In this document: one piece after another, positions 1-64,000 of the stretch
How the letters are laid out: every line of letters starts with the position of its first letter
How positions within the stretch are numbered: the stretch's first letter is position 1
IMG/VR virus record: IMGVR_UViG_3300007171_000004
Coordinates: 128,001-192,000 of that record
Direction: 5' to 3' (one strand)
Source: a virus
Taxonomy: Duplodnaviria; Caudoviricetes
Length of the DNA: 64,000 bases
Notes under the pieces: model-generated
Told to the model about the DNA's origin: nothing
The model's input: only the letters and a program-made list of their open reading frames with translations
Database searches by the model: none
Program-made: the position numbers and the translations under genes

Positions 1-3000
1 TCCAGAAACAGGTTTGAATGTTTGTGCAAGGTATCCAGCATTGAATGAAGTTGCATTGCTAATTGTTGATGAAAATTCTACCGGATAAGCGTTAAATTCA
101 TTTGGATTACCAGCTAAATACCATGTATCACCATCGTCAGTAGAATACCATAAGCCATTTTCTGTACCAGCTAAAATAACTTGCTTAGTTACGGATACAG
201 CATTTTCAGTATATGTAGATGAGAAATTAACAAGCGAATAGACACTAACTCTGCCACCTAAAATTCTCTCACACTTCTCAAAAGTACTTCCTTCATTTAA
301 AGATCTATAAACACCATCATTTGTTCCGATAAATATTTTGCTTTTACCAGGAGTACCAGCAGAAGTATAGAGACTATAACAATTACAACTTAGGCCAGAT
401 AAGAATGTATTTTCAGTTTCAAATGTCAATTCGTTTTCTGTTGGATCGCACCATCTCCAGTTTCTTACTTTCAAAAGACCATTAGATGTAAGAATAAACA
501 TAGGAACCGGAGCATTAGTAGAAGGAGGTGTTGCTAATGGTCTAAATATGTCATAAAATTTAACAGATTTAGTGCCTCCAAACATTTCTCTACCATCTAA
601 TAATGAAGAATATGCAGTGCCTCTATTACCGCTTGTGACCCCATATAAACCATCTTCAGCACAGATATATAAGGCATCAACTTTTGTCTGAACATTATTA
701 CCCTGAGAATCGACTGACATTCTAATGAATTGATCTTTATATAATCCATAAACATTCTTATTATCGACTAAATCATAATGGTCAGAAGTAAATGTTGTAG
801 AACCGCTAGGAATATTAATAAAAGCCAAACCATCTTCTTTTCCATAAGCTTCAAATGTACCACTAAACCATGAGCCAGAAGTATATGAGAATTGAGCTTG
901 GGTATACAAACTAGATTGCGACCAAAGAGTATTTTTATTCCACAATCCATTATCTGCACCTAATCTTAAAGTTGAACCGACACTTTTGAGATAATAGGTT
1001 CTAGAAGCATCGTTTAAATTTGAATCTAATACCCATTTTAATCCATCATAATTCCATACGCCAGCATCAGTGGCAATCTTCATATTAGTGCCTGATTTAG
1101 AAGGGTTATATATTGAATAGATTACTTTAGGATTATATGTTTGTTCATTTGCACTTGGTTCGTTTCCAGAATACGAGCTAGAGTCTGAAGCTCTGGTGTC
1201 ATAGATATTTGGGTTTAATGAACTTGCTAAAAGAGTCTTTACTAAACCTCTTTCATCTTCTCCTAATGTTGGACTTTCGGAAAAATTCTTAAAAATGTCA
1301 CCCAAGGTAGTTTGAATATTTAAAGAAAGCTGCAGAGTATTAGCATTATCAACAGAACTTAAATGATATGTTTGTTTATTTTGATTTAAAGTTATTAGAT
1401 CTTCAATTCCCAAAACATTTTTAGTTGAAATTACATGAACAGTAGAGCCAGCAAAATAAATTACACTTGAAGATCTTGCATATGGTATAGTAATTTCATA
1501 AGATTCAGGGTCAACATTGATTGTAAATATCTCTTTGATTGTTGCTGATAATCTAATTTCAATTAATGTATTTGTGCTATTCAGTGCTGTTGGCTTATCC
1601 AGATAAATATTTAAGTCTTCTGGGTTAAAATCTTTCGATAATTTTGCAACAGGGCTTTCATCAATAACAAATGCTCTAATCTGCTCACCATGTGGATTAG
1701 TACCAACATTTGAAATATAAGCACCAGGCCTAGAAATAGTAACTTTAATAGAACTTTTATCGGCCTTAGACAGCGATGATAAGAATGAAATTTTCCCAGA
1801 AGTTGGATCTAAAGTATATGGGTAAACAGATGGCTTGTCCTTATAATAAACTACAACTGATGAGCCATTACCTGTCCAAGAATCTACATAAAAATCTACA
1901 TATTCTCTTTCATAAACAAATGCATCCCAAAGGTTTTTATTAATATCAAATGTTATAGCTTGATTAGATGCATTAACAGTATATCCTGATGTAATTTCCT
2001 CTAAAGTGTAAGCATCATAAATAGATAATTGATCAGTTGAGAAAAACTGGCTATAAGGTCTTTTCCAATTATCATAACTTAATGTATTGTCCCAAAGAGA
2101 TTGAGTAGAAACATATAATCCTCTGTCAGACCCTGCGTAAATTAATTCATAAGAACTACCAGACTGATTCAAAACATCGATACACTCAATTGTTCCATTA
2201 TAAGCATACCAATTCAAATTAGTACGAACCGGAGCTAAATAGTCAAATGTTTCAGTGATTTTTGAAATACCAATATTATGAGCTATGTAATAATTTGCAT
2301 ATCCAGATCTTTTGTCGATATCTTTAATAATTGATGATAGATTCTCGAAAATCTTGAATTTAAAAATCTTCCAATAATTAGCTTGTGTACCAAAGTTACC
2401 TACAGATGACTTTTCTAAAATCCATTCACTTGATCCATTAATTGTTCCCGAAGTAATGGTAACCTTTTTAGAAGATGTAAATGTATCAGCTGATCTTGTC
2501 CAAATTCTTGATGATGAATTGGTGCAAACATAAATACCATTTTCAATTGGATTTGTTTGATTTTTAACAAGAATTCTATTATTATTTGCAAGTGTAACTC
2601 CATCTACAATCTGAGGAGTTGAACCTGAAGTTAAATTTACATTTCCAGTTGTTGCTACTAAACAATCTGCATACGATGGAGTGGTTATAGCTAAAGGTTG
2701 ATACCAATTTGTAGAAGTATCAGTTGCCTCAAAGTATGCTGATTGAGTTATCCATGCAGCAGTATCAGTAGCCCATATAATATTATTTAAATTTTGATTT
2801 GCTACGCCATCCTGAATCCAATAAATATGTTTGACTATATCAGAAGAATATTTTTGAACTTCTCCATAATTTCCAATATAAAATCCATTATTTGCACCAA
2901 TAAAAAGTACATTTGAAAATGATTTAGTGGTTATTTTAGTTTCAGGATCAGTAGTTGTAGACATCAAGGTCATATCTAAAATAGAATTGACGCTTGAAAA

Positions 3001-5241
3001 AGTTGATGGTGAGCCGTTAGTATCCTTAATTCTAGAAAGCTTAGTCCAAACCCAATCTTGTTCAGTCTGACCTTCTAAAATTCTAACATAATATGCACCA
3101 AAATTAGTACCAATAACAATATTTGTGTACCATTTTTTAACAAGAAGAATACCTTGCTCAACTTCTTCCCATTGACTAGAAACTGAGAATGCATTTATTA
3201 CTACCGGTACTGTATTATTGCCTTCTATTGGGGATTTGATTACTGTCCATCCGATACCATTGTTAGATGATCTGTAAAGTTTACCATTAGAAGAAAGAAC
3301 ATAAATCCTCTTAAAATAATTAGTAAAATCATCAGCTTGAAGAATCTCATCTTGGACATCTTTGATATAGCCATTATCAATATTCCAAGAAGACATATAA
3401 GAATTATCAAGATATGTAGATGATTGCAAAAGACCAGTTTTTGTAGAAATTAACTTACTTTTGGATGTAAGATTCTTAGATGATCCCAAAAAATATAGCT
3501 TTGAATTGTATTGAAGATCATTACTAAGAACTTCAGGATAAAAAATAGTCTTATTGCCTTCAGAGAATAATCTTAAATTAGGTTTAGTAGAAGCAATTTC
3601 TTTATATCTATTTTGCCCAACATGATCGAGTTTAGCTATTCTTTTGCTGTTTAATTTACCTCTAGAGAAAGTGCTGGCATTAACATCCTTTATTCGTTTT
3701 CCCGATAATTTTGATTGAATTTCTCTACCTAAAGACTCTATCACTAAAGAAACATCAGACAAAGAGTAAGTTGAATAAGAAGGCAAGTTTAACGAAAAAA
3801 CAATTGTGCCTTGATTTGAATTGATAGTATAAAATTTAGGATCAATTAATATATCTTTTAAATAAACTGATGCTGGGTGATAATAGAGATCAGACCATGA
3901 AAAAGTCTTATAGGTTGTTTGATTATTAACTGTTTGTGTACTGCCATCAGTTAATTTAATAACTCCTGAAAATGCAGTAGTTTCATCGGTATTTGGAAAT
4001 AGATATTTTTGAGTTGACAATGGAAGTACTAATTGAAGTACATTTCCTGTCTCTAAACTATTTTTAAGAAAAATTCTTCCCGTTGTCGGGCTTAATGTAT
4101 ATTCAGTTTCATCAAGTTTTATATTATTCAAACGAACTTCTGGTAAACCATAATTTGTTGAAGACCAGATAAAATTACTTCTTTGAGATAATGGCAAATC
4201 AGATTGAACTTTAACATCAAAGATCGTAGATGATGTAGGGGCATAACAATCTAAAATTAATTGAGTCGATAATAAGATTTTAGAAGGTGTATCGGAATTG
4301 CCTAAGTGGACATGCCTATAAAAAGCCTTATTTAAAGCATCCTCTAATGCAGAAGCTAAATTTTTAAGATTATTTCTTCTTTCACCATATTCAATTGAGT
4401 AGATTGTAGAAATACCAGTTGTAGGATCCGAAGTAAATGTAACATCTGCAAGATATGTAGCTTCTGAAATACTATCATAAAATTCATTATCAACGGAGAC
4501 AATTGCACAAATGCCTTCAGAATTTAAACATAAACTTTTGTCAGCCCAAACATAATAAATACTTTCAGCTTGATGTCTAATATAAGAAGTTTCATATGTT
4601 CTTGCTGAAAATAAATCTACAATTCCATATCCTGGCGTTACTCTAATTACTTGTTTAAAAGCATCTTCAAAGTAAATACTTGTGGAACCAACAACCACTC
4701 CAGATATAGGTGGACTAGACATAACCCACACAGTATCAGAATATACATTTCCTTCACCTACTAAAACAATAAAATTTGAAACAAAATCTACGGGTGAATT
4801 TAGCTCATCAGATCTTGTCCAAGCCCCAGCAGAAACAGTGTAAATTCCGTTCTGAGATGCTGTCGATTGATTCTTTACTAAGACTTTGTCACCAGAAATT
4901 AAAACAACATTATCTATTGTAAGCAAACCTGATAAACTTATTATGTTTTCTGTTGTAGCTGCTCTTACTTGAACATCTGGTCTCAAACCTAATGCTAAAT
5001 ATCTCTGTCCTAATTCTGAATCTGGATCATTTCGCCATGCTGATATTAATGATTTCTGTTCTAAAATATAGTCAGATAATTTAGTTACTTCCCAGCCTTC
5101 AATAATTCCAGTTCCAATAAATTTATATAAGCCCTGCAATTGATTTTCAGCAGTAAGCATATTTTCATAATCGTAACCTGGATACCATTTATCTCCTAAT
5201 TCAAGATAGAGATACTTATAAATACTGGTTCGTTTTGACAT
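1..5241 (-). CDS. Giant tail fibre/baseplate-associated protein, 3'-truncated by the window edge (at least 1747 aa); absent from the ORF track
   Basis: ATG at 5241, 2 nt after the stop of the upstream gene. Hand translation begins MSKRTSIYKYLYLELGDKWYPGYDYEN and the frame is still open at base 1 (...FNAGYLAQTFKPVSG). N-terminus is paralogous to 16770-20606; contains two ATT..GD.VLVK.Q..NG.Y modules and beta-propeller-like repeats. Confidence 0.8.
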   Translation of the reverse strand, partial: MSKRTSIYKYLYLELGDKWYPGYDYENMLTAENQLQGLYKFIGTGIIEGWEVTKLSDYILEQKSLISAWRNDPDSELGQRYLALGLRPDVQVRAATTENIISLSGLLTIDNVVLISGDKVLVKNQSTASQNGIYTVSAGAWTRSDELNSPVDFVSNFIVLVGEGNVYSDTVWVMSSPPISGVVVGSTSIYFEDAFKQVIRVTPGYGIVDLFSARTYETSYIRHQAESIYYVWADKSLCLNSEGICAIVSVDNEFYDSISEATYLADVTFTSDPTTGISTIYSIEYGERRNNLKNLASALEDALNKAFYRHVHLGNSDTPSKILLSTQLILDCYAPTSSTIFDVKVQSDLPLSQRSNFIWSSTNYGLPEVRLNNIKLDETEYTLSPTTGRIFLKNSLETGNVLQLVLPLSTQKYLFPNTDETTAFSGVIKLTDGSTQTVNNQTTYKTFSWSDLYYHPASVYLKDILIDPKFYTINSNQGTIVFSLNLPSYSTYSLSDVSLVIESLGREIQSKLSGKRIKDVNASTFSRGKLNSKRIAKLDHVGQNRYKEIASTKPNLRLFSEGNKTIFYPEVLSNDLQYNSKLYFLGSSKNLTSKSKLISTKTGLLQSSTYLDNSYMSSWNIDNGYIKDVQDEILQADDFTNYFKRIYVLSSNGKLYRSSNNGIGWTVIKSPIEGNNTVPVVINAFSVSSQWEEVEQGILLVKKWYTNIVIGTNFGAYYVRILEGQTEQDWVWTKLSRIKDTNGSPSTFSSVNSILDMTLMSTTTDPETKITTKSFSNVLFIGANNGFYIGNYGEVQKYSSDIVKHIYWIQDGVANQNLNNIIWATDTAAWITQSAYFEATDTSTNWYQPLAITTPSYADCLVATTGNVNLTSGSTPQIVDGVTLANNNRILVKNQTNPIENGIYVCTNSSSRIWTRSADTFTSSKKVTITSGTINGSSEWILEKSSVGNFGTQANYWKIFKFKIFENLSSIIKDIDKRSGYANYYIAHNIGISKITETFDYLAPVRTNLNWYAYNGTIECIDVLNQSGSSYELIYAGSDRGLYVSTQSLWDNTLSYDNWKRPYSQFFSTDQLSIYDAYTLEEITSGYTVNASNQAITFDINKNLWDAFVYEREYVDFYVDSWTGNGSSVVVYYKDKPSVYPYTLDPTSGKISFLSSLSKADKSSIKVTISRPGAYISNVGTNPHGEQIRAFVIDESPVAKLSKDFNPEDLNIYLDKPTALNSTNTLIEIRLSATIKEIFTINVDPESYEITIPYARSSSVIYFAGSTVHVISTKNVLGIEDLITLNQNKQTYHLSSVDNANTLQLSLNIQTTLGDIFKNFSESPTLGEDERGLVKTLLASSLNPNIYDTRASDSSSYSGNEPSANEQTYNPKVIYSIYNPSKSGTNMKIATDAGVWNYDGLKWVLDSNLNDASRTYYLKSVGSTLRLGADNGLWNKNTLWSQSSLYTQAQFSYTSGSWFSGTFEAYGKEDGLAFINIPSGSTTFTSDHYDLVDNKNVYGLYKDQFIRMSVDSQGNNVQTKVDALYICAEDGLYGVTSGNRGTAYSSLLDGREMFGGTKSVKFYDIFRPLATPPSTNAPVPMFILTSNGLLKVRNWRWCDPTENELTFETENTFLSGLSCNCYSLYTSAGTPGKSKIFIGTNDGVYRSLNEGSTFEKCERILGGRVSVYSLVNFSSTYTENAVSVTKQVILAGTENGLWYSTDDGDTWYLAGNPNEFNAYPVEFSSTISNATSFNAGYLAQTFKPVSG

Positions 5242-5243
5242 TA

Positions 5244-8200
5244 TTAATCCATGAATTTAAGGTCTTCTTCACCCAAGTCAAGTTGTACCGCAAAATCGTT
5301 TACAATCGCTGGTGTTAAGCCTACAGATACAAATAGAATTCCAAACCTAATCTTTGATGCTGGTTCAGAAATTTCAAAGACTTTATTTGGTTCGATGATG
5401 GTATAACTATTGAAATCAAATGAAGCTACAGCATCACTGTTTGTAGTATATCCATATACTATTCTTCCACCATTTGGTATCTCATTACTTGTTAAAAGAC
5501 CTCTTCTAAATTCAGGAGATACTGTCGATAAAGATTCAACACTTGTATCAAATAATTTAGTAAAGAAATAAGATGAATTTGCAGCAATATAAGAAAAACT
5601 TACACCTCTCAATATTGGAGTAGAATTTGGAGAAGATGATACTAATTCTGCCTTAAATTGCATCCATTTACCTGTGATTGTCGAAATATCATAAGTGCCA
5701 ATATGAACACCTGCATTGGCACTATTGCCAATAGTTCCGTAAGAATATGGATCTCCCCAATCAGTAGAGAGTAATCCGCTCTCTGTATCAGAACTCCTCA
5801 AGTAAATTCTAATTTCTGTACCATAATCTAAGCCTGAATCTATTGCCAAGCCAGCTGGTGTCGTAGTATATACTACTAAATCATCCCATCTTGTTAATGT
5901 GGAAATATAAAATGGCTCTGTTGTGTAAAAACCTGATACTGAAATTTTTCTATCTGGCGCATATAAAGGTGAAATATCTTTTGAAACAAATGTTGCTTTA
6001 AGATTCTTGTCAGTACCAACTTGATAAATTTTTCCTTGAGAAATTGAAATTGTTGTAGTTCCTGTTGTAACTGTCGGGTTGCCTAGCTTAATATTGTCAT
6101 AGATATATATATTTTTTTCATATTGATTATTATTTAAATTGACTAAGCTAGGATTTGATGAATGATAATTTCCAGCCAAATCTTTCAATCTAACAAAAAC
6201 TTCTTTGCTTGAACCAGTTACTGAGGAAGAATCGAATTCATAGACGAATCCATCTTTAAATGTCGCATATGTATTTGTTGAGAATCTAAAGATATCTGAA
6301 GCTGAATTTCTTCTAAATAAATTAGTATTTGGGATTACAACATATGTACTTCCATTTGATAGCTTCCATGCTAATTCAATAGAAGGAGTTGAAACTGTAT
6401 CCACGAATCCAATAATTTTAATTTTTGTTAATTTAGTACTTATTAAAGATTTAGTAAAAACAGTGTTACTTACTACAGTTTTATTTGTCCAAGAATCTGC
6501 TACTAAAATATCATCCAAATAAACTCTAGCTCCAATATTTGTAGCCAATCTAAAATCATAAGAATCAGATTGATCAGATTTGATATAACCTTCAATTGTG
6601 ATATTATAATATGAAGTAGATGATAATGGGTTAGTATCTAGATTTGTAAAATTAATATTGTTTGCAAAAACAGAAATTTTTTGAATATAGTTATCAAAAA
6701 GCTTATATGAATCTAGTGTAGAAGATCGATATGTAATATCAATACCATTATTATTAGAATCTGGATATGCAACAGAACTAAAAGATTTATCAGATAACTT
6801 GTAACCAATAGCTTCTTTATCCGCAGTAAACCATACATATCCGCCAGTTAAATCGTCATTAATTCCGTAAAAATACCCATTATCAGTTTCATACAATCTG
6901 CTCCAAGAGACTGGTTTGTTATTAGTGTCAAATGATAATGAATAAATATCTCCAGTTCTAAATCCTGCAAAAACTAGATTAGCTGCCGAAGAATAATATA
7001 AAACATCAATTTGATCATAATCAGACTGAAGAGCTAAAGACCAATCTCTGTTATCAAATTTATAAACAGCTGCATCTCCGAACCCATCTTTTCCACTTAA
7101 ACCAACATATAAATTTGCATAAGCAGCTGTTAAAGTAGAAACTTCTAACTCGACAAATTCTTTTCTTTTATCAATAGAAGTTCCACTCCATGAATACACA
7201 GCAGCCTTAAAGGTTTGATTTGAACGTGTACCTATCCAAAGCATGCCCCTATATGAAGCTAAAGATGTAATAGGAAGAGTATATATTGGTGTTGAGTCCA
7301 AGGAAGACACTGGTGGATTGATATATGCCCATGAAGTTCCTGATGCTGATTCATAAACAAGACCATTATTTGTTCCAGCATATAGCTTGCCATTATGATT
7401 TACCAAACTTGTAATTTCAACGTTTGCAGCTAATGTTAATACAGTTGATAAAACATCGCTTGAATAATTATAAATTTTATTATTTGCAACAGATACAATT
7501 TTAGATCCAAAAGCCAAAGATTTAGTAAAGGGACTATCAGATGATGTAGCTTTTTCTGTCCAAATTCTAGGAGTATTAGAAAGTAACCAATCAAAAGTTG
7601 AAATGCCTTCTTCAAAGCTTACCCAACCCTCAAGATCAGCAGATGGAAAATCTGTTACATCTCTAAAGTCTGAATAATGAGATGCTTGAAAACTTGAAAT
7701 TCCAGAGAGATCATCATATCCTGAAATTGTAATCTTTCCTAAATTAGAACCTGCATAATAATCGCCTCTATATGAAATTCTAACATTTGAAATTTGAACA
7801 GGATCTTTAAACGTATACTTCAAAAAATCATAAGAGTATGGATCAGCAATAGTTCTATAAACGGATAACCAATCAGAATCTGGAGTCAATTTAACTTCCA
7901 CAGAATATTGCTTAGGTGTCGATGCTGTTGCTCCAATAATCATAGACGCAACTGAAGGATATGTAGCAACGCCTTGACTAGAAACTGAAATTGGATCAAA
8001 AGATTTGTTTAAATATTGAACTCCACCATAACCAATAATTTCATAAGAACTTTCATTTTCAGAACCACCAAAATTATTAGCAACTCTAATTGGATTATCT
8101 AACATATCATAAGCAACTGTAGTATCAGACAAGGAAGATGAATTTTCTCCTTCTAAAATGTAGTATGCTCTACCAGAACTTTTTTGCCATGTAAGGTTAT

Positions 8201-8900
8201 CAGAAGAATATGCAAAATTATTATTAGAATCTGTTTGAGAAGCTATGTAAATACTAGCGTTATCTGAAGTCGGAGGAAATACTTCAATTTCAATTACAAA
8301 CCAATATTTAGTTGATTGAGACAGAGTATATACTACATCAAATTTATAATCTGCCAAAGTGTCTGTCAGAGTCGCAAATGTAAATGAAGAAGATGATGTT
8401 GCAATAATACTACTTGGATTACCGGCACTATCAGAGTAAATGTAAAACTTAAATCCATTTGCAGTGTTAGAAATTGTGCCGCTTTTCTTTAACTTTACTG
8501 TTACAGATTTAATTTCTTGCTCTATATTTGGTGTATAACTCCAGGCTTCATATCTCTTAGTTAAAGTTCTTACATTAGTGGTTGTGTTGTCGGAAGATGA
8601 AGAAGAAGCAAATGCAGAAAATTGATGTACGAATATACCACCAGAATCTTCATTTTGATTAATAATAACATATCCTTGGGGAGCTTTGGTATCAAGAAAA
8701 ACGCTAGCTTTAGGATATGTGTATGCTTTCTCAAGAACTTCGCATTTTGGAAGTGCAGATGGAGAGTCTATCCAACTATAAATATCAAAAAAGTTGCTTG
8801 GTTGAACAGTTAATGTAGATACTTCATTTATCTCAGGTGTAGAAGTAATATTTACATCTTTAGCTTTTTTGGACTTTCTGGTTTTCTTATCTTGAGACAT
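5244..8900 (-). CDS. Multidomain tail/baseplate protein (carbohydrate-binding-like beta-sandwich, beta-propeller, PA14-like domain)
   Basis: Long ORF. ATG at 8900, 1 nt after the upstream TAA, preferred over the track's TTG at 8909. PA14-like EGYIKSDQSDSYDFRLATNIGARVYLDD; propeller blades ITSLVNHNGKLYAGT and ITSLASYRGMLWIGT. Confidence 0.7.
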   Translation of the reverse strand: MSQDKKTRKSKKAKDVNITSTPEINEVSTLTVQPSNFFDIYSWIDSPSALPKCEVLEKAYTYPKASVFLDTKAPQGYVIINQNEDSGGIFVHQFSAFASSSSSDNTTTNVRTLTKRYEAWSYTPNIEQEIKSVTVKLKKSGTISNTANGFKFYIYSDSAGNPSSIIATSSSSFTFATLTDTLADYKFDVVYTLSQSTKYWFVIEIEVFPPTSDNASIYIASQTDSNNNFAYSSDNLTWQKSSGRAYYILEGENSSSLSDTTVAYDMLDNPIRVANNFGGSENESSYEIIGYGGVQYLNKSFDPISVSSQGVATYPSVASMIIGATASTPKQYSVEVKLTPDSDWLSVYRTIADPYSYDFLKYTFKDPVQISNVRISYRGDYYAGSNLGKITISGYDDLSGISSFQASHYSDFRDVTDFPSADLEGWVSFEEGISTFDWLLSNTPRIWTEKATSSDSPFTKSLAFGSKIVSVANNKIYNYSSDVLSTVLTLAANVEITSLVNHNGKLYAGTNNGLVYESASGTSWAYINPPVSSLDSTPIYTLPITSLASYRGMLWIGTRSNQTFKAAVYSWSGTSIDKRKEFVELEVSTLTAAYANLYVGLSGKDGFGDAAVYKFDNRDWSLALQSDYDQIDVLYYSSAANLVFAGFRTGDIYSLSFDTNNKPVSWSRLYETDNGYFYGINDDLTGGYVWFTADKEAIGYKLSDKSFSSVAYPDSNNNGIDITYRSSTLDSYKLFDNYIQKISVFANNINFTNLDTNPLSSTSYYNITIEGYIKSDQSDSYDFRLATNIGARVYLDDILVADSWTNKTVVSNTVFTKSLISTKLTKIKIIGFVDTVSTPSIELAWKLSNGSTYVVIPNTNLFRRNSASDIFRFSTNTYATFKDGFVYEFDSSSVTGSSKEVFVRLKDLAGNYHSSNPSLVNLNNNQYEKNIYIYDNIKLGNPTVTTGTTTISISQGKIYQVGTDKNLKATFVSKDISPLYAPDRKISVSGFYTTEPFYISTLTRWDDLVVYTTTPAGLAIDSGLDYGTEIRIYLRSSDTESGLLSTDWGDPYSYGTIGNSANAGVHIGTYDISTITGKWMQFKAELVSSSPNSTPILRGVSFSYIAANSSYFFTKLFDTSVESLSTVSPEFRRGLLTSNEIPNGGRIVYGYTTNSDAVASFDFNSYTIIEPNKVFEISEPASKIRFGILFVSVGLTPAIVNDFAVQLDLGEEDLKFMD

Positions 8901-8901
8901 A

Positions 8902-11900
8902 TTAGACAATTATGCTTTCGTATTGACCTGACACAACTAAAATATTATTGTGAGTTATTGCTAATAAAGGTCTGATCATACCCTTGGTGTCATTATTAAT
9001 AATTTCCCTAGCTACAACTCCATCTTCCTGTACCCAAATTTCTTTTTCTGCAATATATTTGAATGTTTTACTCATTCTATCAATTGGATTATCAGATAAT
9101 CTTGTTGTTAATAATCCATCAGTCAAAGCATAAAGAGTACCTAAATGATGCACTAGTTTTTGTACACCGCCAGTAGAAGGGAATCTCCATGTCAAATGGA
9201 AATCATCAATTTTCTTAGTTGATGGAGATAAAGATTCACCATACAAGAAATTTAAATGTCCATAAATAAACTTTGAAGCTGCTTCGTTATAATCAATTTT
9301 ACCTAATTTAATATATTCAGCACTGTTTTTTGATACCAAACAATTAACCTTACTAAATACTGGATTTACATTGCCACCATACCAAATCTTTAAATCTCTA
9401 TTTTCTACACCTATTCTAATAGATGTAGGATTTTGAGTAATAGAATTTGGTAAATCGTTGTCATAAATCATAACATAATCTACGTAGATATTATTAGGCC
9501 TTAGATTCTCTTCAAAATTAGCAAATTCAAAAGCCAAGTAGTTAACTTCGCCATTCCATGATGGAGAGAATTCATAAGTGTAATATTTTGCAGATTTGTT
9601 CTCAAGAGGAACTTCGCAATAATTTAAATCTTGCTTAGAATGGGATGACCAATACATTCTGATTTTTGCTTCTGATGCATTTTCATACAGAGGAGTATTG
9701 TAAACTAATCTCAACTTAATTTTAACTCTAGTTGTTTCATCTACAATCATAGTTTTAGAAGTTGTTAATGATTGAGTAGTAAAATCAGAACTAAATAAAT
9801 CAGTATTGGACCAGAAGATAAATGGGTTTCCATAATTAAAACTGGAATCTAATTGAACATTTAAATACTGCTCATTACCAGCACTAACAGGAGTACCCGC
9901 TTTCTTATTATCTCCAACAGGTACTACATATTTTCCAGCAAACCAATCTTCATTAATTGCTGTAGAATTTGTTGTCTCCCAATAAGGGCCAGTATCTTCT
10001 GTATTGTTATTTGAAAAACTCCAAATCTTGATGATATTTGATTTTTGAATTCCATTAATTGTTGGGTAGTAAGAAATCTCAGAAGTGGTTGTTCCATTTT
10101 CAAGATACATTTTTGTAGAATCGTATCTTAAAGTATAATTATAAAAACCATCTGAAACCTCAATTGCTTGTTTGCCTGTACCAGAGACATGCTGTAGATC
10201 TAAATCAATAGTGTATTTATATTTATCAAAAATAAATGATCCAGTAGCAAATGTATAATCTGCAGCAGGTTGTAAAATCCATAAAGATTTGGTATTTCTA
10301 GTGCCATAATCAACATTAATTGCCCAACCTGCAGTAATATTAGATGCACCTGTGGAAAAAGCCGAATCTCTTACCCAGCTAGTCGAGGAAACTACATATA
10401 GTCCATTTTCATTTGGATTAGTTTGATTTTTAACAAGAACTATATCACCAATGCTTAATAAAATTCCATCAATTGTTTGAGTACCTGATAAAGTAATTAA
10501 CTCTGTAGTTGCAACCTTAGCATTATATGGATTAGTGTAAATTGGCTTCAAAGAATTACATAAATATTCCCAGTCACTTCCAGAATCAAAAGAAAATAAT
10601 GCTGTTGAAGAAGATGTAGTGTCTAAAGCAATATAATTTCTAATAGATCCAATATAATTATCATCTATAATTGGACTATAAGATAATGCAGAAGAAGATC
10701 TTTGTGTAGAATTTCCTAAATAACTTGTTGAAGAGCTAAAATAATATTGAGCAGGATAAGGATCTCTAGCAAAAACTTCATCAAACTCAACTTGCATCCA
10801 TTTATCAACATTAGATGGATTTAATACACTTGTCTCAACATAACTATAAATTTCAGGTCTTCCATCTAAACCAGCTAAAACTTGATTATCAGATGCAGCT
10901 AAAGCCCTAACTGCTGGCAATGATGTTTCACTTAATCCTAAGTTTTGATTAATTAATAAAGTGCTAGTAACTAACTCTGATTCGAGTCCTAATTCATTAA
11001 TAAATCTTTCATATCTGACCATTTTAGAAGATCTACAGCCAACAAATATTTTATTGAATGCAGAAACTAATGACATTGCACCACCAGAAGTTAATGCTAA
11101 ATCTCCTGTGTTGCCAACCTGTAACCAAGAAGCATTACTTGAAATTTCAGTAAGTTTTGATCTAAATAATCTTGGTTTTTTGTCAGTAGAAACATAAACA
11201 TAATACTCAGATTCATGTAAATACTGATGAATTAAAATTGATGTAATGGGCAAAGCAATACCATCAAAAGCTGTAAATATTGGTCCTGTTAACTTACTAC
11301 CATCATATAAATAAACTGAGCCTTTACTTGTGCCTAAAATAATCCCATTTGCATATGATTTGACAGCTGTGATACAAATTTCTCCATAATGCCCAAGATC
11401 TAAAGCTTTTTTGAATACATTGTCATCCCACGAATAAAGAATAGCGGAGTTCCTTGTAACTGTACATGTAATTTGCACTCCTAAAGGTATCGCTGAAGCA
11501 AATACAATGAGTCCAGAAGATGGATCAACTACATAAGAAAGTGCAGTTCCATTAATAACAATAGTATCGTTTGTTCTAGCTGATAAAATTCTTCCTGTAG
11601 TATTAGACTTGATATAAAATGCAGTTCTAGCTACATAATTACCATTAGTAGATTCAATTAAACTCATATTCAAATACTGAGTTTGTTTAGTACCTCCGAA
11701 GAATAAGGTTTCAGAATACACTCCTGTTTTTTGCCAAGAATCTGCACTTACGAAAACAATTCCTCTTGAACTAGCTTCATATAGTTTACTCCAGATATTT
11801 TCCTGAAGAGATATATTATTTCCATAGTCTCTTAATTGAAATTGCAAACTCTTTCTACCATCACCGGAAGATAATGAAAAATTATTAATATTCTTATATG

Positions 11901-14900
11901 AATTCCAATTTGACCAAGAAGTATATCCATTTGAATTTACTGTGCGATATCTGAAATCTTTAATCCCTGAAACTCTATCATTTGCAGTAAATTTAACAGT
12001 TGATTTTAAAGAATTTACATAACTTAAATCTAGATTATTTGATGTGTCATAGAAATTTGCATTTCCAGTTGGAGGTGTGGTGTCAACAATTGCCTGACCT
12101 TGAGCAAATACAGTCAACGGGAATGATTCAGAAATATTTCCCATAAAATCAATTACTTGTGCCCAGATTTTTCTAGCACCAATCATTCCAGCATTCATGT
12201 TAGAAGTTACTGATTCAGAAATACCAAAATTATTAGTAGAGCTAGATCCATATAAATAAACTACATACTGAGCACTACCAGACTGATCAAATTGTTCCCA
12301 GGATTGCCAAGGAGTATAAGAAACATTTCCATAGTCAGTTTCTTTGCCAAATCTAAATGCTAACACACCTGAAGAAGAATCATTTGCTTTAATTCTTACC
12401 GTAGCAGTTCTTACCGTAGTTTTATCAACAAATTCAATTACAGGTTTATTATTAACAAAAGCTGGTGGAGTAATATCAACTTTTAACGAATCAGAAAGTA
12501 TTGATGCAGACGAGCTAATATTTGCATGTGACAAAGCTCTTACTCTACCTGTCAAATACAAATTATCTCTTTTGTTTCTTTCTCTTAATACTGCTTTAGA
12601 ATAAACCTTAAACCATAATCTAGGTGCTAAATTCCATCCAGCAAAATCTCCAGTTGAAATAACTTCAGATTCTGTAGTTTCTTTAGAATTTGAAGTGCCT
12701 AGTGTAAGACCCATAGGAAGTCTAATTGCAACCCAAACTTTTTCATTTGCAGTTATATTTAAAGGTCTTGATTCTGTTGGTAATGGACTTTCAGGATTAG
12801 TTACCGGAATTTCATCTAATACAAAAGCTCCAACACTATATGTTCCATAACTAAGAATCTTTTGAATCAAATCATTATAAGCTGCTGAAACACCACTTGT
12901 CAATAATGGTGCAAGATCGTAAGTAAACCAATCTGTTTTAGAAGATCCAATTTCTTCATTATTATTTGAAAAGAATCTAAATTTTACATTAATAGATTCA
13001 GATGGTAAAGCTCTAGATGTCCATAATGCTTTAATTTCAAGTAATGTTGGATTGATAGCTGAATAAAAGGAAGATAAAGATCCAAATGTGATTTTCTTGG
13101 TAAATACTGTTGATTTATAATGATAATATTCTTGATTAGAATAATTATCTGGATAATCTAAATACCAATATGTCTTACCATTTACGTTTCCATTTAAGAT
13201 TGCATAAGGTTGATATCTAGATGCTGCTGTTGACGAATCTAAAACCCAAGAGCCATTAAGTCCACTTCCAGGATTAATGACTTTATAAATTCCATTTTGA
13301 TATTTGTCGAGCTGGTCTTTAACTAAAACTAAATCTCCTGAAGACAATGTATATCCATCAAGAACAGAAGGTGCTGCTAAAATATTTATATTTATGCCGT
13401 TTGTAGTAGCTTTGATAGAAATAGCAGATAATTCAGTATATGGAATCTTATAATCCCATCCTTGGAAATCTGTACTACCTGCTAATAAAAATTGTCCAAG
13501 CCATGGTTTAATTTGTCCACTTCCAGTATCTGATTTTAAAAAGTGTCTGATAGTTGAATTATTTAAACTATCATCAGAAATTAATCTAGGCAAACCATAT
13601 ACACTGAAATTATTAACAATAGAACTTCCTGAGCCAAATGTAGAACCAACAAATCCAGTAGCTATATAATATCCCAAACCATTCTTATAAGTCCAAATTT
13701 TGTTCGATAAAAGAATAGATCCTTTAATTTCATTGTTTCTTTTTAAGATAATCCATGTACCATCAGCATTTGACTTATTTAATTGCCCCTTATAACCTAC
13801 TGGATGTTCGTCAGTGATATAAATAGCATAATCATCTATATCGTTAGGGTTATACTTACATAAAACTTGAGAGGTTGAAACATTGGAATAAATTCTCTCA
13901 ACTAATAAAACTTGAGAATTTTTAGCATCAAAGAAAACAGCAACTGTAGTAGTATTAATTGGTTCATGAGTAGGAACATAATCAGGAAGACATCTTGTAA
14001 TCATTGGTCTTAAAAGAGTACTATCAGATGCATTAACTGTTGGATCAGTGCTAAAAACTACATAATAAGTATCTGAATTATGGTCTATATTTGTATATAC
14101 TACAGCTCTTGAAGACATAGTAGGCTTATTTAATTGATACTCTACAATTTCAGAAGAATTTAACTTATTAACTGTAAGTCCTGTAGCTAAAGTCACTGGT
14201 GAACTTGAACCAATCAAAGGCTCAGAATAAAGAGTCCACTCATTTTTGATATTAACTGAATTGACCCAGCTAGTAACATTGACAGTTGGAAAATTTACTG
14301 GATGTTTATCATCAACTTTACAGTCGCCCAAGTCTGCATTAAGATAAGCATTACCCTTGACTAATGCAATTTCACTAATCGTTACAGTACCATCGTGAGC
14401 ATTTATAGAAGCCCCGTAACCACATTTAATCGTATCAACTGTAAATTCTGGAATCAAAGATGAAGCCAATAAATAACTTTGATTATCAGTGGCTGTCCAA
14501 TAAAATTCAACAATATATTGATCATCTGTAGTTTTAGAAAGATAAGATTCAAATAAACCACCTTGAAGAATCAAATCTCTGAGGTGAAGTGGTAGATTTG
14601 TAGTTTGATTTTCTACAGAATCGACTCCATTTACAACTTTATATAATTTTGCAACCGGATAAGCATTAGGAGAAGATGTAATTGAACATACAATTTCCTG
14701 AGAAGAGCCTGGGTTTGAAGCTAAATCTAAATAATGAAGTTTTGCAAAGATTTTATATTCAGCTGCAGTATTTGATACACTTAAATTAATCTTAGATTGG
14801 GACAAAATTGAAAGGTCAGAACCTACTAAAGAAAAACCATTATTACCATAGAAAAATACACCTCTTCTTGATGAGTTGAGAGCAATAGAAGTTCCTAAAG

Positions 14901-15741
14901 TTAATGATTCTGAAGTGTATGTAGTTGCAGCGTAGTTAATTTTATAGCTTGTTGTTGGAAGGTTTGTACCAGCAACATTATTGACCATAGATCTAAAATT
15001 ACCAGAAGTATTATTTGAACGTGTCGTGAGTAAATTCAAAACCCCTGTGTCATAAGAAATTTCAAAAATATCACCAATATACGAGCTAACTCCAGATCCA
15101 TAAATGCCAGTTGAAGATTCTGAGCTTGATCTAAAGTGAAATAAAGATTGAGCACCTGTAAATCCAGTTTTATTAGTATCTGCAATCAGTCTTCCTGGAG
15201 TAGATGGTAATTCTCCTTCCCAAGAAATTTGATCATATATGGCATAGCCTTCTGGATAACTAGCTTGTTCGCCAGAAGTTGATTGAACTAAAGCTTTGAT
15301 ATAAACTGTTGACAATCCACCTGTAGCAGATAATGGCCAGTTATTGATTACATAAAGACCTGTTCCAGCAGCAGTTGTCCTTGAAGTCTCTATAGTTGAA
15401 CTAGAGTTGAAAAAATATAATGAATTTAAATTTAATGTATAGTCAGTACTTGAAGAATAATTTCCTGCGCTTGGCCAGTTTTCAATTTTAATAGTTGACT
15501 GATTACTGAATTCTGGGTCGTTGGAGATTTCTAAGCTAACAATTTTTTGAAGTGCAACTGGTTCTCTATTAACAGTATCTAAAAGCTCAAATTTTAATGT
15601 AATTGTATGATTATTAGCATCTAAAGCAGAAGTTAACGCAGGTTTATTTGTGTTGTAAACTGCACCTGAATCTAAAAAATTTGAACGTAAATATGTGCTT
15701 CTCAGATTATCTGGAAGAACTAATTGAGCTTTAATTGGCAT
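8902..15741 (-). CDS. Large tail fibre/receptor-binding-like protein (2279 aa) with Ig-like repeats, beta-propeller and two ATT/GD.VLVK.Q modules
   Basis: Long ORF with AGGA RBS (ttttaggaatcaaacATG); repeated DxTPP Ig-like starts (VDITPP, VDTTPP), propeller blades, lectin-like C-terminal region; tail context. Confidence 0.7.
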   Translation of the reverse strand: MPIKAQLVLPDNLRSTYLRSNFLDSGAVYNTNKPALTSALDANNHTITLKFELLDTVNREPVALQKIVSLEISNDPEFSNQSTIKIENWPSAGNYSSSTDYTLNLNSLYFFNSSSTIETSRTTAAGTGLYVINNWPLSATGGLSTVYIKALVQSTSGEQASYPEGYAIYDQISWEGELPSTPGRLIADTNKTGFTGAQSLFHFRSSSESSTGIYGSGVSSYIGDIFEISYDTGVLNLLTTRSNNTSGNFRSMVNNVAGTNLPTTSYKINYAATTYTSESLTLGTSIALNSSRRGVFFYGNNGFSLVGSDLSILSQSKINLSVSNTAAEYKIFAKLHYLDLASNPGSSQEIVCSITSSPNAYPVAKLYKVVNGVDSVENQTTNLPLHLRDLILQGGLFESYLSKTTDDQYIVEFYWTATDNQSYLLASSLIPEFTVDTIKCGYGASINAHDGTVTISEIALVKGNAYLNADLGDCKVDDKHPVNFPTVNVTSWVNSVNIKNEWTLYSEPLIGSSSPVTLATGLTVNKLNSSEIVEYQLNKPTMSSRAVVYTNIDHNSDTYYVVFSTDPTVNASDSTLLRPMITRCLPDYVPTHEPINTTTVAVFFDAKNSQVLLVERIYSNVSTSQVLCKYNPNDIDDYAIYITDEHPVGYKGQLNKSNADGTWIILKRNNEIKGSILLSNKIWTYKNGLGYYIATGFVGSTFGSGSSIVNNFSVYGLPRLISDDSLNNSTIRHFLKSDTGSGQIKPWLGQFLLAGSTDFQGWDYKIPYTELSAISIKATTNGININILAAPSVLDGYTLSSGDLVLVKDQLDKYQNGIYKVINPGSGLNGSWVLDSSTAASRYQPYAILNGNVNGKTYWYLDYPDNYSNQEYYHYKSTVFTKKITFGSLSSFYSAINPTLLEIKALWTSRALPSESINVKFRFFSNNNEEIGSSKTDWFTYDLAPLLTSGVSAAYNDLIQKILSYGTYSVGAFVLDEIPVTNPESPLPTESRPLNITANEKVWVAIRLPMGLTLGTSNSKETTESEVISTGDFAGWNLAPRLWFKVYSKAVLRERNKRDNLYLTGRVRALSHANISSSASILSDSLKVDITPPAFVNNKPVIEFVDKTTVRTATVRIKANDSSSGVLAFRFGKETDYGNVSYTPWQSWEQFDQSGSAQYVVYLYGSSSTNNFGISESVTSNMNAGMIGARKIWAQVIDFMGNISESFPLTVFAQGQAIVDTTPPTGNANFYDTSNNLDLSYVNSLKSTVKFTANDRVSGIKDFRYRTVNSNGYTSWSNWNSYKNINNFSLSSGDGRKSLQFQLRDYGNNISLQENIWSKLYEASSRGIVFVSADSWQKTGVYSETLFFGGTKQTQYLNMSLIESTNGNYVARTAFYIKSNTTGRILSARTNDTIVINGTALSYVVDPSSGLIVFASAIPLGVQITCTVTRNSAILYSWDDNVFKKALDLGHYGEICITAVKSYANGIILGTSKGSVYLYDGSKLTGPIFTAFDGIALPITSILIHQYLHESEYYVYVSTDKKPRLFRSKLTEISSNASWLQVGNTGDLALTSGGAMSLVSAFNKIFVGCRSSKMVRYERFINELGLESELVTSTLLINQNLGLSETSLPAVRALAASDNQVLAGLDGRPEIYSYVETSVLNPSNVDKWMQVEFDEVFARDPYPAQYYFSSSTSYLGNSTQRSSSALSYSPIIDDNYIGSIRNYIALDTTSSSTALFSFDSGSDWEYLCNSLKPIYTNPYNAKVATTELITLSGTQTIDGILLSIGDIVLVKNQTNPNENGLYVVSSTSWVRDSAFSTGASNITAGWAINVDYGTRNTKSLWILQPAADYTFATGSFIFDKYKYTIDLDLQHVSGTGKQAIEVSDGFYNYTLRYDSTKMYLENGTTTSEISYYPTINGIQKSNIIKIWSFSNNNTEDTGPYWETTNSTAINEDWFAGKYVVPVGDNKKAGTPVSAGNEQYLNVQLDSSFNYGNPFIFWSNTDLFSSDFTTQSLTTSKTMIVDETTRVKIKLRLVYNTPLYENASEAKIRMYWSSHSKQDLNYCEVPLENKSAKYYTYEFSPSWNGEVNYLAFEFANFEENLRPNNIYVDYVMIYDNDLPNSITQNPTSIRIGVENRDLKIWYGGNVNPVFSKVNCLVSKNSAEYIKLGKIDYNEAASKFIYGHLNFLYGESLSPSTKKIDDFHLTWRFPSTGGVQKLVHHLGTLYALTDGLLTTRLSDNPIDRMSKTFKYIAEKEIWVQEDGVVAREIINNDTKGMIRPLLAITHNNILVVSGQYESIIV

Positions 15742-15814
15742 GTTTGATTCCTAAAATAGGCAATGAAAAATAGAGATTTCTTGCCTATTAATTCCAATTT
15801 TACAAGATTTTTAC

Positions 15815-16768
15815 CTATACGATTCCAAACGATATAGGCATAGATTCTTGAATGATCATTGGGCAGTAAACATCCATTAACATAAATCCATCGACATAAT
15901 TGACTGTATCTTCTTTATGAAAGTCAAAAGAAGCTACATAAATCGACATTGTTGGATTTAAAGCACTATCATGTTCAACAAAATACATTGATAAGCTAAT
16001 TGGATCCTTTACTGTATCCAAGCCCGCTGGGAGAGATAATTTAAGTTTTAAAGCAGACTTTTCGCCTTGAGTAATTGCTGGTTCTACTACTCTATCTGAA
16101 ACTATTTTGAAATAAATTGTTCTTTTGTCAAATCCAATGCCTTCATTAATTGCGTCTAATTCTGCCGTAGTTAAATCAGGACCATGAGTAGGAACAGTTG
16201 AAATTACTGGATTGCCATGTCTAATGTCTCTTGGTCTGCTAAAAGTATTACTGCTAAATTTGTCATAGACACCAATTGCGAATTCAGGATCTCTCTGACC
16301 AACAGAAATATTTAATGGTGAAGTCAATGCAGTAAACGCAGACACAGAAGAAGATTTAAATTCACTTGTTACTTCTTCAAAAATTAATGTAGAAGTAAAT
16401 GACATAAATCTAAGAACCGTTAATCCAGATTTATCAACTTCAATATGTAGATCGTTTCCAATAGCCCTTAAAGATTTATTACCAAAATTGATAACAGAAT
16501 AATTTTCATTAACATTATTGAAAGACGAAATGCTTCTAAAAATAATACCAGCAGCTGAAGATCTAAAATTTTCATTATTGAACGTCAACTTTAGTTTGCT
16601 ATCGTCTTTTTCAATTGTGCATTTGACATCTTCATTAATCAAAAACAATGAAGCATCTGATTCTAACAATGAGAAATTATCTGGCGCACTGATTAATTCT
16701 ATTTCAAATTTATGACCATTATTTTCAATTGTTAATAGTTTTTGATATTTATGAATTTTATATTCCAT
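15815..16768 (-). CDS. Hypothetical virion-associated protein (317 aa)
   Basis: ORF directly follows 16770-20606; no recognisable motif. Confidence 0.6.
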   Translation of the reverse strand: MEYKIHKYQKLLTIENNGHKFEIELISAPDNFSLLESDASLFLINEDVKCTIEKDDSKLKLTFNNENFRSSAAGIIFRSISSFNNVNENYSVINFGNKSLRAIGNDLHIEVDKSGLTVLRFMSFTSTLIFEEVTSEFKSSSVSAFTALTSPLNISVGQRDPEFAIGVYDKFSSNTFSRPRDIRHGNPVISTVPTHGPDLTTAELDAINEGIGFDKRTIYFKIVSDRVVEPAITQGEKSALKLKLSLPAGLDTVKDPISLSMYFVEHDSALNPTMSIYVASFDFHKEDTVNYVDGFMLMDVYCPMIIQESMPISFGIV

Positions 16769-16769
16769 T

Positions 16770-19700
16770 TTATTCTGATACCACTAAAGTAGAGTTTCCT
16801 AACATTTTTAGACCTGTTGGATGAGTTAAAGTACCTACACCCCATGAGTATGTCAATTCACCGCTTGAGTTGAGTTTGATTAATCTTGATTGCTTACCGT
16901 CATTCTTAACATCATCAACAATTACCCAATAGGAATCATAACTTGGATCTTCAATAGCTTTAATCGCATCTCCATTTACGTTTATAGAAGTTAAAATTGT
17001 ATTATCAGAAATTCTATTTAACACTAAGATTCTACCAGCATTATCAGAAGCAGGTGAAGGAAGTGCAACAAGCAAATTCTCACTTGATAATTCAATTGCT
17101 CCACCAAGTTTATTTTCAACAAATGAACATACAGTACTTGGTACACTCCATACTGTTTCACCCGAAGAGTTTAATGCAACAATTGAATCATCAGAAATAT
17201 TAGAAACAATATAATATCCATATTTATTAGTTGTTACATGTATAGGTTCAAGAATATTTGTCATATAAATATTACCAACTAAAACATTGATAATCAAAGT
17301 ATTACTAGCAGTTAACAATGTCTGATCTGGACCATATAAAGATGAAGTTATAATTTGACCATCTTTATTAAAATCAGCAAAATCACTAATAGTCTCTGTA
17401 TACTGACTGATACCACTGAGACATTTACCCTCTCCAGCTAATGATGTATTACTTGAAATTTCTATAAAATTCAAAGCTTGGCAAATATCTGTTGTAGTTG
17501 TAGTTCCATCTGTTAAAGTACCACCATCACTACCTACATAAGAGAATGCCCCGTTTTGAACAATTAACTTAACATCACTTCCCCATGAATTTATTTTAGT
17601 TTTCAGAGTAGTATTGAATGAAGCAACTATAGTAGCAGATTTTCCATCAATAGGATTAAATAAAACAACACTTACACCAGTTTCCGAAAGTTTGATAGAT
17701 TGTTTACCAGACACCAATGTTGAATTTGCTGCTGATGTTATAGAAACATATTGAGAAAAATTGATATATAATTTACCTACATTTGGATTGTAATATGAAT
17801 TTAATAATACAAAATCTCTCGTTTCTCTTTTCAGTCTCAAATTGCCTTGATAGATTTTTGTTATTGCTCCCAAAGAATCAAATTCTACAACTCTATCGTT
17901 TTTAGTGTCAGCAAATAATAATGAAGTTCCAACTGATTCATAGTATTTAGGTTCTAAAAATCCATATTCGCTATAACCTCTCCAAACTTGCACTGGAGAT
18001 TGGTAAGAACTCAATGATAATGCATCAATGCCATCTTCAACAACAACTTCATCACTAGCATCTAATAAGGAGGACTGAAGAGCATTATTCTTTCTTAAAT
18101 ATCTCCACTTGCCTATTTCAGCTGTATTAGAAATAGTTAAAAAGTTAACTGTTTTGCCCGGAAAATCTGAATCTGTTGTGTTTGATCCAAAAGTAATATT
18201 TTCGTATTCTTTTGCAGTAGAAAACCATCCAGTTTGAGCAGTTGAAATATCAGTTTCGTATTTATTCCAAATTTTTAAAGCAGAAGAACCAAGACCATTA
18301 TAAGCCAAGACTAATCTATCTAATGTGGGAGCTAAAGTTTTAGAACTATTAGAATACAAGTTAACAATGATATCAAAATATCTTCCAGTATTTGAACTTG
18401 GGCTAACAGTCCATGTTCCTTGTGTAATCTCATTTGTTAAGTAACTTCCTAATGAAGACTCAACATTTGCTGTTCTTGTGTAAACTCTTAAACTAGTTCC
18501 AGAAGGAATGGTTGCATCCCAAAGGACTTGGTCATAAGTAGTAGTTGTACTGTTTGTATCTAATCTGAAAACTAAAGTAGCATATGTATTAAATAATGTA
18601 TCATTAAAAATAAATACAGAAGATGTTGCATCAGGCAACGTATTCATTGCTGCATTAATTGAACTACTCTGAGTCGATATTGCTATAATTTCATCAGTTC
18701 TGGGGTGGAGTAAATAAAAATTTAGTTCATTGCCGTCCCAAAATTCTGCTGTATCCCAAACAAAACCTATTCCTGCAACGGATGCCAATTGAGCTTCAGT
18801 AAGACCAAATTCAGAAAGATTTTTTTCTACATACAATCTTGTCTTTGGGTCTGTATTATCTTTAGAAAGAATCTGAACAGGAGTAGAAATGTTAATTGTT
18901 GTAGCTACTCCATCGGACATTATGCTCTTTGCAGTTCCACCAGAAGAAAGAGTCAAATAAACATAAACATTTCCAGGTACAGAAGCTACATTAAATCCAA
19001 AGCCGATTCCAATTCTAGATCTTTCAGTCCAATCTTGAGTGGTACTGAACTGATTATAGAAATACCTAGCGACATCGTAATCTTCGTTAAATTGATTATA
19101 ATATGCTGGAGCAGACAAGACAGGAGGTGGCGGTGGTACGACTGAAGTCTTTGTCTTTTTGTCTGTAAATAAATATCCATCTTTCCACTTAGTATCTTGT
19201 AAATTTGTGTCTAAAATTCCAAGATATTTGAGTGTTTTGTCAACAGTTATAGATCCATTAACACCTGAAGTTTGTTCAATTACATAATTTCCAGTTGACT
19301 GACCTGAGGCAGATACTGTTAATACCAATGTTGTATTATTTGTAATTGAGGAAATATTAAACCATGTAGTAATAGCACTAGGATTTGTAGAACCAAAACC
19401 AATTCTTGCTGGTAAAATCAAAGATGACCAAGATGTACCTGAACCTGTTATTGTTACAGTATTTATTGTAGAAACAGAACCAGTAGAATAAATTTTTGGA
19501 GCAGTAATTGCAATATTTTCTGACAGTGGGCTATTAGCAATAACTCTTGCTTGAGCTGCCTTCCATGCTCTATCAAAATCTTCATATGTATTCCAGACAA
19601 TATTATCAGAAGAAATCGTTGATGAATTTGTGCCTTCGAGTCTTTTATTGACCCTATTGATTGTAGCTTGATTTATTCCAGCTGGAATACCAGTTGCTTC

Positions 19701-20606
19701 GTAAGGTTGAGAAGTACTATTCGGCACATAAAAGATAGCATTAATTTGAGTAGCTTCAATATTAGATAATGTGCCTAATCTTTTTAAAGCAAGTACAATT
19801 TTAAGTCTATTGGCTAAAGAAATATCTGATAATCTATAGTTATCTGGTAAAGAAGTAAGTGAAGCTAAAAGCGTATCAATTTGACTATGAGATAGACTTC
19901 CAATATTAGATAAAGTACTATGGTCAATCTGTGGTAATCTATCTGCGGACAGGCTACCTGATGTAACTTTGTCCAAATCCAAGTTCTCAATATAATCTCC
20001 TGAGAGTTTTCCTCTTACATGTTTTGATAAATCAATAGGGCTTGGATTTGTTGCACCACCAATATGCTTATGCTTATTTACAATCCCAGATATAGTTCCA
20101 AATAAACTAATATCTACTCTTCCATATTCTGCTGTATTATAGATTGTTAATGTATCTGGGTCTGTAGATCTATCTACTAATACTGCTCCAAGACCAATAT
20201 AATTATCTGGATCGTTAAGTTGTACTAATGATGCCATAAATTCTACAGTTTTTGCTGAAGGGGTGGTAGCATCTTCTATGGCATATAAGTAAAATAGTGC
20301 AGATGTTGCTCCAGCTGGCAAAGCTGGTAATGCAAAAGTAACATTTGTAGTTGTTTCTGCATATTTCCAAGAAACATGACCTCGACCAGAAGTAATTAAA
20401 ACATTATTATAATCATTTGGGATCGAAAGAATATACCAAGATGGATTAGCTGGGTCTTCATCGAGAACACCATTTCCAAAAATTGAATATAAAGCTAAAG
20501 TCTGTGTATCAATAGCTTTAAATCTTAATTCATCTAAATCTAATTCTGCTCCAATATCTTGATTAGGTTCAAAATATCCAAGCTTATATATTGGTGTCTT
20601 TCCCAT
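16770..20606 (-). CDS. Tail fibre/spike-like protein (1278 aa), N-terminal paralogue of the 1-5241 gene, with C-terminal NHL/beta-propeller-like region
   Basis: Shared N-terminal blocks (TPIYK..Y.E, LY..FG.G, HKHIGG..NPS.IDL, LSADRLPQIDH); C-terminal blades LLFADTKNDRVVEFD and LTHPTGLKML. Confidence 0.7.
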   Translation of the reverse strand: MGKTPIYKLGYFEPNQDIGAELDLDELRFKAIDTQTLALYSIFGNGVLDEDPANPSWYILSIPNDYNNVLITSGRGHVSWKYAETTTNVTFALPALPAGATSALFYLYAIEDATTPSAKTVEFMASLVQLNDPDNYIGLGAVLVDRSTDPDTLTIYNTAEYGRVDISLFGTISGIVNKHKHIGGATNPSPIDLSKHVRGKLSGDYIENLDLDKVTSGSLSADRLPQIDHSTLSNIGSLSHSQIDTLLASLTSLPDNYRLSDISLANRLKIVLALKRLGTLSNIEATQINAIFYVPNSTSQPYEATGIPAGINQATINRVNKRLEGTNSSTISSDNIVWNTYEDFDRAWKAAQARVIANSPLSENIAITAPKIYSTGSVSTINTVTITGSGTSWSSLILPARIGFGSTNPSAITTWFNISSITNNTTLVLTVSASGQSTGNYVIEQTSGVNGSITVDKTLKYLGILDTNLQDTKWKDGYLFTDKKTKTSVVPPPPPVLSAPAYYNQFNEDYDVARYFYNQFSTTQDWTERSRIGIGFGFNVASVPGNVYVYLTLSSGGTAKSIMSDGVATTINISTPVQILSKDNTDPKTRLYVEKNLSEFGLTEAQLASVAGIGFVWDTAEFWDGNELNFYLLHPRTDEIIAISTQSSSINAAMNTLPDATSSVFIFNDTLFNTYATLVFRLDTNSTTTTYDQVLWDATIPSGTSLRVYTRTANVESSLGSYLTNEITQGTWTVSPSSNTGRYFDIIVNLYSNSSKTLAPTLDRLVLAYNGLGSSALKIWNKYETDISTAQTGWFSTAKEYENITFGSNTTDSDFPGKTVNFLTISNTAEIGKWRYLRKNNALQSSLLDASDEVVVEDGIDALSLSSYQSPVQVWRGYSEYGFLEPKYYESVGTSLLFADTKNDRVVEFDSLGAITKIYQGNLRLKRETRDFVLLNSYYNPNVGKLYINFSQYVSITSAANSTLVSGKQSIKLSETGVSVVLFNPIDGKSATIVASFNTTLKTKINSWGSDVKLIVQNGAFSYVGSDGGTLTDGTTTTTDICQALNFIEISSNTSLAGEGKCLSGISQYTETISDFADFNKDGQIITSSLYGPDQTLLTASNTLIINVLVGNIYMTNILEPIHVTTNKYGYYIVSNISDDSIVALNSSGETVWSVPSTVCSFVENKLGGAIELSSENLLVALPSPASDNAGRILVLNRISDNTILTSINVNGDAIKAIEDPSYDSYWVIVDDVKNDGKQSRLIKLNSSGELTYSWGVGTLTHPTGLKMLGNSTLVVSE

Positions 20607-20830
20607 TAGTCTTCTTGATCCGGTTTATTTTTACTAGTTACTTTTTCTACACCCCAGCGAGAAAATCCCCATCTTACAATATTTTCTTCTGATAAAGTTT
20701 CTGGTTCCAAAATTACTTCTGATTTCAAATAAATTGATGCCTCAGATCTAGGTAAAGGTCTAGGCTCCATTTGTTTTTGGTTGTGTATTTGATAATTAAT
20801 TATATCTGTTAAACTTCTAAAGTCTGGCAA
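20606..20830 (-). CDS. Small baseplate-associated protein (74 aa) with RWGFSRWG motif
   Basis: Fills the gap between the hub-like gene and the fibre gene, coupled by TAATG overlap. Confidence 0.55.
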   Translation of the reverse strand: MPDFRSLTDIINYQIHNQKQMEPRPLPRSEASIYLKSEVILEPETLSEENIVRWGFSRWGVEKVTSKNKPDQED

Positions 20831-20831
20831 T

Positions 20832-23735
20832 TTATGTTCCTACGTTCGCATCTTTAGCGCCATTTATTTGTGCTGTAATTACATTTGTTTTTTTATCAAT
20901 TATATAAGTACATCCAGTATATAAGTATCTATCAGTAATTAATGGTTCCTGATTGCCTATAAATGTCTGAATTGCAAAAGTTCCATATAAAGTTAATGGC
21001 TTACTTACAATACATGTAAATTTTATATCTGAAAAAGTATTTCTTATTATTCTTTTTACTTGTTTGAAATAAATATTTAAACCTGTATAATCTTGCAAAA
21101 ATCCTGATGTGTCTCTTACTAAATGAAATTTCCTATAGCCTACATAGCCAATTTTGGAAGGTACTATTGTTTTATCATCTACACAATCATTCAATCTTTG
21201 TATTCCTAATTCTGTAAGAGCTGTATCATTAATTGAAACAGATCCATCATAAAATTCATTTCTTCCAATAACTGTAGAATCAAAGCCCTGTCCATACATT
21301 TCAAGCCCAGCAGCTAGATTATTAGTTTGTGATGTAATTGTATAGCTACTTGATAAAACTCCATGCCAATTCTTAGGAAATCTAGAGTCAAATTCAGATC
21401 CAGCAGAAAAATCAACTCCAAATGTTTCTCTTTCTCCAATAAAATAAAGAACATCACTAAAAGAAGGCTCATATCTCCAAGTTAATTGAAAATATCTTAA
21501 CTCTGCATTCCAAATAAAAGATGGGAACCCTCTGTAGTTCAAACATTGATTTAAAATACTATTGATTTTAGGAAGAATAAATTCATCACTTCTTGCACTA
21601 AAGTTTCCAGCATCAGGAACACTATATTGACCATAAGATACTTGATTTCTTAAAGCTAATGTATATTCTGAAAATGTAGGATCTTCTGAAGATTCTTGAA
21701 TAAAGAATTGATTTTGAAAACCTGCAGAGAGTATGATTCTTTTAATAATGTCTAAATACTGCATACCTCCAAATTCAATATATGGAATAGTAAAGCGAGT
21801 TTCTTCTAAGACAGAAGTTACATCTTTAAGGCTAATAGAAATCGTGGATCCAGTAGCTGATCTTACTACAGTTACGCTATCATTTATTCCTTGGTAATAT
21901 GTGTAAAGTTCGTCATATCCAGCTTTGATGGTAAATAATAAGACATTGTTCTCAATAGCTTCTAAAATTCTTGCCCCACGTTCAGTAGTATCAATATTTT
22001 TAAGTGTTAACGTTGCAGATCCTGTTATTAAACTATGATTCTGATTTTTACTAGAGTAAATGATATTTACGCTATCAAAATATGGACTTAAATCTCCCCA
22101 ATTTAAATCAACAATACCAGAATCTTTAATTTCAGAAACTGGAGTATTAAGAACAATTTTACGTAAGCAAGGACCCTCGATAGTTGTGTTCCATTGAAAA
22201 TATCCAGTAACAGAAACAGTATTTTTTTTGGTATTTATTGATTTTGATAATTCATAATATCTTATGGTACTTAAATCACTGCTTCGCTTATCTATGAAAG
22301 CTTGTGTGTCAGAAAATTGATCTGTTATTTCAGAATATTGTTCTAAATCCTTAAATTTATGTCTATTGAAAGCTTCATTTACTTTCTCGGCATTAAAAGA
22401 CTCAGTATATTGCTCTTGTGTGCCTTTGAAAGAAAACTTATACTTGTTCTTCAAAGCGTCAAAATCTAATTTACTACTCTTGAGAAACGAATCAGTATCA
22501 AAATTTTTAAAAGCAATTGGAGCATATGTGTAAGAGCAATTAATATTGTTAAACTGGATTTTAATTTTATTTATTTTGTCCGCAGAATGGATAATTTTCT
22601 CATTATAATTTGAATCAGGAGAAATGTTTAACGGAAACAATGTATCCCATTTTGAAGGATTATCATCTGTGCCAATCATTAAGTTAGATCCAACAAAATA
22701 CATGTGAATCTTAAACAAATTACTATCAATAGAAAAATTTAATGGTGGAGCTTCAACAATTGCGCCGACTAAAGGATGATAATATTTTAAGACAATTTTA
22801 GTGTCAACAATTTCTATTCTATAAAAAGAAATTACTGGAAGCAAATTTGAAAATGTAATATCACCTAATTCAACTACAATTCCAGAAACCGAACTAACTG
22901 AATTTGGATTATTATTTTTGGAACTTGCAGATCTATCAAATGTTAAAGTACAACCACTAAAACCATTTGTATTGATTGATTCAGACCTGCGATAAACTTG
23001 TCCATCATTCCATAAAGCACTGTAAGAAAGCTTAGCTCCATTGTTTGCTAAATCTTGCTTTACAGAAAATAGTCTAGTCATAATGCAAGATGAATTTATA
23101 GCAGATACATAAATTTTAGCTGAACCATCGTTTGTATAGACTTGTCTTACAGATGAACCTTTATAAGTTGGTCCATATTTGTATCCATGATATTTAATTA
23201 TTTGAACATCAGAAGATGAAGTTATTCCTTCTTGATACCAAACATTTGGGCTAACAACAGGATAAATAACGTCTGCAAACTTTGAATTCTTTCGAGTCAA
23301 AACAGTAGGAATGTCTGTAACTTCGTTAAGTTGTAACTGATCTGTGTAAATGCTCGAATATCTTGCAGTTAAATCCAAATCAGATGAATAATTTACAGTA
23401 TAATTTGGACCCTTGATGAGATTGAAAACCGGATGTACATCATCAGGAGCTAATGCTCCATAGACAAATGTACATTCAGGTGCACCAATGTTAGTATTAA
23501 TTGTTGGTAAATACGTCCCAGCATTAGAATTGCTATAAACTAAACCTGTAGTTGCAATTTTTCTATTACCTTTATTGTCTATAGCATATGAAGATTTTCT
23601 ACCTAAAACAAACTTCTCTCCACCATCAAATACTGCAGATACATTACCGCCAGGATAAGTACCGTCTTGTGGATAGTATAATGCTGAAACAGTACAACTA
23701 ATCTTTAATTCTCTTGTGTCATCTAAAAGTGGCAT
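20832..23735 (-). CDS. Baseplate hub / Tal-like protein (T4 gp27/Mu gp44-like fold in the C-terminal half)
   Basis: C-terminal pattern typical of hub proteins (SISLKDVTSVLEETRF..YLDIIKRII..ILPKINSIL..PSFIWN..; terminal strands YLYTGCTYIID..ITAQING); position upstream of fibre genes. Confidence 0.55.
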   Translation of the reverse strand: MPLLDDTRELKISCTVSALYYPQDGTYPGGNVSAVFDGGEKFVLGRKSSYAIDNKGNRKIATTGLVYSNSNAGTYLPTINTNIGAPECTFVYGALAPDDVHPVFNLIKGPNYTVNYSSDLDLTARYSSIYTDQLQLNEVTDIPTVLTRKNSKFADVIYPVVSPNVWYQEGITSSSDVQIIKYHGYKYGPTYKGSSVRQVYTNDGSAKIYVSAINSSCIMTRLFSVKQDLANNGAKLSYSALWNDGQVYRRSESINTNGFSGCTLTFDRSASSKNNNPNSVSSVSGIVVELGDITFSNLLPVISFYRIEIVDTKIVLKYYHPLVGAIVEAPPLNFSIDSNLFKIHMYFVGSNLMIGTDDNPSKWDTLFPLNISPDSNYNEKIIHSADKINKIKIQFNNINCSYTYAPIAFKNFDTDSFLKSSKLDFDALKNKYKFSFKGTQEQYTESFNAEKVNEAFNRHKFKDLEQYSEITDQFSDTQAFIDKRSSDLSTIRYYELSKSINTKKNTVSVTGYFQWNTTIEGPCLRKIVLNTPVSEIKDSGIVDLNWGDLSPYFDSVNIIYSSKNQNHSLITGSATLTLKNIDTTERGARILEAIENNVLLFTIKAGYDELYTYYQGINDSVTVVRSATGSTISISLKDVTSVLEETRFTIPYIEFGGMQYLDIIKRIILSAGFQNQFFIQESSEDPTFSEYTLALRNQVSYGQYSVPDAGNFSARSDEFILPKINSILNQCLNYRGFPSFIWNAELRYFQLTWRYEPSFSDVLYFIGERETFGVDFSAGSEFDSRFPKNWHGVLSSSYTITSQTNNLAAGLEMYGQGFDSTVIGRNEFYDGSVSINDTALTELGIQRLNDCVDDKTIVPSKIGYVGYRKFHLVRDTSGFLQDYTGLNIYFKQVKRIIRNTFSDIKFTCIVSKPLTLYGTFAIQTFIGNQEPLITDRYLYTGCTYIIDKKTNVITAQINGAKDANVGT

Positions 23736-26700
23736 TATGCATATCCTATCGAATTATTAACATTCCCATCAGCAAATAATATTCTGGATTTTAATTTGTC
23801 TTGTGAATCTTTATACCAAATATGTAGTTCACCTTGTTTACCGGGATTGTTAGAAATTAGTAACCCAGGCTTTTGAGAAGGAACATTGGTTTCAACTTCT
23901 CCAGATTGCTTGACAGAAATATAGCCTATATTTACCATAGCTTCAAGGGCGCTATCTAAACTATTATTTGCCGAATCGAAAGTTCTGCTACCTGCCACAA
24001 GATTCAAAATAGGTGCAATAGATATAATTTCTTGCGACCCATGTAAGTAATCGTGATTAGGATTTATTATAGCTACAAAGATTCTACCTGCACACCAAAA
24101 GGCTAAACAATATGTATTTTCGATATGATTATATTGCAAATTTAATCCTTTGATTTTTAATGTAGAAGGTATTAATATGCCGGTGTTTTTCATCTCAATA
24201 ATAGGAAACTGTTCAGATGGAATTTCATTATTTACAGTTTTGCCGTAAATAGATCCGGGATTGCTAGCAGAAGAATAGCAGACAAATACATTTCCATATT
24301 TATCAAGTGCAATTCCAGGAAAAGTATTTTCTGGAGAATCAGAATCTTGAGAATCTGCATGAATCAAAAAATTATCATTCTCAGATGTTTTTACTCCAGC
24401 AATCCATACAAATCTATTTTCAGAAACACCATTTGAAAAAACAACAGTTGGATTAGCAAGACTATAAACTACTTTATTGTTTTCTAAAATTCCAACAATA
24501 TGAGTTAAATCATTAATCATATTATTAGCTGTGCTTGCAAAATTAAGACTGTTCAATATTTTAGATGAATTATTAAATGAGTTGTCTTCTGAATCAAAAC
24601 CTATTCTAGACCAACTTCTCTCTCTGCCAGCTGAAAAATTATAATATCCATCAACCGAATTTATCTGTTCGCCAGTTTGACCTAATAATAAACCTAAAGA
24701 TTTATTTCCGTAAAGAGAGTGATTGTTATTATTCATGGTAAAAAGCTGTGGATTATTACCTTTTATTTCAACAGTAGCTTCACCATTCATACCAGCAAGA
24801 TTAGTTTTGGTAAAGAAATTTAATTCGTTTGAATTAGTGGAAAAATATTTGACATAATTTCTGCCATCAGAGAATGTAATAGCTGTAGAAGGATCATCAA
24901 AAGCCACATGAGTAGAAAATGACAAATTATCTTCTACTGCAGTGACCGATATCTCACCAATTTCAGCTTCTCCGGGTACAGTCCTAAACCAGAAATCTTT
25001 GTTTGTATATCCTAATGCTCCAGATCTTACTTCAGTAGAATTCGGCATTGAGAGCTGCCAAGTAGGGGAGTATAGACAACCACTTACATTTAGACCGTCT
25101 GTGATAGTAGTTATCATTGTATCTTTTAAATCATCATCTAAAATAAACCAACAACTTGAATCGTCAAAGGCTATTCCTGGCACTAAATCTAAATCTTCAT
25201 AAAATCCTGGAGAACCCAATTTAGAATCAGAAGCATCTAAATCTAAAAATTTAACTGTATGAGAAGTTATTTCAATAGATTCTAATTCATAAAACAGCTC
25301 TGTAAATCCAAATTCAGTTCTAATATCGCCTAGAGATTTATCAGCAAATAAAGCATATGGATATAAATTAATTCTTAATATTAATTGTGAATTATTATTG
25401 CCTGTAAGAAATGGGAATGCAACATCAAATTTAAAATCATAAACTTTGTTTAAATAACCGGACTTATATATTCTCTCGACAACATTGCCATCTAAAGAAA
25501 TTGAGAATATCTCATATGAAATCCTGAAGTTTAGAAAAGTCTCTATCTTCATTCCTAAATTTGATGGTTTTATTGAAATTTGCCATGTTCCAATGTCAAC
25601 TTTAGCTGAATTTAATGGTCTTATTAATGTGCAAAAGTCAAATATAAAAGATAGTTTGGGATTAAAAGATTCAGCAAAAGAATCAAAATATAATCTTACC
25701 AAAGGTCTTTCATTAACTTCGTCTTGCATAATCAATAAATCTTGGAATGCATTATCAGAATTAGTCTTGGCTATACCTTTATATAAAATATATTCCCCAA
25801 CTTCTGTGCCGTTAACGAGACTTTTAGACACAACAAAAGGTTCAGGTAATTTTGTATATTTAGCATTATCAAACTCAGAAGCTTTTCTTGGATATAAAGT
25901 TGCTGTAATTGCTCTTTGTATAGGAGTTTGTATACCATCACTAGTCGAAGATAAATCAAAAACTACAGTTGGGGTATAAAGCAATTCTTTTTCACTAAAC
26001 TTCTTATTTTTATATTCATCATTAAGTGAAGAAATTGCATATATCCCAACACAAAGTTTATAAGATGTTGCTCCTGAAACTTGAAATCCTTTAACTTCTG
26101 CTGCATATCTAACCAGATCAATAAAAGTAAAATCAGAAGAAATCGAGGATGATACAAAAACTTCATCTAAAGAAGAAGGCTTACCTATTTGAGCCTGAGT
26201 TATATTATTACTATATTTGAAAATAATTTCATTAACATCTCTATATTGGTGAAAATTAGCGGTATTTGGAACAAAATCTTTTGGAACAAACCATATTCTA
26301 GCAATAATATGTGTGTTTGCCATATTTAATTTATCTATAACCTTCGCAGTTACTTTAAATGTATATGCACCTTGAGAAGCTGAAATTGAGGGTTCATAGC
26401 TGAATTTATCATCGCTAACAAAAAACAAAATAGGATCTAAGGCGTTAATAGCGTTCATGCTAAAGTCACCAGATTTATTTGGATTTATTAAAAGTGGTTT
26501 ACCCGAATGCTCCGAAGAATCTGTTGAACTATACAAAGTTTCTTCATTCATAACCAGAGCTGAATTATAATGATCCAGCTCAGGAGTGATAGATTCTTGA
26601 TATGTAGAGCCATCTGGGTATCTGACAAAGACTCTAAATTTTATATCATTAAAAGAAAAGCCTGTACTATTAATAAATCTATAAATATAAGGGGCAACGA

Positions 26701-27937
26701 AATTCTCAGTATTTCCTAAAGTTGATGTAATCGTGTGAACTAAAGACCATTCATCACTTTCTTTTGGGGCAACTTGAATTTGTAAAGAAGACCAATCTTC
26801 ATTTATATTTAATTTTGGAAGTGATAATATTCTTGATTTAGAATAAACACTTTGATTCAAAAAAGATAGATTTAACTGCTTGCTTTCAGCTATTGTGCTA
26901 ATAATTCTTGTGAAGTATAATCCAGATCCTGACAATTGCCCCATACTTAAAATTGCTAATGGATCTAATACAGTTACAGGCCAGGAAAATATTAAAAATC
27001 TCAAAGAAACTGAATGTGCAAATCCAGGACTATTAAATGTTTGCGTTGGATCAAAAAGTTTTATATGAAGATTAGGTCGTTTAAAATCTATCGAAGTTGG
27101 AAAATATAATGACCTGACTGTTGGATTATAATTAAATAAAGTAGGAAATGCATAACTCAAAACATTACATGGAACTTGCTCATCTCTTAAATTAACTTTC
27201 TGAGCGTCAAATAGGTAAATTTTATATATAGAAAGTCTTACAGAAGGAGCATTTCCTAGTACTTTAATTTGAATATTTGATACTTCTGCAAAATCTGTTG
27301 TAACAACTCCACTCCCAAATCTAATAGTTGTCTCCCTTTGAGTTAATAATGTTGCATCAGAATTTCTAAGACCAGTAGCTTTTAATTCAAGTTTATCCTT
27401 ATTAGAATCAATTTTTGGATCAGGGTATTCTTTACCATCAATCAAAACAGTACCTAAAACATACTTATTCATATCTACATTAAAAGAAGCTTCAGGATTA
27501 TTTCTATTGTTTATAATCTCTTGATAATCAGCTGTATCAACTATAGAAGATAATTTTGGATCAAATGGAGATATAGATAGAGTGTATACAATCTTAATTG
27601 CCGATAATCTAGATTTAGAATTTAAGTCAATCGAATATAAAGAATTAATTCCATCAACTGTAAATGGAGTATTTGTAGCAAACTTTGTGAATGATGCTGG
27701 ATTTGCTAACAATCTAAAAGCATTCACAAAAGGAAAATCAAATGAATTCTTACTTGACTTCAACTCACCTTTGTAAGAAACTTTGACACTTTTATCAACA
27801 ACATCATTTCTGAACTTGCCATTTTCCAGACCCAAAGTTAAAAATCCCGTAGGTATTGAAGCACCAGTAGCCAAAGTTGTTGGATACCAATTAAAATTAC
27901 CTAAAAACGGTTTTCTTGTAGGATTTTCAAATGGCAT
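23735..27937 (-). CDS. Large baseplate/distal tail protein (1400 aa)
   Basis: Beta-rich ORF between the Asn-rich protein and the hub-like gene; C-terminal propeller-like blades (FPGIALDKYGNVFVCY). Confidence 0.5.
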   Translation of the reverse strand: MPFENPTRKPFLGNFNWYPTTLATGASIPTGFLTLGLENGKFRNDVVDKSVKVSYKGELKSSKNSFDFPFVNAFRLLANPASFTKFATNTPFTVDGINSLYSIDLNSKSRLSAIKIVYTLSISPFDPKLSSIVDTADYQEIINNRNNPEASFNVDMNKYVLGTVLIDGKEYPDPKIDSNKDKLELKATGLRNSDATLLTQRETTIRFGSGVVTTDFAEVSNIQIKVLGNAPSVRLSIYKIYLFDAQKVNLRDEQVPCNVLSYAFPTLFNYNPTVRSLYFPTSIDFKRPNLHIKLFDPTQTFNSPGFAHSVSLRFLIFSWPVTVLDPLAILSMGQLSGSGLYFTRIISTIAESKQLNLSFLNQSVYSKSRILSLPKLNINEDWSSLQIQVAPKESDEWSLVHTITSTLGNTENFVAPYIYRFINSTGFSFNDIKFRVFVRYPDGSTYQESITPELDHYNSALVMNEETLYSSTDSSEHSGKPLLINPNKSGDFSMNAINALDPILFFVSDDKFSYEPSISASQGAYTFKVTAKVIDKLNMANTHIIARIWFVPKDFVPNTANFHQYRDVNEIIFKYSNNITQAQIGKPSSLDEVFVSSSISSDFTFIDLVRYAAEVKGFQVSGATSYKLCVGIYAISSLNDEYKNKKFSEKELLYTPTVVFDLSSTSDGIQTPIQRAITATLYPRKASEFDNAKYTKLPEPFVVSKSLVNGTEVGEYILYKGIAKTNSDNAFQDLLIMQDEVNERPLVRLYFDSFAESFNPKLSFIFDFCTLIRPLNSAKVDIGTWQISIKPSNLGMKIETFLNFRISYEIFSISLDGNVVERIYKSGYLNKVYDFKFDVAFPFLTGNNNSQLILRINLYPYALFADKSLGDIRTEFGFTELFYELESIEITSHTVKFLDLDASDSKLGSPGFYEDLDLVPGIAFDDSSCWFILDDDLKDTMITTITDGLNVSGCLYSPTWQLSMPNSTEVRSGALGYTNKDFWFRTVPGEAEIGEISVTAVEDNLSFSTHVAFDDPSTAITFSDGRNYVKYFSTNSNELNFFTKTNLAGMNGEATVEIKGNNPQLFTMNNNNHSLYGNKSLGLLLGQTGEQINSVDGYYNFSAGRERSWSRIGFDSEDNSFNNSSKILNSLNFASTANNMINDLTHIVGILENNKVVYSLANPTVVFSNGVSENRFVWIAGVKTSENDNFLIHADSQDSDSPENTFPGIALDKYGNVFVCYSSASNPGSIYGKTVNNEIPSEQFPIIEMKNTGILIPSTLKIKGLNLQYNHIENTYCLAFWCAGRIFVAIINPNHDYLHGSQEIISIAPILNLVAGSRTFDSANNSLDSALEAMVNIGYISVKQSGEVETNVPSQKPGLLISNNPGKQGELHIWYKDSQDKLKSRILFADGNVNNSIGYA

Positions 27938-27938
27938 T

Positions 27939-30900
27939 TTATGATCTCATAAGTTTATTAATCGAATCTTGAATATAATTCAGTATTCTCTTATTTACAT
28001 CTGTTGACAAGACTTCAAGCTTTAAATTGGTCTTTTTCTCTATCTCTTGAATGATTGTCTCTTTATATATCTTAAACTGATTCTTTGTGACAAACTGTTC
28101 AACTTGCTTATCATTATTTTCTTTTAATTTTTTCTCAATAACGTTGTCAACAATCTGCATAACTCTTTCAACTTCTTTTTGATTATTAACAGATGTATTC
28201 ATAAATGTTGTATTGAAACTACTATCGCCAGATTTTGAAATTAATTGAGTCATGAAAGTATCATTCTTTTCAAATAATCTGTTAATACCTTGCATGAGAA
28301 TATTTTCAACATATTCTTCGGATTCAATATTATTATTTGTTATATTATCCTGTTTCTTACTAAATGGAGATTTACCATTACCATAATTATTTGTAGAGTA
28401 ATTATTAACTGTCTCATTTTTAATTAGATCCACATACTTATCCAAGGAGCCTAAAATTATTTGATCTTGAATGTCACTATAAGGAGAAGCAGAATTTATA
28501 TATGACTGGCTTTGATCGTATCTTATTGTTTCTAAAAGACTATTATTGACGTAAGAATTTTGCTGATTGTAAATATTATTAGTTGATCTTGAGTTAGATG
28601 AATTATTAGGCTTAGAAGGTGAGTAATATTTTCCTGTAAGTCTATCTATTCTTAATTGCTCTTGGGTAACAACTGGATTTGAATTATTATAAATATTAGA
28701 GAAATTAGCTTGCTCTTGATTATATTCTGTAAAGTTTCTAGTATTTTGAGTATTATTTGTCTCATTATATTCATTCACAGCATTATCATAATAAGTTTCA
28801 GTATATAAATTATCAGAACTAAAGAATTCATTTGATCCAGATTTCAAGTCCACATAATTAACTGGTTTATTCTCTGTGACATTTAAGCTATTCTGATATC
28901 TAGACAAATGAGATTCAAAACTATCTTTATTAAAATTATTGTTTACATTAATAATTTTTCTTTTGCTTTTTCTATTTGAAGTATTATTTGTAACTGAAGA
29001 AGATTTTGTATCCCCTTCTATATTTTGATTATTGAAAGTTTGGTTTGTAGTAGAATTTACATCTGAATAATTTTGAGTATTTAAAGTTTCTTGGTTATAT
29101 ACAGTTGAAGAATCATTATTTACTGTAGATGATTGTGTGTTGTATTCATTATTTTCTGTGGACGAATAGTTAGCAGAATCATTTTGATAATATTCTTCTG
29201 TTTCTAAAGTAATCTGCTCTTCAGAGATGTTTACATTTGTATCTCCATCTTCGTAATTGGAATTTTCAGAATTATATGTTGTATTATTATTCTCATTAGA
29301 TACATTATTTGAAGATTGATTATAACTCTGATTATTATTAGTAGTATTACCCTCTACGTTTTGATTAGATACATTTACACTCGAAACTGTCTGATCATTG
29401 CTAATATTATCAACATTAACATTGTTTTGGAAATTATAACTTTCAGTAACAAGTTGCTCAGAAGAATTTACTATATTATTTGATTGAACATTATTAAGAC
29501 TATTTGATATGTTAGTCTGAGAACTGTTATTTGTGTTATTGTTTTGAATACTAGCATTATTTGTTTCTATATTTACATTTTCTTCAGAACTATTTGACTC
29601 ATTATTAGTAACAGAATTTACATTTTGGCTTTGAGAGTTATAGATATCAAAATTATCAGTATTGCCTTCATAATATTCTTCAGTCTGTAAAGTACTCTGA
29701 TTATTGCTTACGCTTGAAGAGATATTATTATCAGTATTTGTAATATCTTGTTTTAATTCATTAGTGACATTCTGGTTATTGGATTCTGCAGATGAGTTAT
29801 TATAAACATTGTTGGTTTCAGAATTATATCCATTGGTTACAGTAGAACTTAAATTAGTTACCTCTGTCTGATTAACAATATTCTGACTATTATCTTGTGT
29901 ATTAAATGCAGTATTTTCTACATCATATTGTTCAGTATTTAAAGTTTCTTGATTATTGACAACAGAATCATTTGAGTTAATATTTAAAGATGTGCTATTA
30001 TTTACTACAGACTCATTAATATTAGACTGTGTATTATTTTCTATATTAGTATTATTCGTATTTGATTCTTGACTGCTAATGTATTCTTGGTTATTTTCAG
30101 AACTATAGGCATCTTGCTGACTATTTGAATTGTTTGTAGTATTCTGATTATATGTGTTATTGTCTGTGGAATTTATATTCTGATTATTGACAATATTTTC
30201 GGAATTAGTTGTTTGATTTAAGACTGTATTAGAATCTGATGAAATATTATTCTGAGTACTATTAAAGCTTTCAGAAGAGCTATAATTTTCAGTATTTAAT
30301 GTCTCTTGATTAATTAAATTTTGGTTAGACTCATTATTAACTGTCTCAAATTCCATGTTAGTAAGATTTTGAGAGTTGTTGATATTTTGGCTATTATTGT
30401 CTTGAGTATAGTTTTCAGTATTTAATGTCTGTTGATAGCTCTCGTTGAAAGTGTTATTTTGGTCCTTAAATGAGTTATTTTCCTCAGTATTAACCGTTTG
30501 ATTGTTGATGTTAAGATTGTCTGTATTTTGTTCATTAATTGTGCTATTTATCTGGACATTTTGATTCTGATTATTTATATCTGTCTGTTCATAAGAAGTA
30601 GACTCATTAATATTAAATTCATTTGAGTTTTGATTATTAATATTGCTTACAGATGAAGTATTATTGATATTATTGCCCGACGATGTGTAATTTACTTCCT
30701 CACTATTTTGATTGATATTTGTATTATTGCTACTTTGACTGAGATCTAGATTTGTATAGTTTTCTGTATTTAAAGTCTCTTGATTAACGATATTTTCTTG
30801 TTCAATTTCAGAGCTATTACTTACATTATTAGATTGGTTATTAATTTCCGTAGAATAATTATAATTTTCTTGAGATAGATAATTTTCTGTATTTAAAGTT

Positions 30901-33900
30901 TCTTGACTACTAAAATTTTCGTACTTATTTTCATTATTTGTATTCTGACTATTGTAATTTTGTTCAATATCGTTAGATTCAATATTTTCAGTATTTACAT
31001 TTGTCTCGTTATAATTTGATTCAGTATTAGATGTAGAGTTTTGAACTGAGGAATTATTTGAAGAGTTGGCAATATTAGTTGTAGAATTTTGCTCTTGATT
31101 AACATTCTGATTAAAAGTCTCAGAAGTTGTCTCGTTAAAATTTTGAGTATTTTCTTGGCTATTAGTTACATTGCTCGTAGTTGCATCATTTTGTGTATAT
31201 TGTTCAGAATTATAGATGTTTTCAGCACTATTATATGATTCTGTATTCAATGTCTCTTGAGTAAAGTTATTCTCTTCATAAGCATTTGATAAATTGTTTT
31301 CAGAAATATTTACTGTACTAGAATTTTGATTATTGATATTATTGCTATTATTGTTATCAGTGTAGTTTTCAGTTGCCAAAGTCTCATAATTATTGGTTTC
31401 AGATTGAGAATTTTCTGAATTAAATGTTTGAGAATTTTCCTGATTAATTAAAGACTCCTGATTATTAACATTAGTCGTACTAGAGTTATTTTGAATATTT
31501 GTTTCAGATTCAAAGATTTCTTGATTAGATTGATTTGTCTGATTATTATTTTGTTGATTATAATTATTTTCAATATTATTATTTGAAACGTTATTATCAA
31601 TATTATTTTCAGAACTAATCTTATTATTTACATTTTGAGTTGAAGAGACATTATTTTCTGATATAGAGCTATTTGAGACATCTAGATTATTAAAATTTTG
31701 TAGGCTATCTCCATTGATTGTTGAAGAATAATTTTCAGTGTTTAATGTCTCTTGAGAATCGATAAAAGTATTAGATTCATTATTAGAAACATTATTTGAT
31801 ACATTTGTTTCATTAAATGCTAAAGATTCATTGGATACAAATTCGTTATTCTCTTCATTTTCGTTTTTATTTACAGTTGTTTGATTAGAAGAAATAGATG
31901 TATTGTTTTGGTTCTGATTATTTTCCAAACTAGAATTTACAACATTATCATTAAAAACGGATGTAGATTCTTCATTCATGGAAACAGAAGAAGAGTCATT
32001 TTTAATTACGTTTTGATTAATTACGTTTTCTGTAGATGAATTTTCAGTTGTTAAGTTATTCTTTATAACTGCTTCATAATTTTCAGTATTAAGTGTTTCC
32101 TGGTTTACAAAAGTTGAATCAGATGCTAAATTTTCAGTATTAAAATTGTTATATTCACTATTTGATAATTCTTCAGTATTTGAAACATTAGAGTTATTTG
32201 AAGATGAATTGTTTGTTACATTGTTATTTTCTGTAATGATTGAAGATTGATTGTTTAGAACATCCACATTGCTGTTTAAAGTATTATCTTCAATGATAGT
32301 CTGATTAGATTCATTGCTTTCAGACTTAGAATTGTTTACATTTGAGTTCTGAACATTTGTATTATGAATAGATGAATTATCAATAATTGTGGAATTATTT
32401 TGATTATCCACAGAAACATAATCACTTTGTTGTGTATTACTTTCAGAATAATTTTCAGTGTTTAATTTCTCTTCAAAAAACTCATTGTTCTGTACACTGT
32501 TTAAATTAGTCTGTTCTGCAACATTACTTGTCTGATTGTTAATAAAGCTTTCGTTTGTAACATTTTCAGAATTATAGTTATTCTCTAAAGATTCTTGACT
32601 GTTTATTTCTGTTGAGCTAATATTTGTGGATTCAAAGTTCGCTGTATTATTAATCTCATCGTATTGATTTACATTACTAGCGAATGATGAAGATTGGTTC
32701 TGCTCATTGATGTTAGTAGTTGATGAGCTTGAATATTGATTGTTAACTGAATTTAGATTATTTTCATTATTTGATATATCAGTGTTGTTGGTTGTATTAT
32801 TTGTATTTTCAGAATTAACATTTAAGCTCTGATTATCAATATAATTTTCAGAATAATTAACCTCAGAAGAATAAGTCTCAGTGAATAACTTTTCTTCTGT
32901 AATGTTTAAGTTTTCTGCATTGTTGAAGTTAGTTTGATTAGTATTGCTAAAATTATTTTGAGCAGAGCTATTATCTACATCTATGTTGCTAGTAGTCTCA
33001 TTTATAACAGATTCATTGCTAAATTTATTTTCTTTATTTTCAGTTGTATTTTGGATATTAAGATCACTATTATTTTGAACACTCTCATTGCTACTAAAAT
33101 TGTCTGTCTGATTTATTGTTTCAGAATTATCAATTGTAGACTGACTATTACTTGAATTAACCTCATGCGTATTAGAAACTTGATTATTTTCAATATTCTC
33201 TGAGTTATTTAAATTTGTGACATTTTGAATATTCTCATTATCACTAGAATAATAATTTTCAGTATTTAATGTTTCCTCAGTAACAGAAGAGTTATTAAAT
33301 GTAGCACTATTTTCTTCAGTTAAATTGTTTGATAGATTTGAGGATTCAGTATTATTTGTAATTGAATTAGTTTCATTATTACTTATATTTTGATTTAAAG
33401 TTGTGGAATCAAAATTATTTACAGAATTGTCTACAGAATTAACTTGATCTCCTGAAATGTTTGAATCATATTGCTCTGTATTTAAAACTTCTTCTTCAAT
33501 AATAGTTTCAGTTATATTTATATCAATTTGCTGGCTATCTGTATTACTAGTAAAATTTTCTGAATTATTGTTAATGTTTGAAGAATAATTTTCAGTTACA
33601 TCAGTATTTTCATTTGACGTATTAAAATTCTGATTAACATTATTTGTCAGGTTATTGTTATTGACTAATTCAGAATTTGAGGAGTTATTGTTTGAAACAA
33701 ATGTGTCATAATATTCTGTATTTAAAGATTCTTCGTTGTTAATAATTGACTCATTTGAAACATTGAAGCTACTATTATCGATATTTTGATTGTTAGTTAT
33801 ATTTTGGTTAACAATCTGCTCATTGTTTACATTTTGATTATTCTCTGTGTTAGTAATATTTTGAGTGTTGTAAATCTGATCGGTTGTTTGATTTATTATG

Positions 33901-34634
33901 TTTTCAGTTTTATTCGTCTCATTATTTACTACTGAAGTGCTCGTAGCTATATCTAATGATTGATTATTATTTTCAACTTTATTTGATGAGTTATCTATAT
34001 ATTCATTTTCTATATTTTTGACATTTTTAGTATTTGGATTTAATGTCGTGATATTTATAGTTTTATCAAATGACTTATCTTTATTAGGTTTAACTGTCTT
34101 TTTGATGACAATTTTAGCCAACTTAACATTGATATCATCCTTATTAAAGAATGCAGCAAATGCAGCAGCCTTAGGGTCCATAGCCATAGCCTGAGATTGA
34201 TCAGCCATAGATTGCTTTTCAACTTTGATATCAACTTTTCTAGAAACAATTTCAACTTCCTCAACTGTTTTAGGTTTAGGAGGATTAAATACTGGAATAG
34301 TTTCTTCTCCAACTTCTTTTCTTTTGAAGTTTAAGAAAGTAGGATCGGCAGGGCGATTTCCACTATACTCATCAGTTTTAAGTGGAGAATAGCGTCGGGA
34401 AACTCTGGAGGTTGATAAAACATTTGCATCTTCAAGCGAAAAAATTTCATCAGGATCTTGTGTATTACCAGCTGTGTAACGATCGGTAGGAAGAGCTTTA
34501 CCCTTCATACCAGTTGCAGAAGATAAATTCTCTAAAGCATCTGACAATGAAGGGTCAATATTTTTAGCTTGTTTGAATGCATCAGATTTATTGGATATTT
34601 TATTATATGCAACCCAATTAATCTTATTACTCAT
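27939..34634 (-). CDS. Asn/Ser/Glu/Gln/Thr-rich low-complexity repeat protein (2231 aa); candidate non-canonical tape measure or ejected protein
   Basis: Central ~1650 aa has no Pro, Arg, Trp or Cys; 19 copies of [EQ]-x-L-x-T-E-x-Y; helical C-terminal tail; lies upstream of distal tail and hub genes. Confidence 0.6.
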   Translation of the reverse strand: MSNKINWVAYNKISNKSDAFKQAKNIDPSLSDALENLSSATGMKGKALPTDRYTAGNTQDPDEIFSLEDANVLSTSRVSRRYSPLKTDEYSGNRPADPTFLNFKRKEVGEETIPVFNPPKPKTVEEVEIVSRKVDIKVEKQSMADQSQAMAMDPKAAAFAAFFNKDDINVKLAKIVIKKTVKPNKDKSFDKTINITTLNPNTKNVKNIENEYIDNSSNKVENNNQSLDIATSTSVVNNETNKTENIINQTTDQIYNTQNITNTENNQNVNNEQIVNQNITNNQNIDNSSFNVSNESIINNEESLNTEYYDTFVSNNNSSNSELVNNNNLTNNVNQNFNTSNENTDVTENYSSNINNNSENFTSNTDSQQIDINITETIIEEEVLNTEQYDSNISGDQVNSVDNSVNNFDSTTLNQNISNNETNSITNNTESSNLSNNLTEENSATFNNSSVTEETLNTENYYSSDNENIQNVTNLNNSENIENNQVSNTHEVNSSNSQSTIDNSETINQTDNFSSNESVQNNSDLNIQNTTENKENKFSNESVINETTSNIDVDNSSAQNNFSNTNQTNFNNAENLNITEEKLFTETYSSEVNYSENYIDNQSLNVNSENTNNTTNNTDISNNENNLNSVNNQYSSSSTTNINEQNQSSSFASNVNQYDEINNTANFESTNISSTEINSQESLENNYNSENVTNESFINNQTSNVAEQTNLNSVQNNEFFEEKLNTENYSESNTQQSDYVSVDNQNNSTIIDNSSIHNTNVQNSNVNNSKSESNESNQTIIEDNTLNSNVDVLNNQSSIITENNNVTNNSSSNNSNVSNTEELSNSEYNNFNTENLASDSTFVNQETLNTENYEAVIKNNLTTENSSTENVINQNVIKNDSSSVSMNEESTSVFNDNVVNSSLENNQNQNNTSISSNQTTVNKNENEENNEFVSNESLAFNETNVSNNVSNNESNTFIDSQETLNTENYSSTINGDSLQNFNNLDVSNSSISENNVSSTQNVNNKISSENNIDNNVSNNNIENNYNQQNNNQTNQSNQEIFESETNIQNNSSTTNVNNQESLINQENSQTFNSENSQSETNNYETLATENYTDNNNSNNINNQNSSTVNISENNLSNAYEENNFTQETLNTESYNSAENIYNSEQYTQNDATTSNVTNSQENTQNFNETTSETFNQNVNQEQNSTTNIANSSNNSSVQNSTSNTESNYNETNVNTENIESNDIEQNYNSQNTNNENKYENFSSQETLNTENYLSQENYNYSTEINNQSNNVSNSSEIEQENIVNQETLNTENYTNLDLSQSSNNTNINQNSEEVNYTSSGNNINNTSSVSNINNQNSNEFNINESTSYEQTDINNQNQNVQINSTINEQNTDNLNINNQTVNTEENNSFKDQNNTFNESYQQTLNTENYTQDNNSQNINNSQNLTNMEFETVNNESNQNLINQETLNTENYSSSESFNSTQNNISSDSNTVLNQTTNSENIVNNQNINSTDNNTYNQNTTNNSNSQQDAYSSENNQEYISSQESNTNNTNIENNTQSNINESVVNNSTSLNINSNDSVVNNQETLNTEQYDVENTAFNTQDNSQNIVNQTEVTNLSSTVTNGYNSETNNVYNNSSAESNNQNVTNELKQDITNTDNNISSSVSNNQSTLQTEEYYEGNTDNFDIYNSQSQNVNSVTNNESNSSEENVNIETNNASIQNNNTNNSSQTNISNSLNNVQSNNIVNSSEQLVTESYNFQNNVNVDNISNDQTVSSVNVSNQNVEGNTTNNNQSYNQSSNNVSNENNNTTYNSENSNYEDGDTNVNISEEQITLETEEYYQNDSANYSSTENNEYNTQSSTVNNDSSTVYNQETLNTQNYSDVNSTTNQTFNNQNIEGDTKSSSVTNNTSNRKSKRKIINVNNNFNKDSFESHLSRYQNSLNVTENKPVNYVDLKSGSNEFFSSDNLYTETYYDNAVNEYNETNNTQNTRNFTEYNQEQANFSNIYNNSNPVVTQEQLRIDRLTGKYYSPSKPNNSSNSRSTNNIYNQQNSYVNNSLLETIRYDQSQSYINSASPYSDIQDQIILGSLDKYVDLIKNETVNNYSTNNYGNGKSPFSKKQDNITNNNIESEEYVENILMQGINRLFEKNDTFMTQLISKSGDSSFNTTFMNTSVNNQKEVERVMQIVDNVIEKKLKENNDKQVEQFVTKNQFKIYKETIIQEIEKKTNLKLEVLSTDVNKRILNYIQDSINKLMRS
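28791..33731 (-). repeat. Dispersed coding repeat, consensus QETLNTENY (plus strand ATAATTTTCAGTATTTAAWGTYTCTTG), 19 copies
   Basis: Copies located by eye; plus-strand coordinate of the conserved E/Q codon: 33714, 33474, 33258, 32877, 32454, 32082, 31734, 31368, 31239, 30885, 30762, 30414, 30288, 29931, 29679, 29442, 29196, 29073, 28797. Confidence 0.9.
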
Positions 34635-34637
34635 GGA

Positions 34638-36635
34638 TTATATTGTACGTTTTTTCTTTTTTCTTCTAATAGTGAAAGAAGGGGTTTTGCGGAATTTTGA
34701 TGGGTGTTCTAAAATTGTCCCATAAGGAGGGTCATTATCATAGAGTTCGTTATAATAATCTTCAATAACTTCATCAGCTACTTTTTCATATTTAGCAACT
34801 TTGATGAATTTTTCAGACTCAGATCCTCTAAATGGATTCCTATAAACTCCAGGGGACATTTCTCTTCTAAGAGCCTTGATCTTCAGCTCCATGGATCTAA
34901 TAATGCGTTTAGTTCTATCAGCCATGCCTTTAAAGACATTATCAGTATTTGGATCTCCAGTAGAAATAGAAGAATACATTGATAAAGCTTGAGATCTTAA
35001 TCCCATTTCAGTTTTATATGTAGCAATAAGAGCATCATATACAGGAAGTAAATTAATACCTCCAGATTGAACAGCGTTATCCTTTTCAAGCTCAGCGGAT
35101 TCTCTTTGAGCTTTCACTTGAATAATTTGAATTTCTATAGGTAATGAAATAGTGTAAACATTTGCAGTAATTAAATCTTGCTGTCTAGCTGCAATTTCTT
35201 GTTGATATTTAACTAAAATATCTCTACTAATAACAGCTGGTGTTTTTTGCGATGGGTCAATGGTAGCTATATCGCTCTGAAATTTTTCACCAACATCTAT
35301 CAATTGATTTAAAACTTTAATATCATATTCAATTGTATTCTTGTAATTTTCTACTTCTGTTAGAATTGCCTGTGGGTCGATATTTTCAACAGTAGTATTT
35401 GTGAAAAATTGTTGAGTTTCTGTAGAGCTTCCATAAGAATATTTTAGAACTTGATCAATTCTTGATTTAATTTGAGTAATTTGTTCGCTAAGTTTACCAT
35501 GCTGTTCAACAAGAATTCCTAATTCACGTTGGATTTTCATCTGTTCAGCACTAGTTTTACTTCCTGCAGCCATACTAGCAGCTTGATTAGCAGGAGCAGT
35601 AGATGGAAGAGGACCAACACCTGGAGTAGCACCTGTAGGTCCAGTTCCCATTAATGAAGTAAATGTTGGAGTAGTACTTGTAGGAGGAGCAGCAACTCTT
35701 ATAAATTTATTAGATTGAGCTCCTCTTCCTGTTTGAGGTACAGAAATATTACCTCCAGGAAGCATTCCCTTTCCAACATCTACTGCTGTTCCAGTAGAGG
35801 ATAATATTTGTAACATTCTGTTCCAGTAAGCTAGTATTGACCCAAGAGGTCCATTCATATTTTTAAGATATAAATCTCTTAAGTTTTTCAATACTCCAGC
35901 ATTATATTCGCTTCTACCTTTGATCATTTCAGTATCAAATTTACCCTTGGTCATTTCAAGCTTTTCTTTTTCCATCTTTTCCTTTTCACGGGCTAGTTGA
36001 AGTTCAGAAACTTGCTTAAATCCATCAGTAGAAGGAGAACCTAAGGCTTTAAAAGCTTGTTCAAGAGGCTTAATATCATCTGCATTACCACCAGCGCCTA
36101 AGGTGGTGTAAATCATCGGAATTTGATTAACTGCAAAAGGATCACCAAAAGCTAATGCTAATGCAGTGTCCATTATTCTTAGACTTGGATGTTTTTTCTC
36201 ATATTCATTAATAAGTTTAAGAATATTCTTAAAGTGAGATAGGTCCTCAAAGCCAAATTTACTAGCTAATAGTTTAATAAATATTTCGAATGTTTGAGGA
36301 CCATCCATAAATCCCATGGAGGCAGTTTCAGCAACAATATTAAAAAATTCAGTAATTTTTGATGGACTTAAAAAAGATGTAAGTCTAGCATAGTACTGAT
36401 TTTTAAAAGTTGGTTCATCGCTTGGCAAGCCAGCAGCAGCTGCTGCTTCAAAAGCCAATTGGAAATCTCTTTGTTGTTTGGCGTTCTTATCAGCATCGGT
36501 ATCTAAGCTACTTTTACCTTCTTCAGATTTAGTATCTTCAGTCTGTCTGCGAGTACGCCCAGCAATATCGGCTCCAATTTCTTCGAGAGCTTCACCAGTT
36601 GTTACGGCTTCTGCACCTGGAATTGTAGTAGGCAT
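34638..36635 (-). CDS. Helical/coiled-coil virion protein (665 aa); internal, ejection or tape-measure-associated
   Basis: Heptad-like helical segments, Pro/Thr/Gly linker, repeated KFI[RK]VA motif, basic C-terminus RRKKKKRTI. Confidence 0.5.
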   Translation of the reverse strand: MPTTIPGAEAVTTGEALEEIGADIAGRTRRQTEDTKSEEGKSSLDTDADKNAKQQRDFQLAFEAAAAAGLPSDEPTFKNQYYARLTSFLSPSKITEFFNIVAETASMGFMDGPQTFEIFIKLLASKFGFEDLSHFKNILKLINEYEKKHPSLRIMDTALALAFGDPFAVNQIPMIYTTLGAGGNADDIKPLEQAFKALGSPSTDGFKQVSELQLAREKEKMEKEKLEMTKGKFDTEMIKGRSEYNAGVLKNLRDLYLKNMNGPLGSILAYWNRMLQILSSTGTAVDVGKGMLPGGNISVPQTGRGAQSNKFIRVAAPPTSTTPTFTSLMGTGPTGATPGVGPLPSTAPANQAASMAAGSKTSAEQMKIQRELGILVEQHGKLSEQITQIKSRIDQVLKYSYGSSTETQQFFTNTTVENIDPQAILTEVENYKNTIEYDIKVLNQLIDVGEKFQSDIATIDPSQKTPAVISRDILVKYQQEIAARQQDLITANVYTISLPIEIQIIQVKAQRESAELEKDNAVQSGGINLLPVYDALIATYKTEMGLRSQALSMYSSISTGDPNTDNVFKGMADRTKRIIRSMELKIKALRREMSPGVYRNPFRGSESEKFIKVAKYEKVADEVIEDYYNELYDNDPPYGTILEHPSKFRKTPSFTIRRKKKKRTI

Positions 36636-36817
36636 TAATTTTTCCCAGAAATAATTTTATATGTGTTCGTGGAACAATGTGGACATTTTCCTTGAAGAGC
36701 ATGTCGGGAGCTTTTCATTTGGACTTGCTTAGGTCCTGTGACTGTAACCATAGTTCTGCATTTAACGCAGTACATTTGGTGTGTATGAGCGGCATTTTCA
36801 AGAGTTTGTGTTTGCAT
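36635..36817 (-). CDS. Small Zn-ribbon protein, DUF5679-like (Cren7-related fold)
   Basis: MYCVKCR-x19-GKCPHCSTNTYKI matches the YCVKC..G.CP.C.T pattern; TAATG coupling to the next gene. Confidence 0.75.
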   Translation of the reverse strand: MQTQTLENAAHTHQMYCVKCRTMVTVTGPKQVQMKSSRHALQGKCPHCSTNTYKIISGKN

Positions 36818-36869
36818 AAAAGGTATACCTCAGGTTCAAATATACTAGATTGTTGTACAAATTTCCTAT
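36818..36869. promoter_or_regulatory. Divergent promoter region with palindromes AGGTATACCT and TTGTACAA (36853-36860)
   Basis: 52-bp gap between divergent genes; both palindromes read directly from the sequence. Confidence 0.55.
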
Positions 36870-37217
36870 ATGCCTAGATATGATTTTGTTTGCCAGACAG
36901 ATAAAACTAAGAAATTCACTCTCAATATACAATTATCTGATTACAAACCAGAAATTGAATGTCCTTGCGGTTCAGAATCTTGTATCGCAATAAGACAATT
37001 TGGGTCTTTCTCTGTTCAATCTGGACTAACCGCTAGTGAGAAAAAATATGGCACAACATCTACTCGCAAAGAGATGGCAGAATTTGTAAAAGATCAACGT
37101 GAGGTAAGAAAATCTACCTATGCTCCAGACACTAGAGAGTCAAAATCTAACGAACTATGGACTGGAAAAGAAGGATTGGATGGAGTTACTACACTAGCCG
37201 TACAAAGGAAAGATTAA
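36870..37217 (+). CDS. FmdB-family zinc-ribbon protein
   Basis: MPRYDFVC..KFTL....SD..PEIECPCGS...RQFG matches the MP.Y.y.C...CP.CG..r pattern; one Cys of the first pair is missing. Confidence 0.7.
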   Translation: MPRYDFVCQTDKTKKFTLNIQLSDYKPEIECPCGSESCIAIRQFGSFSVQSGLTASEKKYGTTSTRKEMAEFVKDQREVRKSTYAPDTRESKSNELWTGKEGLDGVTTLAVQRKD

Positions 37218-37993
37218 TGGAAAACTTACAGCCACAAGAAGAGCACAGCTTTATCGTCCAAAATGTAACCCTTGGACCTCATTATATTAGTGATATCAGA
37301 ATTCAATTTGATGCACTTGAAGTTATCGACCTAACATGGGAAGATCCTATGGCAATCAAGAAGTCCAAAGATCTTCAAAATTCTCTTCGTAAGGGAATTT
37401 TAAAGCAGATCACCAAAGAGCAATGGGATAGAATTTTAGATCGACAATCTGTTAAGGAAAAGAACGAATTGCTTAAAAGTAAGTCTGATAAGCAAACTCA
37501 AACTTTTGAAATTGATGGAAAGCAGCTTGAAGTTGAAATGATTGATGCTCAAAAGAGTTATAAGGGTAGTGATACAGTAACAACATCTGGACATGCCAAT
37601 GATTCTTTATCATATGCAACTGCTCTAGATATTGCTCAAGCACAAGCTGAAATTCAAGGAAGAGAACTTACAGCAGAAGATTTTGCTGAAATGGTATCCA
37701 AAGATTCTAATTTAGTTCCTCGTCTTCTTTCTCAAAATCTTTCGGCAGTTTCAGGAGATACTAGAACAGGTAAGGCTTATGTAGCAACTGCTCCTAATAG
37801 TTATGCAGATCAAACTCAAGTATCTCAAGTACGCATGACAAATTTTAATAAGGAAGGATATATGGCAACTCCTTCAAATGATTTATCTTCATCTGCTGAC
37901 TTCTTTACTGAAGACGATCCAATTGCTATGGAAATTGACTTAAGTGTTGAGGGTGGTGAAGATGCCTCTGATGGTGGGATTCGCAGACTTTAA
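37217..37993 (+). CDS. Hypothetical protein (258 aa)
   Basis: Start moved to ATG 37217 (TAATG overlap, aaggaaag upstream); acidic C-terminus. Confidence 0.65.
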   Translation: MENLQPQEEHSFIVQNVTLGPHYISDIRIQFDALEVIDLTWEDPMAIKKSKDLQNSLRKGILKQITKEQWDRILDRQSVKEKNELLKSKSDKQTQTFEIDGKQLEVEMIDAQKSYKGSDTVTTSGHANDSLSYATALDIAQAQAEIQGRELTAEDFAEMVSKDSNLVPRLLSQNLSAVSGDTRTGKAYVATAPNSYADQTQVSQVRMTNFNKEGYMATPSNDLSSSADFFTEDDPIAMEIDLSVEGGEDASDGGIRRL

Positions 37994-38018
37994 GCTCAAG
38001 TGAAGGATTTGAAAGACT

Positions 38019-38053
38019 CAGCTGGGGAAATTATCCTCAGCTGTTCTTTTTTT
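38019..38053 (+). terminator. Rho-independent terminator
   Basis: Stem CAGCTGGGGA / TCCTCAGCTG (one G-U pair), 5-nt loop, then TTCTTTTTTT. Confidence 0.75.
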
Positions 38054-38064
38054 AGGAGTATGAA

Positions 38065-39120
38065 ATGGATGAAATCGTAACCATAAATTCGTATAATGAA
38101 AGTCCTCTATATTTTTATAATACTAGTTTTAATAATCCCGGTATCTACATCGAATGGGAAAGAATCACACCATCTGGTGTTGTAACATATACAGTTCAAA
38201 GAAGTGACTATTTCGATGGAATCTATGCAGATATTGCTAATGTTGCCTATCCAATTAACGAATATGTTGATCCAAATGGAAAAGCAAATTCTTATTATAA
38301 AATAATAGAAAAAGATTCTTTAGGAGCAACACTTTCTACTTCTCAACCATTATCAGGTGATGAGTTATTGATGAAAAGCAGCTTGAGATATGAATTACAA
38401 ACTCTTCTTAATGTGCCAATTTATGATGAAGAAGTTATTTTTAGTGGTGATAGAAAAAGAGCATCTGTTGCATTCCCTTACTGGAACTTCAATCCTAGAC
38501 CAGAACTTAGAATAACTGGATATTCAGATGATGGTGATAGAGATCCTATGATAGTCCTATCTGAAAATACTCCAATTTTGAAAACAAAGAATGGTGCAAA
38601 TAATTACTCATCTGGACTTAAATATAAAACAGATTATATGGGTAATATTTTCTTTCTAAATTCAGCAGGTGAACCAACAGCAGTCCAAGCTTACGATACA
38701 ATTTTAGCTTCATATAACATCAAATTATTTACAGGATCTCATATGAATCATGCTCTTCATATGGCATTACAATCTGTAAACTCACAACCTGGTGCTTCAA
38801 AATATTCTACTGTAGCATCAGCACCTTATTATTACGAACCAGCTTTAATCATTGGCGCTTCATATTATCTTCTAAGAAGCTTACTTACTTCTCTAACTCA
38901 AAGACAAAAAAGACTATTATTAGAAGACCCAGATGCGAAAATTATTGATGATTTAAGAAATACTACTACAATGTACAAGGAAGAATTTGAGAAACTTCTT
39001 GAAAAGCTTCCTCTCGCAAAGCTTCCAAATACAAGAAGTATCACAGTACCAGAATACAATATGCCTGGTGGTAGAAGCAGATTCTTTAGATTTGCCTTTA
39101 ATATTCCTGGAGCTATTTAA
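38065..39120 (+). CDS. Neck / head-tail adaptor-like protein with N-terminal FN3-like domain
   Basis: AGGAG RBS; FN3-like N-terminus (IEWE..YTVQRS..YVD..YYKI); helical C-terminal ALIIGASYYLLRSL..MYKEEFEKLL, typical of adaptor proteins. Confidence 0.6.
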   Translation: MDEIVTINSYNESPLYFYNTSFNNPGIYIEWERITPSGVVTYTVQRSDYFDGIYADIANVAYPINEYVDPNGKANSYYKIIEKDSLGATLSTSQPLSGDELLMKSSLRYELQTLLNVPIYDEEVIFSGDRKRASVAFPYWNFNPRPELRITGYSDDGDRDPMIVLSENTPILKTKNGANNYSSGLKYKTDYMGNIFFLNSAGEPTAVQAYDTILASYNIKLFTGSHMNHALHMALQSVNSQPGASKYSTVASAPYYYEPALIIGASYYLLRSLLTSLTQRQKRLLLEDPDAKIIDDLRNTTTMYKEEFEKLLEKLPLAKLPNTRSITVPEYNMPGGRSRFFRFAFNIPGAI

Positions 39121-39124
39121 AAAT

Positions 39125-39688
39125 TTGGATTTAGTAATTAAATCAAACAATATCTCAAGAACATTAAAAATTAAGAATAAATTTAATTACAGCAATCTGA
39201 TAATACTTTCTGAAAACAAAAATATAGAAAAGATATTAGATTGCTCTGTTATAAATTGTTCATCAGAAGAATATATATCAAACTATTCATCTATATATTC
39301 TGAAAACTTATTGATTGATGACAGATTAAATTTAAATATTGACATTAAATCATTCTTGACAAAATTTAGAATTAACGAATATGATTTGCTAGTTCCACTG
39401 ACATACGGAGATACTGTTTCTTTAATTTTCTCACAAATTACAGGGAATGTTAAAAGCTGCCTCCCTACAGAGTGGGATCCAAATTTTATAGATCATGATA
39501 TTTTAGATTCAAGTTTATGGTCAGAATTTAAAAATCAAAAATGTAAAACTCATATTAGTGATTTTAAAATTAATCCAAATTTAAGTAAGTATCTTTTAAT
39601 TGCATGGAAGGGGACAAATTTAGAAAGATGCTATATGTCTCCTAAATTTTTAGCCAACTATGATTCAAATTGCAATAACATCTCATAA
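39125..39688 (+). CDS. Hypothetical protein, possibly a degenerate GT-A glycosyltransferase
   Basis: The track start at 38987 overlaps the neck gene by 134 nt; TTG at 39125 (GGAG 12 nt upstream) gives MDLVIKSNN... Very low GC like the two following genes. Confidence 0.45.
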   Translation: MDLVIKSNNISRTLKIKNKFNYSNLIILSENKNIEKILDCSVINCSSEEYISNYSSIYSENLLIDDRLNLNIDIKSFLTKFRINEYDLLVPLTYGDTVSLIFSQITGNVKSCLPTEWDPNFIDHDILDSSLWSEFKNQKCKTHISDFKINPNLSKYLLIAWKGTNLERCYMSPKFLANYDSNCNNIS

Positions 39689-40280
39689 ATCTAGCTATGA
39701 AAAATGTGCCATACCTCTTGTCAAGTCATTTTTAAGTTCTGGCATTGAATTAAATAAAATATCAGTATTTGCTGGAGGTTATGAAAATTTTTCTTCTAAT
39801 ATCGAAATTTGTAGAACTTATAGAACAAACCATAATTCCTACGACCATACTGCTATTATTGAAATAATTGAAAAAAATATAAGATCAGACTATTGGTTTA
39901 TTCTTCATGATACATGTATTGCAGATGGTAATTTTAAAAATGCTCACATAAAACTTGGATATGATTTAGTCACTATTACAGAAGCTGGATGGTGGAATAT
40001 GGGACTATATAGCTGGGATTTTATTGAAAAGAATAAACATTATTTCCTATCACTAAAAAACTGCACTAAATCTCAAGCTATTCTATCTGAACGATTTAAC
40101 AATAGATTGACAGAAAATTTATCTTATTATATTGAAGAATCGGATATTATAGAAAAAAAACCTTCTGATATTTACAATGATTCAATACTAAGAAAAGGCA
40201 TTTATTTTAAAGATCTTGGCCTTACTAAATATCAAAGTTACTATCCCAATTCTAAACTTTTAGTTGAGTTGTCAAAATGA
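39660..40280 (+). CDS. GT-A fold glycosyltransferase (GT2-like)
   Basis: N-terminal beta-alpha MIQIAITSH..., conserved YWFILHDT (DxD-equivalent) and NMGLYS. Confidence 0.6.
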   Translation: MIQIAITSHKSSYEKCAIPLVKSFLSSGIELNKISVFAGGYENFSSNIEICRTYRTNHNSYDHTAIIEIIEKNIRSDYWFILHDTCIADGNFKNAHIKLGYDLVTITEAGWWNMGLYSWDFIEKNKHYFLSLKNCTKSQAILSERFNNRLTENLSYYIEESDIIEKKPSDIYNDSILRKGIYFKDLGLTKYQSYYPNSKLLVELSK

Positions 40281-41863
40281 TCATAGACAGAATTCTGATA
40301 GATCAAAATCAGACGTTAGAAAATGATGACTCTGACTATCTTTTTTTCAATATATATTTTGAAAATTACATAGAAGGCTCTGAGTTAAACATTTATGCTG
40401 GAAATTTATTAGTATTTAGCATTAAAAATCCAATATCTCAAATCACAACTGGGTTTATAGTTCCTTTATTTAAATGCAAATATATACATATAATTATCAA
40501 CAACAATAATTGCATTTTAACAAATCTATCAACAGTAAAAAATTTCATCGAGTGGAAAACTAATAATTTTTCTAAGTCCAAAAGCAAAATGGTAGATGGT
40601 TATTTGGATAAAGTTATTGTAATGATGAGTGATGAAAAAGGGAATGAATGGCTTAAAAAATCTCTCCAATCAATAAAAACAAATGTAAATCTCAAAGATG
40701 TAAATTTAGCAATTATCAACCTAAATAATTCTAAAAAAGTCAAGAAAATATGCGAAGAAAATAATGCAATAGAAGTTCATGTTCAAGCTGATACAAACAG
40801 AATGATGCTCTGCAAGGGTTCATTGTATAGCATTGGTAACATTTTATTAGCTGAAAAATATCTATTTATCGATATAGACACAATTGTTCTAGATGATATT
40901 TCCATACTTTTATCTAAGATTGACATTAACTCAGGAATAAACATTTGCCAAGAAGGTGGAATACATGGAAAAAAGAACCTTAGCGACCTTCTTACTAATA
41001 ATCAAACACCTTATTTCTCAAGTGAAAAAGAATCTAAAGAATTAGTCCCATATATCACCAATCAAACTGCAATAAACGCTGGAATTTACTCTGGAGATAG
41101 AAAATCAATATTGCAGCTAGAGAGTAAGATAATTCAAATGGAGTATATGGGATTAAGATATATTGAAAGTAAAAAAGGAATAGATTGGAGAGAACAAGCT
41201 GTTTTTAATGTAGCTTTATCTCATAATAACAATATAAATATAATCCCCGAATACTTCAACTTTCAAATGCTAAATGTGAAAAACAAATCATTAGGTGAGA
41301 TTAAAGAATACATAGATAAAAATCAAATCAGAATATTACATTTCAATGGAGATTATGGAAAACAAATTTATGAACAATTCAAGGATTTAAACTTTACTTC
41401 AAAAAATGAATTTCATAAGAAAGTATTTAAGATTGAAGACAGATTAAATTTTGATAAGAAGTATTCCATCAGCCAAGTAGATAAAGTTTTAAATGACAAA
41501 GTTTTTAATAGAGAGAGTATTTTAGTCATTGATTCAAACTTAGTACCAGACTTTATTAAATACAAAGAAAAATTAGTAATTCTTGAAGATTATGATGAAA
41601 GGGAAGAAGAAGATTTAATAATTACCCAAAATATTTTCCTCAAAATCAAGACAAAAATAAACAAAAATTTTGATTTAATCTTAATCCACAACAAAAGAGA
41701 GCGAAGAAATACAAAAATTATTCTAAATTTAGCTAAAAACTTGCTTAAAAACAGCGGAATATTAATCATAGAGTCAGAAGATAAACAAGAGAAATTAATT
41801 GATAAAAACGATTTAGAATTTAGCTTTATGAACAAGAGATATGAGGTCTATTTTGGAAACTGA
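40277..41863 (+). CDS. GT8-like glycosyltransferase fused to a degenerate class I methyltransferase-like C-terminal domain
   Basis: GT8 motifs LFIDIDTIVLDDIS, INAGIY, EQAVFN, YFNFQ, ILHFNG; C-terminal FDLILIH..LLKNSGILII. Confidence 0.75.
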   Translation: MIIDRILIDQNQTLENDDSDYLFFNIYFENYIEGSELNIYAGNLLVFSIKNPISQITTGFIVPLFKCKYIHIIINNNNCILTNLSTVKNFIEWKTNNFSKSKSKMVDGYLDKVIVMMSDEKGNEWLKKSLQSIKTNVNLKDVNLAIINLNNSKKVKKICEENNAIEVHVQADTNRMMLCKGSLYSIGNILLAEKYLFIDIDTIVLDDISILLSKIDINSGINICQEGGIHGKKNLSDLLTNNQTPYFSSEKESKELVPYITNQTAINAGIYSGDRKSILQLESKIIQMEYMGLRYIESKKGIDWREQAVFNVALSHNNNINIIPEYFNFQMLNVKNKSLGEIKEYIDKNQIRILHFNGDYGKQIYEQFKDLNFTSKNEFHKKVFKIEDRLNFDKKYSISQVDKVLNDKVFNRESILVIDSNLVPDFIKYKEKLVILEDYDEREEEDLIITQNIFLKIKTKINKNFDLILIHNKRERRNTKIILNLAKNLLKNSGILIIESEDKQEKLIDKNDLEFSFMNKRYEVYFGN

Positions 41864-42728
41864 AATACAAAAGTTAATTAATTCTGGAATGACGTTAACA
41901 GAGATTAAACAAAGATACGATTTAAAAGTTAACTTTGATTTAGATAGAAAGTTAGTGTGTTTCGATTATAGGTCTGTGTCGCCTCATTCAGAACTTTTAG
42001 TAAGACAAGCTAGAGGACTGATCCTTTCAACAGAAGATTGGTCTTTAGTAGCCAAACCAATGGAAGCTTTTTATGAGGATTACAGTAAGAATTCAAGACT
42101 GGACTTATTCGATTGGGAAAGTGCATATGCTATACCAAAATATGATGGTTGCATGCTTGAATTATATTACCACAAAAATGAATGGTGTTTAGGTACTAGA
42201 TTTGTCCCTTATGCATCTTGGCCAGTCTACACATTGTACAGCCCAACAAATACAGTTTCTTGGATTGAGTTATTTAAAAATACCCTAGTTGAACTTGGAT
42301 ATAGCTTTGACTCTTTAACTGCTGACTTAGACCCAAATTTTACCTACTGCTTTGAGGTATTTGGGAAAGTGAACAGAAACGTAGTGATTTATGAAAATAA
42401 TCAGCTAAAAGCAATATCAATCGTAAACAAAGAAAACTTCACAGAATCATGTATATTTGAGCATAAAATTTTGAATTCTAAATACATTAACTTAATTCCA
42501 GAACGAATCAAAGTAAACAATCTTTCAGAAGCATACAGTTTAGTGGAAAATCAAGATCCTTTAGAGATTGAGGGATATGTACTGATCGACAAAAATTTTA
42601 ATAGACTTAAGATTAGAAACCAAAAATATGTGGAAATACTTGAAGACTCTAATGGTAAAAATGAAGTAGAAGCTTTGAATACTTTCATTGCTTTAGACAA
42701 TCTTGGAATTACATTACCAGAACCATAA
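41841..42728 (+). CDS. RNA ligase, T4 Rnl1 family
   Basis: Nucleotidyltransferase motifs: RQARGLI, motif I KYDG, Ia GTR, III TYCFE, IV EGYV, V RLKIR..Y. Confidence 0.85.
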   Translation: MRSILETEIQKLINSGMTLTEIKQRYDLKVNFDLDRKLVCFDYRSVSPHSELLVRQARGLILSTEDWSLVAKPMEAFYEDYSKNSRLDLFDWESAYAIPKYDGCMLELYYHKNEWCLGTRFVPYASWPVYTLYSPTNTVSWIELFKNTLVELGYSFDSLTADLDPNFTYCFEVFGKVNRNVVIYENNQLKAISIVNKENFTESCIFEHKILNSKYINLIPERIKVNNLSEAYSLVENQDPLEIEGYVLIDKNFNRLKIRNQKYVEILEDSNGKNEVEALNTFIALDNLGITLPEP

Positions 42729-42973
42729 TGAACAATTCAAGTTATCTAATTGCAAGAATAGCAAACATGGCTCAATGGGTAACAAGTGAATATTTTAAAA
42801 TGAAAGATTTACCTGAAGAGTTCAAGAAATTACATATATTAAATGAAATATTTCCAGAGTATGTAAATGGGATGGATAATGGATTAACTTTAACAGAAAT
42901 ATTTAAAGATACATCTGCTGAGGAAACTCTTAAAAGACTTTATAAGTTTGAAGAAATGATAAATAATAATTAA
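42728..42973 (+). CDS. Small helical protein (81 aa), possibly a detached Rnl1 C-terminal domain
   Basis: TAATG coupling to the ligase, which ends about 35 aa after motif V. Confidence 0.55.
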   Translation: MNNSSYLIARIANMAQWVTSEYFKMKDLPEEFKKLHILNEIFPEYVNGMDNGLTLTEIFKDTSAEETLKRLYKFEEMINNN

Positions 42974-42979
42974 ATTTAT

Positions 42980-43068
42980 GTAAATAATTACTGTATGATT
43001 TTAAGCTCTATACGTATGTATTCTTAATTAACAGTAAATAATTAACGTATGTATTATTACTACGTATT
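42980..43068. repeat. AT-rich intergenic direct and inverted repeat cluster
   Basis: GTAAATAATTA at 42980 and 43034; ACGTATGTATT at 43012 and 43045; TACGTATT at 43061; 12/14 inverted match between 42981-42994 and 43031-43044. Confidence 0.7.
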
Positions 43069-43168
43069 ACATATTTTCTAATTTATATTGTTTATATTAT
43101 TCTAATATATATATGTATTCCCCTAGATTATCGGGTGTAAAAAAAACGAAAAAATTAAGGAGTTTGAG

Positions 43169-43474
43169 ATGGACGAAAATAACATTGGTTTGAATGATTT
43201 GGATTACAAGACTCTTGAGAATCCTGACACAGGGTACAATACTGCTAACATGGTTGACACGACTGTTAATCCAGCTATTGAGAGTTTTGTTAATAGAGCT
43301 AAAATAAAGCCAGTAGGTAATGATACCGACACTGTACACACTTTCTCTGTTTCTTTCAAGGCAAAAGATAAGGTTTCTGAATCAAAGGTAATGGAAGGTG
43401 TTTTGGCAATTTGTGACGAGAACGGAATCGATATTGAAAAGTTCTCATGGCAAAAGAGTCAAGATAAAAAGTAA
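43169..43474 (+). CDS. Hypothetical protein (101 aa)
   Basis: Strong AAGGAG RBS; possible ferredoxin-like C-terminal beta-alpha-beta. Confidence 0.75.
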   Translation: MDENNIGLNDLDYKTLENPDTGYNTANMVDTTVNPAIESFVNRAKIKPVGNDTDTVHTFSVSFKAKDKVSESKVMEGVLAICDENGIDIEKFSWQKSQDKK

Positions 43475-43477
43475 TTA

Positions 43478-44062
43478 ATGGACGAAGAGAAGATTAAATC
43501 GCTAAGAGCAACATTTACAACATCTTCAGCAAATGAGTTTCTAGCGCCAACAAAAAATAAATTTGGCCACACTGTTTTAAATAATTCAGATAATAACATT
43601 AATGAAGAAACTACAGAAGTAGAAATTGACTCTGAAGGTTTAGTCTCTGCAAATCCAAAGTATTCAGTATTTGATTCAAAAGAGTTCAATGAGTTTGCTG
43701 AAAAAATTATAAATTCAGAATCACAAGAAGATTTTGAAGAGGTAGAGCAAGTAGAAGTTAAAACAGTTGACTTAGCATCTCTTATTTCAGAACTTGATGA
43801 AATGGATGGAACTTCTAATAAATTTAAGCCTTATCAAAATTCAGATGGTTCATTGCAGATAGATCCTAATACAAGTATAAATTGGAGATATGACCTTACT
43901 AAAAGTTGTGCCAATAAAGATTGTTTGTATGATCTTCCTAAAGATGCTAAATTTTGTATGAAATGCGGAACTGCTCAGATGCCAAAGTTTTGCACAGAAT
44001 GTGGATATAGCTTTCCTGGGATGGAAAAATTCTGTCCTGATTGTGGAACTAAGCGCAATTAA
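43478..44062 (+). CDS. Acidic protein with C-terminal double zinc ribbon (DZR)
   Basis: CANKDC..KFCMKCG..KFCTECG..KFCPDCGTK; Glu/Asp-rich N-terminal region. Confidence 0.8.
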   Translation: MDEEKIKSLRATFTTSSANEFLAPTKNKFGHTVLNNSDNNINEETTEVEIDSEGLVSANPKYSVFDSKEFNEFAEKIINSESQEDFEEVEQVEVKTVDLASLISELDEMDGTSNKFKPYQNSDGSLQIDPNTSINWRYDLTKSCANKDCLYDLPKDAKFCMKCGTAQMPKFCTECGYSFPGMEKFCPDCGTKRN

Positions 44063-44112
44063 TACAGGAAAAAGTATATCTATTTTTCAATTATTAATCA
44101 GAGGAATTTGAT

Positions 44113-44787
44113 ATGCTGAGATCCTGGTATCCATTAGCCAAAGAAGTTATATCTTTACGTAAACACATTTTAAGAGCAGATCTATGTGTCTGGATTGATG
44201 ACATTGATCAAAATACTAATGTAAATGTTTTAGACTCCCAAGTTAAATCCATCTTAATGGCTTCAATTTCAAAAGGTCTAGATATAATCGGGGTTGTTAA
44301 TACTACTGGACCTAATATTGGCTTAAGAGCTTCTATCTTGGCTAAAGAACAAAATCTTGATTTGACAGTATTAGCTGGTCAATCTTATAAAACACAAGAA
44401 GGGCAAGAATTATTTGTATATAAGCTTGCTAAACCTTTACCCTTAAATTTAACCCTAGATAAAGTTTGTCAATTAGCTCATAAAAACGGTGGATTTGTCA
44501 TGGCTAGGAATGCTGGCAAAAGAAAAATGCAAATCCTTAATAAATTAAAAGAAACTTCACAAAATTATCCTGATGCAGTTGAAATCTATAATGCAAATGC
44601 TGGTGGATATTTAGATATTGAAGTTGATTATCCTAGATTTATTTCGTCTGGAGCTACATCTGGCAATGATCTTGAAAGAATTAATGCTTACACTCTTATT
44701 GGAAGAAAAGATGCTACAGAGTTAGGTTTAATTCAGAGTGAAGAAGGCATTGACTATACACCTGATTATTTGGAGAATGTAAAATAA
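44113..44787 (+). CDS. PHP-fold protein lacking metal ligands (pseudo-enzyme)
   Basis: Collinear with the PHP scaffold: ADLCVW (DLHxH), GLDIIGVVNT (TDH), GQS (GxE), GGFVMARN (AHP), PDAVEIYN, SSGAT (SDAH). Confidence 0.7.
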   Translation: MLRSWYPLAKEVISLRKHILRADLCVWIDDIDQNTNVNVLDSQVKSILMASISKGLDIIGVVNTTGPNIGLRASILAKEQNLDLTVLAGQSYKTQEGQELFVYKLAKPLPLNLTLDKVCQLAHKNGGFVMARNAGKRKMQILNKLKETSQNYPDAVEIYNANAGGYLDIEVDYPRFISSGATSGNDLERINAYTLIGRKDATELGLIQSEEGIDYTPDYLENVK

Positions 44788-45281
44788 TGGCACGATCTTA
44801 TTGTTCAGTTAATGACCTTAAAAAATATTTACCACCCAATGTTGTTGTAGAGGGAGATAATCCTACACCCAATTATAGAAATCCAGCACCAGAAACAGCA
44901 GCTAATATTGATCTTGAATACTATATAAATCAAGCATCTTCTGAAATTGATGCAAACCTAGCTGTACATTACGATATTCCATTAAAACAGGTGAATTTAG
45001 GCGGTGAAGTTAGCTATCCACACCCAATTCCTGTTATTTGTGCAATCATGGCAGCTAATTTATTTTATGCACAAGGATTACAAGGCGCAGACAGGCAATT
45101 CTCTGAAGCTCAAAAAGAGAGATTTGATTGGGCAATGAATGAATTGATTAGAATCCAAAATGGTGAAATGAGACTTTTTGGACAAAGAAACACCAGAGTA
45201 GATAGATTTGTTAGAAGTACCTTAAGACCTGTGCCTATGAATCCAACTGAAGGCAAGAGATCTAAGGGCAAGAATCAATAA
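44787..45281 (+). CDS. Head-tail adaptor, Mu gp36/DUF1320-like
   Basis: YCSVNDL..INQASSEIDANL..HYDIPL..IPVICAIMAA..AMNELIRIQNGEMRL is the family pattern. Confidence 0.8.
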   Translation: MARSYCSVNDLKKYLPPNVVVEGDNPTPNYRNPAPETAANIDLEYYINQASSEIDANLAVHYDIPLKQVNLGGEVSYPHPIPVICAIMAANLFYAQGLQGADRQFSEAQKERFDWAMNELIRIQNGEMRLFGQRNTRVDRFVRSTLRPVPMNPTEGKRSKGKNQ

Positions 45282-45291
45282 GGAATAAGCA

Positions 45292-46068
45292 ATGGTTGAA
45301 AGAATTTACGATACAATCAAAGCTTTAATATTCCATGAACTTCCTAAAAATGCTAATGGTTTTGCTGTAGTATTTGATAGACCAATATTAGGATGGTATT
45401 TTGGCGATAGAGATATTAAACCATCAAATTTATCTGTCATATTAAACAACACTTCTTCGCAAATTAAAGATATAGGCTTAGGTATTCAAGAATTTACATA
45501 CACAGTAAATATTTCAATTGATGCTGGAACTGATAATGTTGAAAACTCTGAAAGATTAGTTTTAGAAGCCAATAGATTAATTTTGCAAGCGTTAAGGAAA
45601 CATAGAAGAATGTGGGTTATGGAATTATGTCCTATCTGTTCTAAACTTCCTTTGACCCCAACTCATTACACCTTAGATCATGCTACGATTTTTAGTCCAT
45701 ATGTAACAACAGCTCAGAATAATTTTAATGCTTTATGGGCAGATTCTCACAGCAATGCATACCCAGCACCAGCATTGCCAACTTCAGGATTGGCTACAGA
45801 AGCATTTAATCTAGTGTATGATGCAGTAAAAAATAATTCAGCAGTTACAAATTTGACAACAGGTTCTAGAAATAACATTAAGCAACTTCAAGCCGATATG
45901 TGTGAACCTATCAGATTGCTTTATGATGTTCAAATAAGTGATGCAAAACCTTCAGAAGATTCGAGAGGGCAAGCTTTACTGAAGAGTGGCTCACTTACAC
46001 TTACTGCTAAAGAAATTGTAAAAATTACATCATTCGGTCCTGATAACGTACCAACAACAGCAGCTTAA
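45292..46068 (+). CDS. Tail completion/terminator-like protein (lambda gpU/Mu gp37-like) with an inserted Zn-binding subdomain
   Basis: Helix-strand pattern ending in LLKSGSLTLTAKE; insert CPIC-x8-H-x4-H; follows the adaptor gene. Confidence 0.55.
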   Translation: MVERIYDTIKALIFHELPKNANGFAVVFDRPILGWYFGDRDIKPSNLSVILNNTSSQIKDIGLGIQEFTYTVNISIDAGTDNVENSERLVLEANRLILQALRKHRRMWVMELCPICSKLPLTPTHYTLDHATIFSPYVTTAQNNFNALWADSHSNAYPAPALPTSGLATEAFNLVYDAVKNNSAVTNLTTGSRNNIKQLQADMCEPIRLLYDVQISDAKPSEDSRGQALLKSGSLTLTAKEIVKITSFGPDNVPTTAA

Positions 46069-46070
46069 AA

Positions 46071-49000
46071 ATGAGTGAAATAAAAAGAGATGGTCTAGTT
46101 TTAATTACTAATACTTTCGGCAAATCTAAGGGTATTTTGTCGGATGCTTTTGGTACACTAGATAATTCTTTTAAGACAAGACTATTAGTAGAATCTGTTC
46201 TATGTAATCTTAAAGGTTCTATCGAATTTCATGACACTGATTATGCTCAAAATTATCTTAAATACAACACATCTGATAATTTAGGTCTTGGAATTATGGG
46301 AGCAGATTTTGTTCCTAAAAGACAAAATTATTTACCATTTACAACATTAACAGGTGATTGGAATCCTACAAAAGAGGGGCCACCAAGTACTGAAGGATGG
46401 GGAGTATGGAATTATAACGCATGGTCAGGATATCTACCAACATCAGGAATTTTAACGGCAAACTCTAGCGAACCTCCAACTACACCATCTCCATCTCAGC
46501 CTGATGGATATTTGAGATTAGCTTATGATTATCCAGTAAGATATGATGGTGCTAATTATCAAAGGGTCCCATTCTTTAGTTCTGCAAGATGGATTTCAAT
46601 TAAAAATCTTTCAGGAACAAATTTATCAAGTTTATCAAATACAGAAATTAAATTTGATATTCCGAAATCTACTTTTGATGGATGTTCTAATTTTGGAATT
46701 GATGATATTCCTAAAGATTTAAGATTTTATTCTCATCCTAAATTAGTTCAAAGTTATTCAAGTAATGTTTGGGAAGTAATATCAGTTCCTAATAGTTATG
46801 AACAATTATCTATAGTTAATTTTAAAGTTGAAATTAAAGATATATCCACCTATACAATTAGCTTAAATTTAAATATTTTTGATGGTGTTACATATTCTTT
46901 TACTAATAACAAATATTGGCATGTTGTAGCTTATTGGAAATCTAAGGATGTAATGCCAAGTAATTCTTATTTAAATCTTGCAACTGATTACATTGCTACA
47001 GATTTAATCATTGGAAATAGAAAAAACTTCTTTGATAAAAACATCCTAACAGCTATAAATTTTAATCTTACTGGAATAAATGATGTTAATAAATATCTCT
47101 ATTCTGATAACAAAACTCTATTCAAATATTTAGATGGAGAATTTTCTAACCCAAGCTCTCCATCTAGATATCTATTGACTGATATCCCGAATACTATCAA
47201 CAATTCTTTATCTGAATTAGGCTCTTTGAGAGATAATGAGTTCAAATTTGTAAACATCCTTACTTTGAATAATGGAGCTAATGGATTTACTCCGACTGCC
47301 CAATTTTTAATTCAACATTCCCCAGCAATAAGTGGTGAATTTATCGATAGTTTTGAAGAAAGCAGTTTTTATCCAGCATTTTCAAGTGATTATGATTTAG
47401 TAGCTAGAGCAATAATTACTAAGTCTGTTAATAAATATGGATTGGCAGAAAGTTCTTCGATTCAAGTTAAAAATGAAATAGTATTTTTTGAACAGATTAT
47501 TAAGAACTTTGCTAAAAATAAAGTTTCTGATGTAGATATAGCAGAGACAATTACTCCTGCGTATATAGCTTTTGTAAATGAATTAAGGCAAACAGATTTT
47601 AATGAATTAGTAGAATCTGGATTTTATGATTCTTTCTATACTGCTATTGATGGAGAAACTTATAATTTAGGGTCTTTGCCAGAAATTAAAACAGATACAA
47701 ATTACCAAAAAATAATTCACTATTTACTTAAAAAACCTACTCAAACAGACTTACAAAACGCTAATAATGCCGAACCTAAATCTATTCAATTTGATAAATA
47801 TGGCAGACAATCTATTTATGATTTGACATTTTTACAACCTTCTACTATCCTTGGAACCTTATATTCTAATAGACTTGAGATGTCTTCTGAATTAATTTCC
47901 ACTGAGGTTAATGTTGAAATTTATCAAGAACAATCATTTTTATGTGAATCTGTAGACCTTAAAAGTGCTGGTAATAAAATTGGCCAAGATTATACACTAA
48001 GATTAGAATTCCAAGACAGTTCAAAAAATATACTAAAAAAAGATCTTGGAATTATGGCTTCTAAATATTTTCTTTCTGATGATGATTATGACAAAAGGGT
48101 TGCTAATTCATTATCTACTATTGGCTATTTCAAGCTTTCAACTCTTCAGAATATAAATGATTTTAGATTACATGGATATGCTGCATTAATTCCTGATCTT
48201 GAAATGGGAAAGTCTCAAAAAGTACTAACTAAAGTTGTTTCGCCACCAGATTCGACTAAAATAACTGAAGAAGCTTTTAGATTAAATTTAGCTAACCAAG
48301 GATATACTGAAGAGCAAATTAATGAGGAAGTTTTAAAGTTCTTAGAAGATGGAGGAGAATTTTATGTTGTTGATTATTCTCAATATCCTAATACATGGGT
48401 TTCTCTTAAAAATTTGGCATTAACTTATTCTGAGTATACAAATTCAATTACCCCATATTGGAAAAACAATTTGCCTCAAAGATTTGGTTATAAGCCATTA
48501 CAGACAGATGACCCAGCTCCGTTAATCGAGAAAATTGTGGCTGATTCTTTTACTATAGCTGAAACTGGATATACTCTTTCAAATATATCTGAATTAGAAA
48601 ATCATGGCAATCAAAAAACAGCTATTAATGATGTAAATTTAAATAATGCTCTTGGTGGATCTTCATTATTACTTACAAAATATACTGCAATCAAACTGAA
48701 TCCTCAAATCAATTCTTCATTACAATTTACAAAAATAAATCTTAAAATTACACTAGATTCTGGTAAGACTAAACTGTTAAATGAGGATGTTGCTGAAATA
48801 AAAACTCATATTTATTCAAGCGTAAATAACTTACCAGCAGAGAATCTTAAATCAGGCACTTCGGTAACTTTTGCAGATTTAACGACATCTTTTGCAGCAT
48901 ATGAATTTAAATTAGATTTTGAATTAAACAGCAATAATGATTATTGGATTGTTATAGAACTATCTTCTTTGCCAATTGATGGAGATATTTATTTAGAAGT

Positions 49001-49970
49001 TTTAAGTTCAGGATCTAATATAGCTCAACCTAATACTAATGATGAGTGGGTTTTAGGCACAGGAACTTCAGTGATAAATTGCTATAAAAAGCCTGTAGAA
49101 ATATTTGGAGCTTTTAATAGAGATGAATCTAATGTTCTTGAATATCTACCTCCGCCTAATCAATATAGAAGTTCCGGTCAATTATATTATGTAGATGGAT
49201 ATGCTTCGTTTACATGCAAAAAATTCGAATCACCAAAAGTTTTAGCATTTTATCCTAGAGCATTTGTTAACAATTCTTCTGCTTGGCAATATGCAGCTTG
49301 TTCTAACGACATTTATGTTGCAATTAGATATAAACAAAACAATAGGGTTATTTCTGAAACAAAAAAAATATTCAGTAAATCTCCTAAATGGCGAACAAAA
49401 TGGTGGCAAAAGAATCAAGAAAACTATCATATTATTAACGAATTAGATGAAGTTTTATTAGATGTAGTAGATTTTGAAATTAATTACCCAAATGCTAATG
49501 ATCTTTTAGATAATAATGCAACATATTTAAATTCAATCACTACAGGATCTTTTGTGCCTTTATTTAGCGAAACATATACATTTAATTTTGCAGTCACTGG
49601 CGGATTGAGAGTGTATATTGACAATGTTTTAGTGATAGATCAATGGAATAATATAATTGATTCAACTTTTACTTTTTCAAAAACATTATTGACAACTCAA
49701 GAATATAAAATTAAGTTAGAATTCAGTTACACAAATCTTACAACATCTGGTTCAGCAATTAAATATATAGCTAGATGGTCTTCCTCATCTCAGTCTTTAG
49801 CTTTAATTAATTACAACTCCGCTTTTAATCCAACTCTAAGTCCAGTTTTAATTTCACCAGATCCTATCGATAGTCTTTTGTATTTAAGAGTTGGCAAAAG
49901 CTTAGAAGAATTAGATACTCCAACAGATGGTGCTCCTCCAGGGGACAGAATTGTAATTAGGACAGTATAA
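46071..49970 (+). CDS. Large structural protein (1299 aa) with beta-sandwich module and C-terminal PA14-like domain
   Basis: GSFVPLFSETYTFNFAVTGGLRVYIDNVLVIDQW (PA14-like); IYS..NNLP..NSNNDYWIVIE module shared with 5244-8900. Confidence 0.6.
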   Translation: MSEIKRDGLVLITNTFGKSKGILSDAFGTLDNSFKTRLLVESVLCNLKGSIEFHDTDYAQNYLKYNTSDNLGLGIMGADFVPKRQNYLPFTTLTGDWNPTKEGPPSTEGWGVWNYNAWSGYLPTSGILTANSSEPPTTPSPSQPDGYLRLAYDYPVRYDGANYQRVPFFSSARWISIKNLSGTNLSSLSNTEIKFDIPKSTFDGCSNFGIDDIPKDLRFYSHPKLVQSYSSNVWEVISVPNSYEQLSIVNFKVEIKDISTYTISLNLNIFDGVTYSFTNNKYWHVVAYWKSKDVMPSNSYLNLATDYIATDLIIGNRKNFFDKNILTAINFNLTGINDVNKYLYSDNKTLFKYLDGEFSNPSSPSRYLLTDIPNTINNSLSELGSLRDNEFKFVNILTLNNGANGFTPTAQFLIQHSPAISGEFIDSFEESSFYPAFSSDYDLVARAIITKSVNKYGLAESSSIQVKNEIVFFEQIIKNFAKNKVSDVDIAETITPAYIAFVNELRQTDFNELVESGFYDSFYTAIDGETYNLGSLPEIKTDTNYQKIIHYLLKKPTQTDLQNANNAEPKSIQFDKYGRQSIYDLTFLQPSTILGTLYSNRLEMSSELISTEVNVEIYQEQSFLCESVDLKSAGNKIGQDYTLRLEFQDSSKNILKKDLGIMASKYFLSDDDYDKRVANSLSTIGYFKLSTLQNINDFRLHGYAALIPDLEMGKSQKVLTKVVSPPDSTKITEEAFRLNLANQGYTEEQINEEVLKFLEDGGEFYVVDYSQYPNTWVSLKNLALTYSEYTNSITPYWKNNLPQRFGYKPLQTDDPAPLIEKIVADSFTIAETGYTLSNISELENHGNQKTAINDVNLNNALGGSSLLLTKYTAIKLNPQINSSLQFTKINLKITLDSGKTKLLNEDVAEIKTHIYSSVNNLPAENLKSGTSVTFADLTTSFAAYEFKLDFELNSNNDYWIVIELSSLPIDGDIYLEVLSSGSNIAQPNTNDEWVLGTGTSVINCYKKPVEIFGAFNRDESNVLEYLPPPNQYRSSGQLYYVDGYASFTCKKFESPKVLAFYPRAFVNNSSAWQYAACSNDIYVAIRYKQNNRVISETKKIFSKSPKWRTKWWQKNQENYHIINELDEVLLDVVDFEINYPNANDLLDNNATYLNSITTGSFVPLFSETYTFNFAVTGGLRVYIDNVLVIDQWNNIIDSTFTFSKTLLTTQEYKIKLEFSYTNLTTSGSAIKYIARWSSSSQSLALINYNSAFNPTLSPVLISPDPIDSLLYLRVGKSLEELDTPTDGAPPGDRIVIRTV

Positions 49971-50839
49971 TGGCTCAACCCTCATATGCTTCAGCTGTTT
50001 TACTTAATAATCTTGTAATCCAGTTAAATGTGATAAAAAATAGCATTGATTATGTAAATGCTTTGAAAGAATACGCCCTTGCCAGAACCGATACTGATAG
50101 AGGTTTAATTTTAGGTTATGGTTGTGCTATCGTAGATAAGAAAACACAAGCTCAAGTAAATTCTGACATTGTTCTCGCTAAAGCTTTAGTTAGTTATAAT
50201 TCTGGAACTAATTTTACTACAATTAACTCAACTGAATATTATGCAAACTTATTTACACCCTTGAATAACGGTAATGTTTATCAAGATTGTTATGCGGTCG
50301 GAACTGTGTATTTAATTTCATATGAGAGTGGTGGAATTCAATATAGTTTTTATTCAGATTTAGTAAGAGGATCAAATAATAATGGATCGCCTCTCTTGTA
50401 CTCTAAAGACATAAAAATTACAGAGTTGGAAGATTTAATTAATGAAAGAGCTCTTAGCTACGCTCCAATACCTACAGGATATACGAATTTAAAAACTCTT
50501 CCTATTTATTCATTTATAATAGATATAGATTATTACAATGGTGATCTTATTAAATCAATTTATAGCGTAAAATTTTATGATATTAGGAAACAAAGGGGAG
50601 CTTTTGGATTCATTGATGAGGATATGAATGCAAGACTTACTCCATCCATTATCAAAACGGAAAAAAGCTTAAATAATCAGTATACTAAAATGTATGACTC
50701 ATTAATTAAAATTTTAAAACCATGGGTATTTAATGCTAGTTGGAGTCCATCGTTTGCTCAATATTGGCAAAACGCATCTAAACCAATGCCAGTAGAGCTT
50801 AAGAATTTTATATTTACAGAATTAGGTGTAGTAATATAA
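49970..50839 (+). CDS. Hypothetical structural protein (289 aa)
   Basis: TAATG-coupled on both sides within the tail operon. Confidence 0.6.
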   Translation: MAQPSYASAVLLNNLVIQLNVIKNSIDYVNALKEYALARTDTDRGLILGYGCAIVDKKTQAQVNSDIVLAKALVSYNSGTNFTTINSTEYYANLFTPLNNGNVYQDCYAVGTVYLISYESGGIQYSFYSDLVRGSNNNGSPLLYSKDIKITELEDLINERALSYAPIPTGYTNLKTLPIYSFIIDIDYYNGDLIKSIYSVKFYDIRKQRGAFGFIDEDMNARLTPSIIKTEKSLNNQYTKMYDSLIKILKPWVFNASWSPSFAQYWQNASKPMPVELKNFIFTELGVVI

Positions 50840-53226
50840 TGCCAGTTGATATCAAAACAGAAGAAATTATCAAAAACATTACCAAAAGTTTAGCTGAAGT
50901 TTATAAATCATATTCAGAATCTATTGGCGATGAAAACACTGTCAATACATCTATTTTTGAACTAAATAATCTTAGATCTATAGCAGAAGATGGAATACCT
51001 TATTTCGGAGTTATTGAAACAAACCCGCTTGGATTTCAATTTTCATATTCCAGTCTAGATCCACAATATGTTAGCATTACATCTGGGCAAATAGGATATA
51101 AAGGGCAAATTTTAACAATCAATGCTCAAAAAATTGGATTAAGAAAAAGCTTCTCAACGAGCTTCTCAACTTCCCATGTATACGGAATTGTTTTAGGAAT
51201 TTCGCAAGCTGAATTGGATAAAACTAATCAACAATTATTTTCATCAGTTACAGAATTAGCAAATATTGGAGCTACACAAATCAAGGTTAAAGACATTACT
51301 GTAGCATCAAATTTAGGATTTCCACTTCAGGCATATGTTGGATCTGTTTTTGTTGAATTTACAGGAATCAATGGAGAATATCTAACAATTTCTTCAGCTC
51401 TATCACAATCAATTCAATTAGGCACTCCAGTATCTTTTTTATATCAAACAAAAATTACTGCTATTTCAGGACCTGCAGTAACAACAGTATCTTTGAACCC
51501 AGCTGATTTCACATACTTCCCAATAATCCCTAAGACATACATTGAAATTGGAAGAATTTTAGTACAAAATCCACAAAATCCTTATCTTACCAATGTATCT
51601 CAATGCTTAAGAACTGCGGTAGATTATCCTCAATTAACATCTACTAATTCGCTCCTAGGAAATGATGTAGATAGAGGTAAAATCTTAGCTGCTTGCACTA
51701 ACGCTATTCAAGAATTAGATAACGTAAGTCCATCAAGCGTAATTAACTCTGTTATTCAATCACTTATCTCATATACAAATAAAAAAATTACATCAAGCTC
51801 AGTTACATCGACATTTAAAAAATTCTGGAGCGAGCAGCCTTTTAGAGCGACAAACTTATATGGAATTGGAAGTAATTTTTCTGGTGTTGAAAGATTTGAA
51901 TTTGATGATAATTTTAAAAAAGCTTATTTTGAAATTACAAATAATGATTTAGTTCATACATTTGCTATTTTCAGAGGAGACTTATATGATTCAACTAGAG
52001 CTATTATTACAAATTCAATAGTTACAGGACTTACATCAAGCACTAATAATTCACATGTGTATGATTCAAGTTTAGGCACAGGATCTTATGTTTATGGAGT
52101 CTCTGCTGTCACTAATGCTGGAGAGACAAATACAACATCAACTTCAATTATTTGTAAATCAAATACAATAAATTATTTCATAAACGAACTAAACTGGAAT
52201 AATGCCAATAATGCTGTCTTCTATCATGTATATAAAAGATCCTCAAGTAATTCAGTAAATGTAGACTCAAGACTATCTAATCCTTATGAAATTGTTGGCA
52301 CTCCTCAATTTACAAATACTCAAATAGTTCCTACTACTAATTATCTTTTAAGTTCTCAGTATTTAGCTTTGAAGTTCGTGCCAGTCAATAGTAATGCTGG
52401 GTCTAGTAATACACTTTATTGCGGTGGAGTTGATGTAAATTTCTGGAGATCTGGAACTTCTATTGTTAATTCTAATGATGGATTTGATATATACATTTGC
52501 TCAGATAATGCTGGTAATCCAAATAGATCTTCAAAATTATCTTCAACAACTAGAATGCAATATAGAGATTTTCCAACAACAACTTCAATCTCTACAATAG
52601 CCTTCGAAAGTGGTGCAAATCTCACTAAAAATAGCACTTATTGGATTGTTTTAGAATATAATGTCGCCTCTAGTCCAATTAACATTTTTAGATTAGCTTC
52701 TGTATCTACTGGAACTAATTTAGCTAAAACCTCTTCTGATGGTAGTACATGGTCTTCTTTAGCTAATACTGAGATTTATTTCAAGCCAAAAGGGTATTTA
52801 GATTTTGGCAGAACTACGATTTCTAGTGTCAATAAAGGAATTAAATTAACCAAACAAATTTCAAATAAGGCATCAAGATTATCAGTATATGTCCCACCTG
52901 TTGATAATTTAGAAACCACAAGCGATCCAAAATATGATCTTTCTGGAAAGTTAGTGTCTACAGCTTCAACTGACACAAATATTTCAAATGATTTAATTGT
53001 AACAGTGATTGCAAAAAATGGTGAAAATGGTACGCCTAAAACATTGACTGCTACAGTTTCTAAAAATACTCCTAGAAATACAAGAATTTTATTAGGAACA
53101 ACAACAGATTTATTTGATAGAGTTGAAGATGTATATGTATCTCCTGGAAATAATTTAACTACTTATTCTAATGGACTTGTAGATTGGTCTATTTACGATT
53201 TGATTACTATTGAAACGGTTCCATAA
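50839..53226 (+). CDS. Structural protein (795 aa) with FN3/Ig-like and beta-sandwich modules
   Basis: YVYGVSAVTNAGET..LNWN....FYHVYKR; ICSDNAGNP..KNSTYWIVLE module. Confidence 0.6.
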   Translation: MPVDIKTEEIIKNITKSLAEVYKSYSESIGDENTVNTSIFELNNLRSIAEDGIPYFGVIETNPLGFQFSYSSLDPQYVSITSGQIGYKGQILTINAQKIGLRKSFSTSFSTSHVYGIVLGISQAELDKTNQQLFSSVTELANIGATQIKVKDITVASNLGFPLQAYVGSVFVEFTGINGEYLTISSALSQSIQLGTPVSFLYQTKITAISGPAVTTVSLNPADFTYFPIIPKTYIEIGRILVQNPQNPYLTNVSQCLRTAVDYPQLTSTNSLLGNDVDRGKILAACTNAIQELDNVSPSSVINSVIQSLISYTNKKITSSSVTSTFKKFWSEQPFRATNLYGIGSNFSGVERFEFDDNFKKAYFEITNNDLVHTFAIFRGDLYDSTRAIITNSIVTGLTSSTNNSHVYDSSLGTGSYVYGVSAVTNAGETNTTSTSIICKSNTINYFINELNWNNANNAVFYHVYKRSSSNSVNVDSRLSNPYEIVGTPQFTNTQIVPTTNYLLSSQYLALKFVPVNSNAGSSNTLYCGGVDVNFWRSGTSIVNSNDGFDIYICSDNAGNPNRSSKLSSTTRMQYRDFPTTTSISTIAFESGANLTKNSTYWIVLEYNVASSPINIFRLASVSTGTNLAKTSSDGSTWSSLANTEIYFKPKGYLDFGRTTISSVNKGIKLTKQISNKASRLSVYVPPVDNLETTSDPKYDLSGKLVSTASTDTNISNDLIVTVIAKNGENGTPKTLTATVSKNTPRNTRILLGTTTDLFDRVEDVYVSPGNNLTTYSNGLVDWSIYDLITIETVP

Positions 53227-54593
53227 TGCCCTACAATAACGAATATAAAAATATCTATTCAATTTTAGGATTAGAACCTGGCTACAATGATCTTCTTTTT
53301 ATAGTCAAGAATGATGCAGTAGAACCATTTTTTAACTTTAATATAAATCAGATTAATTTTAATTATTGTTTGAGAACTTCTAATATTAGTTTTGAATACG
53401 AACAAAACGCATCTATCTCTCAAAGATTTGCTGGTGAAGGGAATTTTCCAAATAATTTAGCCGTTCAAAAACAAATTCTTAAGGTTTCACTTGAATTTCC
53501 ATTACTAGCTAATTCTTCTGGATATATTGATCATGCATTTTCAGCTCTTTGGGATTTAGCTTGTGAAGGATATCAGGGAACTCCAACTGTAGCTATGTCA
53601 GGCATCAAAAATTCACCTGCTCAAAATCCAGTTACGTTGCCTACAAATTCTAATACAATCTATCTTAAAAATATTGCTGAATTTGCAGACATACCAACAC
53701 CTTTCCAAATAACTATAGCATCTTGGGATAATTCTGAAGGACCTCAAACAACAACAGTAACAGCAATTAATAGAACTGAAAAATTCTTGCAAATCAATCC
53801 TTCTACCGCTGGCGCAAGAACTATAGAAAAAACAGTTATTTATCATGATCCAGTTTCATCGACTAGAAAAGCTACTTTTACCCTAGTTTCATTAAGAGAA
53901 GGTATTATTTCAAATTGTATTGTTGATAATATAACTTTAAATATAAACACTAACGGACCTATCACTGTTAGAGCTGACATTTTTGCATCTAATATTGACA
54001 GAAATTTACAGCCATTAATTAGCGATGATTTAGATACTTTTAGAGAAAATATAAATAAAATTGGCCCTCTAAGACAAGTATCAGGTATAAATACAAAATT
54101 AACATATATTAGCGCAAATAGTGGAAATTTCAATCTGTATCCAAGAATAGATGATAAATTTGTAACAGGATTTCAAGGAACAACAATATCATCATTTCAA
54201 GTACAAGAAATTAATCTTACTTTATCAAATCAAATAGATGAATTGTTTACAAAGCATTCTATACATAATAATTTAGATGCTAGAAAAAGAAATAATATAC
54301 ATCCATTTCTTATGACTTCTAATGGACAAAAATTTGAAGGCAGTATAAAATATTTTTCACCAATATCAGCTTTTACAATGGCAGAGATATTATCAGGCCC
54401 ATCATCTTTAAACGGGGGAGGCATTAGAATTGATACTGGAGATTTTAAAATTAACTTACAAGAATTAGCATGGACCCCTGTAAGATCATTTGGAAGTGTC
54501 TCAGAAAATACAGGAGAAGAGATAAAATTCCAGCTCTTGTCAGAATCTTTTATAATATCTCCTGTATTGGAGTTTTCAAACGATTATTCATGA
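53226..54593 (+). CDS. Tail tube-like protein 1 (455 aa, with inserted domain)
   Basis: Tube-like beta pattern (SNISFEYEQ..KVSLEFPL; VDNITLNI..ITVRADIFA; EINLTLSNQI..FEGSIKY); followed by a small chaperone-like gene. Confidence 0.55.
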   Translation: MPYNNEYKNIYSILGLEPGYNDLLFIVKNDAVEPFFNFNINQINFNYCLRTSNISFEYEQNASISQRFAGEGNFPNNLAVQKQILKVSLEFPLLANSSGYIDHAFSALWDLACEGYQGTPTVAMSGIKNSPAQNPVTLPTNSNTIYLKNIAEFADIPTPFQITIASWDNSEGPQTTTVTAINRTEKFLQINPSTAGARTIEKTVIYHDPVSSTRKATFTLVSLREGIISNCIVDNITLNINTNGPITVRADIFASNIDRNLQPLISDDLDTFRENINKIGPLRQVSGINTKLTYISANSGNFNLYPRIDDKFVTGFQGTTISSFQVQEINLTLSNQIDELFTKHSIHNNLDARKRNNIHPFLMTSNGQKFEGSIKYFSPISAFTMAEILSGPSSLNGGGIRIDTGDFKINLQELAWTPVRSFGSVSENTGEEIKFQLLSESFIISPVLEFSNDYS

Positions 54594-54991
54594 GTATTTT
54601 TATAGATCCTGATCAAACATTCGAAATTACGGTTAGATTTGTCCTAAAAGGAAGCATTAATGATACTTCTTCCGCTATTAAGATCCTAAGGGGCGAAGAA
54701 GAAGATGAAAATCAAATTGAATTAACTTGCGATGTCTCAGGAAGAGATTTTGATACAATGAGCAAAATATTAGAAGAAGCAACTATTATTAACTCTGTGA
54801 CAGGAGCTCCAATGGTCAGAACTTCTATTTTTTGTAAACTTGTAATTCTTAACTTCTTTAGAGCATGGAACCTTAATGACTCAGAAACAAACAAACAAGT
54901 GCCAATCTCCCAAGAAACTGTAGGAAAAATGAGATACGAACTAGTCAGAGAGCTTACATCTAAATGGCTAGACCTAACAAGCGCAAAATGA
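54590..54991 (+). CDS. Tail assembly chaperone-like protein (133 aa)
   Basis: Start moved to ATG 54590 (ATGA overlap); motif FFRAWNL..KQVPIS..VGKM is typical of TAC proteins; follows tube gene. Confidence 0.55.
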   Translation: MSIFIDPDQTFEITVRFVLKGSINDTSSAIKILRGEEEDENQIELTCDVSGRDFDTMSKILEEATIINSVTGAPMVRTSIFCKLVILNFFRAWNLNDSETNKQVPISQETVGKMRYELVRELTSKWLDLTSAK

Positions 54992-56220
54992 TCTACTATC
55001 TAAATCAAGCTTTACAAGACACAAGCACATCAAGAAACAATATCTTTATTCTAGGTATTCCAAAAATTAATAACGGAATCTGGAAATTCTTAAAGCTGTC
55101 TGTAGATACATCAAAGGCAAAAGGTAAAGCTAAATTTAGAAGCTCATATGTTTGGAATTTATTTAACTTTACTAGCCTACTCCCTACAGAATTTGATGAT
55201 GCCACAGAACATATGTATATTAATGACTCTTCTAATTGGCATCCTATTTGGGTAGAAGGTTATAATGATGATGCAGGTTCCGATGTATTTAAGCCTGTAC
55301 CAACCCTCTATACAAGCATTCAATTTAACAGTCCAGCCTACGAACAACAAAAATATTCTGGAAATTTTAAAACTAATCCATTCATTACAATAGATACAGA
55401 AAATCCAGAAACCTTAAACTCAGAAAAAATTTTATATGCTGCATCAATTATTCCAGGATATCCAATAATGACAGCATCTTCCATAAGTAATCACAAATCT
55501 TATGGACCTGTATTCTTTCAAAATATATCCTTCTCAGTAAACGGACAAGAATCTTTAGGCTCCGTTAATATTGAGTGTAATTTCATAGGCGGTAAAATTC
55601 TCATAGATCCAAACCTCTCTATTAGAAAACCAGACATTCAAGAATTTCAACCAGTAACAGATATCTACCAAAATAATAATGATGAATCTAATTTTAATTA
55701 TTTGCCATATAGAAAAGCAAATATTATTGATTGTATGATATCGTTCACTACAGTCAAAACTAAAGAAGATTTACATAGCGCATTAATAAAAAGAATAGAT
55801 TATACAAGTGAACCTGAACTAAAACTTCTCAAAATGTCGTTAAATATATCTCAAAACGTAGAACTTGTATACACAACTCCACAAGATTCTTTACAAAACT
55901 ACTATGGAGATAAAATAGGACCAAAATATGCTGAAATATCCAATAGAAAAGTAACAGGATCTATAACATTTTACTCAACAGAAAGAGAGATTTACCTAAA
56001 CAATACTGGATCTTTAACCATGTATTTTGGAAACGATTTCTTCTTCCCATTTGATGATGTAGAATGGCAAAAACCTAAATTTTCAGCTACAGACAGAGGA
56101 TATGAACACGAATATAATTTTATAGCAAGAGTGGCAAGAAATTCACTAAATACTCCTGACACAAAATACCTGAATTTCCCAGTGTCAGAATTCGCTATTA
56201 ATTATGCAGACCTACTATGA
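54988..56220 (+). CDS. Tail tube-like protein 2 (paralogue)
   Basis: Start at ATG 54988 (ATGA overlap); FQNISFSV..VNIECNFIG and KMSLNISQNV..RKVTGSITFY parallel the pattern in 53226-54593. Confidence 0.5.
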   Translation: MIYYLNQALQDTSTSRNNIFILGIPKINNGIWKFLKLSVDTSKAKGKAKFRSSYVWNLFNFTSLLPTEFDDATEHMYINDSSNWHPIWVEGYNDDAGSDVFKPVPTLYTSIQFNSPAYEQQKYSGNFKTNPFITIDTENPETLNSEKILYAASIIPGYPIMTASSISNHKSYGPVFFQNISFSVNGQESLGSVNIECNFIGGKILIDPNLSIRKPDIQEFQPVTDIYQNNNDESNFNYLPYRKANIIDCMISFTTVKTKEDLHSALIKRIDYTSEPELKLLKMSLNISQNVELVYTTPQDSLQNYYGDKIGPKYAEISNRKVTGSITFYSTEREIYLNNTGSLTMYFGNDFFFPFDDVEWQKPKFSATDRGYEHEYNFIARVARNSLNTPDTKYLNFPVSEFAINYADLL

Positions 56221-56921
56221 CAAAAGAACAAGCCTTAGATAAATTAATAGAAATCTTTTCAAATTTGCCAGAAGAACATAATCAATATGAACTTAAAGCA
56301 AATAAAGATGAATTTATACTAAAAATTCCAATTAATGATTCTTATATTCTTTGCTGCCTAAAAGAATTATCATGGAAAGAATCTATGGAAATTGAAGCTT
56401 TTTCCTTTAGAGAAGATAATGACGGGGATTATTTCTCAGGCGAATATGAAAAAAGAGAAATCCTTAAAAAAACTCTGGTTTGGATATATAGTGTCGATGA
56501 AGCAAGAGTTGAATATAACGATACCTATGGACAACTATTAGCTAAAATTAAATACGATATTATTGATAAAATTTACCAAGAATATTTTAGATATATTAAC
56601 ATTGATGCAAAAGAAGCTAATTATATCTACAATACAGCCCTTAAATACTTCAACGGCACAGCTCAAGAAGATCGACCTGTAATTCCCCTAATAGTAGAAG
56701 TGGATTATATGGCTAAAGGTATCGTTACAATTTCTAGAGACGAATTTGCAAAACTATCAATCTCAGAATTCGAAAAAATACAACTTATTCTTGCAGCCAG
56801 AGCCGATGCACTTAAATTAGCACCTACACAAATAGATACAAGTAAGAATAATGTAAATGTTGGAGGAATTATGGATAACCTACAACAATATATGCAAACA
56901 CTACCTAAAAGAGCTAATTAA
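56217..56921 (+). CDS. Second chaperone-like protein (234 aa)
   Basis: LKELSWKESMEIE and helical body resemble tail assembly chaperones; ATGA overlap. Confidence 0.45.
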   Translation: MTKEQALDKLIEIFSNLPEEHNQYELKANKDEFILKIPINDSYILCCLKELSWKESMEIEAFSFREDNDGDYFSGEYEKREILKKTLVWIYSVDEARVEYNDTYGQLLAKIKYDIIDKIYQEYFRYINIDAKEANYIYNTALKYFNGTAQEDRPVIPLIVEVDYMAKGIVTISRDEFAKLSISEFEKIQLILAARADALKLAPTQIDTSKNNVNVGGIMDNLQQYMQTLPKRAN

Positions 56922-57111
56922 CTTCTAAGCCTAAATCTTTAAGCATTTGAGCAAATTCTTCTTCAGACATATCAACTCCATCTGAAACAACTTTATCAGC
57001 TAAATCTGCAATATTTTCAGCTTTTTCAGGCTCTTCAGTTTCATCTAATAATTCAGAAATTCTTAGTAATCTCTTAGCAATATTAGCAATTAAAATCTTA
57101 TCATTATCCAT
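56914..57111 (-). CDS. Small acidic helical protein (65 aa), candidate internal head protein
   Basis: IAKRLLRISELLDETEEPEKAENIADLAD helical hairpin; TAATG-coupled to 57111-57455. Confidence 0.6.
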   Translation of the reverse strand: MDNDKILIANIAKRLLRISELLDETEEPEKAENIADLADKVVSDGVDMSEEEFAQMLKDLGLEVN

Positions 57112-57455
57112 TAGTGTATAACCTTATCCAAATCATTTCCTTTATGCTTGGATTCCTTAATTAATAACTTATATTTACCAAGAATACTCTGCATACTCTT
57201 TTTAACTTCATCAGAGATTTTACCAGGATCATTAGTGTAAACCATCACACCATTATTAGGTAAAGATTTAGTGACATTGTGAATACCATACATTCCCAAA
57301 TATTCTTCAGAAATCTCATCCGCAAGATCGTCTAATTCATCCCTTAGACCTTCTTCATCTTCTAACCGCTCATACTTATTCTTCTTACGTAAATCAGCTC
57401 TCTTGTTAATCGAGCCATAATATTCATAATCATCACTAGACTTGTGAAACTTCAT
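57111..57455 (-). CDS. Hypothetical protein (114 aa)
   Basis: ATG at 57455 with GAGGA RBS 5 nt upstream, preferred to the track's TTG at 57467. Confidence 0.65.
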   Translation of the reverse strand: MKFHKSSDDYEYYGSINKRADLRKKNKYERLEDEEGLRDELDDLADEISEEYLGMYGIHNVTKSLPNNGVMVYTNDPGKISDEVKKSMQSILGKYKLLIKESKHKGNDLDKVIH

Positions 57456-57467
57456 CCCTATCCTCAA

Positions 57468-57534
57468 AACAAAGGTATTATAATTAAAAGATTCCTAAAA
57501 AATCTTCTTTTAATCCTTTTGTACAAGAACTAAT
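57468..57534. promoter_or_regulatory. Divergent promoter region with TTGTACAA (57519-57526)
   Basis: Gap between divergent genes; same palindrome as at 36853, 8 nt before ATG 57535. Confidence 0.5.
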
Positions 57535-57771
57535 ATGTATACTTTTAAAATCCTATACCCACATGACGAAATTTATGGACCTATTTGCCATAATTATTCT
57601 ACTGCATTTCGAGAAGCTAATAAAGAACTTGGAAAATTAATATCAACAGGTTGGGTTATTGAAGAAGGATCAAATTCTGACGATATAAAAATTCCATATA
57701 ACGTAAAACTAAAAAGAGAAGGTTCTACAGCTAATATTTATATCTGTAAAATCCTTCTCCAAGATGTTTAA
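57535..57771 (+). CDS. Hypothetical protein (78 aa)
   Basis: Fills the gap between the divergent region and the terminator; no competing ORF. Confidence 0.55.
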   Translation: MYTFKILYPHDEIYGPICHNYSTAFREANKELGKLISTGWVIEEGSNSDDIKIPYNVKLKREGSTANIYICKILLQDV

Positions 57772-57803
57772 AAAAATAAGGGGAGAATAAATCTCCCCTT
57801 ATT
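57768..57803 (-). terminator. Rho-independent terminator after the major capsid gene (probably bidirectional)
   Basis: Perfect 12-bp stem AATAAGGGGAGA / TCTCCCCTTATT, 5-nt loop, T-run on the minus strand. Confidence 0.85.
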
Positions 57804-57823
57804 ATTGTCAGCCATACTATGGA

Positions 57824-58678
57824 CTAAGCAACGCTGATTCTTGATACAGCATAATCGTTTACAAGGGCGAAGCCTAATTCTTCATAAACAACCCATCCAA
57901 GTCTGAGTCTCTTTGGATCGTCAGCTGGGAGGACAGTGATGTCTTGTCTGATAGGCATAGCACCAACGAATTGTGCAGGTGCAAGAACGTAGACAGAGTT
58001 CTTAGGAACCATTGTCGAAACGTGGATGTCTGCGGAGTAGATATGACCGTAAAGACCAGTCATAAGGATATCTCTTTGAGTTGCCTCATCGAAGAATTCC
58101 TTGCCCCAGTTTCTGATATCCTTGTATCTTTGTGGGTGAAGAACAACCTTAGCACCAATGAGCTCATGCTCCTCAATGAGGGTAAGAGCAAGGTTGATGT
58201 TCTCTGGTTGAAGAGTACCGGAGACCGAGATCGACTGGTCAGTAGGAACGCCAGCGTTGATGACCTTGAATACTTCGGTATCTTCTTGTCTTTGGAGGGA
58301 GTCCTTAGCACGAACCTGAGCTCTATCAACGATGTAGAATCTTCTAGCTCTAATTTCGTTGAGTCTGATTTGTGGGTGTGCAGCAAGTTCAATTGTTGGA
58401 ACGAGGAGCTCTTCTGCTTCAACTTCAGCCGAAGGAACAGCACCACGCTTAGGGATGACGTAGGACTTGACAGCTACATCTCTCTCGTAGCGAGCAAGAG
58501 CGCCTTGTGGGAGCTCATCAACCATAAGAAGCTTACGGCCAATTGCTTGATACATAAGGGAGGTCTTGATTGGCTCGACCATAGCTTGTGCCAATGCTGT
58601 ACGTCCCTCGGCAGTCTCAAGAGCCATCGCAATGATTTGCTCTCTCTGCTCGTTTACATTTCTCTTAATCATAGACAT
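57824..58678 (-). CDS. Major capsid protein, HK97 fold (284 aa, encapsulin-sized)
   Basis: AAGGAG RBS, elevated GC and codon bias; spine-helix and A-domain pattern (AIGRKLL, LQRQEDTEVF, KVVLHPQRYKDI, GLYGHIYSADIHVSTMVP, YEELGFALVN); order scaffold-decoration-MCP-terminator. Confidence 0.85.
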   Translation of the reverse strand: MSMIKRNVNEQREQIIAMALETAEGRTALAQAMVEPIKTSLMYQAIGRKLLMVDELPQGALARYERDVAVKSYVIPKRGAVPSAEVEAEELLVPTIELAAHPQIRLNEIRARRFYIVDRAQVRAKDSLQRQEDTEVFKVINAGVPTDQSISVSGTLQPENINLALTLIEEHELIGAKVVLHPQRYKDIRNWGKEFFDEATQRDILMTGLYGHIYSADIHVSTMVPKNSVYVLAPAQFVGAMPIRQDITVLPADDPKRLRLGWVVYEELGFALVNDYAVSRISVA

Positions 58679-58712
58679 TTTTAATTTTCTCCTTAATTAC
58701 CTTAGCTCAATA

Positions 58713-59381
58713 TTAGTATGCAGAGATCTGAGTAAAGAAGAGGATGCCAGCAGCTGAATCATAGCTGTCAACACGTCCAACTGCAATACCATGAGCAACA
58801 TTCTGAAGCTTTGTGAGCTTACCAGCGTTAGCACCAGCACCTGGGGTCAAAAGATCACCAGGAGCAGGAGTCCAAGCAGCACCAGCGTCAGTATCGACTG
58901 CGGAAGTCGAGGAAGTAATGACGAACTGGTCAGTTACAAACTGTCCACCTGGGGTATTGAAAACGCCAACGCCTCTGCGTGGGGTCTCAAAGCCAGTAGC
59001 ACCAGCGGTTGGGTTGGTGTTAACAGTAACAGGCTCGTCGATGAAATCGCCGATTGCTCTCTTGGTTACCTTGTACCAGCCGTTGGTATTAGCAACCATA
59101 ACACCGTTTGCATCAGTGTAGGAAGCACCAACTGGATCGTTAAGAAGCATGGTAGCACCAGTTCTTGCACGGTCATCAGACGAGAATCCAACGAACTTAC
59201 CCATTTGGAGGATAAGGGTGTTGAATGGGGTTGTGGTCGAGTTACCTCTGTCTGCCTTGATAACAGTTCCGTCCGACTTGAGCATCAAAGGAGCTCCAGC
59301 GAGGAATTCTGTAGCAGTAGTACCATCAGCATTACATGGGTAGTTGGCAACTACAACTGAATTTAAAGCACGAATAGCCAT
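58713..59381 (-). CDS. Capsid decoration/cement protein (lambda gpD-like beta-tulip)
   Basis: Directly upstream of MCP; AGGAG RBS; FLAGAPL..G and PGDLL..GKLT..AVGRV pattern; high-expression codon bias. Confidence 0.7.
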   Translation of the reverse strand: MAIRALNSVVVANYPCNADGTTATEFLAGAPLMLKSDGTVIKADRGNSTTTPFNTLILQMGKFVGFSSDDRARTGATMLLNDPVGASYTDANGVMVANTNGWYKVTKRAIGDFIDEPVTVNTNPTAGATGFETPRRGVGVFNTPGGQFVTDQFVITSSTSAVDTDAGAAWTPAPGDLLTPGAGANAGKLTKLQNVAHGIAVGRVDSYDSAAGILFFTQISAY

Positions 59382-59408
59382 TATATTTCTCCTATATATT
59401 TACGAGGA

Positions 59409-61064
59409 TTAATCCTCAATTTTTGGCATTGTCCAAGTACCCTTAAGGGCACTCTGAATGTCATAAGCTGCACTATTTAAAACAGAGCTTGAAAGTGCAG
59501 GGGTTGTCGAGATACCGTTTGTAGAAGCTGTTCTAACAGACATCTTCTCGGCAGCTGCTGCAGCAACTCTCTCAGCACTGGACTGAGCAGACTTGAGCAG
59601 AAGTTTGGTTTGTCTGATCATAGCGTCAGACTTAAGATTATCGTTGATCATTTGCTCTGCATATGCATCAACTTCTTCATTGGAAATAATTCCAGCAATT
59701 GCAAGCTTGGAAGCACAGGAATAAGAAGTCTTAACTCTAGCCATATCAACAGAAGATGCATTAGTACTAAGTTGATTTTGAACATTTTGTAATTGGTCTT
59801 TTACTAGATCAACTTCTTTTTTATTTTCAATCGCAGCATCACCATCAATGGTTTGAGCTTCAACTGCATCATCCTTCTTGTCATCCTTTTCAGCGGACTT
59901 GCAATACTTGCAATCAGCATCTGCTTCAATACACTTGTCGCAAACTGCCATCTTGGTGCTGCATTGTGCACACTTTACAGCATGAACTTCTACATCCTTA
60001 CCAGCAGTCTTTTCGGACTTTGTATATCCACAGCATTCACAGGTCTTGCCCTTGGATGCAACAGTTGTCTTATGCTTCATAGGCATATCAGTTGGAACTG
60101 CAAACATTTCCATCTTTTCTCCGCCAGCGGAAGGAACTTCTTCCACGCATTCCCAGTCAACTGTGACTTCAAGTTCACCATTGCCACCCTCAAGCTTAAT
60201 TGCTTCAACAGCACTTGGGGTTTGCAAACAATCTGGATTATTTGTTGGAACCTTAGTCTTAACAAAAGTTGGGTTCTCATTCTTAAGGGAATTTTCACCA
60301 TCCAACTTCATTACTGGATAGTCGGTCTCACCCTTATTACCTGCCTTGGTCTTAACGCCTTCAGCCGATGGGTATACTTCTTCTTCTGAAGCAATCTTCT
60401 TCAAAATATTTTCTCTATACGCACGACGTTCAGCTAAGGTTTGCTTCGTCATTTTATTTACCTCATGTGATAATTTGTGCATGGCACTTTCTGTGTCCTC
60501 GTCAGAATCCATATCATCTTCCGAATCCATATCTTCTTCAAAGTCAATTTCAGAATCTTCCCCAAGAACCGATTGAAGCGCCTCATGCACAGCTTGTTGT
60601 GCGGCTTCTAGCTTGTCAGCGGGAACTTCGATTTCAAATGTTGCTACATCATCATCTTCATCTTCTACTTCGTCTTCGTCATCAAATAAATCTACATCAT
60701 CATCGTCTGACATGTCATCATCTTCCATGTCTTCGTCGTCTTCCATGTCATCGTCCATGTCATGATCTTCATCATCCATGTCTTCATCCATGTCTTCGTC
60801 TTTTTCGTCTGCGAAGTCAACAGTTTCTGATTCCTCATCAAGATTAAAAAATTTGCTATCATCAATACCAGCTTCTCTTGCGATAACTGGTAAATATTTA
60901 GCTCTAATTGCACTAGCTACAACTCTTGCTTCATCACTGTCTAAAGAAGCGAATTTTTGCATATCAGATACACAAATTTCCATGTCTTCTCTATCAGTTT
61001 CTTGAATTTCAGCAATCTTCATAGCAGCTAATCTTGATTGAGTAATTTGTTCATTTTTATCCAT
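59409..61064 (-). CDS. Acidic capsid scaffold/prohead core protein with four CxxC motifs
   Basis: Asp/Glu/Met tract, CECC, CAQC, CDKC, CKYC, helical C-terminus; upstream of decoration and MCP genes. Confidence 0.6.
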   Translation of the reverse strand: MDKNEQITQSRLAAMKIAEIQETDREDMEICVSDMQKFASLDSDEARVVASAIRAKYLPVIAREAGIDDSKFFNLDEESETVDFADEKDEDMDEDMDDEDHDMDDDMEDDEDMEDDDMSDDDDVDLFDDEDEVEDEDDDVATFEIEVPADKLEAAQQAVHEALQSVLGEDSEIDFEEDMDSEDDMDSDEDTESAMHKLSHEVNKMTKQTLAERRAYRENILKKIASEEEVYPSAEGVKTKAGNKGETDYPVMKLDGENSLKNENPTFVKTKVPTNNPDCLQTPSAVEAIKLEGGNGELEVTVDWECVEEVPSAGGEKMEMFAVPTDMPMKHKTTVASKGKTCECCGYTKSEKTAGKDVEVHAVKCAQCSTKMAVCDKCIEADADCKYCKSAEKDDKKDDAVEAQTIDGDAAIENKKEVDLVKDQLQNVQNQLSTNASSVDMARVKTSYSCASKLAIAGIISNEEVDAYAEQMINDNLKSDAMIRQTKLLLKSAQSSAERVAAAAAEKMSVRTASTNGISTTPALSSSVLNSAAYDIQSALKGTWTMPKIED

Positions 61065-61164
61065 CTGTTGCTGCTTCCCTTATAATTTTTACCTAAAGTT
61101 TAAGGTATCTTTTTTGGTATTCTAAGATAACAATAAAATATCCTGCTATTATTGCAAGTTATAC

Positions 61165-61196
61165 AAAAAACAGGGTAGAAAATCTACCCTGTTTTT
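61165..61196 (-). terminator. Rho-independent terminator
   Basis: Stem AAAAACAGGGTAGA / TCTACCCTGTTTTT with short loop; T-runs on both strands. Confidence 0.85.
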
Positions 61197-61216
61197 ATTT
61201 TGTTGTTATTTTAAAA

Positions 61217-64000
61217 TTAGTCGATCCAAGTGATAGTTACATCAAGCTTTGAAGGATCTTTCTTATTTGCAGTAACTGTAGTTCTAGACATAGTTCCACA
61301 TTTACCGCAGAATGTTGAATTTTTGACCTTATTTGCATGTCTATTTCCACATGCTGGGCAGATCATACCAACTGGCAATCTTGCTTCCTTAGTTCTATCA
61401 AAATCTGCAGAAGCAGCTCTTAAATAAGGATCTGGATCAACTGTTGCGGATAATCTGAACATGCCTCTTGCAGCAGCCATTGGCATAGCAGGTGCAGGAG
61501 CAGCTGGCATACCAGGAGCAGCTGGAGCAGGTGCAGTTGCTGCGCCTAATCCCATATCAGGTCCTAAGCCAAGATCACCAGCTGGAGCTTCTGCTGGTGC
61601 TTCAGGTGCTTCTTCTCCACCTTTGCCATCACCAGTTGAAAGAAGTTCAATTGTTTGTGTGATCTTATATCTTGCACCACATGTCTTACACTTTGCATCA
61701 TCAAGAACATCAATATCTACATTCTTAGATCCGCAAACAAGACAGATAGATCCCCATGGAGCTTTTTCACCAGTAGATGTATCATCCGCAGGTGCTTCAT
61801 CATCTGCCATATCATCAGCAGTCATTGCGGAGAGACCTAAATCACCACCACCAAGATTGCCCATATCCATTCCAGCGTTAGCATCTACAGGACCAGGGGC
61901 AGGAGATTGAGGAGCAGGAGCGCCCATTCCAGCCATCTGTGCATATCTCTCAAGAAGCTTAGAGCGTAAAGACTTAGCAGCTACGACAGCATTTTCAGTC
62001 ATAATTACAGGAACGTCTTCGCCATTAAGCTCTGTACCTTCTACTGCATCTTCAGACACTGTATCTACATCATCTGCCTTAAATGTTTTAGTTGTTCTTG
62101 AGGAAACAGTTGCGGTAATATCTCCATTTTCGGTAACAGAGAGATCAGTGAAAGCAAATGTTCCTGGATCTACTGTAAAGCCCTTAGATTGTAAAACTTC
62201 AATTGCTTTGTTCTTAAATGCTTCTTCAAAATTATCATCAGAAGGCTTAATTCCACCAAGATCTTCAACGCAGCAATAGAATCTTACACTTTCAAACTTC
62301 TCTTGTGTAATGTTCATAGCAGCTGTCTTTTCTGCATTTTGTTGAGCAGTGATAGCCTTAGAAATAAGCTTCTCAGCAACAGCAGGTTCTTCAACAAGTT
62401 TCTTAGCAGCTCTTACAAGGGCAGAAGTCTTGATATTATAATTTTCAGAATAGTCAGCGAACCATCCCATTAAATTTTGTGTAATAGTCTGTTTGGATGC
62501 AAATCTTTGTCCCCAGAATTGTCTTCTAGCTCTTGTCTTTGCTCTAGCCTCGGAAACGGATGCAGTCTTAGCATGATTAATATGAGCTTTCATTACATTC
62601 TCATCCATGCCAGCAACTTCATCAACAATCTCATCAGGTGTTGCGCCGGTATCCTTAGCTGCAGTTCCCATAGAGGCGAGTGCAACTTGGAGATCTTCCT
62701 TAGAAATTAATTCATCATCTTCGGAAACAGCGTTGGAGAGTGCAGCCTTAAGTTCTTCGGCTCTAGATGGAGAAGCGTTCATGCCATCTACAGCAGCATC
62801 TTGAATGTCGGCCATAAGAAGCTCTGCGAATCTTGTAACACCTTCCTTGGTAATTTCACCTTCAGATACAGCAACCTTGAGAGCTTCTGATAAATCTGCA
62901 GCAGTGATAGAACCTTGAGAAACAGCATCACCGAGTTCTTCAAGAATAGCTGTTGTGGAAGATTTTGGTTCCTTTTCTTCCTTAAAGAAATCAGATCTTG
63001 CATCTTCCTTAGCTCTTACATCAGATCCAAGAGCAGAAGTTTCTACCATTTCAGGAAGTTGTGGTTCTTCAGCTAATTTACCAGCTGAATCCATAATTTC
63101 ATCAGGTGTAACCATAGCAGCAACAACAGCCTTAGCAAGAGCCTTAACTGCGGTAACCATAACTGTTTCAGCATCTGCGGAGCCATGAGTTCTACATTTG
63201 GACAATCTTTCTTCAAGAGTTCCATCAAGAACACCCTTATTAACCTTAGCGACTAATTCCGAAAGAGTTTCCTTAACTTCTTCGTCCTTAACCTTATTAG
63301 CATAAAGTCCAGCGTCTGCCAATTGCTTTTCGAGAACTTCAATATTTGCTTCAGATCTACCACTATAGTAAGATCCTGCTAATTCTTCTTCTCTGATTTT
63401 ATCGCCTGATGGGTTTTTTCTTGCGTACTCAGCAGCGTTAGCACCACCGAGTTCTTCATTCATAGCTTTATATTCTTTGTTAGTTCTAAGCTTCTCTAAT
63501 TCAACTTCCTTAACACTTCTGTCTGTAGTTGTTTCAAGCAAGGCAGTCTTAACAAATTTATTTAAGTCTTTAAGTAATTCAGAAGCAACCTTAGTGCCTT
63601 GTCCAGATTCCATCATTACTAGAGCATTCTCAGTAAGTACTGGTTCCCAATCAATTTTAACATTGTTATGATAGCCAGAAATTGAACCATCTGTTGACAA
63701 AACAACTCTATTTCCAGCCCCATCTTCAACTTTAAAATCAATGGTGACGGCGGATGCTGTTCTTTTACGTTGTTCAGACGCAATTTTAGCAAAATGATCC
63801 ATTTGATTTTTTCCCTCCGCCCTGTCATATAGGGGCGCATTTGTTTTTATATTTGTATTGCGTCCAGATGCAGATCTAATGACGCTATTAGTTGCCTCTT
63901 TAATTAACTCATCATTAACTAAAGAAGACTTGAAAGATAAAATGCCTTCAGCTAATCTTTCAAACTTCGATTTTCTAGTATTATTTGTACTAGCAAAAAC
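61217..64000 (-). CDS. Large prohead core/assembly protein, 5'-truncated (frame open to window end; possible internal start at 63802); C-terminal Zn ribbons
   Basis: Hand translation shows 66 more stop-free codons upstream of ATG 63802 (VFASTNNTRKSKFERLAEG..EGKNQ-MDHF); Ala/Glu-rich helices, Pro/Ala linkers, CLVC, CKTC, CPAC, CGKC. Confidence 0.7.
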   Translation of the reverse strand, partial: VFASTNNTRKSKFERLAEGILSFKSSLVNDELIKEATNSVIRSASGRNTNIKTNAPLYDRAEGKNQMDHFAKIASEQRKRTASAVTIDFKVEDGAGNRVVLSTDGSISGYHNNVKIDWEPVLTENALVMMESGQGTKVASELLKDLNKFVKTALLETTTDRSVKEVELEKLRTNKEYKAMNEELGGANAAEYARKNPSGDKIREEELAGSYYSGRSEANIEVLEKQLADAGLYANKVKDEEVKETLSELVAKVNKGVLDGTLEERLSKCRTHGSADAETVMVTAVKALAKAVVAAMVTPDEIMDSAGKLAEEPQLPEMVETSALGSDVRAKEDARSDFFKEEKEPKSSTTAILEELGDAVSQGSITAADLSEALKVAVSEGEITKEGVTRFAELLMADIQDAAVDGMNASPSRAEELKAALSNAVSEDDELISKEDLQVALASMGTAAKDTGATPDEIVDEVAGMDENVMKAHINHAKTASVSEARAKTRARRQFWGQRFASKQTITQNLMGWFADYSENYNIKTSALVRAAKKLVEEPAVAEKLISKAITAQQNAEKTAAMNITQEKFESVRFYCCVEDLGGIKPSDDNFEEAFKNKAIEVLQSKGFTVDPGTFAFTDLSVTENGDITATVSSRTTKTFKADDVDTVSEDAVEGTELNGEDVPVIMTENAVVAAKSLRSKLLERYAQMAGMGAPAPQSPAPGPVDANAGMDMGNLGGGDLGLSAMTADDMADDEAPADDTSTGEKAPWGSICLVCGSKNVDIDVLDDAKCKTCGARYKITQTIELLSTGDGKGGEEAPEAPAEAPAGDLGLGPDMGLGAATAPAPAAPGMPAAPAPAMPMAAARGMFRLSATVDPDPYLRAASADFDRTKEARLPVGMICPACGNRHANKVKNSTFCGKCGTMSRTTVTANKKDPSKLDVTITWID

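Follow-up and report, generated by a model that had tools for sequence, protein, structure and literature searches.

Is the giant Asn-rich protein encoded at this locus a tape measure and, if so, can a chain that does not look helical set the length of a phage tail? A preliminary description of the 64,000-nucleotide window (the whole stretch of DNA that was analysed) had proposed a non-canonical tape measure. Here we examine the protein, P0001, its orthologs and its neighbours by computational means. The lineage is that of an uncultured, water-borne jumbo phage, and the P0001 gene lies among tail genes.

Protein architecture

P0001 is built of three parts, namely two conserved terminal domains and a motif-punctuated polyanionic core. 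The gene and its parts are as follows (basis in brackets).

27939–34634, minus strand: P0001, 2231-aa Asn-rich acidic repeat protein (open reading frame and translation)
33990–34634, minus strand: N-terminal conserved domain, aa 1–215, of mixed charge, net +4 (ortholog identity, dN/dS)
28995–33989, minus strand: central core, aa 216–1880, a polyanionic N/S/T/E/Q-rich spacer predicted to be disordered (composition, AlphaFold2)
27939–28994, minus strand: C-terminal conserved domain, aa 1881–2231, the last ~125 aa predicted helical (identity, dN/dS, AlphaFold2)

Asparagine makes up 25% of the whole protein. The core (1665 aa) has a net charge of −215 and contains 8 Gly, 15 Lys and, in agreement with the preliminary description, not a single Pro, Arg, Trp or Cys. 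Acidic residues account for 14% of the Asn-rich region and are spread evenly (4–14 in every 60-aa window), the longest charge-free run in the protein is 35 aa, NNN runs are depleted in the core (12 vs. 41 expected), and N-x-S/T sequons are enriched in P0001 (162 vs. 129 ± 8). The hydrophobic residues of the core are likewise dispersed evenly, with a commonest spacing of 5. The composition of the core showed no periodicity, and between periods of 2 and 200 aa the hydrophobicity spectrum of P0001 was free of significant peaks. A pentapeptide-repeat or other beta-solenoid DNA mimic was considered and rejected because the strict short-period hydrophobic repeat is absent.

The core is probably an unfolded or disordered chain. 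AlphaFold2, which was run on aa 1560–2231, modelled the part of the core that this segment covers (about aa 1560–1900) with a pLDDT of about 27 and without secondary structure, a prediction of disorder that is based on a shallow alignment of 8 sequences, and only 5% of the windows in P0001 have helical propensity. Four helices were predicted at aa 2106–2230 (pLDDT 50–69). P0001 had no Pfam or PHROG match, tape-measure families included, and the N-terminal domain had no family, PHROG or Atlas match. P0001 thus departs from a conventional helical tape measure, both for want of a family match and because no helices are predicted in the modelled part of the repeat region. The earlier suggestion of a disordered or beta-forming ruler fits the AlphaFold2 prediction as far as disorder is concerned; its tape-measure component sits poorly with a protein that is not helical and matches no such family.

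Motif array

The core and the beginning of the C-terminal domain carry a regularly spaced motif.

28791–33737, minus strand: array of 19 copies of (hydrophobic pair)-x-x-E-T-L-N-T-E-N-Y, aa 300–1948 (positions, gaps, dN/dS, codons)
29925–31379, minus strand: three ~160-aa super-repeats, each a short linker (41–43 aa) plus a long one (116–119 aa), aa 1086–1570 (gaps)

Between aa 304 and 1943 there are 19 matches to L.T[EQ].Y, with successive gaps of 80, 72, 127, 141, 124, 116, 122, 43, 118, 41, 116, 42, 119, 84, 79, 82, 41 and 92 aa, which reproduces exactly the markers and spacings given previously. The gap statistic is maximal at 40.25–40.5 aa (0.69). When motifs were placed at random, no closer than 30 aa to one another, just 6 of 3000 placements reached this value at some period between 25 and 100 aa (p about 0.002), so the claimed periodicity holds. 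The gaps fall into classes with means of 41.8, 81.5 (2 × 40.8) and 122.9 aa (3 × 41.0); the Tyr-containing motif thus recurs at one, two and three times about 40.5 aa as a periodic aromatic marker, and 19 of about 40 units of ~41 aa carry it. The proposed super-period of 161, 157 and 161 aa is real, and the underlying gaps (43, 118, 41, 116, 42 and 119 aa) are kept to within ±1 aa in every ortholog that covers the region.

Motif codons vary synonymously (GAA/GAG 8/7, ACA/ACT 6/7), which indicates that the motif is maintained at the protein level. No DNA-level tandem repeat was found beneath the motif pattern, nor were in-phase degenerate motifs found inside the long linkers. Compared with shuffled sequences, paralogous linkers had mean z values of 0.7–0.95 (maximum 3.9), and the linkers are, as claimed, unalignable with one another. 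A more distant partial relative (L085) shares the motif, for which the best-fitting period is 38.6 aa (p = 0.03 in the a-priori band, 0.11 over all periods).

Conservation among relatives

Ten orthologs of P0001, complete or partial, were found in aquatic metagenomes, and the lineage is present in contigs from 13 metagenome studies of estuaries, rivers, freshwater and wastewater. No homologs were found outside this phage lineage, and an exhaustive profile search with the C-terminal domain returned only fragments of the same family. Complete orthologs are 1759/1760, 2230/2231 or 2268 aa long, and dN/dS is below 1 in each of them. The 1760-aa and 2231-aa alleles coexist; this 21% difference in length would be tolerable for a ruler and equally for a fibre.

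Constraint is strongest in the motifs and at the ends of the protein. The motifs have dN/dS values of 0.03–0.06 across orthologs; the N-terminal domain is 93–98% identical (dN/dS 0.06–0.08) and, judged by eye, about 80% conserved in L085, and the C-terminal domain is 82–97% identical (dN/dS 0.05–0.08). Conserved termini are expected if they bind conserved partners and are unlike the variable tips of receptor-binding fibres. The linkers are 57–65% identical, with dN/dS values of 0.18–0.25.

Linker length is near-absolutely conserved despite this fast sequence change, which strongly backs the earlier claim that length and not sequence is maintained. Between P0001 and its ortholog L015, 696 substitutions are accompanied by just five single-residue indels over 1979 aa, on a background that is saturated among the orthologs (dS above 1). 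All other length changes involve whole modules, one of 508 aa and two of 37 aa, the latter being independent tandem duplications.

31746–33269, minus strand: four-module block, aa 456–963 (508 aa), missing from the 1759/1760-aa orthologs (motif-to-motif deletion)

The 508-aa deletion runs exactly from motif to motif in L031, L061, L064 and L051; neither this nor the 37-aa event is an integer multiple of 40.5 aa. Contigs from four further metagenomes have a net length change of zero over about 5.8 kb, and the genes adjoining P0001 are of constant length in relatives.

Gene neighbourhood

The genes that bear on the function of P0001 are the following.

34638–36635, minus strand: P0002, 665-aa all-alpha protein, directly upstream of P0001 (junction, AlphaFold2, structure matches)
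36635–36817, minus strand: 60-aa zinc-ribbon ORF, first in the operon and overlapping the start of P0002 (ORF)
23735–27937, minus strand: beta-rich protein of 1400 aa whose start is coupled to the stop of P0001 (TAA-A-ATG) (junction)
20832–23735, minus strand: protein of 967 aa that weakly matches a 'tail protein' PHROG (phrog_1887, E = 0.0013)
53226–54593, plus strand: 455-aa tube-like protein in a divergent neck/tail operon (weak match to PF18906 Phage_tube_2)
54964–56220, plus strand: 418-aa second tube-like protein (weak match to PF18906 Phage_tube_2)

In a coupled operon that is divergent from the operon of the tube-like proteins, which also encodes a Mu gp36-like adaptor, P0001 follows P0002 as second of the large genes. 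The P0002–P0001 junction (TAA-TCC-ATG) is in frame and translationally coupled, and no terminator was found between positions 27000 and 37500. The zinc-ribbon ORF has an ortholog in L062 that carries PF18930/DUF5679. The 1400-aa protein is 1400/1401 aa long and 86–94% identical in relatives and had no family, PDB or Atlas match. The preliminary description had placed P0001 where a tape measure is expected, upstream of distal-tail and hub genes; the operon is indeed tail-associated, but no distal-tail or hub protein was recognised downstream of P0001.

For P0002, AlphaFold2 predicted 19 helices, with long ones at aa 348–401 and 466–524, and a disordered Gly/Pro/Thr-rich segment at aa 280–347. 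Its top matches in a library of predicted viral structures are mostly tape measures, at weak E values of 1e-3 to 1e-1; PDB and AFDB matches were non-specific, and cellular structures gave only generic long helical proteins. P0002 also contains two invariant copies of S-x-K-F-I-[RK]-[VI]-A, which resembles a putative prohead-protease site that other proteins of the genome have close to their N-termini; the motif is absent from P0001. On its predicted structure, P0002 is a weak tape-measure candidate, either as a rival or as a partner of P0001, and as a conventional tape measure it could suffice alone. A canonical helical tape measure elsewhere in the genome had been named as evidence against P0001 in that role, and the all-alpha P0002 partly answers to this description, given the weakness of its matches. 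A search of the whole 300-kb contig (about 84% complete) with the tape-measure family PF10145 gave nothing at E ≤ 10, and the contig encodes no helical protein of at least 1000 aa outside the head module; because of its incompleteness, a further tape measure might be encoded in the portion that is missing. The tape-measure reading of P0001 is not established.

Comparison with known proteins

P0001 resembles tape measures (lambda gpH, T4 gp29, phage G gp183) in its length, its location in a tail operon, its conserved ends and variable middle, its internal units with a periodic aromatic marker, and its length variants by gain or loss of whole units. Unlike theirs, its core is neither helical nor rich in Ala, Gly and Leu; it is polyanionic and predicted to be disordered, and it lacks hydrophobic or Gly-rich segments, a lysin domain and a match to a tape-measure family. 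The tape measure of phage G is a conventional Ser/Gly/Ala/Leu-rich protein of 2893 aa (PMC8570332). Phage G is the phage with the closest head genes, and its tape measure shows no similarity to P0001.

A second parallel is nebulin, the giant ruler of muscle thin filaments, whose ~35–40-aa units each contain a short Tyr-containing motif and form super-repeats thought to match the periodic lattice of the filament; its repeats are helical and basic. P0001 shares the ~40-aa units, the Tyr motif and the super-repeats, but its chain is acidic, only 19 of about 40 units rather than every unit carry the motif, and its lattice partner is hypothetical.

Q/N-rich prion-like domains have been reported in phage tail proteins (PMC5694896), and P0001 is similarly Asn-rich and tail-associated. 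Assignment to this class was rejected since the charge-free runs of P0001 are at most 35 aa long vs. the about 60 aa or more needed; the evenly spread acidic residues, the depleted Asn runs and the selected motif also make it an atypical aggregation-prone domain. Low-complexity and tandem-repeat content is reported to scale with tape-measure and tail length, in the form of polyA/G/S/T tracts inside otherwise conventional tape measures (PMC13585406), unlike the 1665-aa Asn-rich acidic core of P0001 with its depleted homopolymer runs.

Interpretation

Because the motif steps are fixed and the spacer lengths constant while the sequence drifts, P0001 looks like a ruler or tether, and we tentatively favour the reading that it is a tail-module protein acting as a fixed-length modular spacer. 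The two conserved terminal domains would be anchors, joined by about 40 units of ~41 aa of polyanionic chain that is pinned at 19 motif points. The motifs may dock on a periodic partner, for which successive tail-tube rings or the helices of P0002 are the obvious candidates. P0001 would then run along the tail or within it, either being the tape measure or forming the long arm of one made of two parts. A polyanionic chain almost free of Lys and Arg might avoid sticking to DNA and exit through the tube ahead of the genome. Docking alone does not explain the length constraint, because a slack disordered linker needs no fixing to ±1 aa. The lack of in-phase degenerate motifs in the long linkers, the 37-aa and 508-aa steps that do not fit multiples of 40.5 aa, and the chance that P0002 suffices alone also count against the favoured reading. 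The more specific proposal of a disordered polyanionic tape measure, in which ~40 fixed-length units clamped to the tube lattice by the motifs, rather than the rise of a helix, would set tail length together with the short helical P0002, is doubtful.

It is similarly doubtful, if worth weighing, that P0002 is the sole tape measure and that P0001, anchored at the baseplate or tail tip, is a flexible filament or polyelectrolyte 'brush' on the outside. Such a structure could be a fibre shaft or a hair that prevents fouling or mediates adhesion, and divalent cations in the water might stiffen it. P0002 has the conventional architecture and is the first of the large genes, giant adhesin-like proteins bearing lectin, PA14 and GLEYA domains are numerous in this phage, surface repeat proteins typically vary in length by whole modules, and the enriched sequons would suit such a filament. 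However, the C-terminus is among the most conserved parts of P0001, unlike a receptor-binding tip, the linkers, with a dN/dS of about 0.2, give no hint of positive selection, linker lengths fixed to ±1 aa would be needless in a free-hanging chain, and Pfam does not support the glycosyltransferase cassette that would be expected beside a serine-rich-repeat-type glycosylated adhesin: the neighbouring genes proposed to form one had no Pfam glycosyltransferase match at E ≤ 0.1.

It is unlikely that P0001 is an ejected pilot. Such a protein would be an unfolded polyanionic thread, kept in the capsid or tail lumen, that enters the host through the tail channel before the DNA or together with it and might serve as a DNA-like decoy. 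A Pro-, Trp- and Cys-free chain with a charge of −215 and almost no Lys or Arg is DNA-like in charge and would pass a narrow negative channel, and the protease-like motif copies of P0002 are in keeping with this; yet P0001 itself lacks that motif, its gene is in the tail operon and not in the head operon, and neither quantised motif spacing nor fixed linker lengths would be required.

We regard it as distinctly improbable that P0001 is an assembly scaffold or chaperone absent from the virion, comparable to lambda gpG/gpGT but giant, which would coat the tape measure or use its repeated motifs to recruit tube subunits and would then be discarded. In favour of this, P0001 is an acidic, multivalent protein whose translation is coupled to that of the tape-measure-like P0002, beside which no chaperone pair with a clear programmed frameshift was found. 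At 2231 aa, however, it is far larger than any known tail chaperone and exceeds its supposed client more than threefold in size, and small chaperone-like ORFs already follow the tube-like genes.

A functionless low-complexity expansion of the central region by AT-rich mutation bias and replication slippage, to which the local G + C content (25–26% vs. 31–33% nearby) and the Asn content might point, is effectively refuted by the dN/dS values of linkers and motifs, the near absence of small indels at dS above 1, the depleted Asn runs, evenly spaced hydrophobic residues and lack of DNA tandem repeats, and the retention of a 6.7-kb open frame at 26% G + C in more than 10 metagenomic contigs.

To our knowledge, every tape measure described so far measures length by an extended helix. 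A disordered chain held to an exact length over large divergence would represent either a different physical means of length control or a new tail component. Whatever its function, P0001 is a remarkably clear example from nature of selection that acts on the length of linkers and not on their sequence: dS is above 1, the linkers have diverged by 35–43%, every indel is a single residue or a whole module, and a 37-aa duplication has arisen twice independently. If the clamped tape-measure proposal is true, gain and loss of whole modules would give rise to natural phages with discretely different tail lengths.

Three genes at the start of the operon, all on the minus strand of the window, concern us here:

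27939-34634, minus strand, P0001: Asn-rich acidic protein with an N-terminal domain (aa 1-215), a core (aa 216-1880) and a C-terminal domain (aa 1881-2231)
34638-36635, minus strand, P0002: all-alpha protein of 665 aa
36635-36817, minus strand, Cys-rich zinc-ribbon ORF of 60 aa: opens the operon and overlaps the start codon of P0002; its ortholog in metagenome contig L062 carries DUF5679

The P0001 reading frame yields 2231 aa and contains L-x-T-[EQ]-x-Y 19 times, with exactly the successive spacings recorded in the preliminary description (80, 72, 127, 141, 124, 116, 122, 43, 118, 41, 116, 42, 119, 84, 79, 82, 41 and 92 aa). The motif has a longer consensus of two hydrophobic residues, two variable residues and E-T-L-N-T-E-N-Y. 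The gaps fall into three classes with means of 41.8, 81.5 and 122.9 aa, which correspond to one, two and three units of about 41 aa. The gap-phase statistic has its maximum at 40.25-40.5 aa. Of 3000 random placements, scored over all periods between 25 and 100 aa, just 6 attained the observed peak; the periodicity proposed earlier holds against this null. Tandem Repeats Finder detected only tiny repeats in the DNA of the gene, and synonymous differences among the motif codons lie roughly at whole-gene codon usage; the absence of tandem repeats and the saturated synonymous variation rule out recent DNA duplication as the origin of the period. In-phase "dead" motif copies in the long linkers (the stretches between motifs) were likewise rejected, with a single degenerate copy at aa 345 and a phase test of p = 0.35.

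The two terminal domains are of ordinary composition. The core of 1665 aa includes 485 Asn, 260 Ser, 184 Thr, 172 Glu, 125 Gln, 15 Lys and 8 Gly residues, lacks Pro, Arg, Trp and Cys altogether, and carries a net charge of -215. It is not low complexity of the slippage type: Asn triplets are depleted (12 vs 41 +/- 7 expected), the longest Asn run is four residues, and hydrophobic residues are unusually even, the longest stretch free of them being 15 aa vs 22-37 aa in shuffled sequences. N-x-S/T sequons are enriched in P0001 (162 vs 129 +/- 8); among the proteins of the plus-strand region at window 38065-41863, Pfam detects no glycosyltransferase at E <= 0.1 and only weak photolyase and methyltransferase matches, in the one of 528 aa. 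The linkers, previously called unalignable, have no detectable similarity to one another within P0001. Outside the motifs no residue class is significantly periodic at 2, 3.6, 40 or any other period; the idea that linker composition hides a period of 40 aa, or one of beta or helical type, was rejected. An AlphaFold2 model of residues 1560-2231, based on an alignment with eight orthologs, predicted the repeat part to be without secondary structure (pLDDT ~27) and the last ~125 residues to form four helices (pLDDT 50-69).

No match to P0001 was found in Pfam, PHROGs, Protein Atlas, the genome of phage G or, by tblastn, 50,697 phage records. A word search of 5.8 billion proteins with its C-terminal and N-terminal regions gave no homolog outside its own family, and an exhaustive HMMER search with the C-terminal profile recovered only fragments of that family. 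Nothing was returned by an IMG/VR close-relative search or a PDB sequence search with the neighbour proteins, by tblastn searches of the phage records with five neighbours, or by a Protein Atlas search with the 1400-aa protein encoded downstream. Relatives were recovered from metagenome contigs, which were screened for ETLNTENY in back-translated form (2-7 matches per contig), and more were added through look-ups of P0002 homologs; the sole IMG/VR match of the scan (L006) was a chance match within an unrelated protein.

The complete orthologs of P0001 comprise 2230, 2231, 2268, 1760 (three contigs) and 1759 aa and are always flanked by genes of 665/666 aa and 1400/1401 aa. Neighbour proteins in these relatives are 81-94% identical to those of the window, with 0-1 gaps, and the P0001 orthologs have an overall identity of 65-89%.

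Ratios of nonsynonymous to synonymous substitution (dN/dS) in P0001 and its neighbours
Motifs of P0001: 0.03-0.06
Termini of P0001: 0.05-0.08
Linkers of P0001: 0.18-0.25
Neighbouring genes: 0.07-0.15

In distant ortholog pairs dS is ~1.0-1.4. By these values selection on the linkers is relaxed, yet they do not evolve neutrally; their composition seems to be kept up. Over 1979 aligned residues P0001 differs from its ortholog in contig L015 by 696 substitutions and just five indels, each of one residue; the L062 ortholog differs by 618 substitutions, a 37-aa insertion and two single-residue indels. Under clean alignment, indels of 2-36 aa are absent except for an insertion of two residues at the margin of the fragmented alignment of L051. 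The earlier claim that linker length is conserved and linker sequence is not is thus borne out, with changes by single residues or by whole modules. Four modules are lost in a 508-aa deletion that extends exactly from the motif at aa 456 to the one at aa 964. In L062, L031, L061 and L064 a 37-aa tandem duplication that takes in a motif lies near aa 1433, and L051 has an independent 37-aa tandem duplication at another site; in both short lineages the 508-aa loss is accompanied by a 37-aa gain, not the same one in each, and the totals are 1759 and 1760 aa. Contigs from four more metagenomes, ~95% identical over ~5.8 kb of the P0001 gene, contain only compensating single-base indels. The distant contig L085, whose P0002 is 61% identical, encodes a partial ortholog (L085:1167-4763, plus strand) that keeps both the N-terminal domain and the motif, with gaps of 119, 76, 118, 68, 103, 115, 42, 114, 48 and 82 aa. 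Quantisation is weaker there (best period 38.6 aa, p = 0.03 in the a-priori band), and the order of linker classes differs, so that the module arrangement is not kept at greater evolutionary distance. Since indels are almost exclusively single residues or whole modules, the linkers are folded-like in indel tolerance but unfolded-like in composition and prediction.

The operon runs from the zinc-ribbon ORF through P0002, TAA-TCC-ATG, P0001 and TAA-A-ATG to the 1400-aa gene, followed by genes of 967, 1278, 317, 2279, 1221 (PA14 domain) and 2894 aa, and has no terminator-like sites in 27000-37500. The proteins downstream of P0001 are beta-rich by propensity and have tail or tail-fibre PHROG matches, all weak. 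The N-terminal ~50 residues of the 1278-aa (window 16770-20606, minus strand) and 2894-aa (genome 124557-133241, minus strand) proteins look alike by eye around an I-Y-K-x-x-Y region and may represent a common attachment domain. A divergent plus-strand operon encodes an Rnl1-like ligase, a Mu gp36-like adaptor, a PA14 protein and a pair of proteins that weakly match Phage_tube_2. Pfam models of sheath, distal-tail, Tal and tape-measure proteins have no match anywhere in the contig, and its strongly helical proteins of at least 350 aa are P0002 and those of the head module or replication region.

AlphaFold2 predicted 19 helices in P0002, several of them 30-59 residues long (pLDDT 77-93), and, at residues 280-347, a disordered segment rich in Gly, Pro, Thr and Ala. 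Most of its best matches among predicted viral structures carry a tape-measure annotation (E 1e-3 to 1e-1, alignments over the full length), but PDB and AFDB yielded only generic long helical proteins; a specific tape-measure identity by fold search was therefore rejected, and the likeness is one of gross architecture. P0002 is nonetheless a credible candidate for a conventional tape measure on these predictions. A canonical helical tape measure elsewhere in the genome had been named as evidence against such a role for P0001, and P0002 supplies this in part, being helical and tape-measure-like without a specific fold match. In one rival reading P0001 would be an external filament and P0002 the sole tape measure, which we consider unlikely. 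Fusion of the two proteins by read-through or frameshifting was rejected, since the genes are in frame with a TAA stop between them and a frameshift would not join them. P0002 also contains two invariant copies of S-x-K-F-I-[RK]-[VI]-A (aa 308-316 and 607-615), resembling a hydrophobic-[KR]-x-A-x motif ~30 residues from the N-termini of several proteins of the genome, a putative prohead-protease site; P0002 may be proteolytically processed.

The window covers bases 128001-192000 of a viral IMG/VR contig that is linear, with a length of 300,536 bp, 33% GC and an estimated completeness of ~84%. The contig's head genes (window 57824-58678, minus strand, for the major capsid protein, and genome 189217-195893) resemble those of Bacillus phage G, with identities of 50% for the capsid protein, 29% for the portal and 39% for a gp19 homologue that may be the prohead protease. 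These three are the only matches, with no BLAST similarity to the phage G tail module, and the tail region has no DNA- or protein-level match in cultured phages; either the virion is a head/tail mosaic or the tail genes evolve much faster than the head genes. Parts or close relatives of the P0002 gene occur in contigs from 13 estuary, river, reservoir, freshwater and wastewater metagenome studies. Giant proteins of 1255-2663 aa also form a second block (genome 69984-112705, loci L067-L071) with several lectin-like Laminin_G_3, GLEYA and PA14 domains, and PA14 domains also occur at window 46071-49970 and 5244-8909; the set of carbohydrate-binding proteins is unusually large. In a 1071-aa ORF (locus L079, genome 205677-208892) a LAGLIDADG domain accompanies a weak match to the ATPase of the terminase large subunit (E = 0.0019, short of the curated cut-off), which suggests an intein or homing endonuclease within the terminase gene.

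It is established that P0001 is a three-part protein under purifying selection, that its short motif is strongly selected and its spacing quantised, and that its spacer is fixed in length, not sequence, and changes by modules only. These traits point to a ruler or tether whose two ends have conserved partners and whose middle has a periodic one, which would be the tail tube lattice or P0002. We tentatively place P0001 along the tail axis with either partner; that it strictly sets tail length is doubtful. By rough arithmetic, a lumen of 3.5-4 nm would have the volume for three to six chains, each contributing 40 aa to every ~4-nm ring. The model is weakest on one point: in slack, disordered linkers a residue-exact length would be needless. 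P0001 resembles tape measures and nebulin-type rulers in unit structure and conserved ends; it lacks two defining traits of tape measures, helicity and a match to one of their families. It is unlike a typical prion-like domain (PMC5694896) and has no resemblance to the conventional 2893-aa tape measure of phage G (PMC8570332). The sum of 665 and 2231 aa comes close to that length, which we regard as chance: the match does not hold for the short alleles, and the two compositions have nothing in common. An ejected polyanionic thread is improbable, an assembly scaffold that is later discarded still more so, and a functionless expansion of the core is effectively excluded. P0001 is a real and unusual protein with homologs only within its own lineage, and the comparative sequence evidence argues strongly for a length-quantised constraint.
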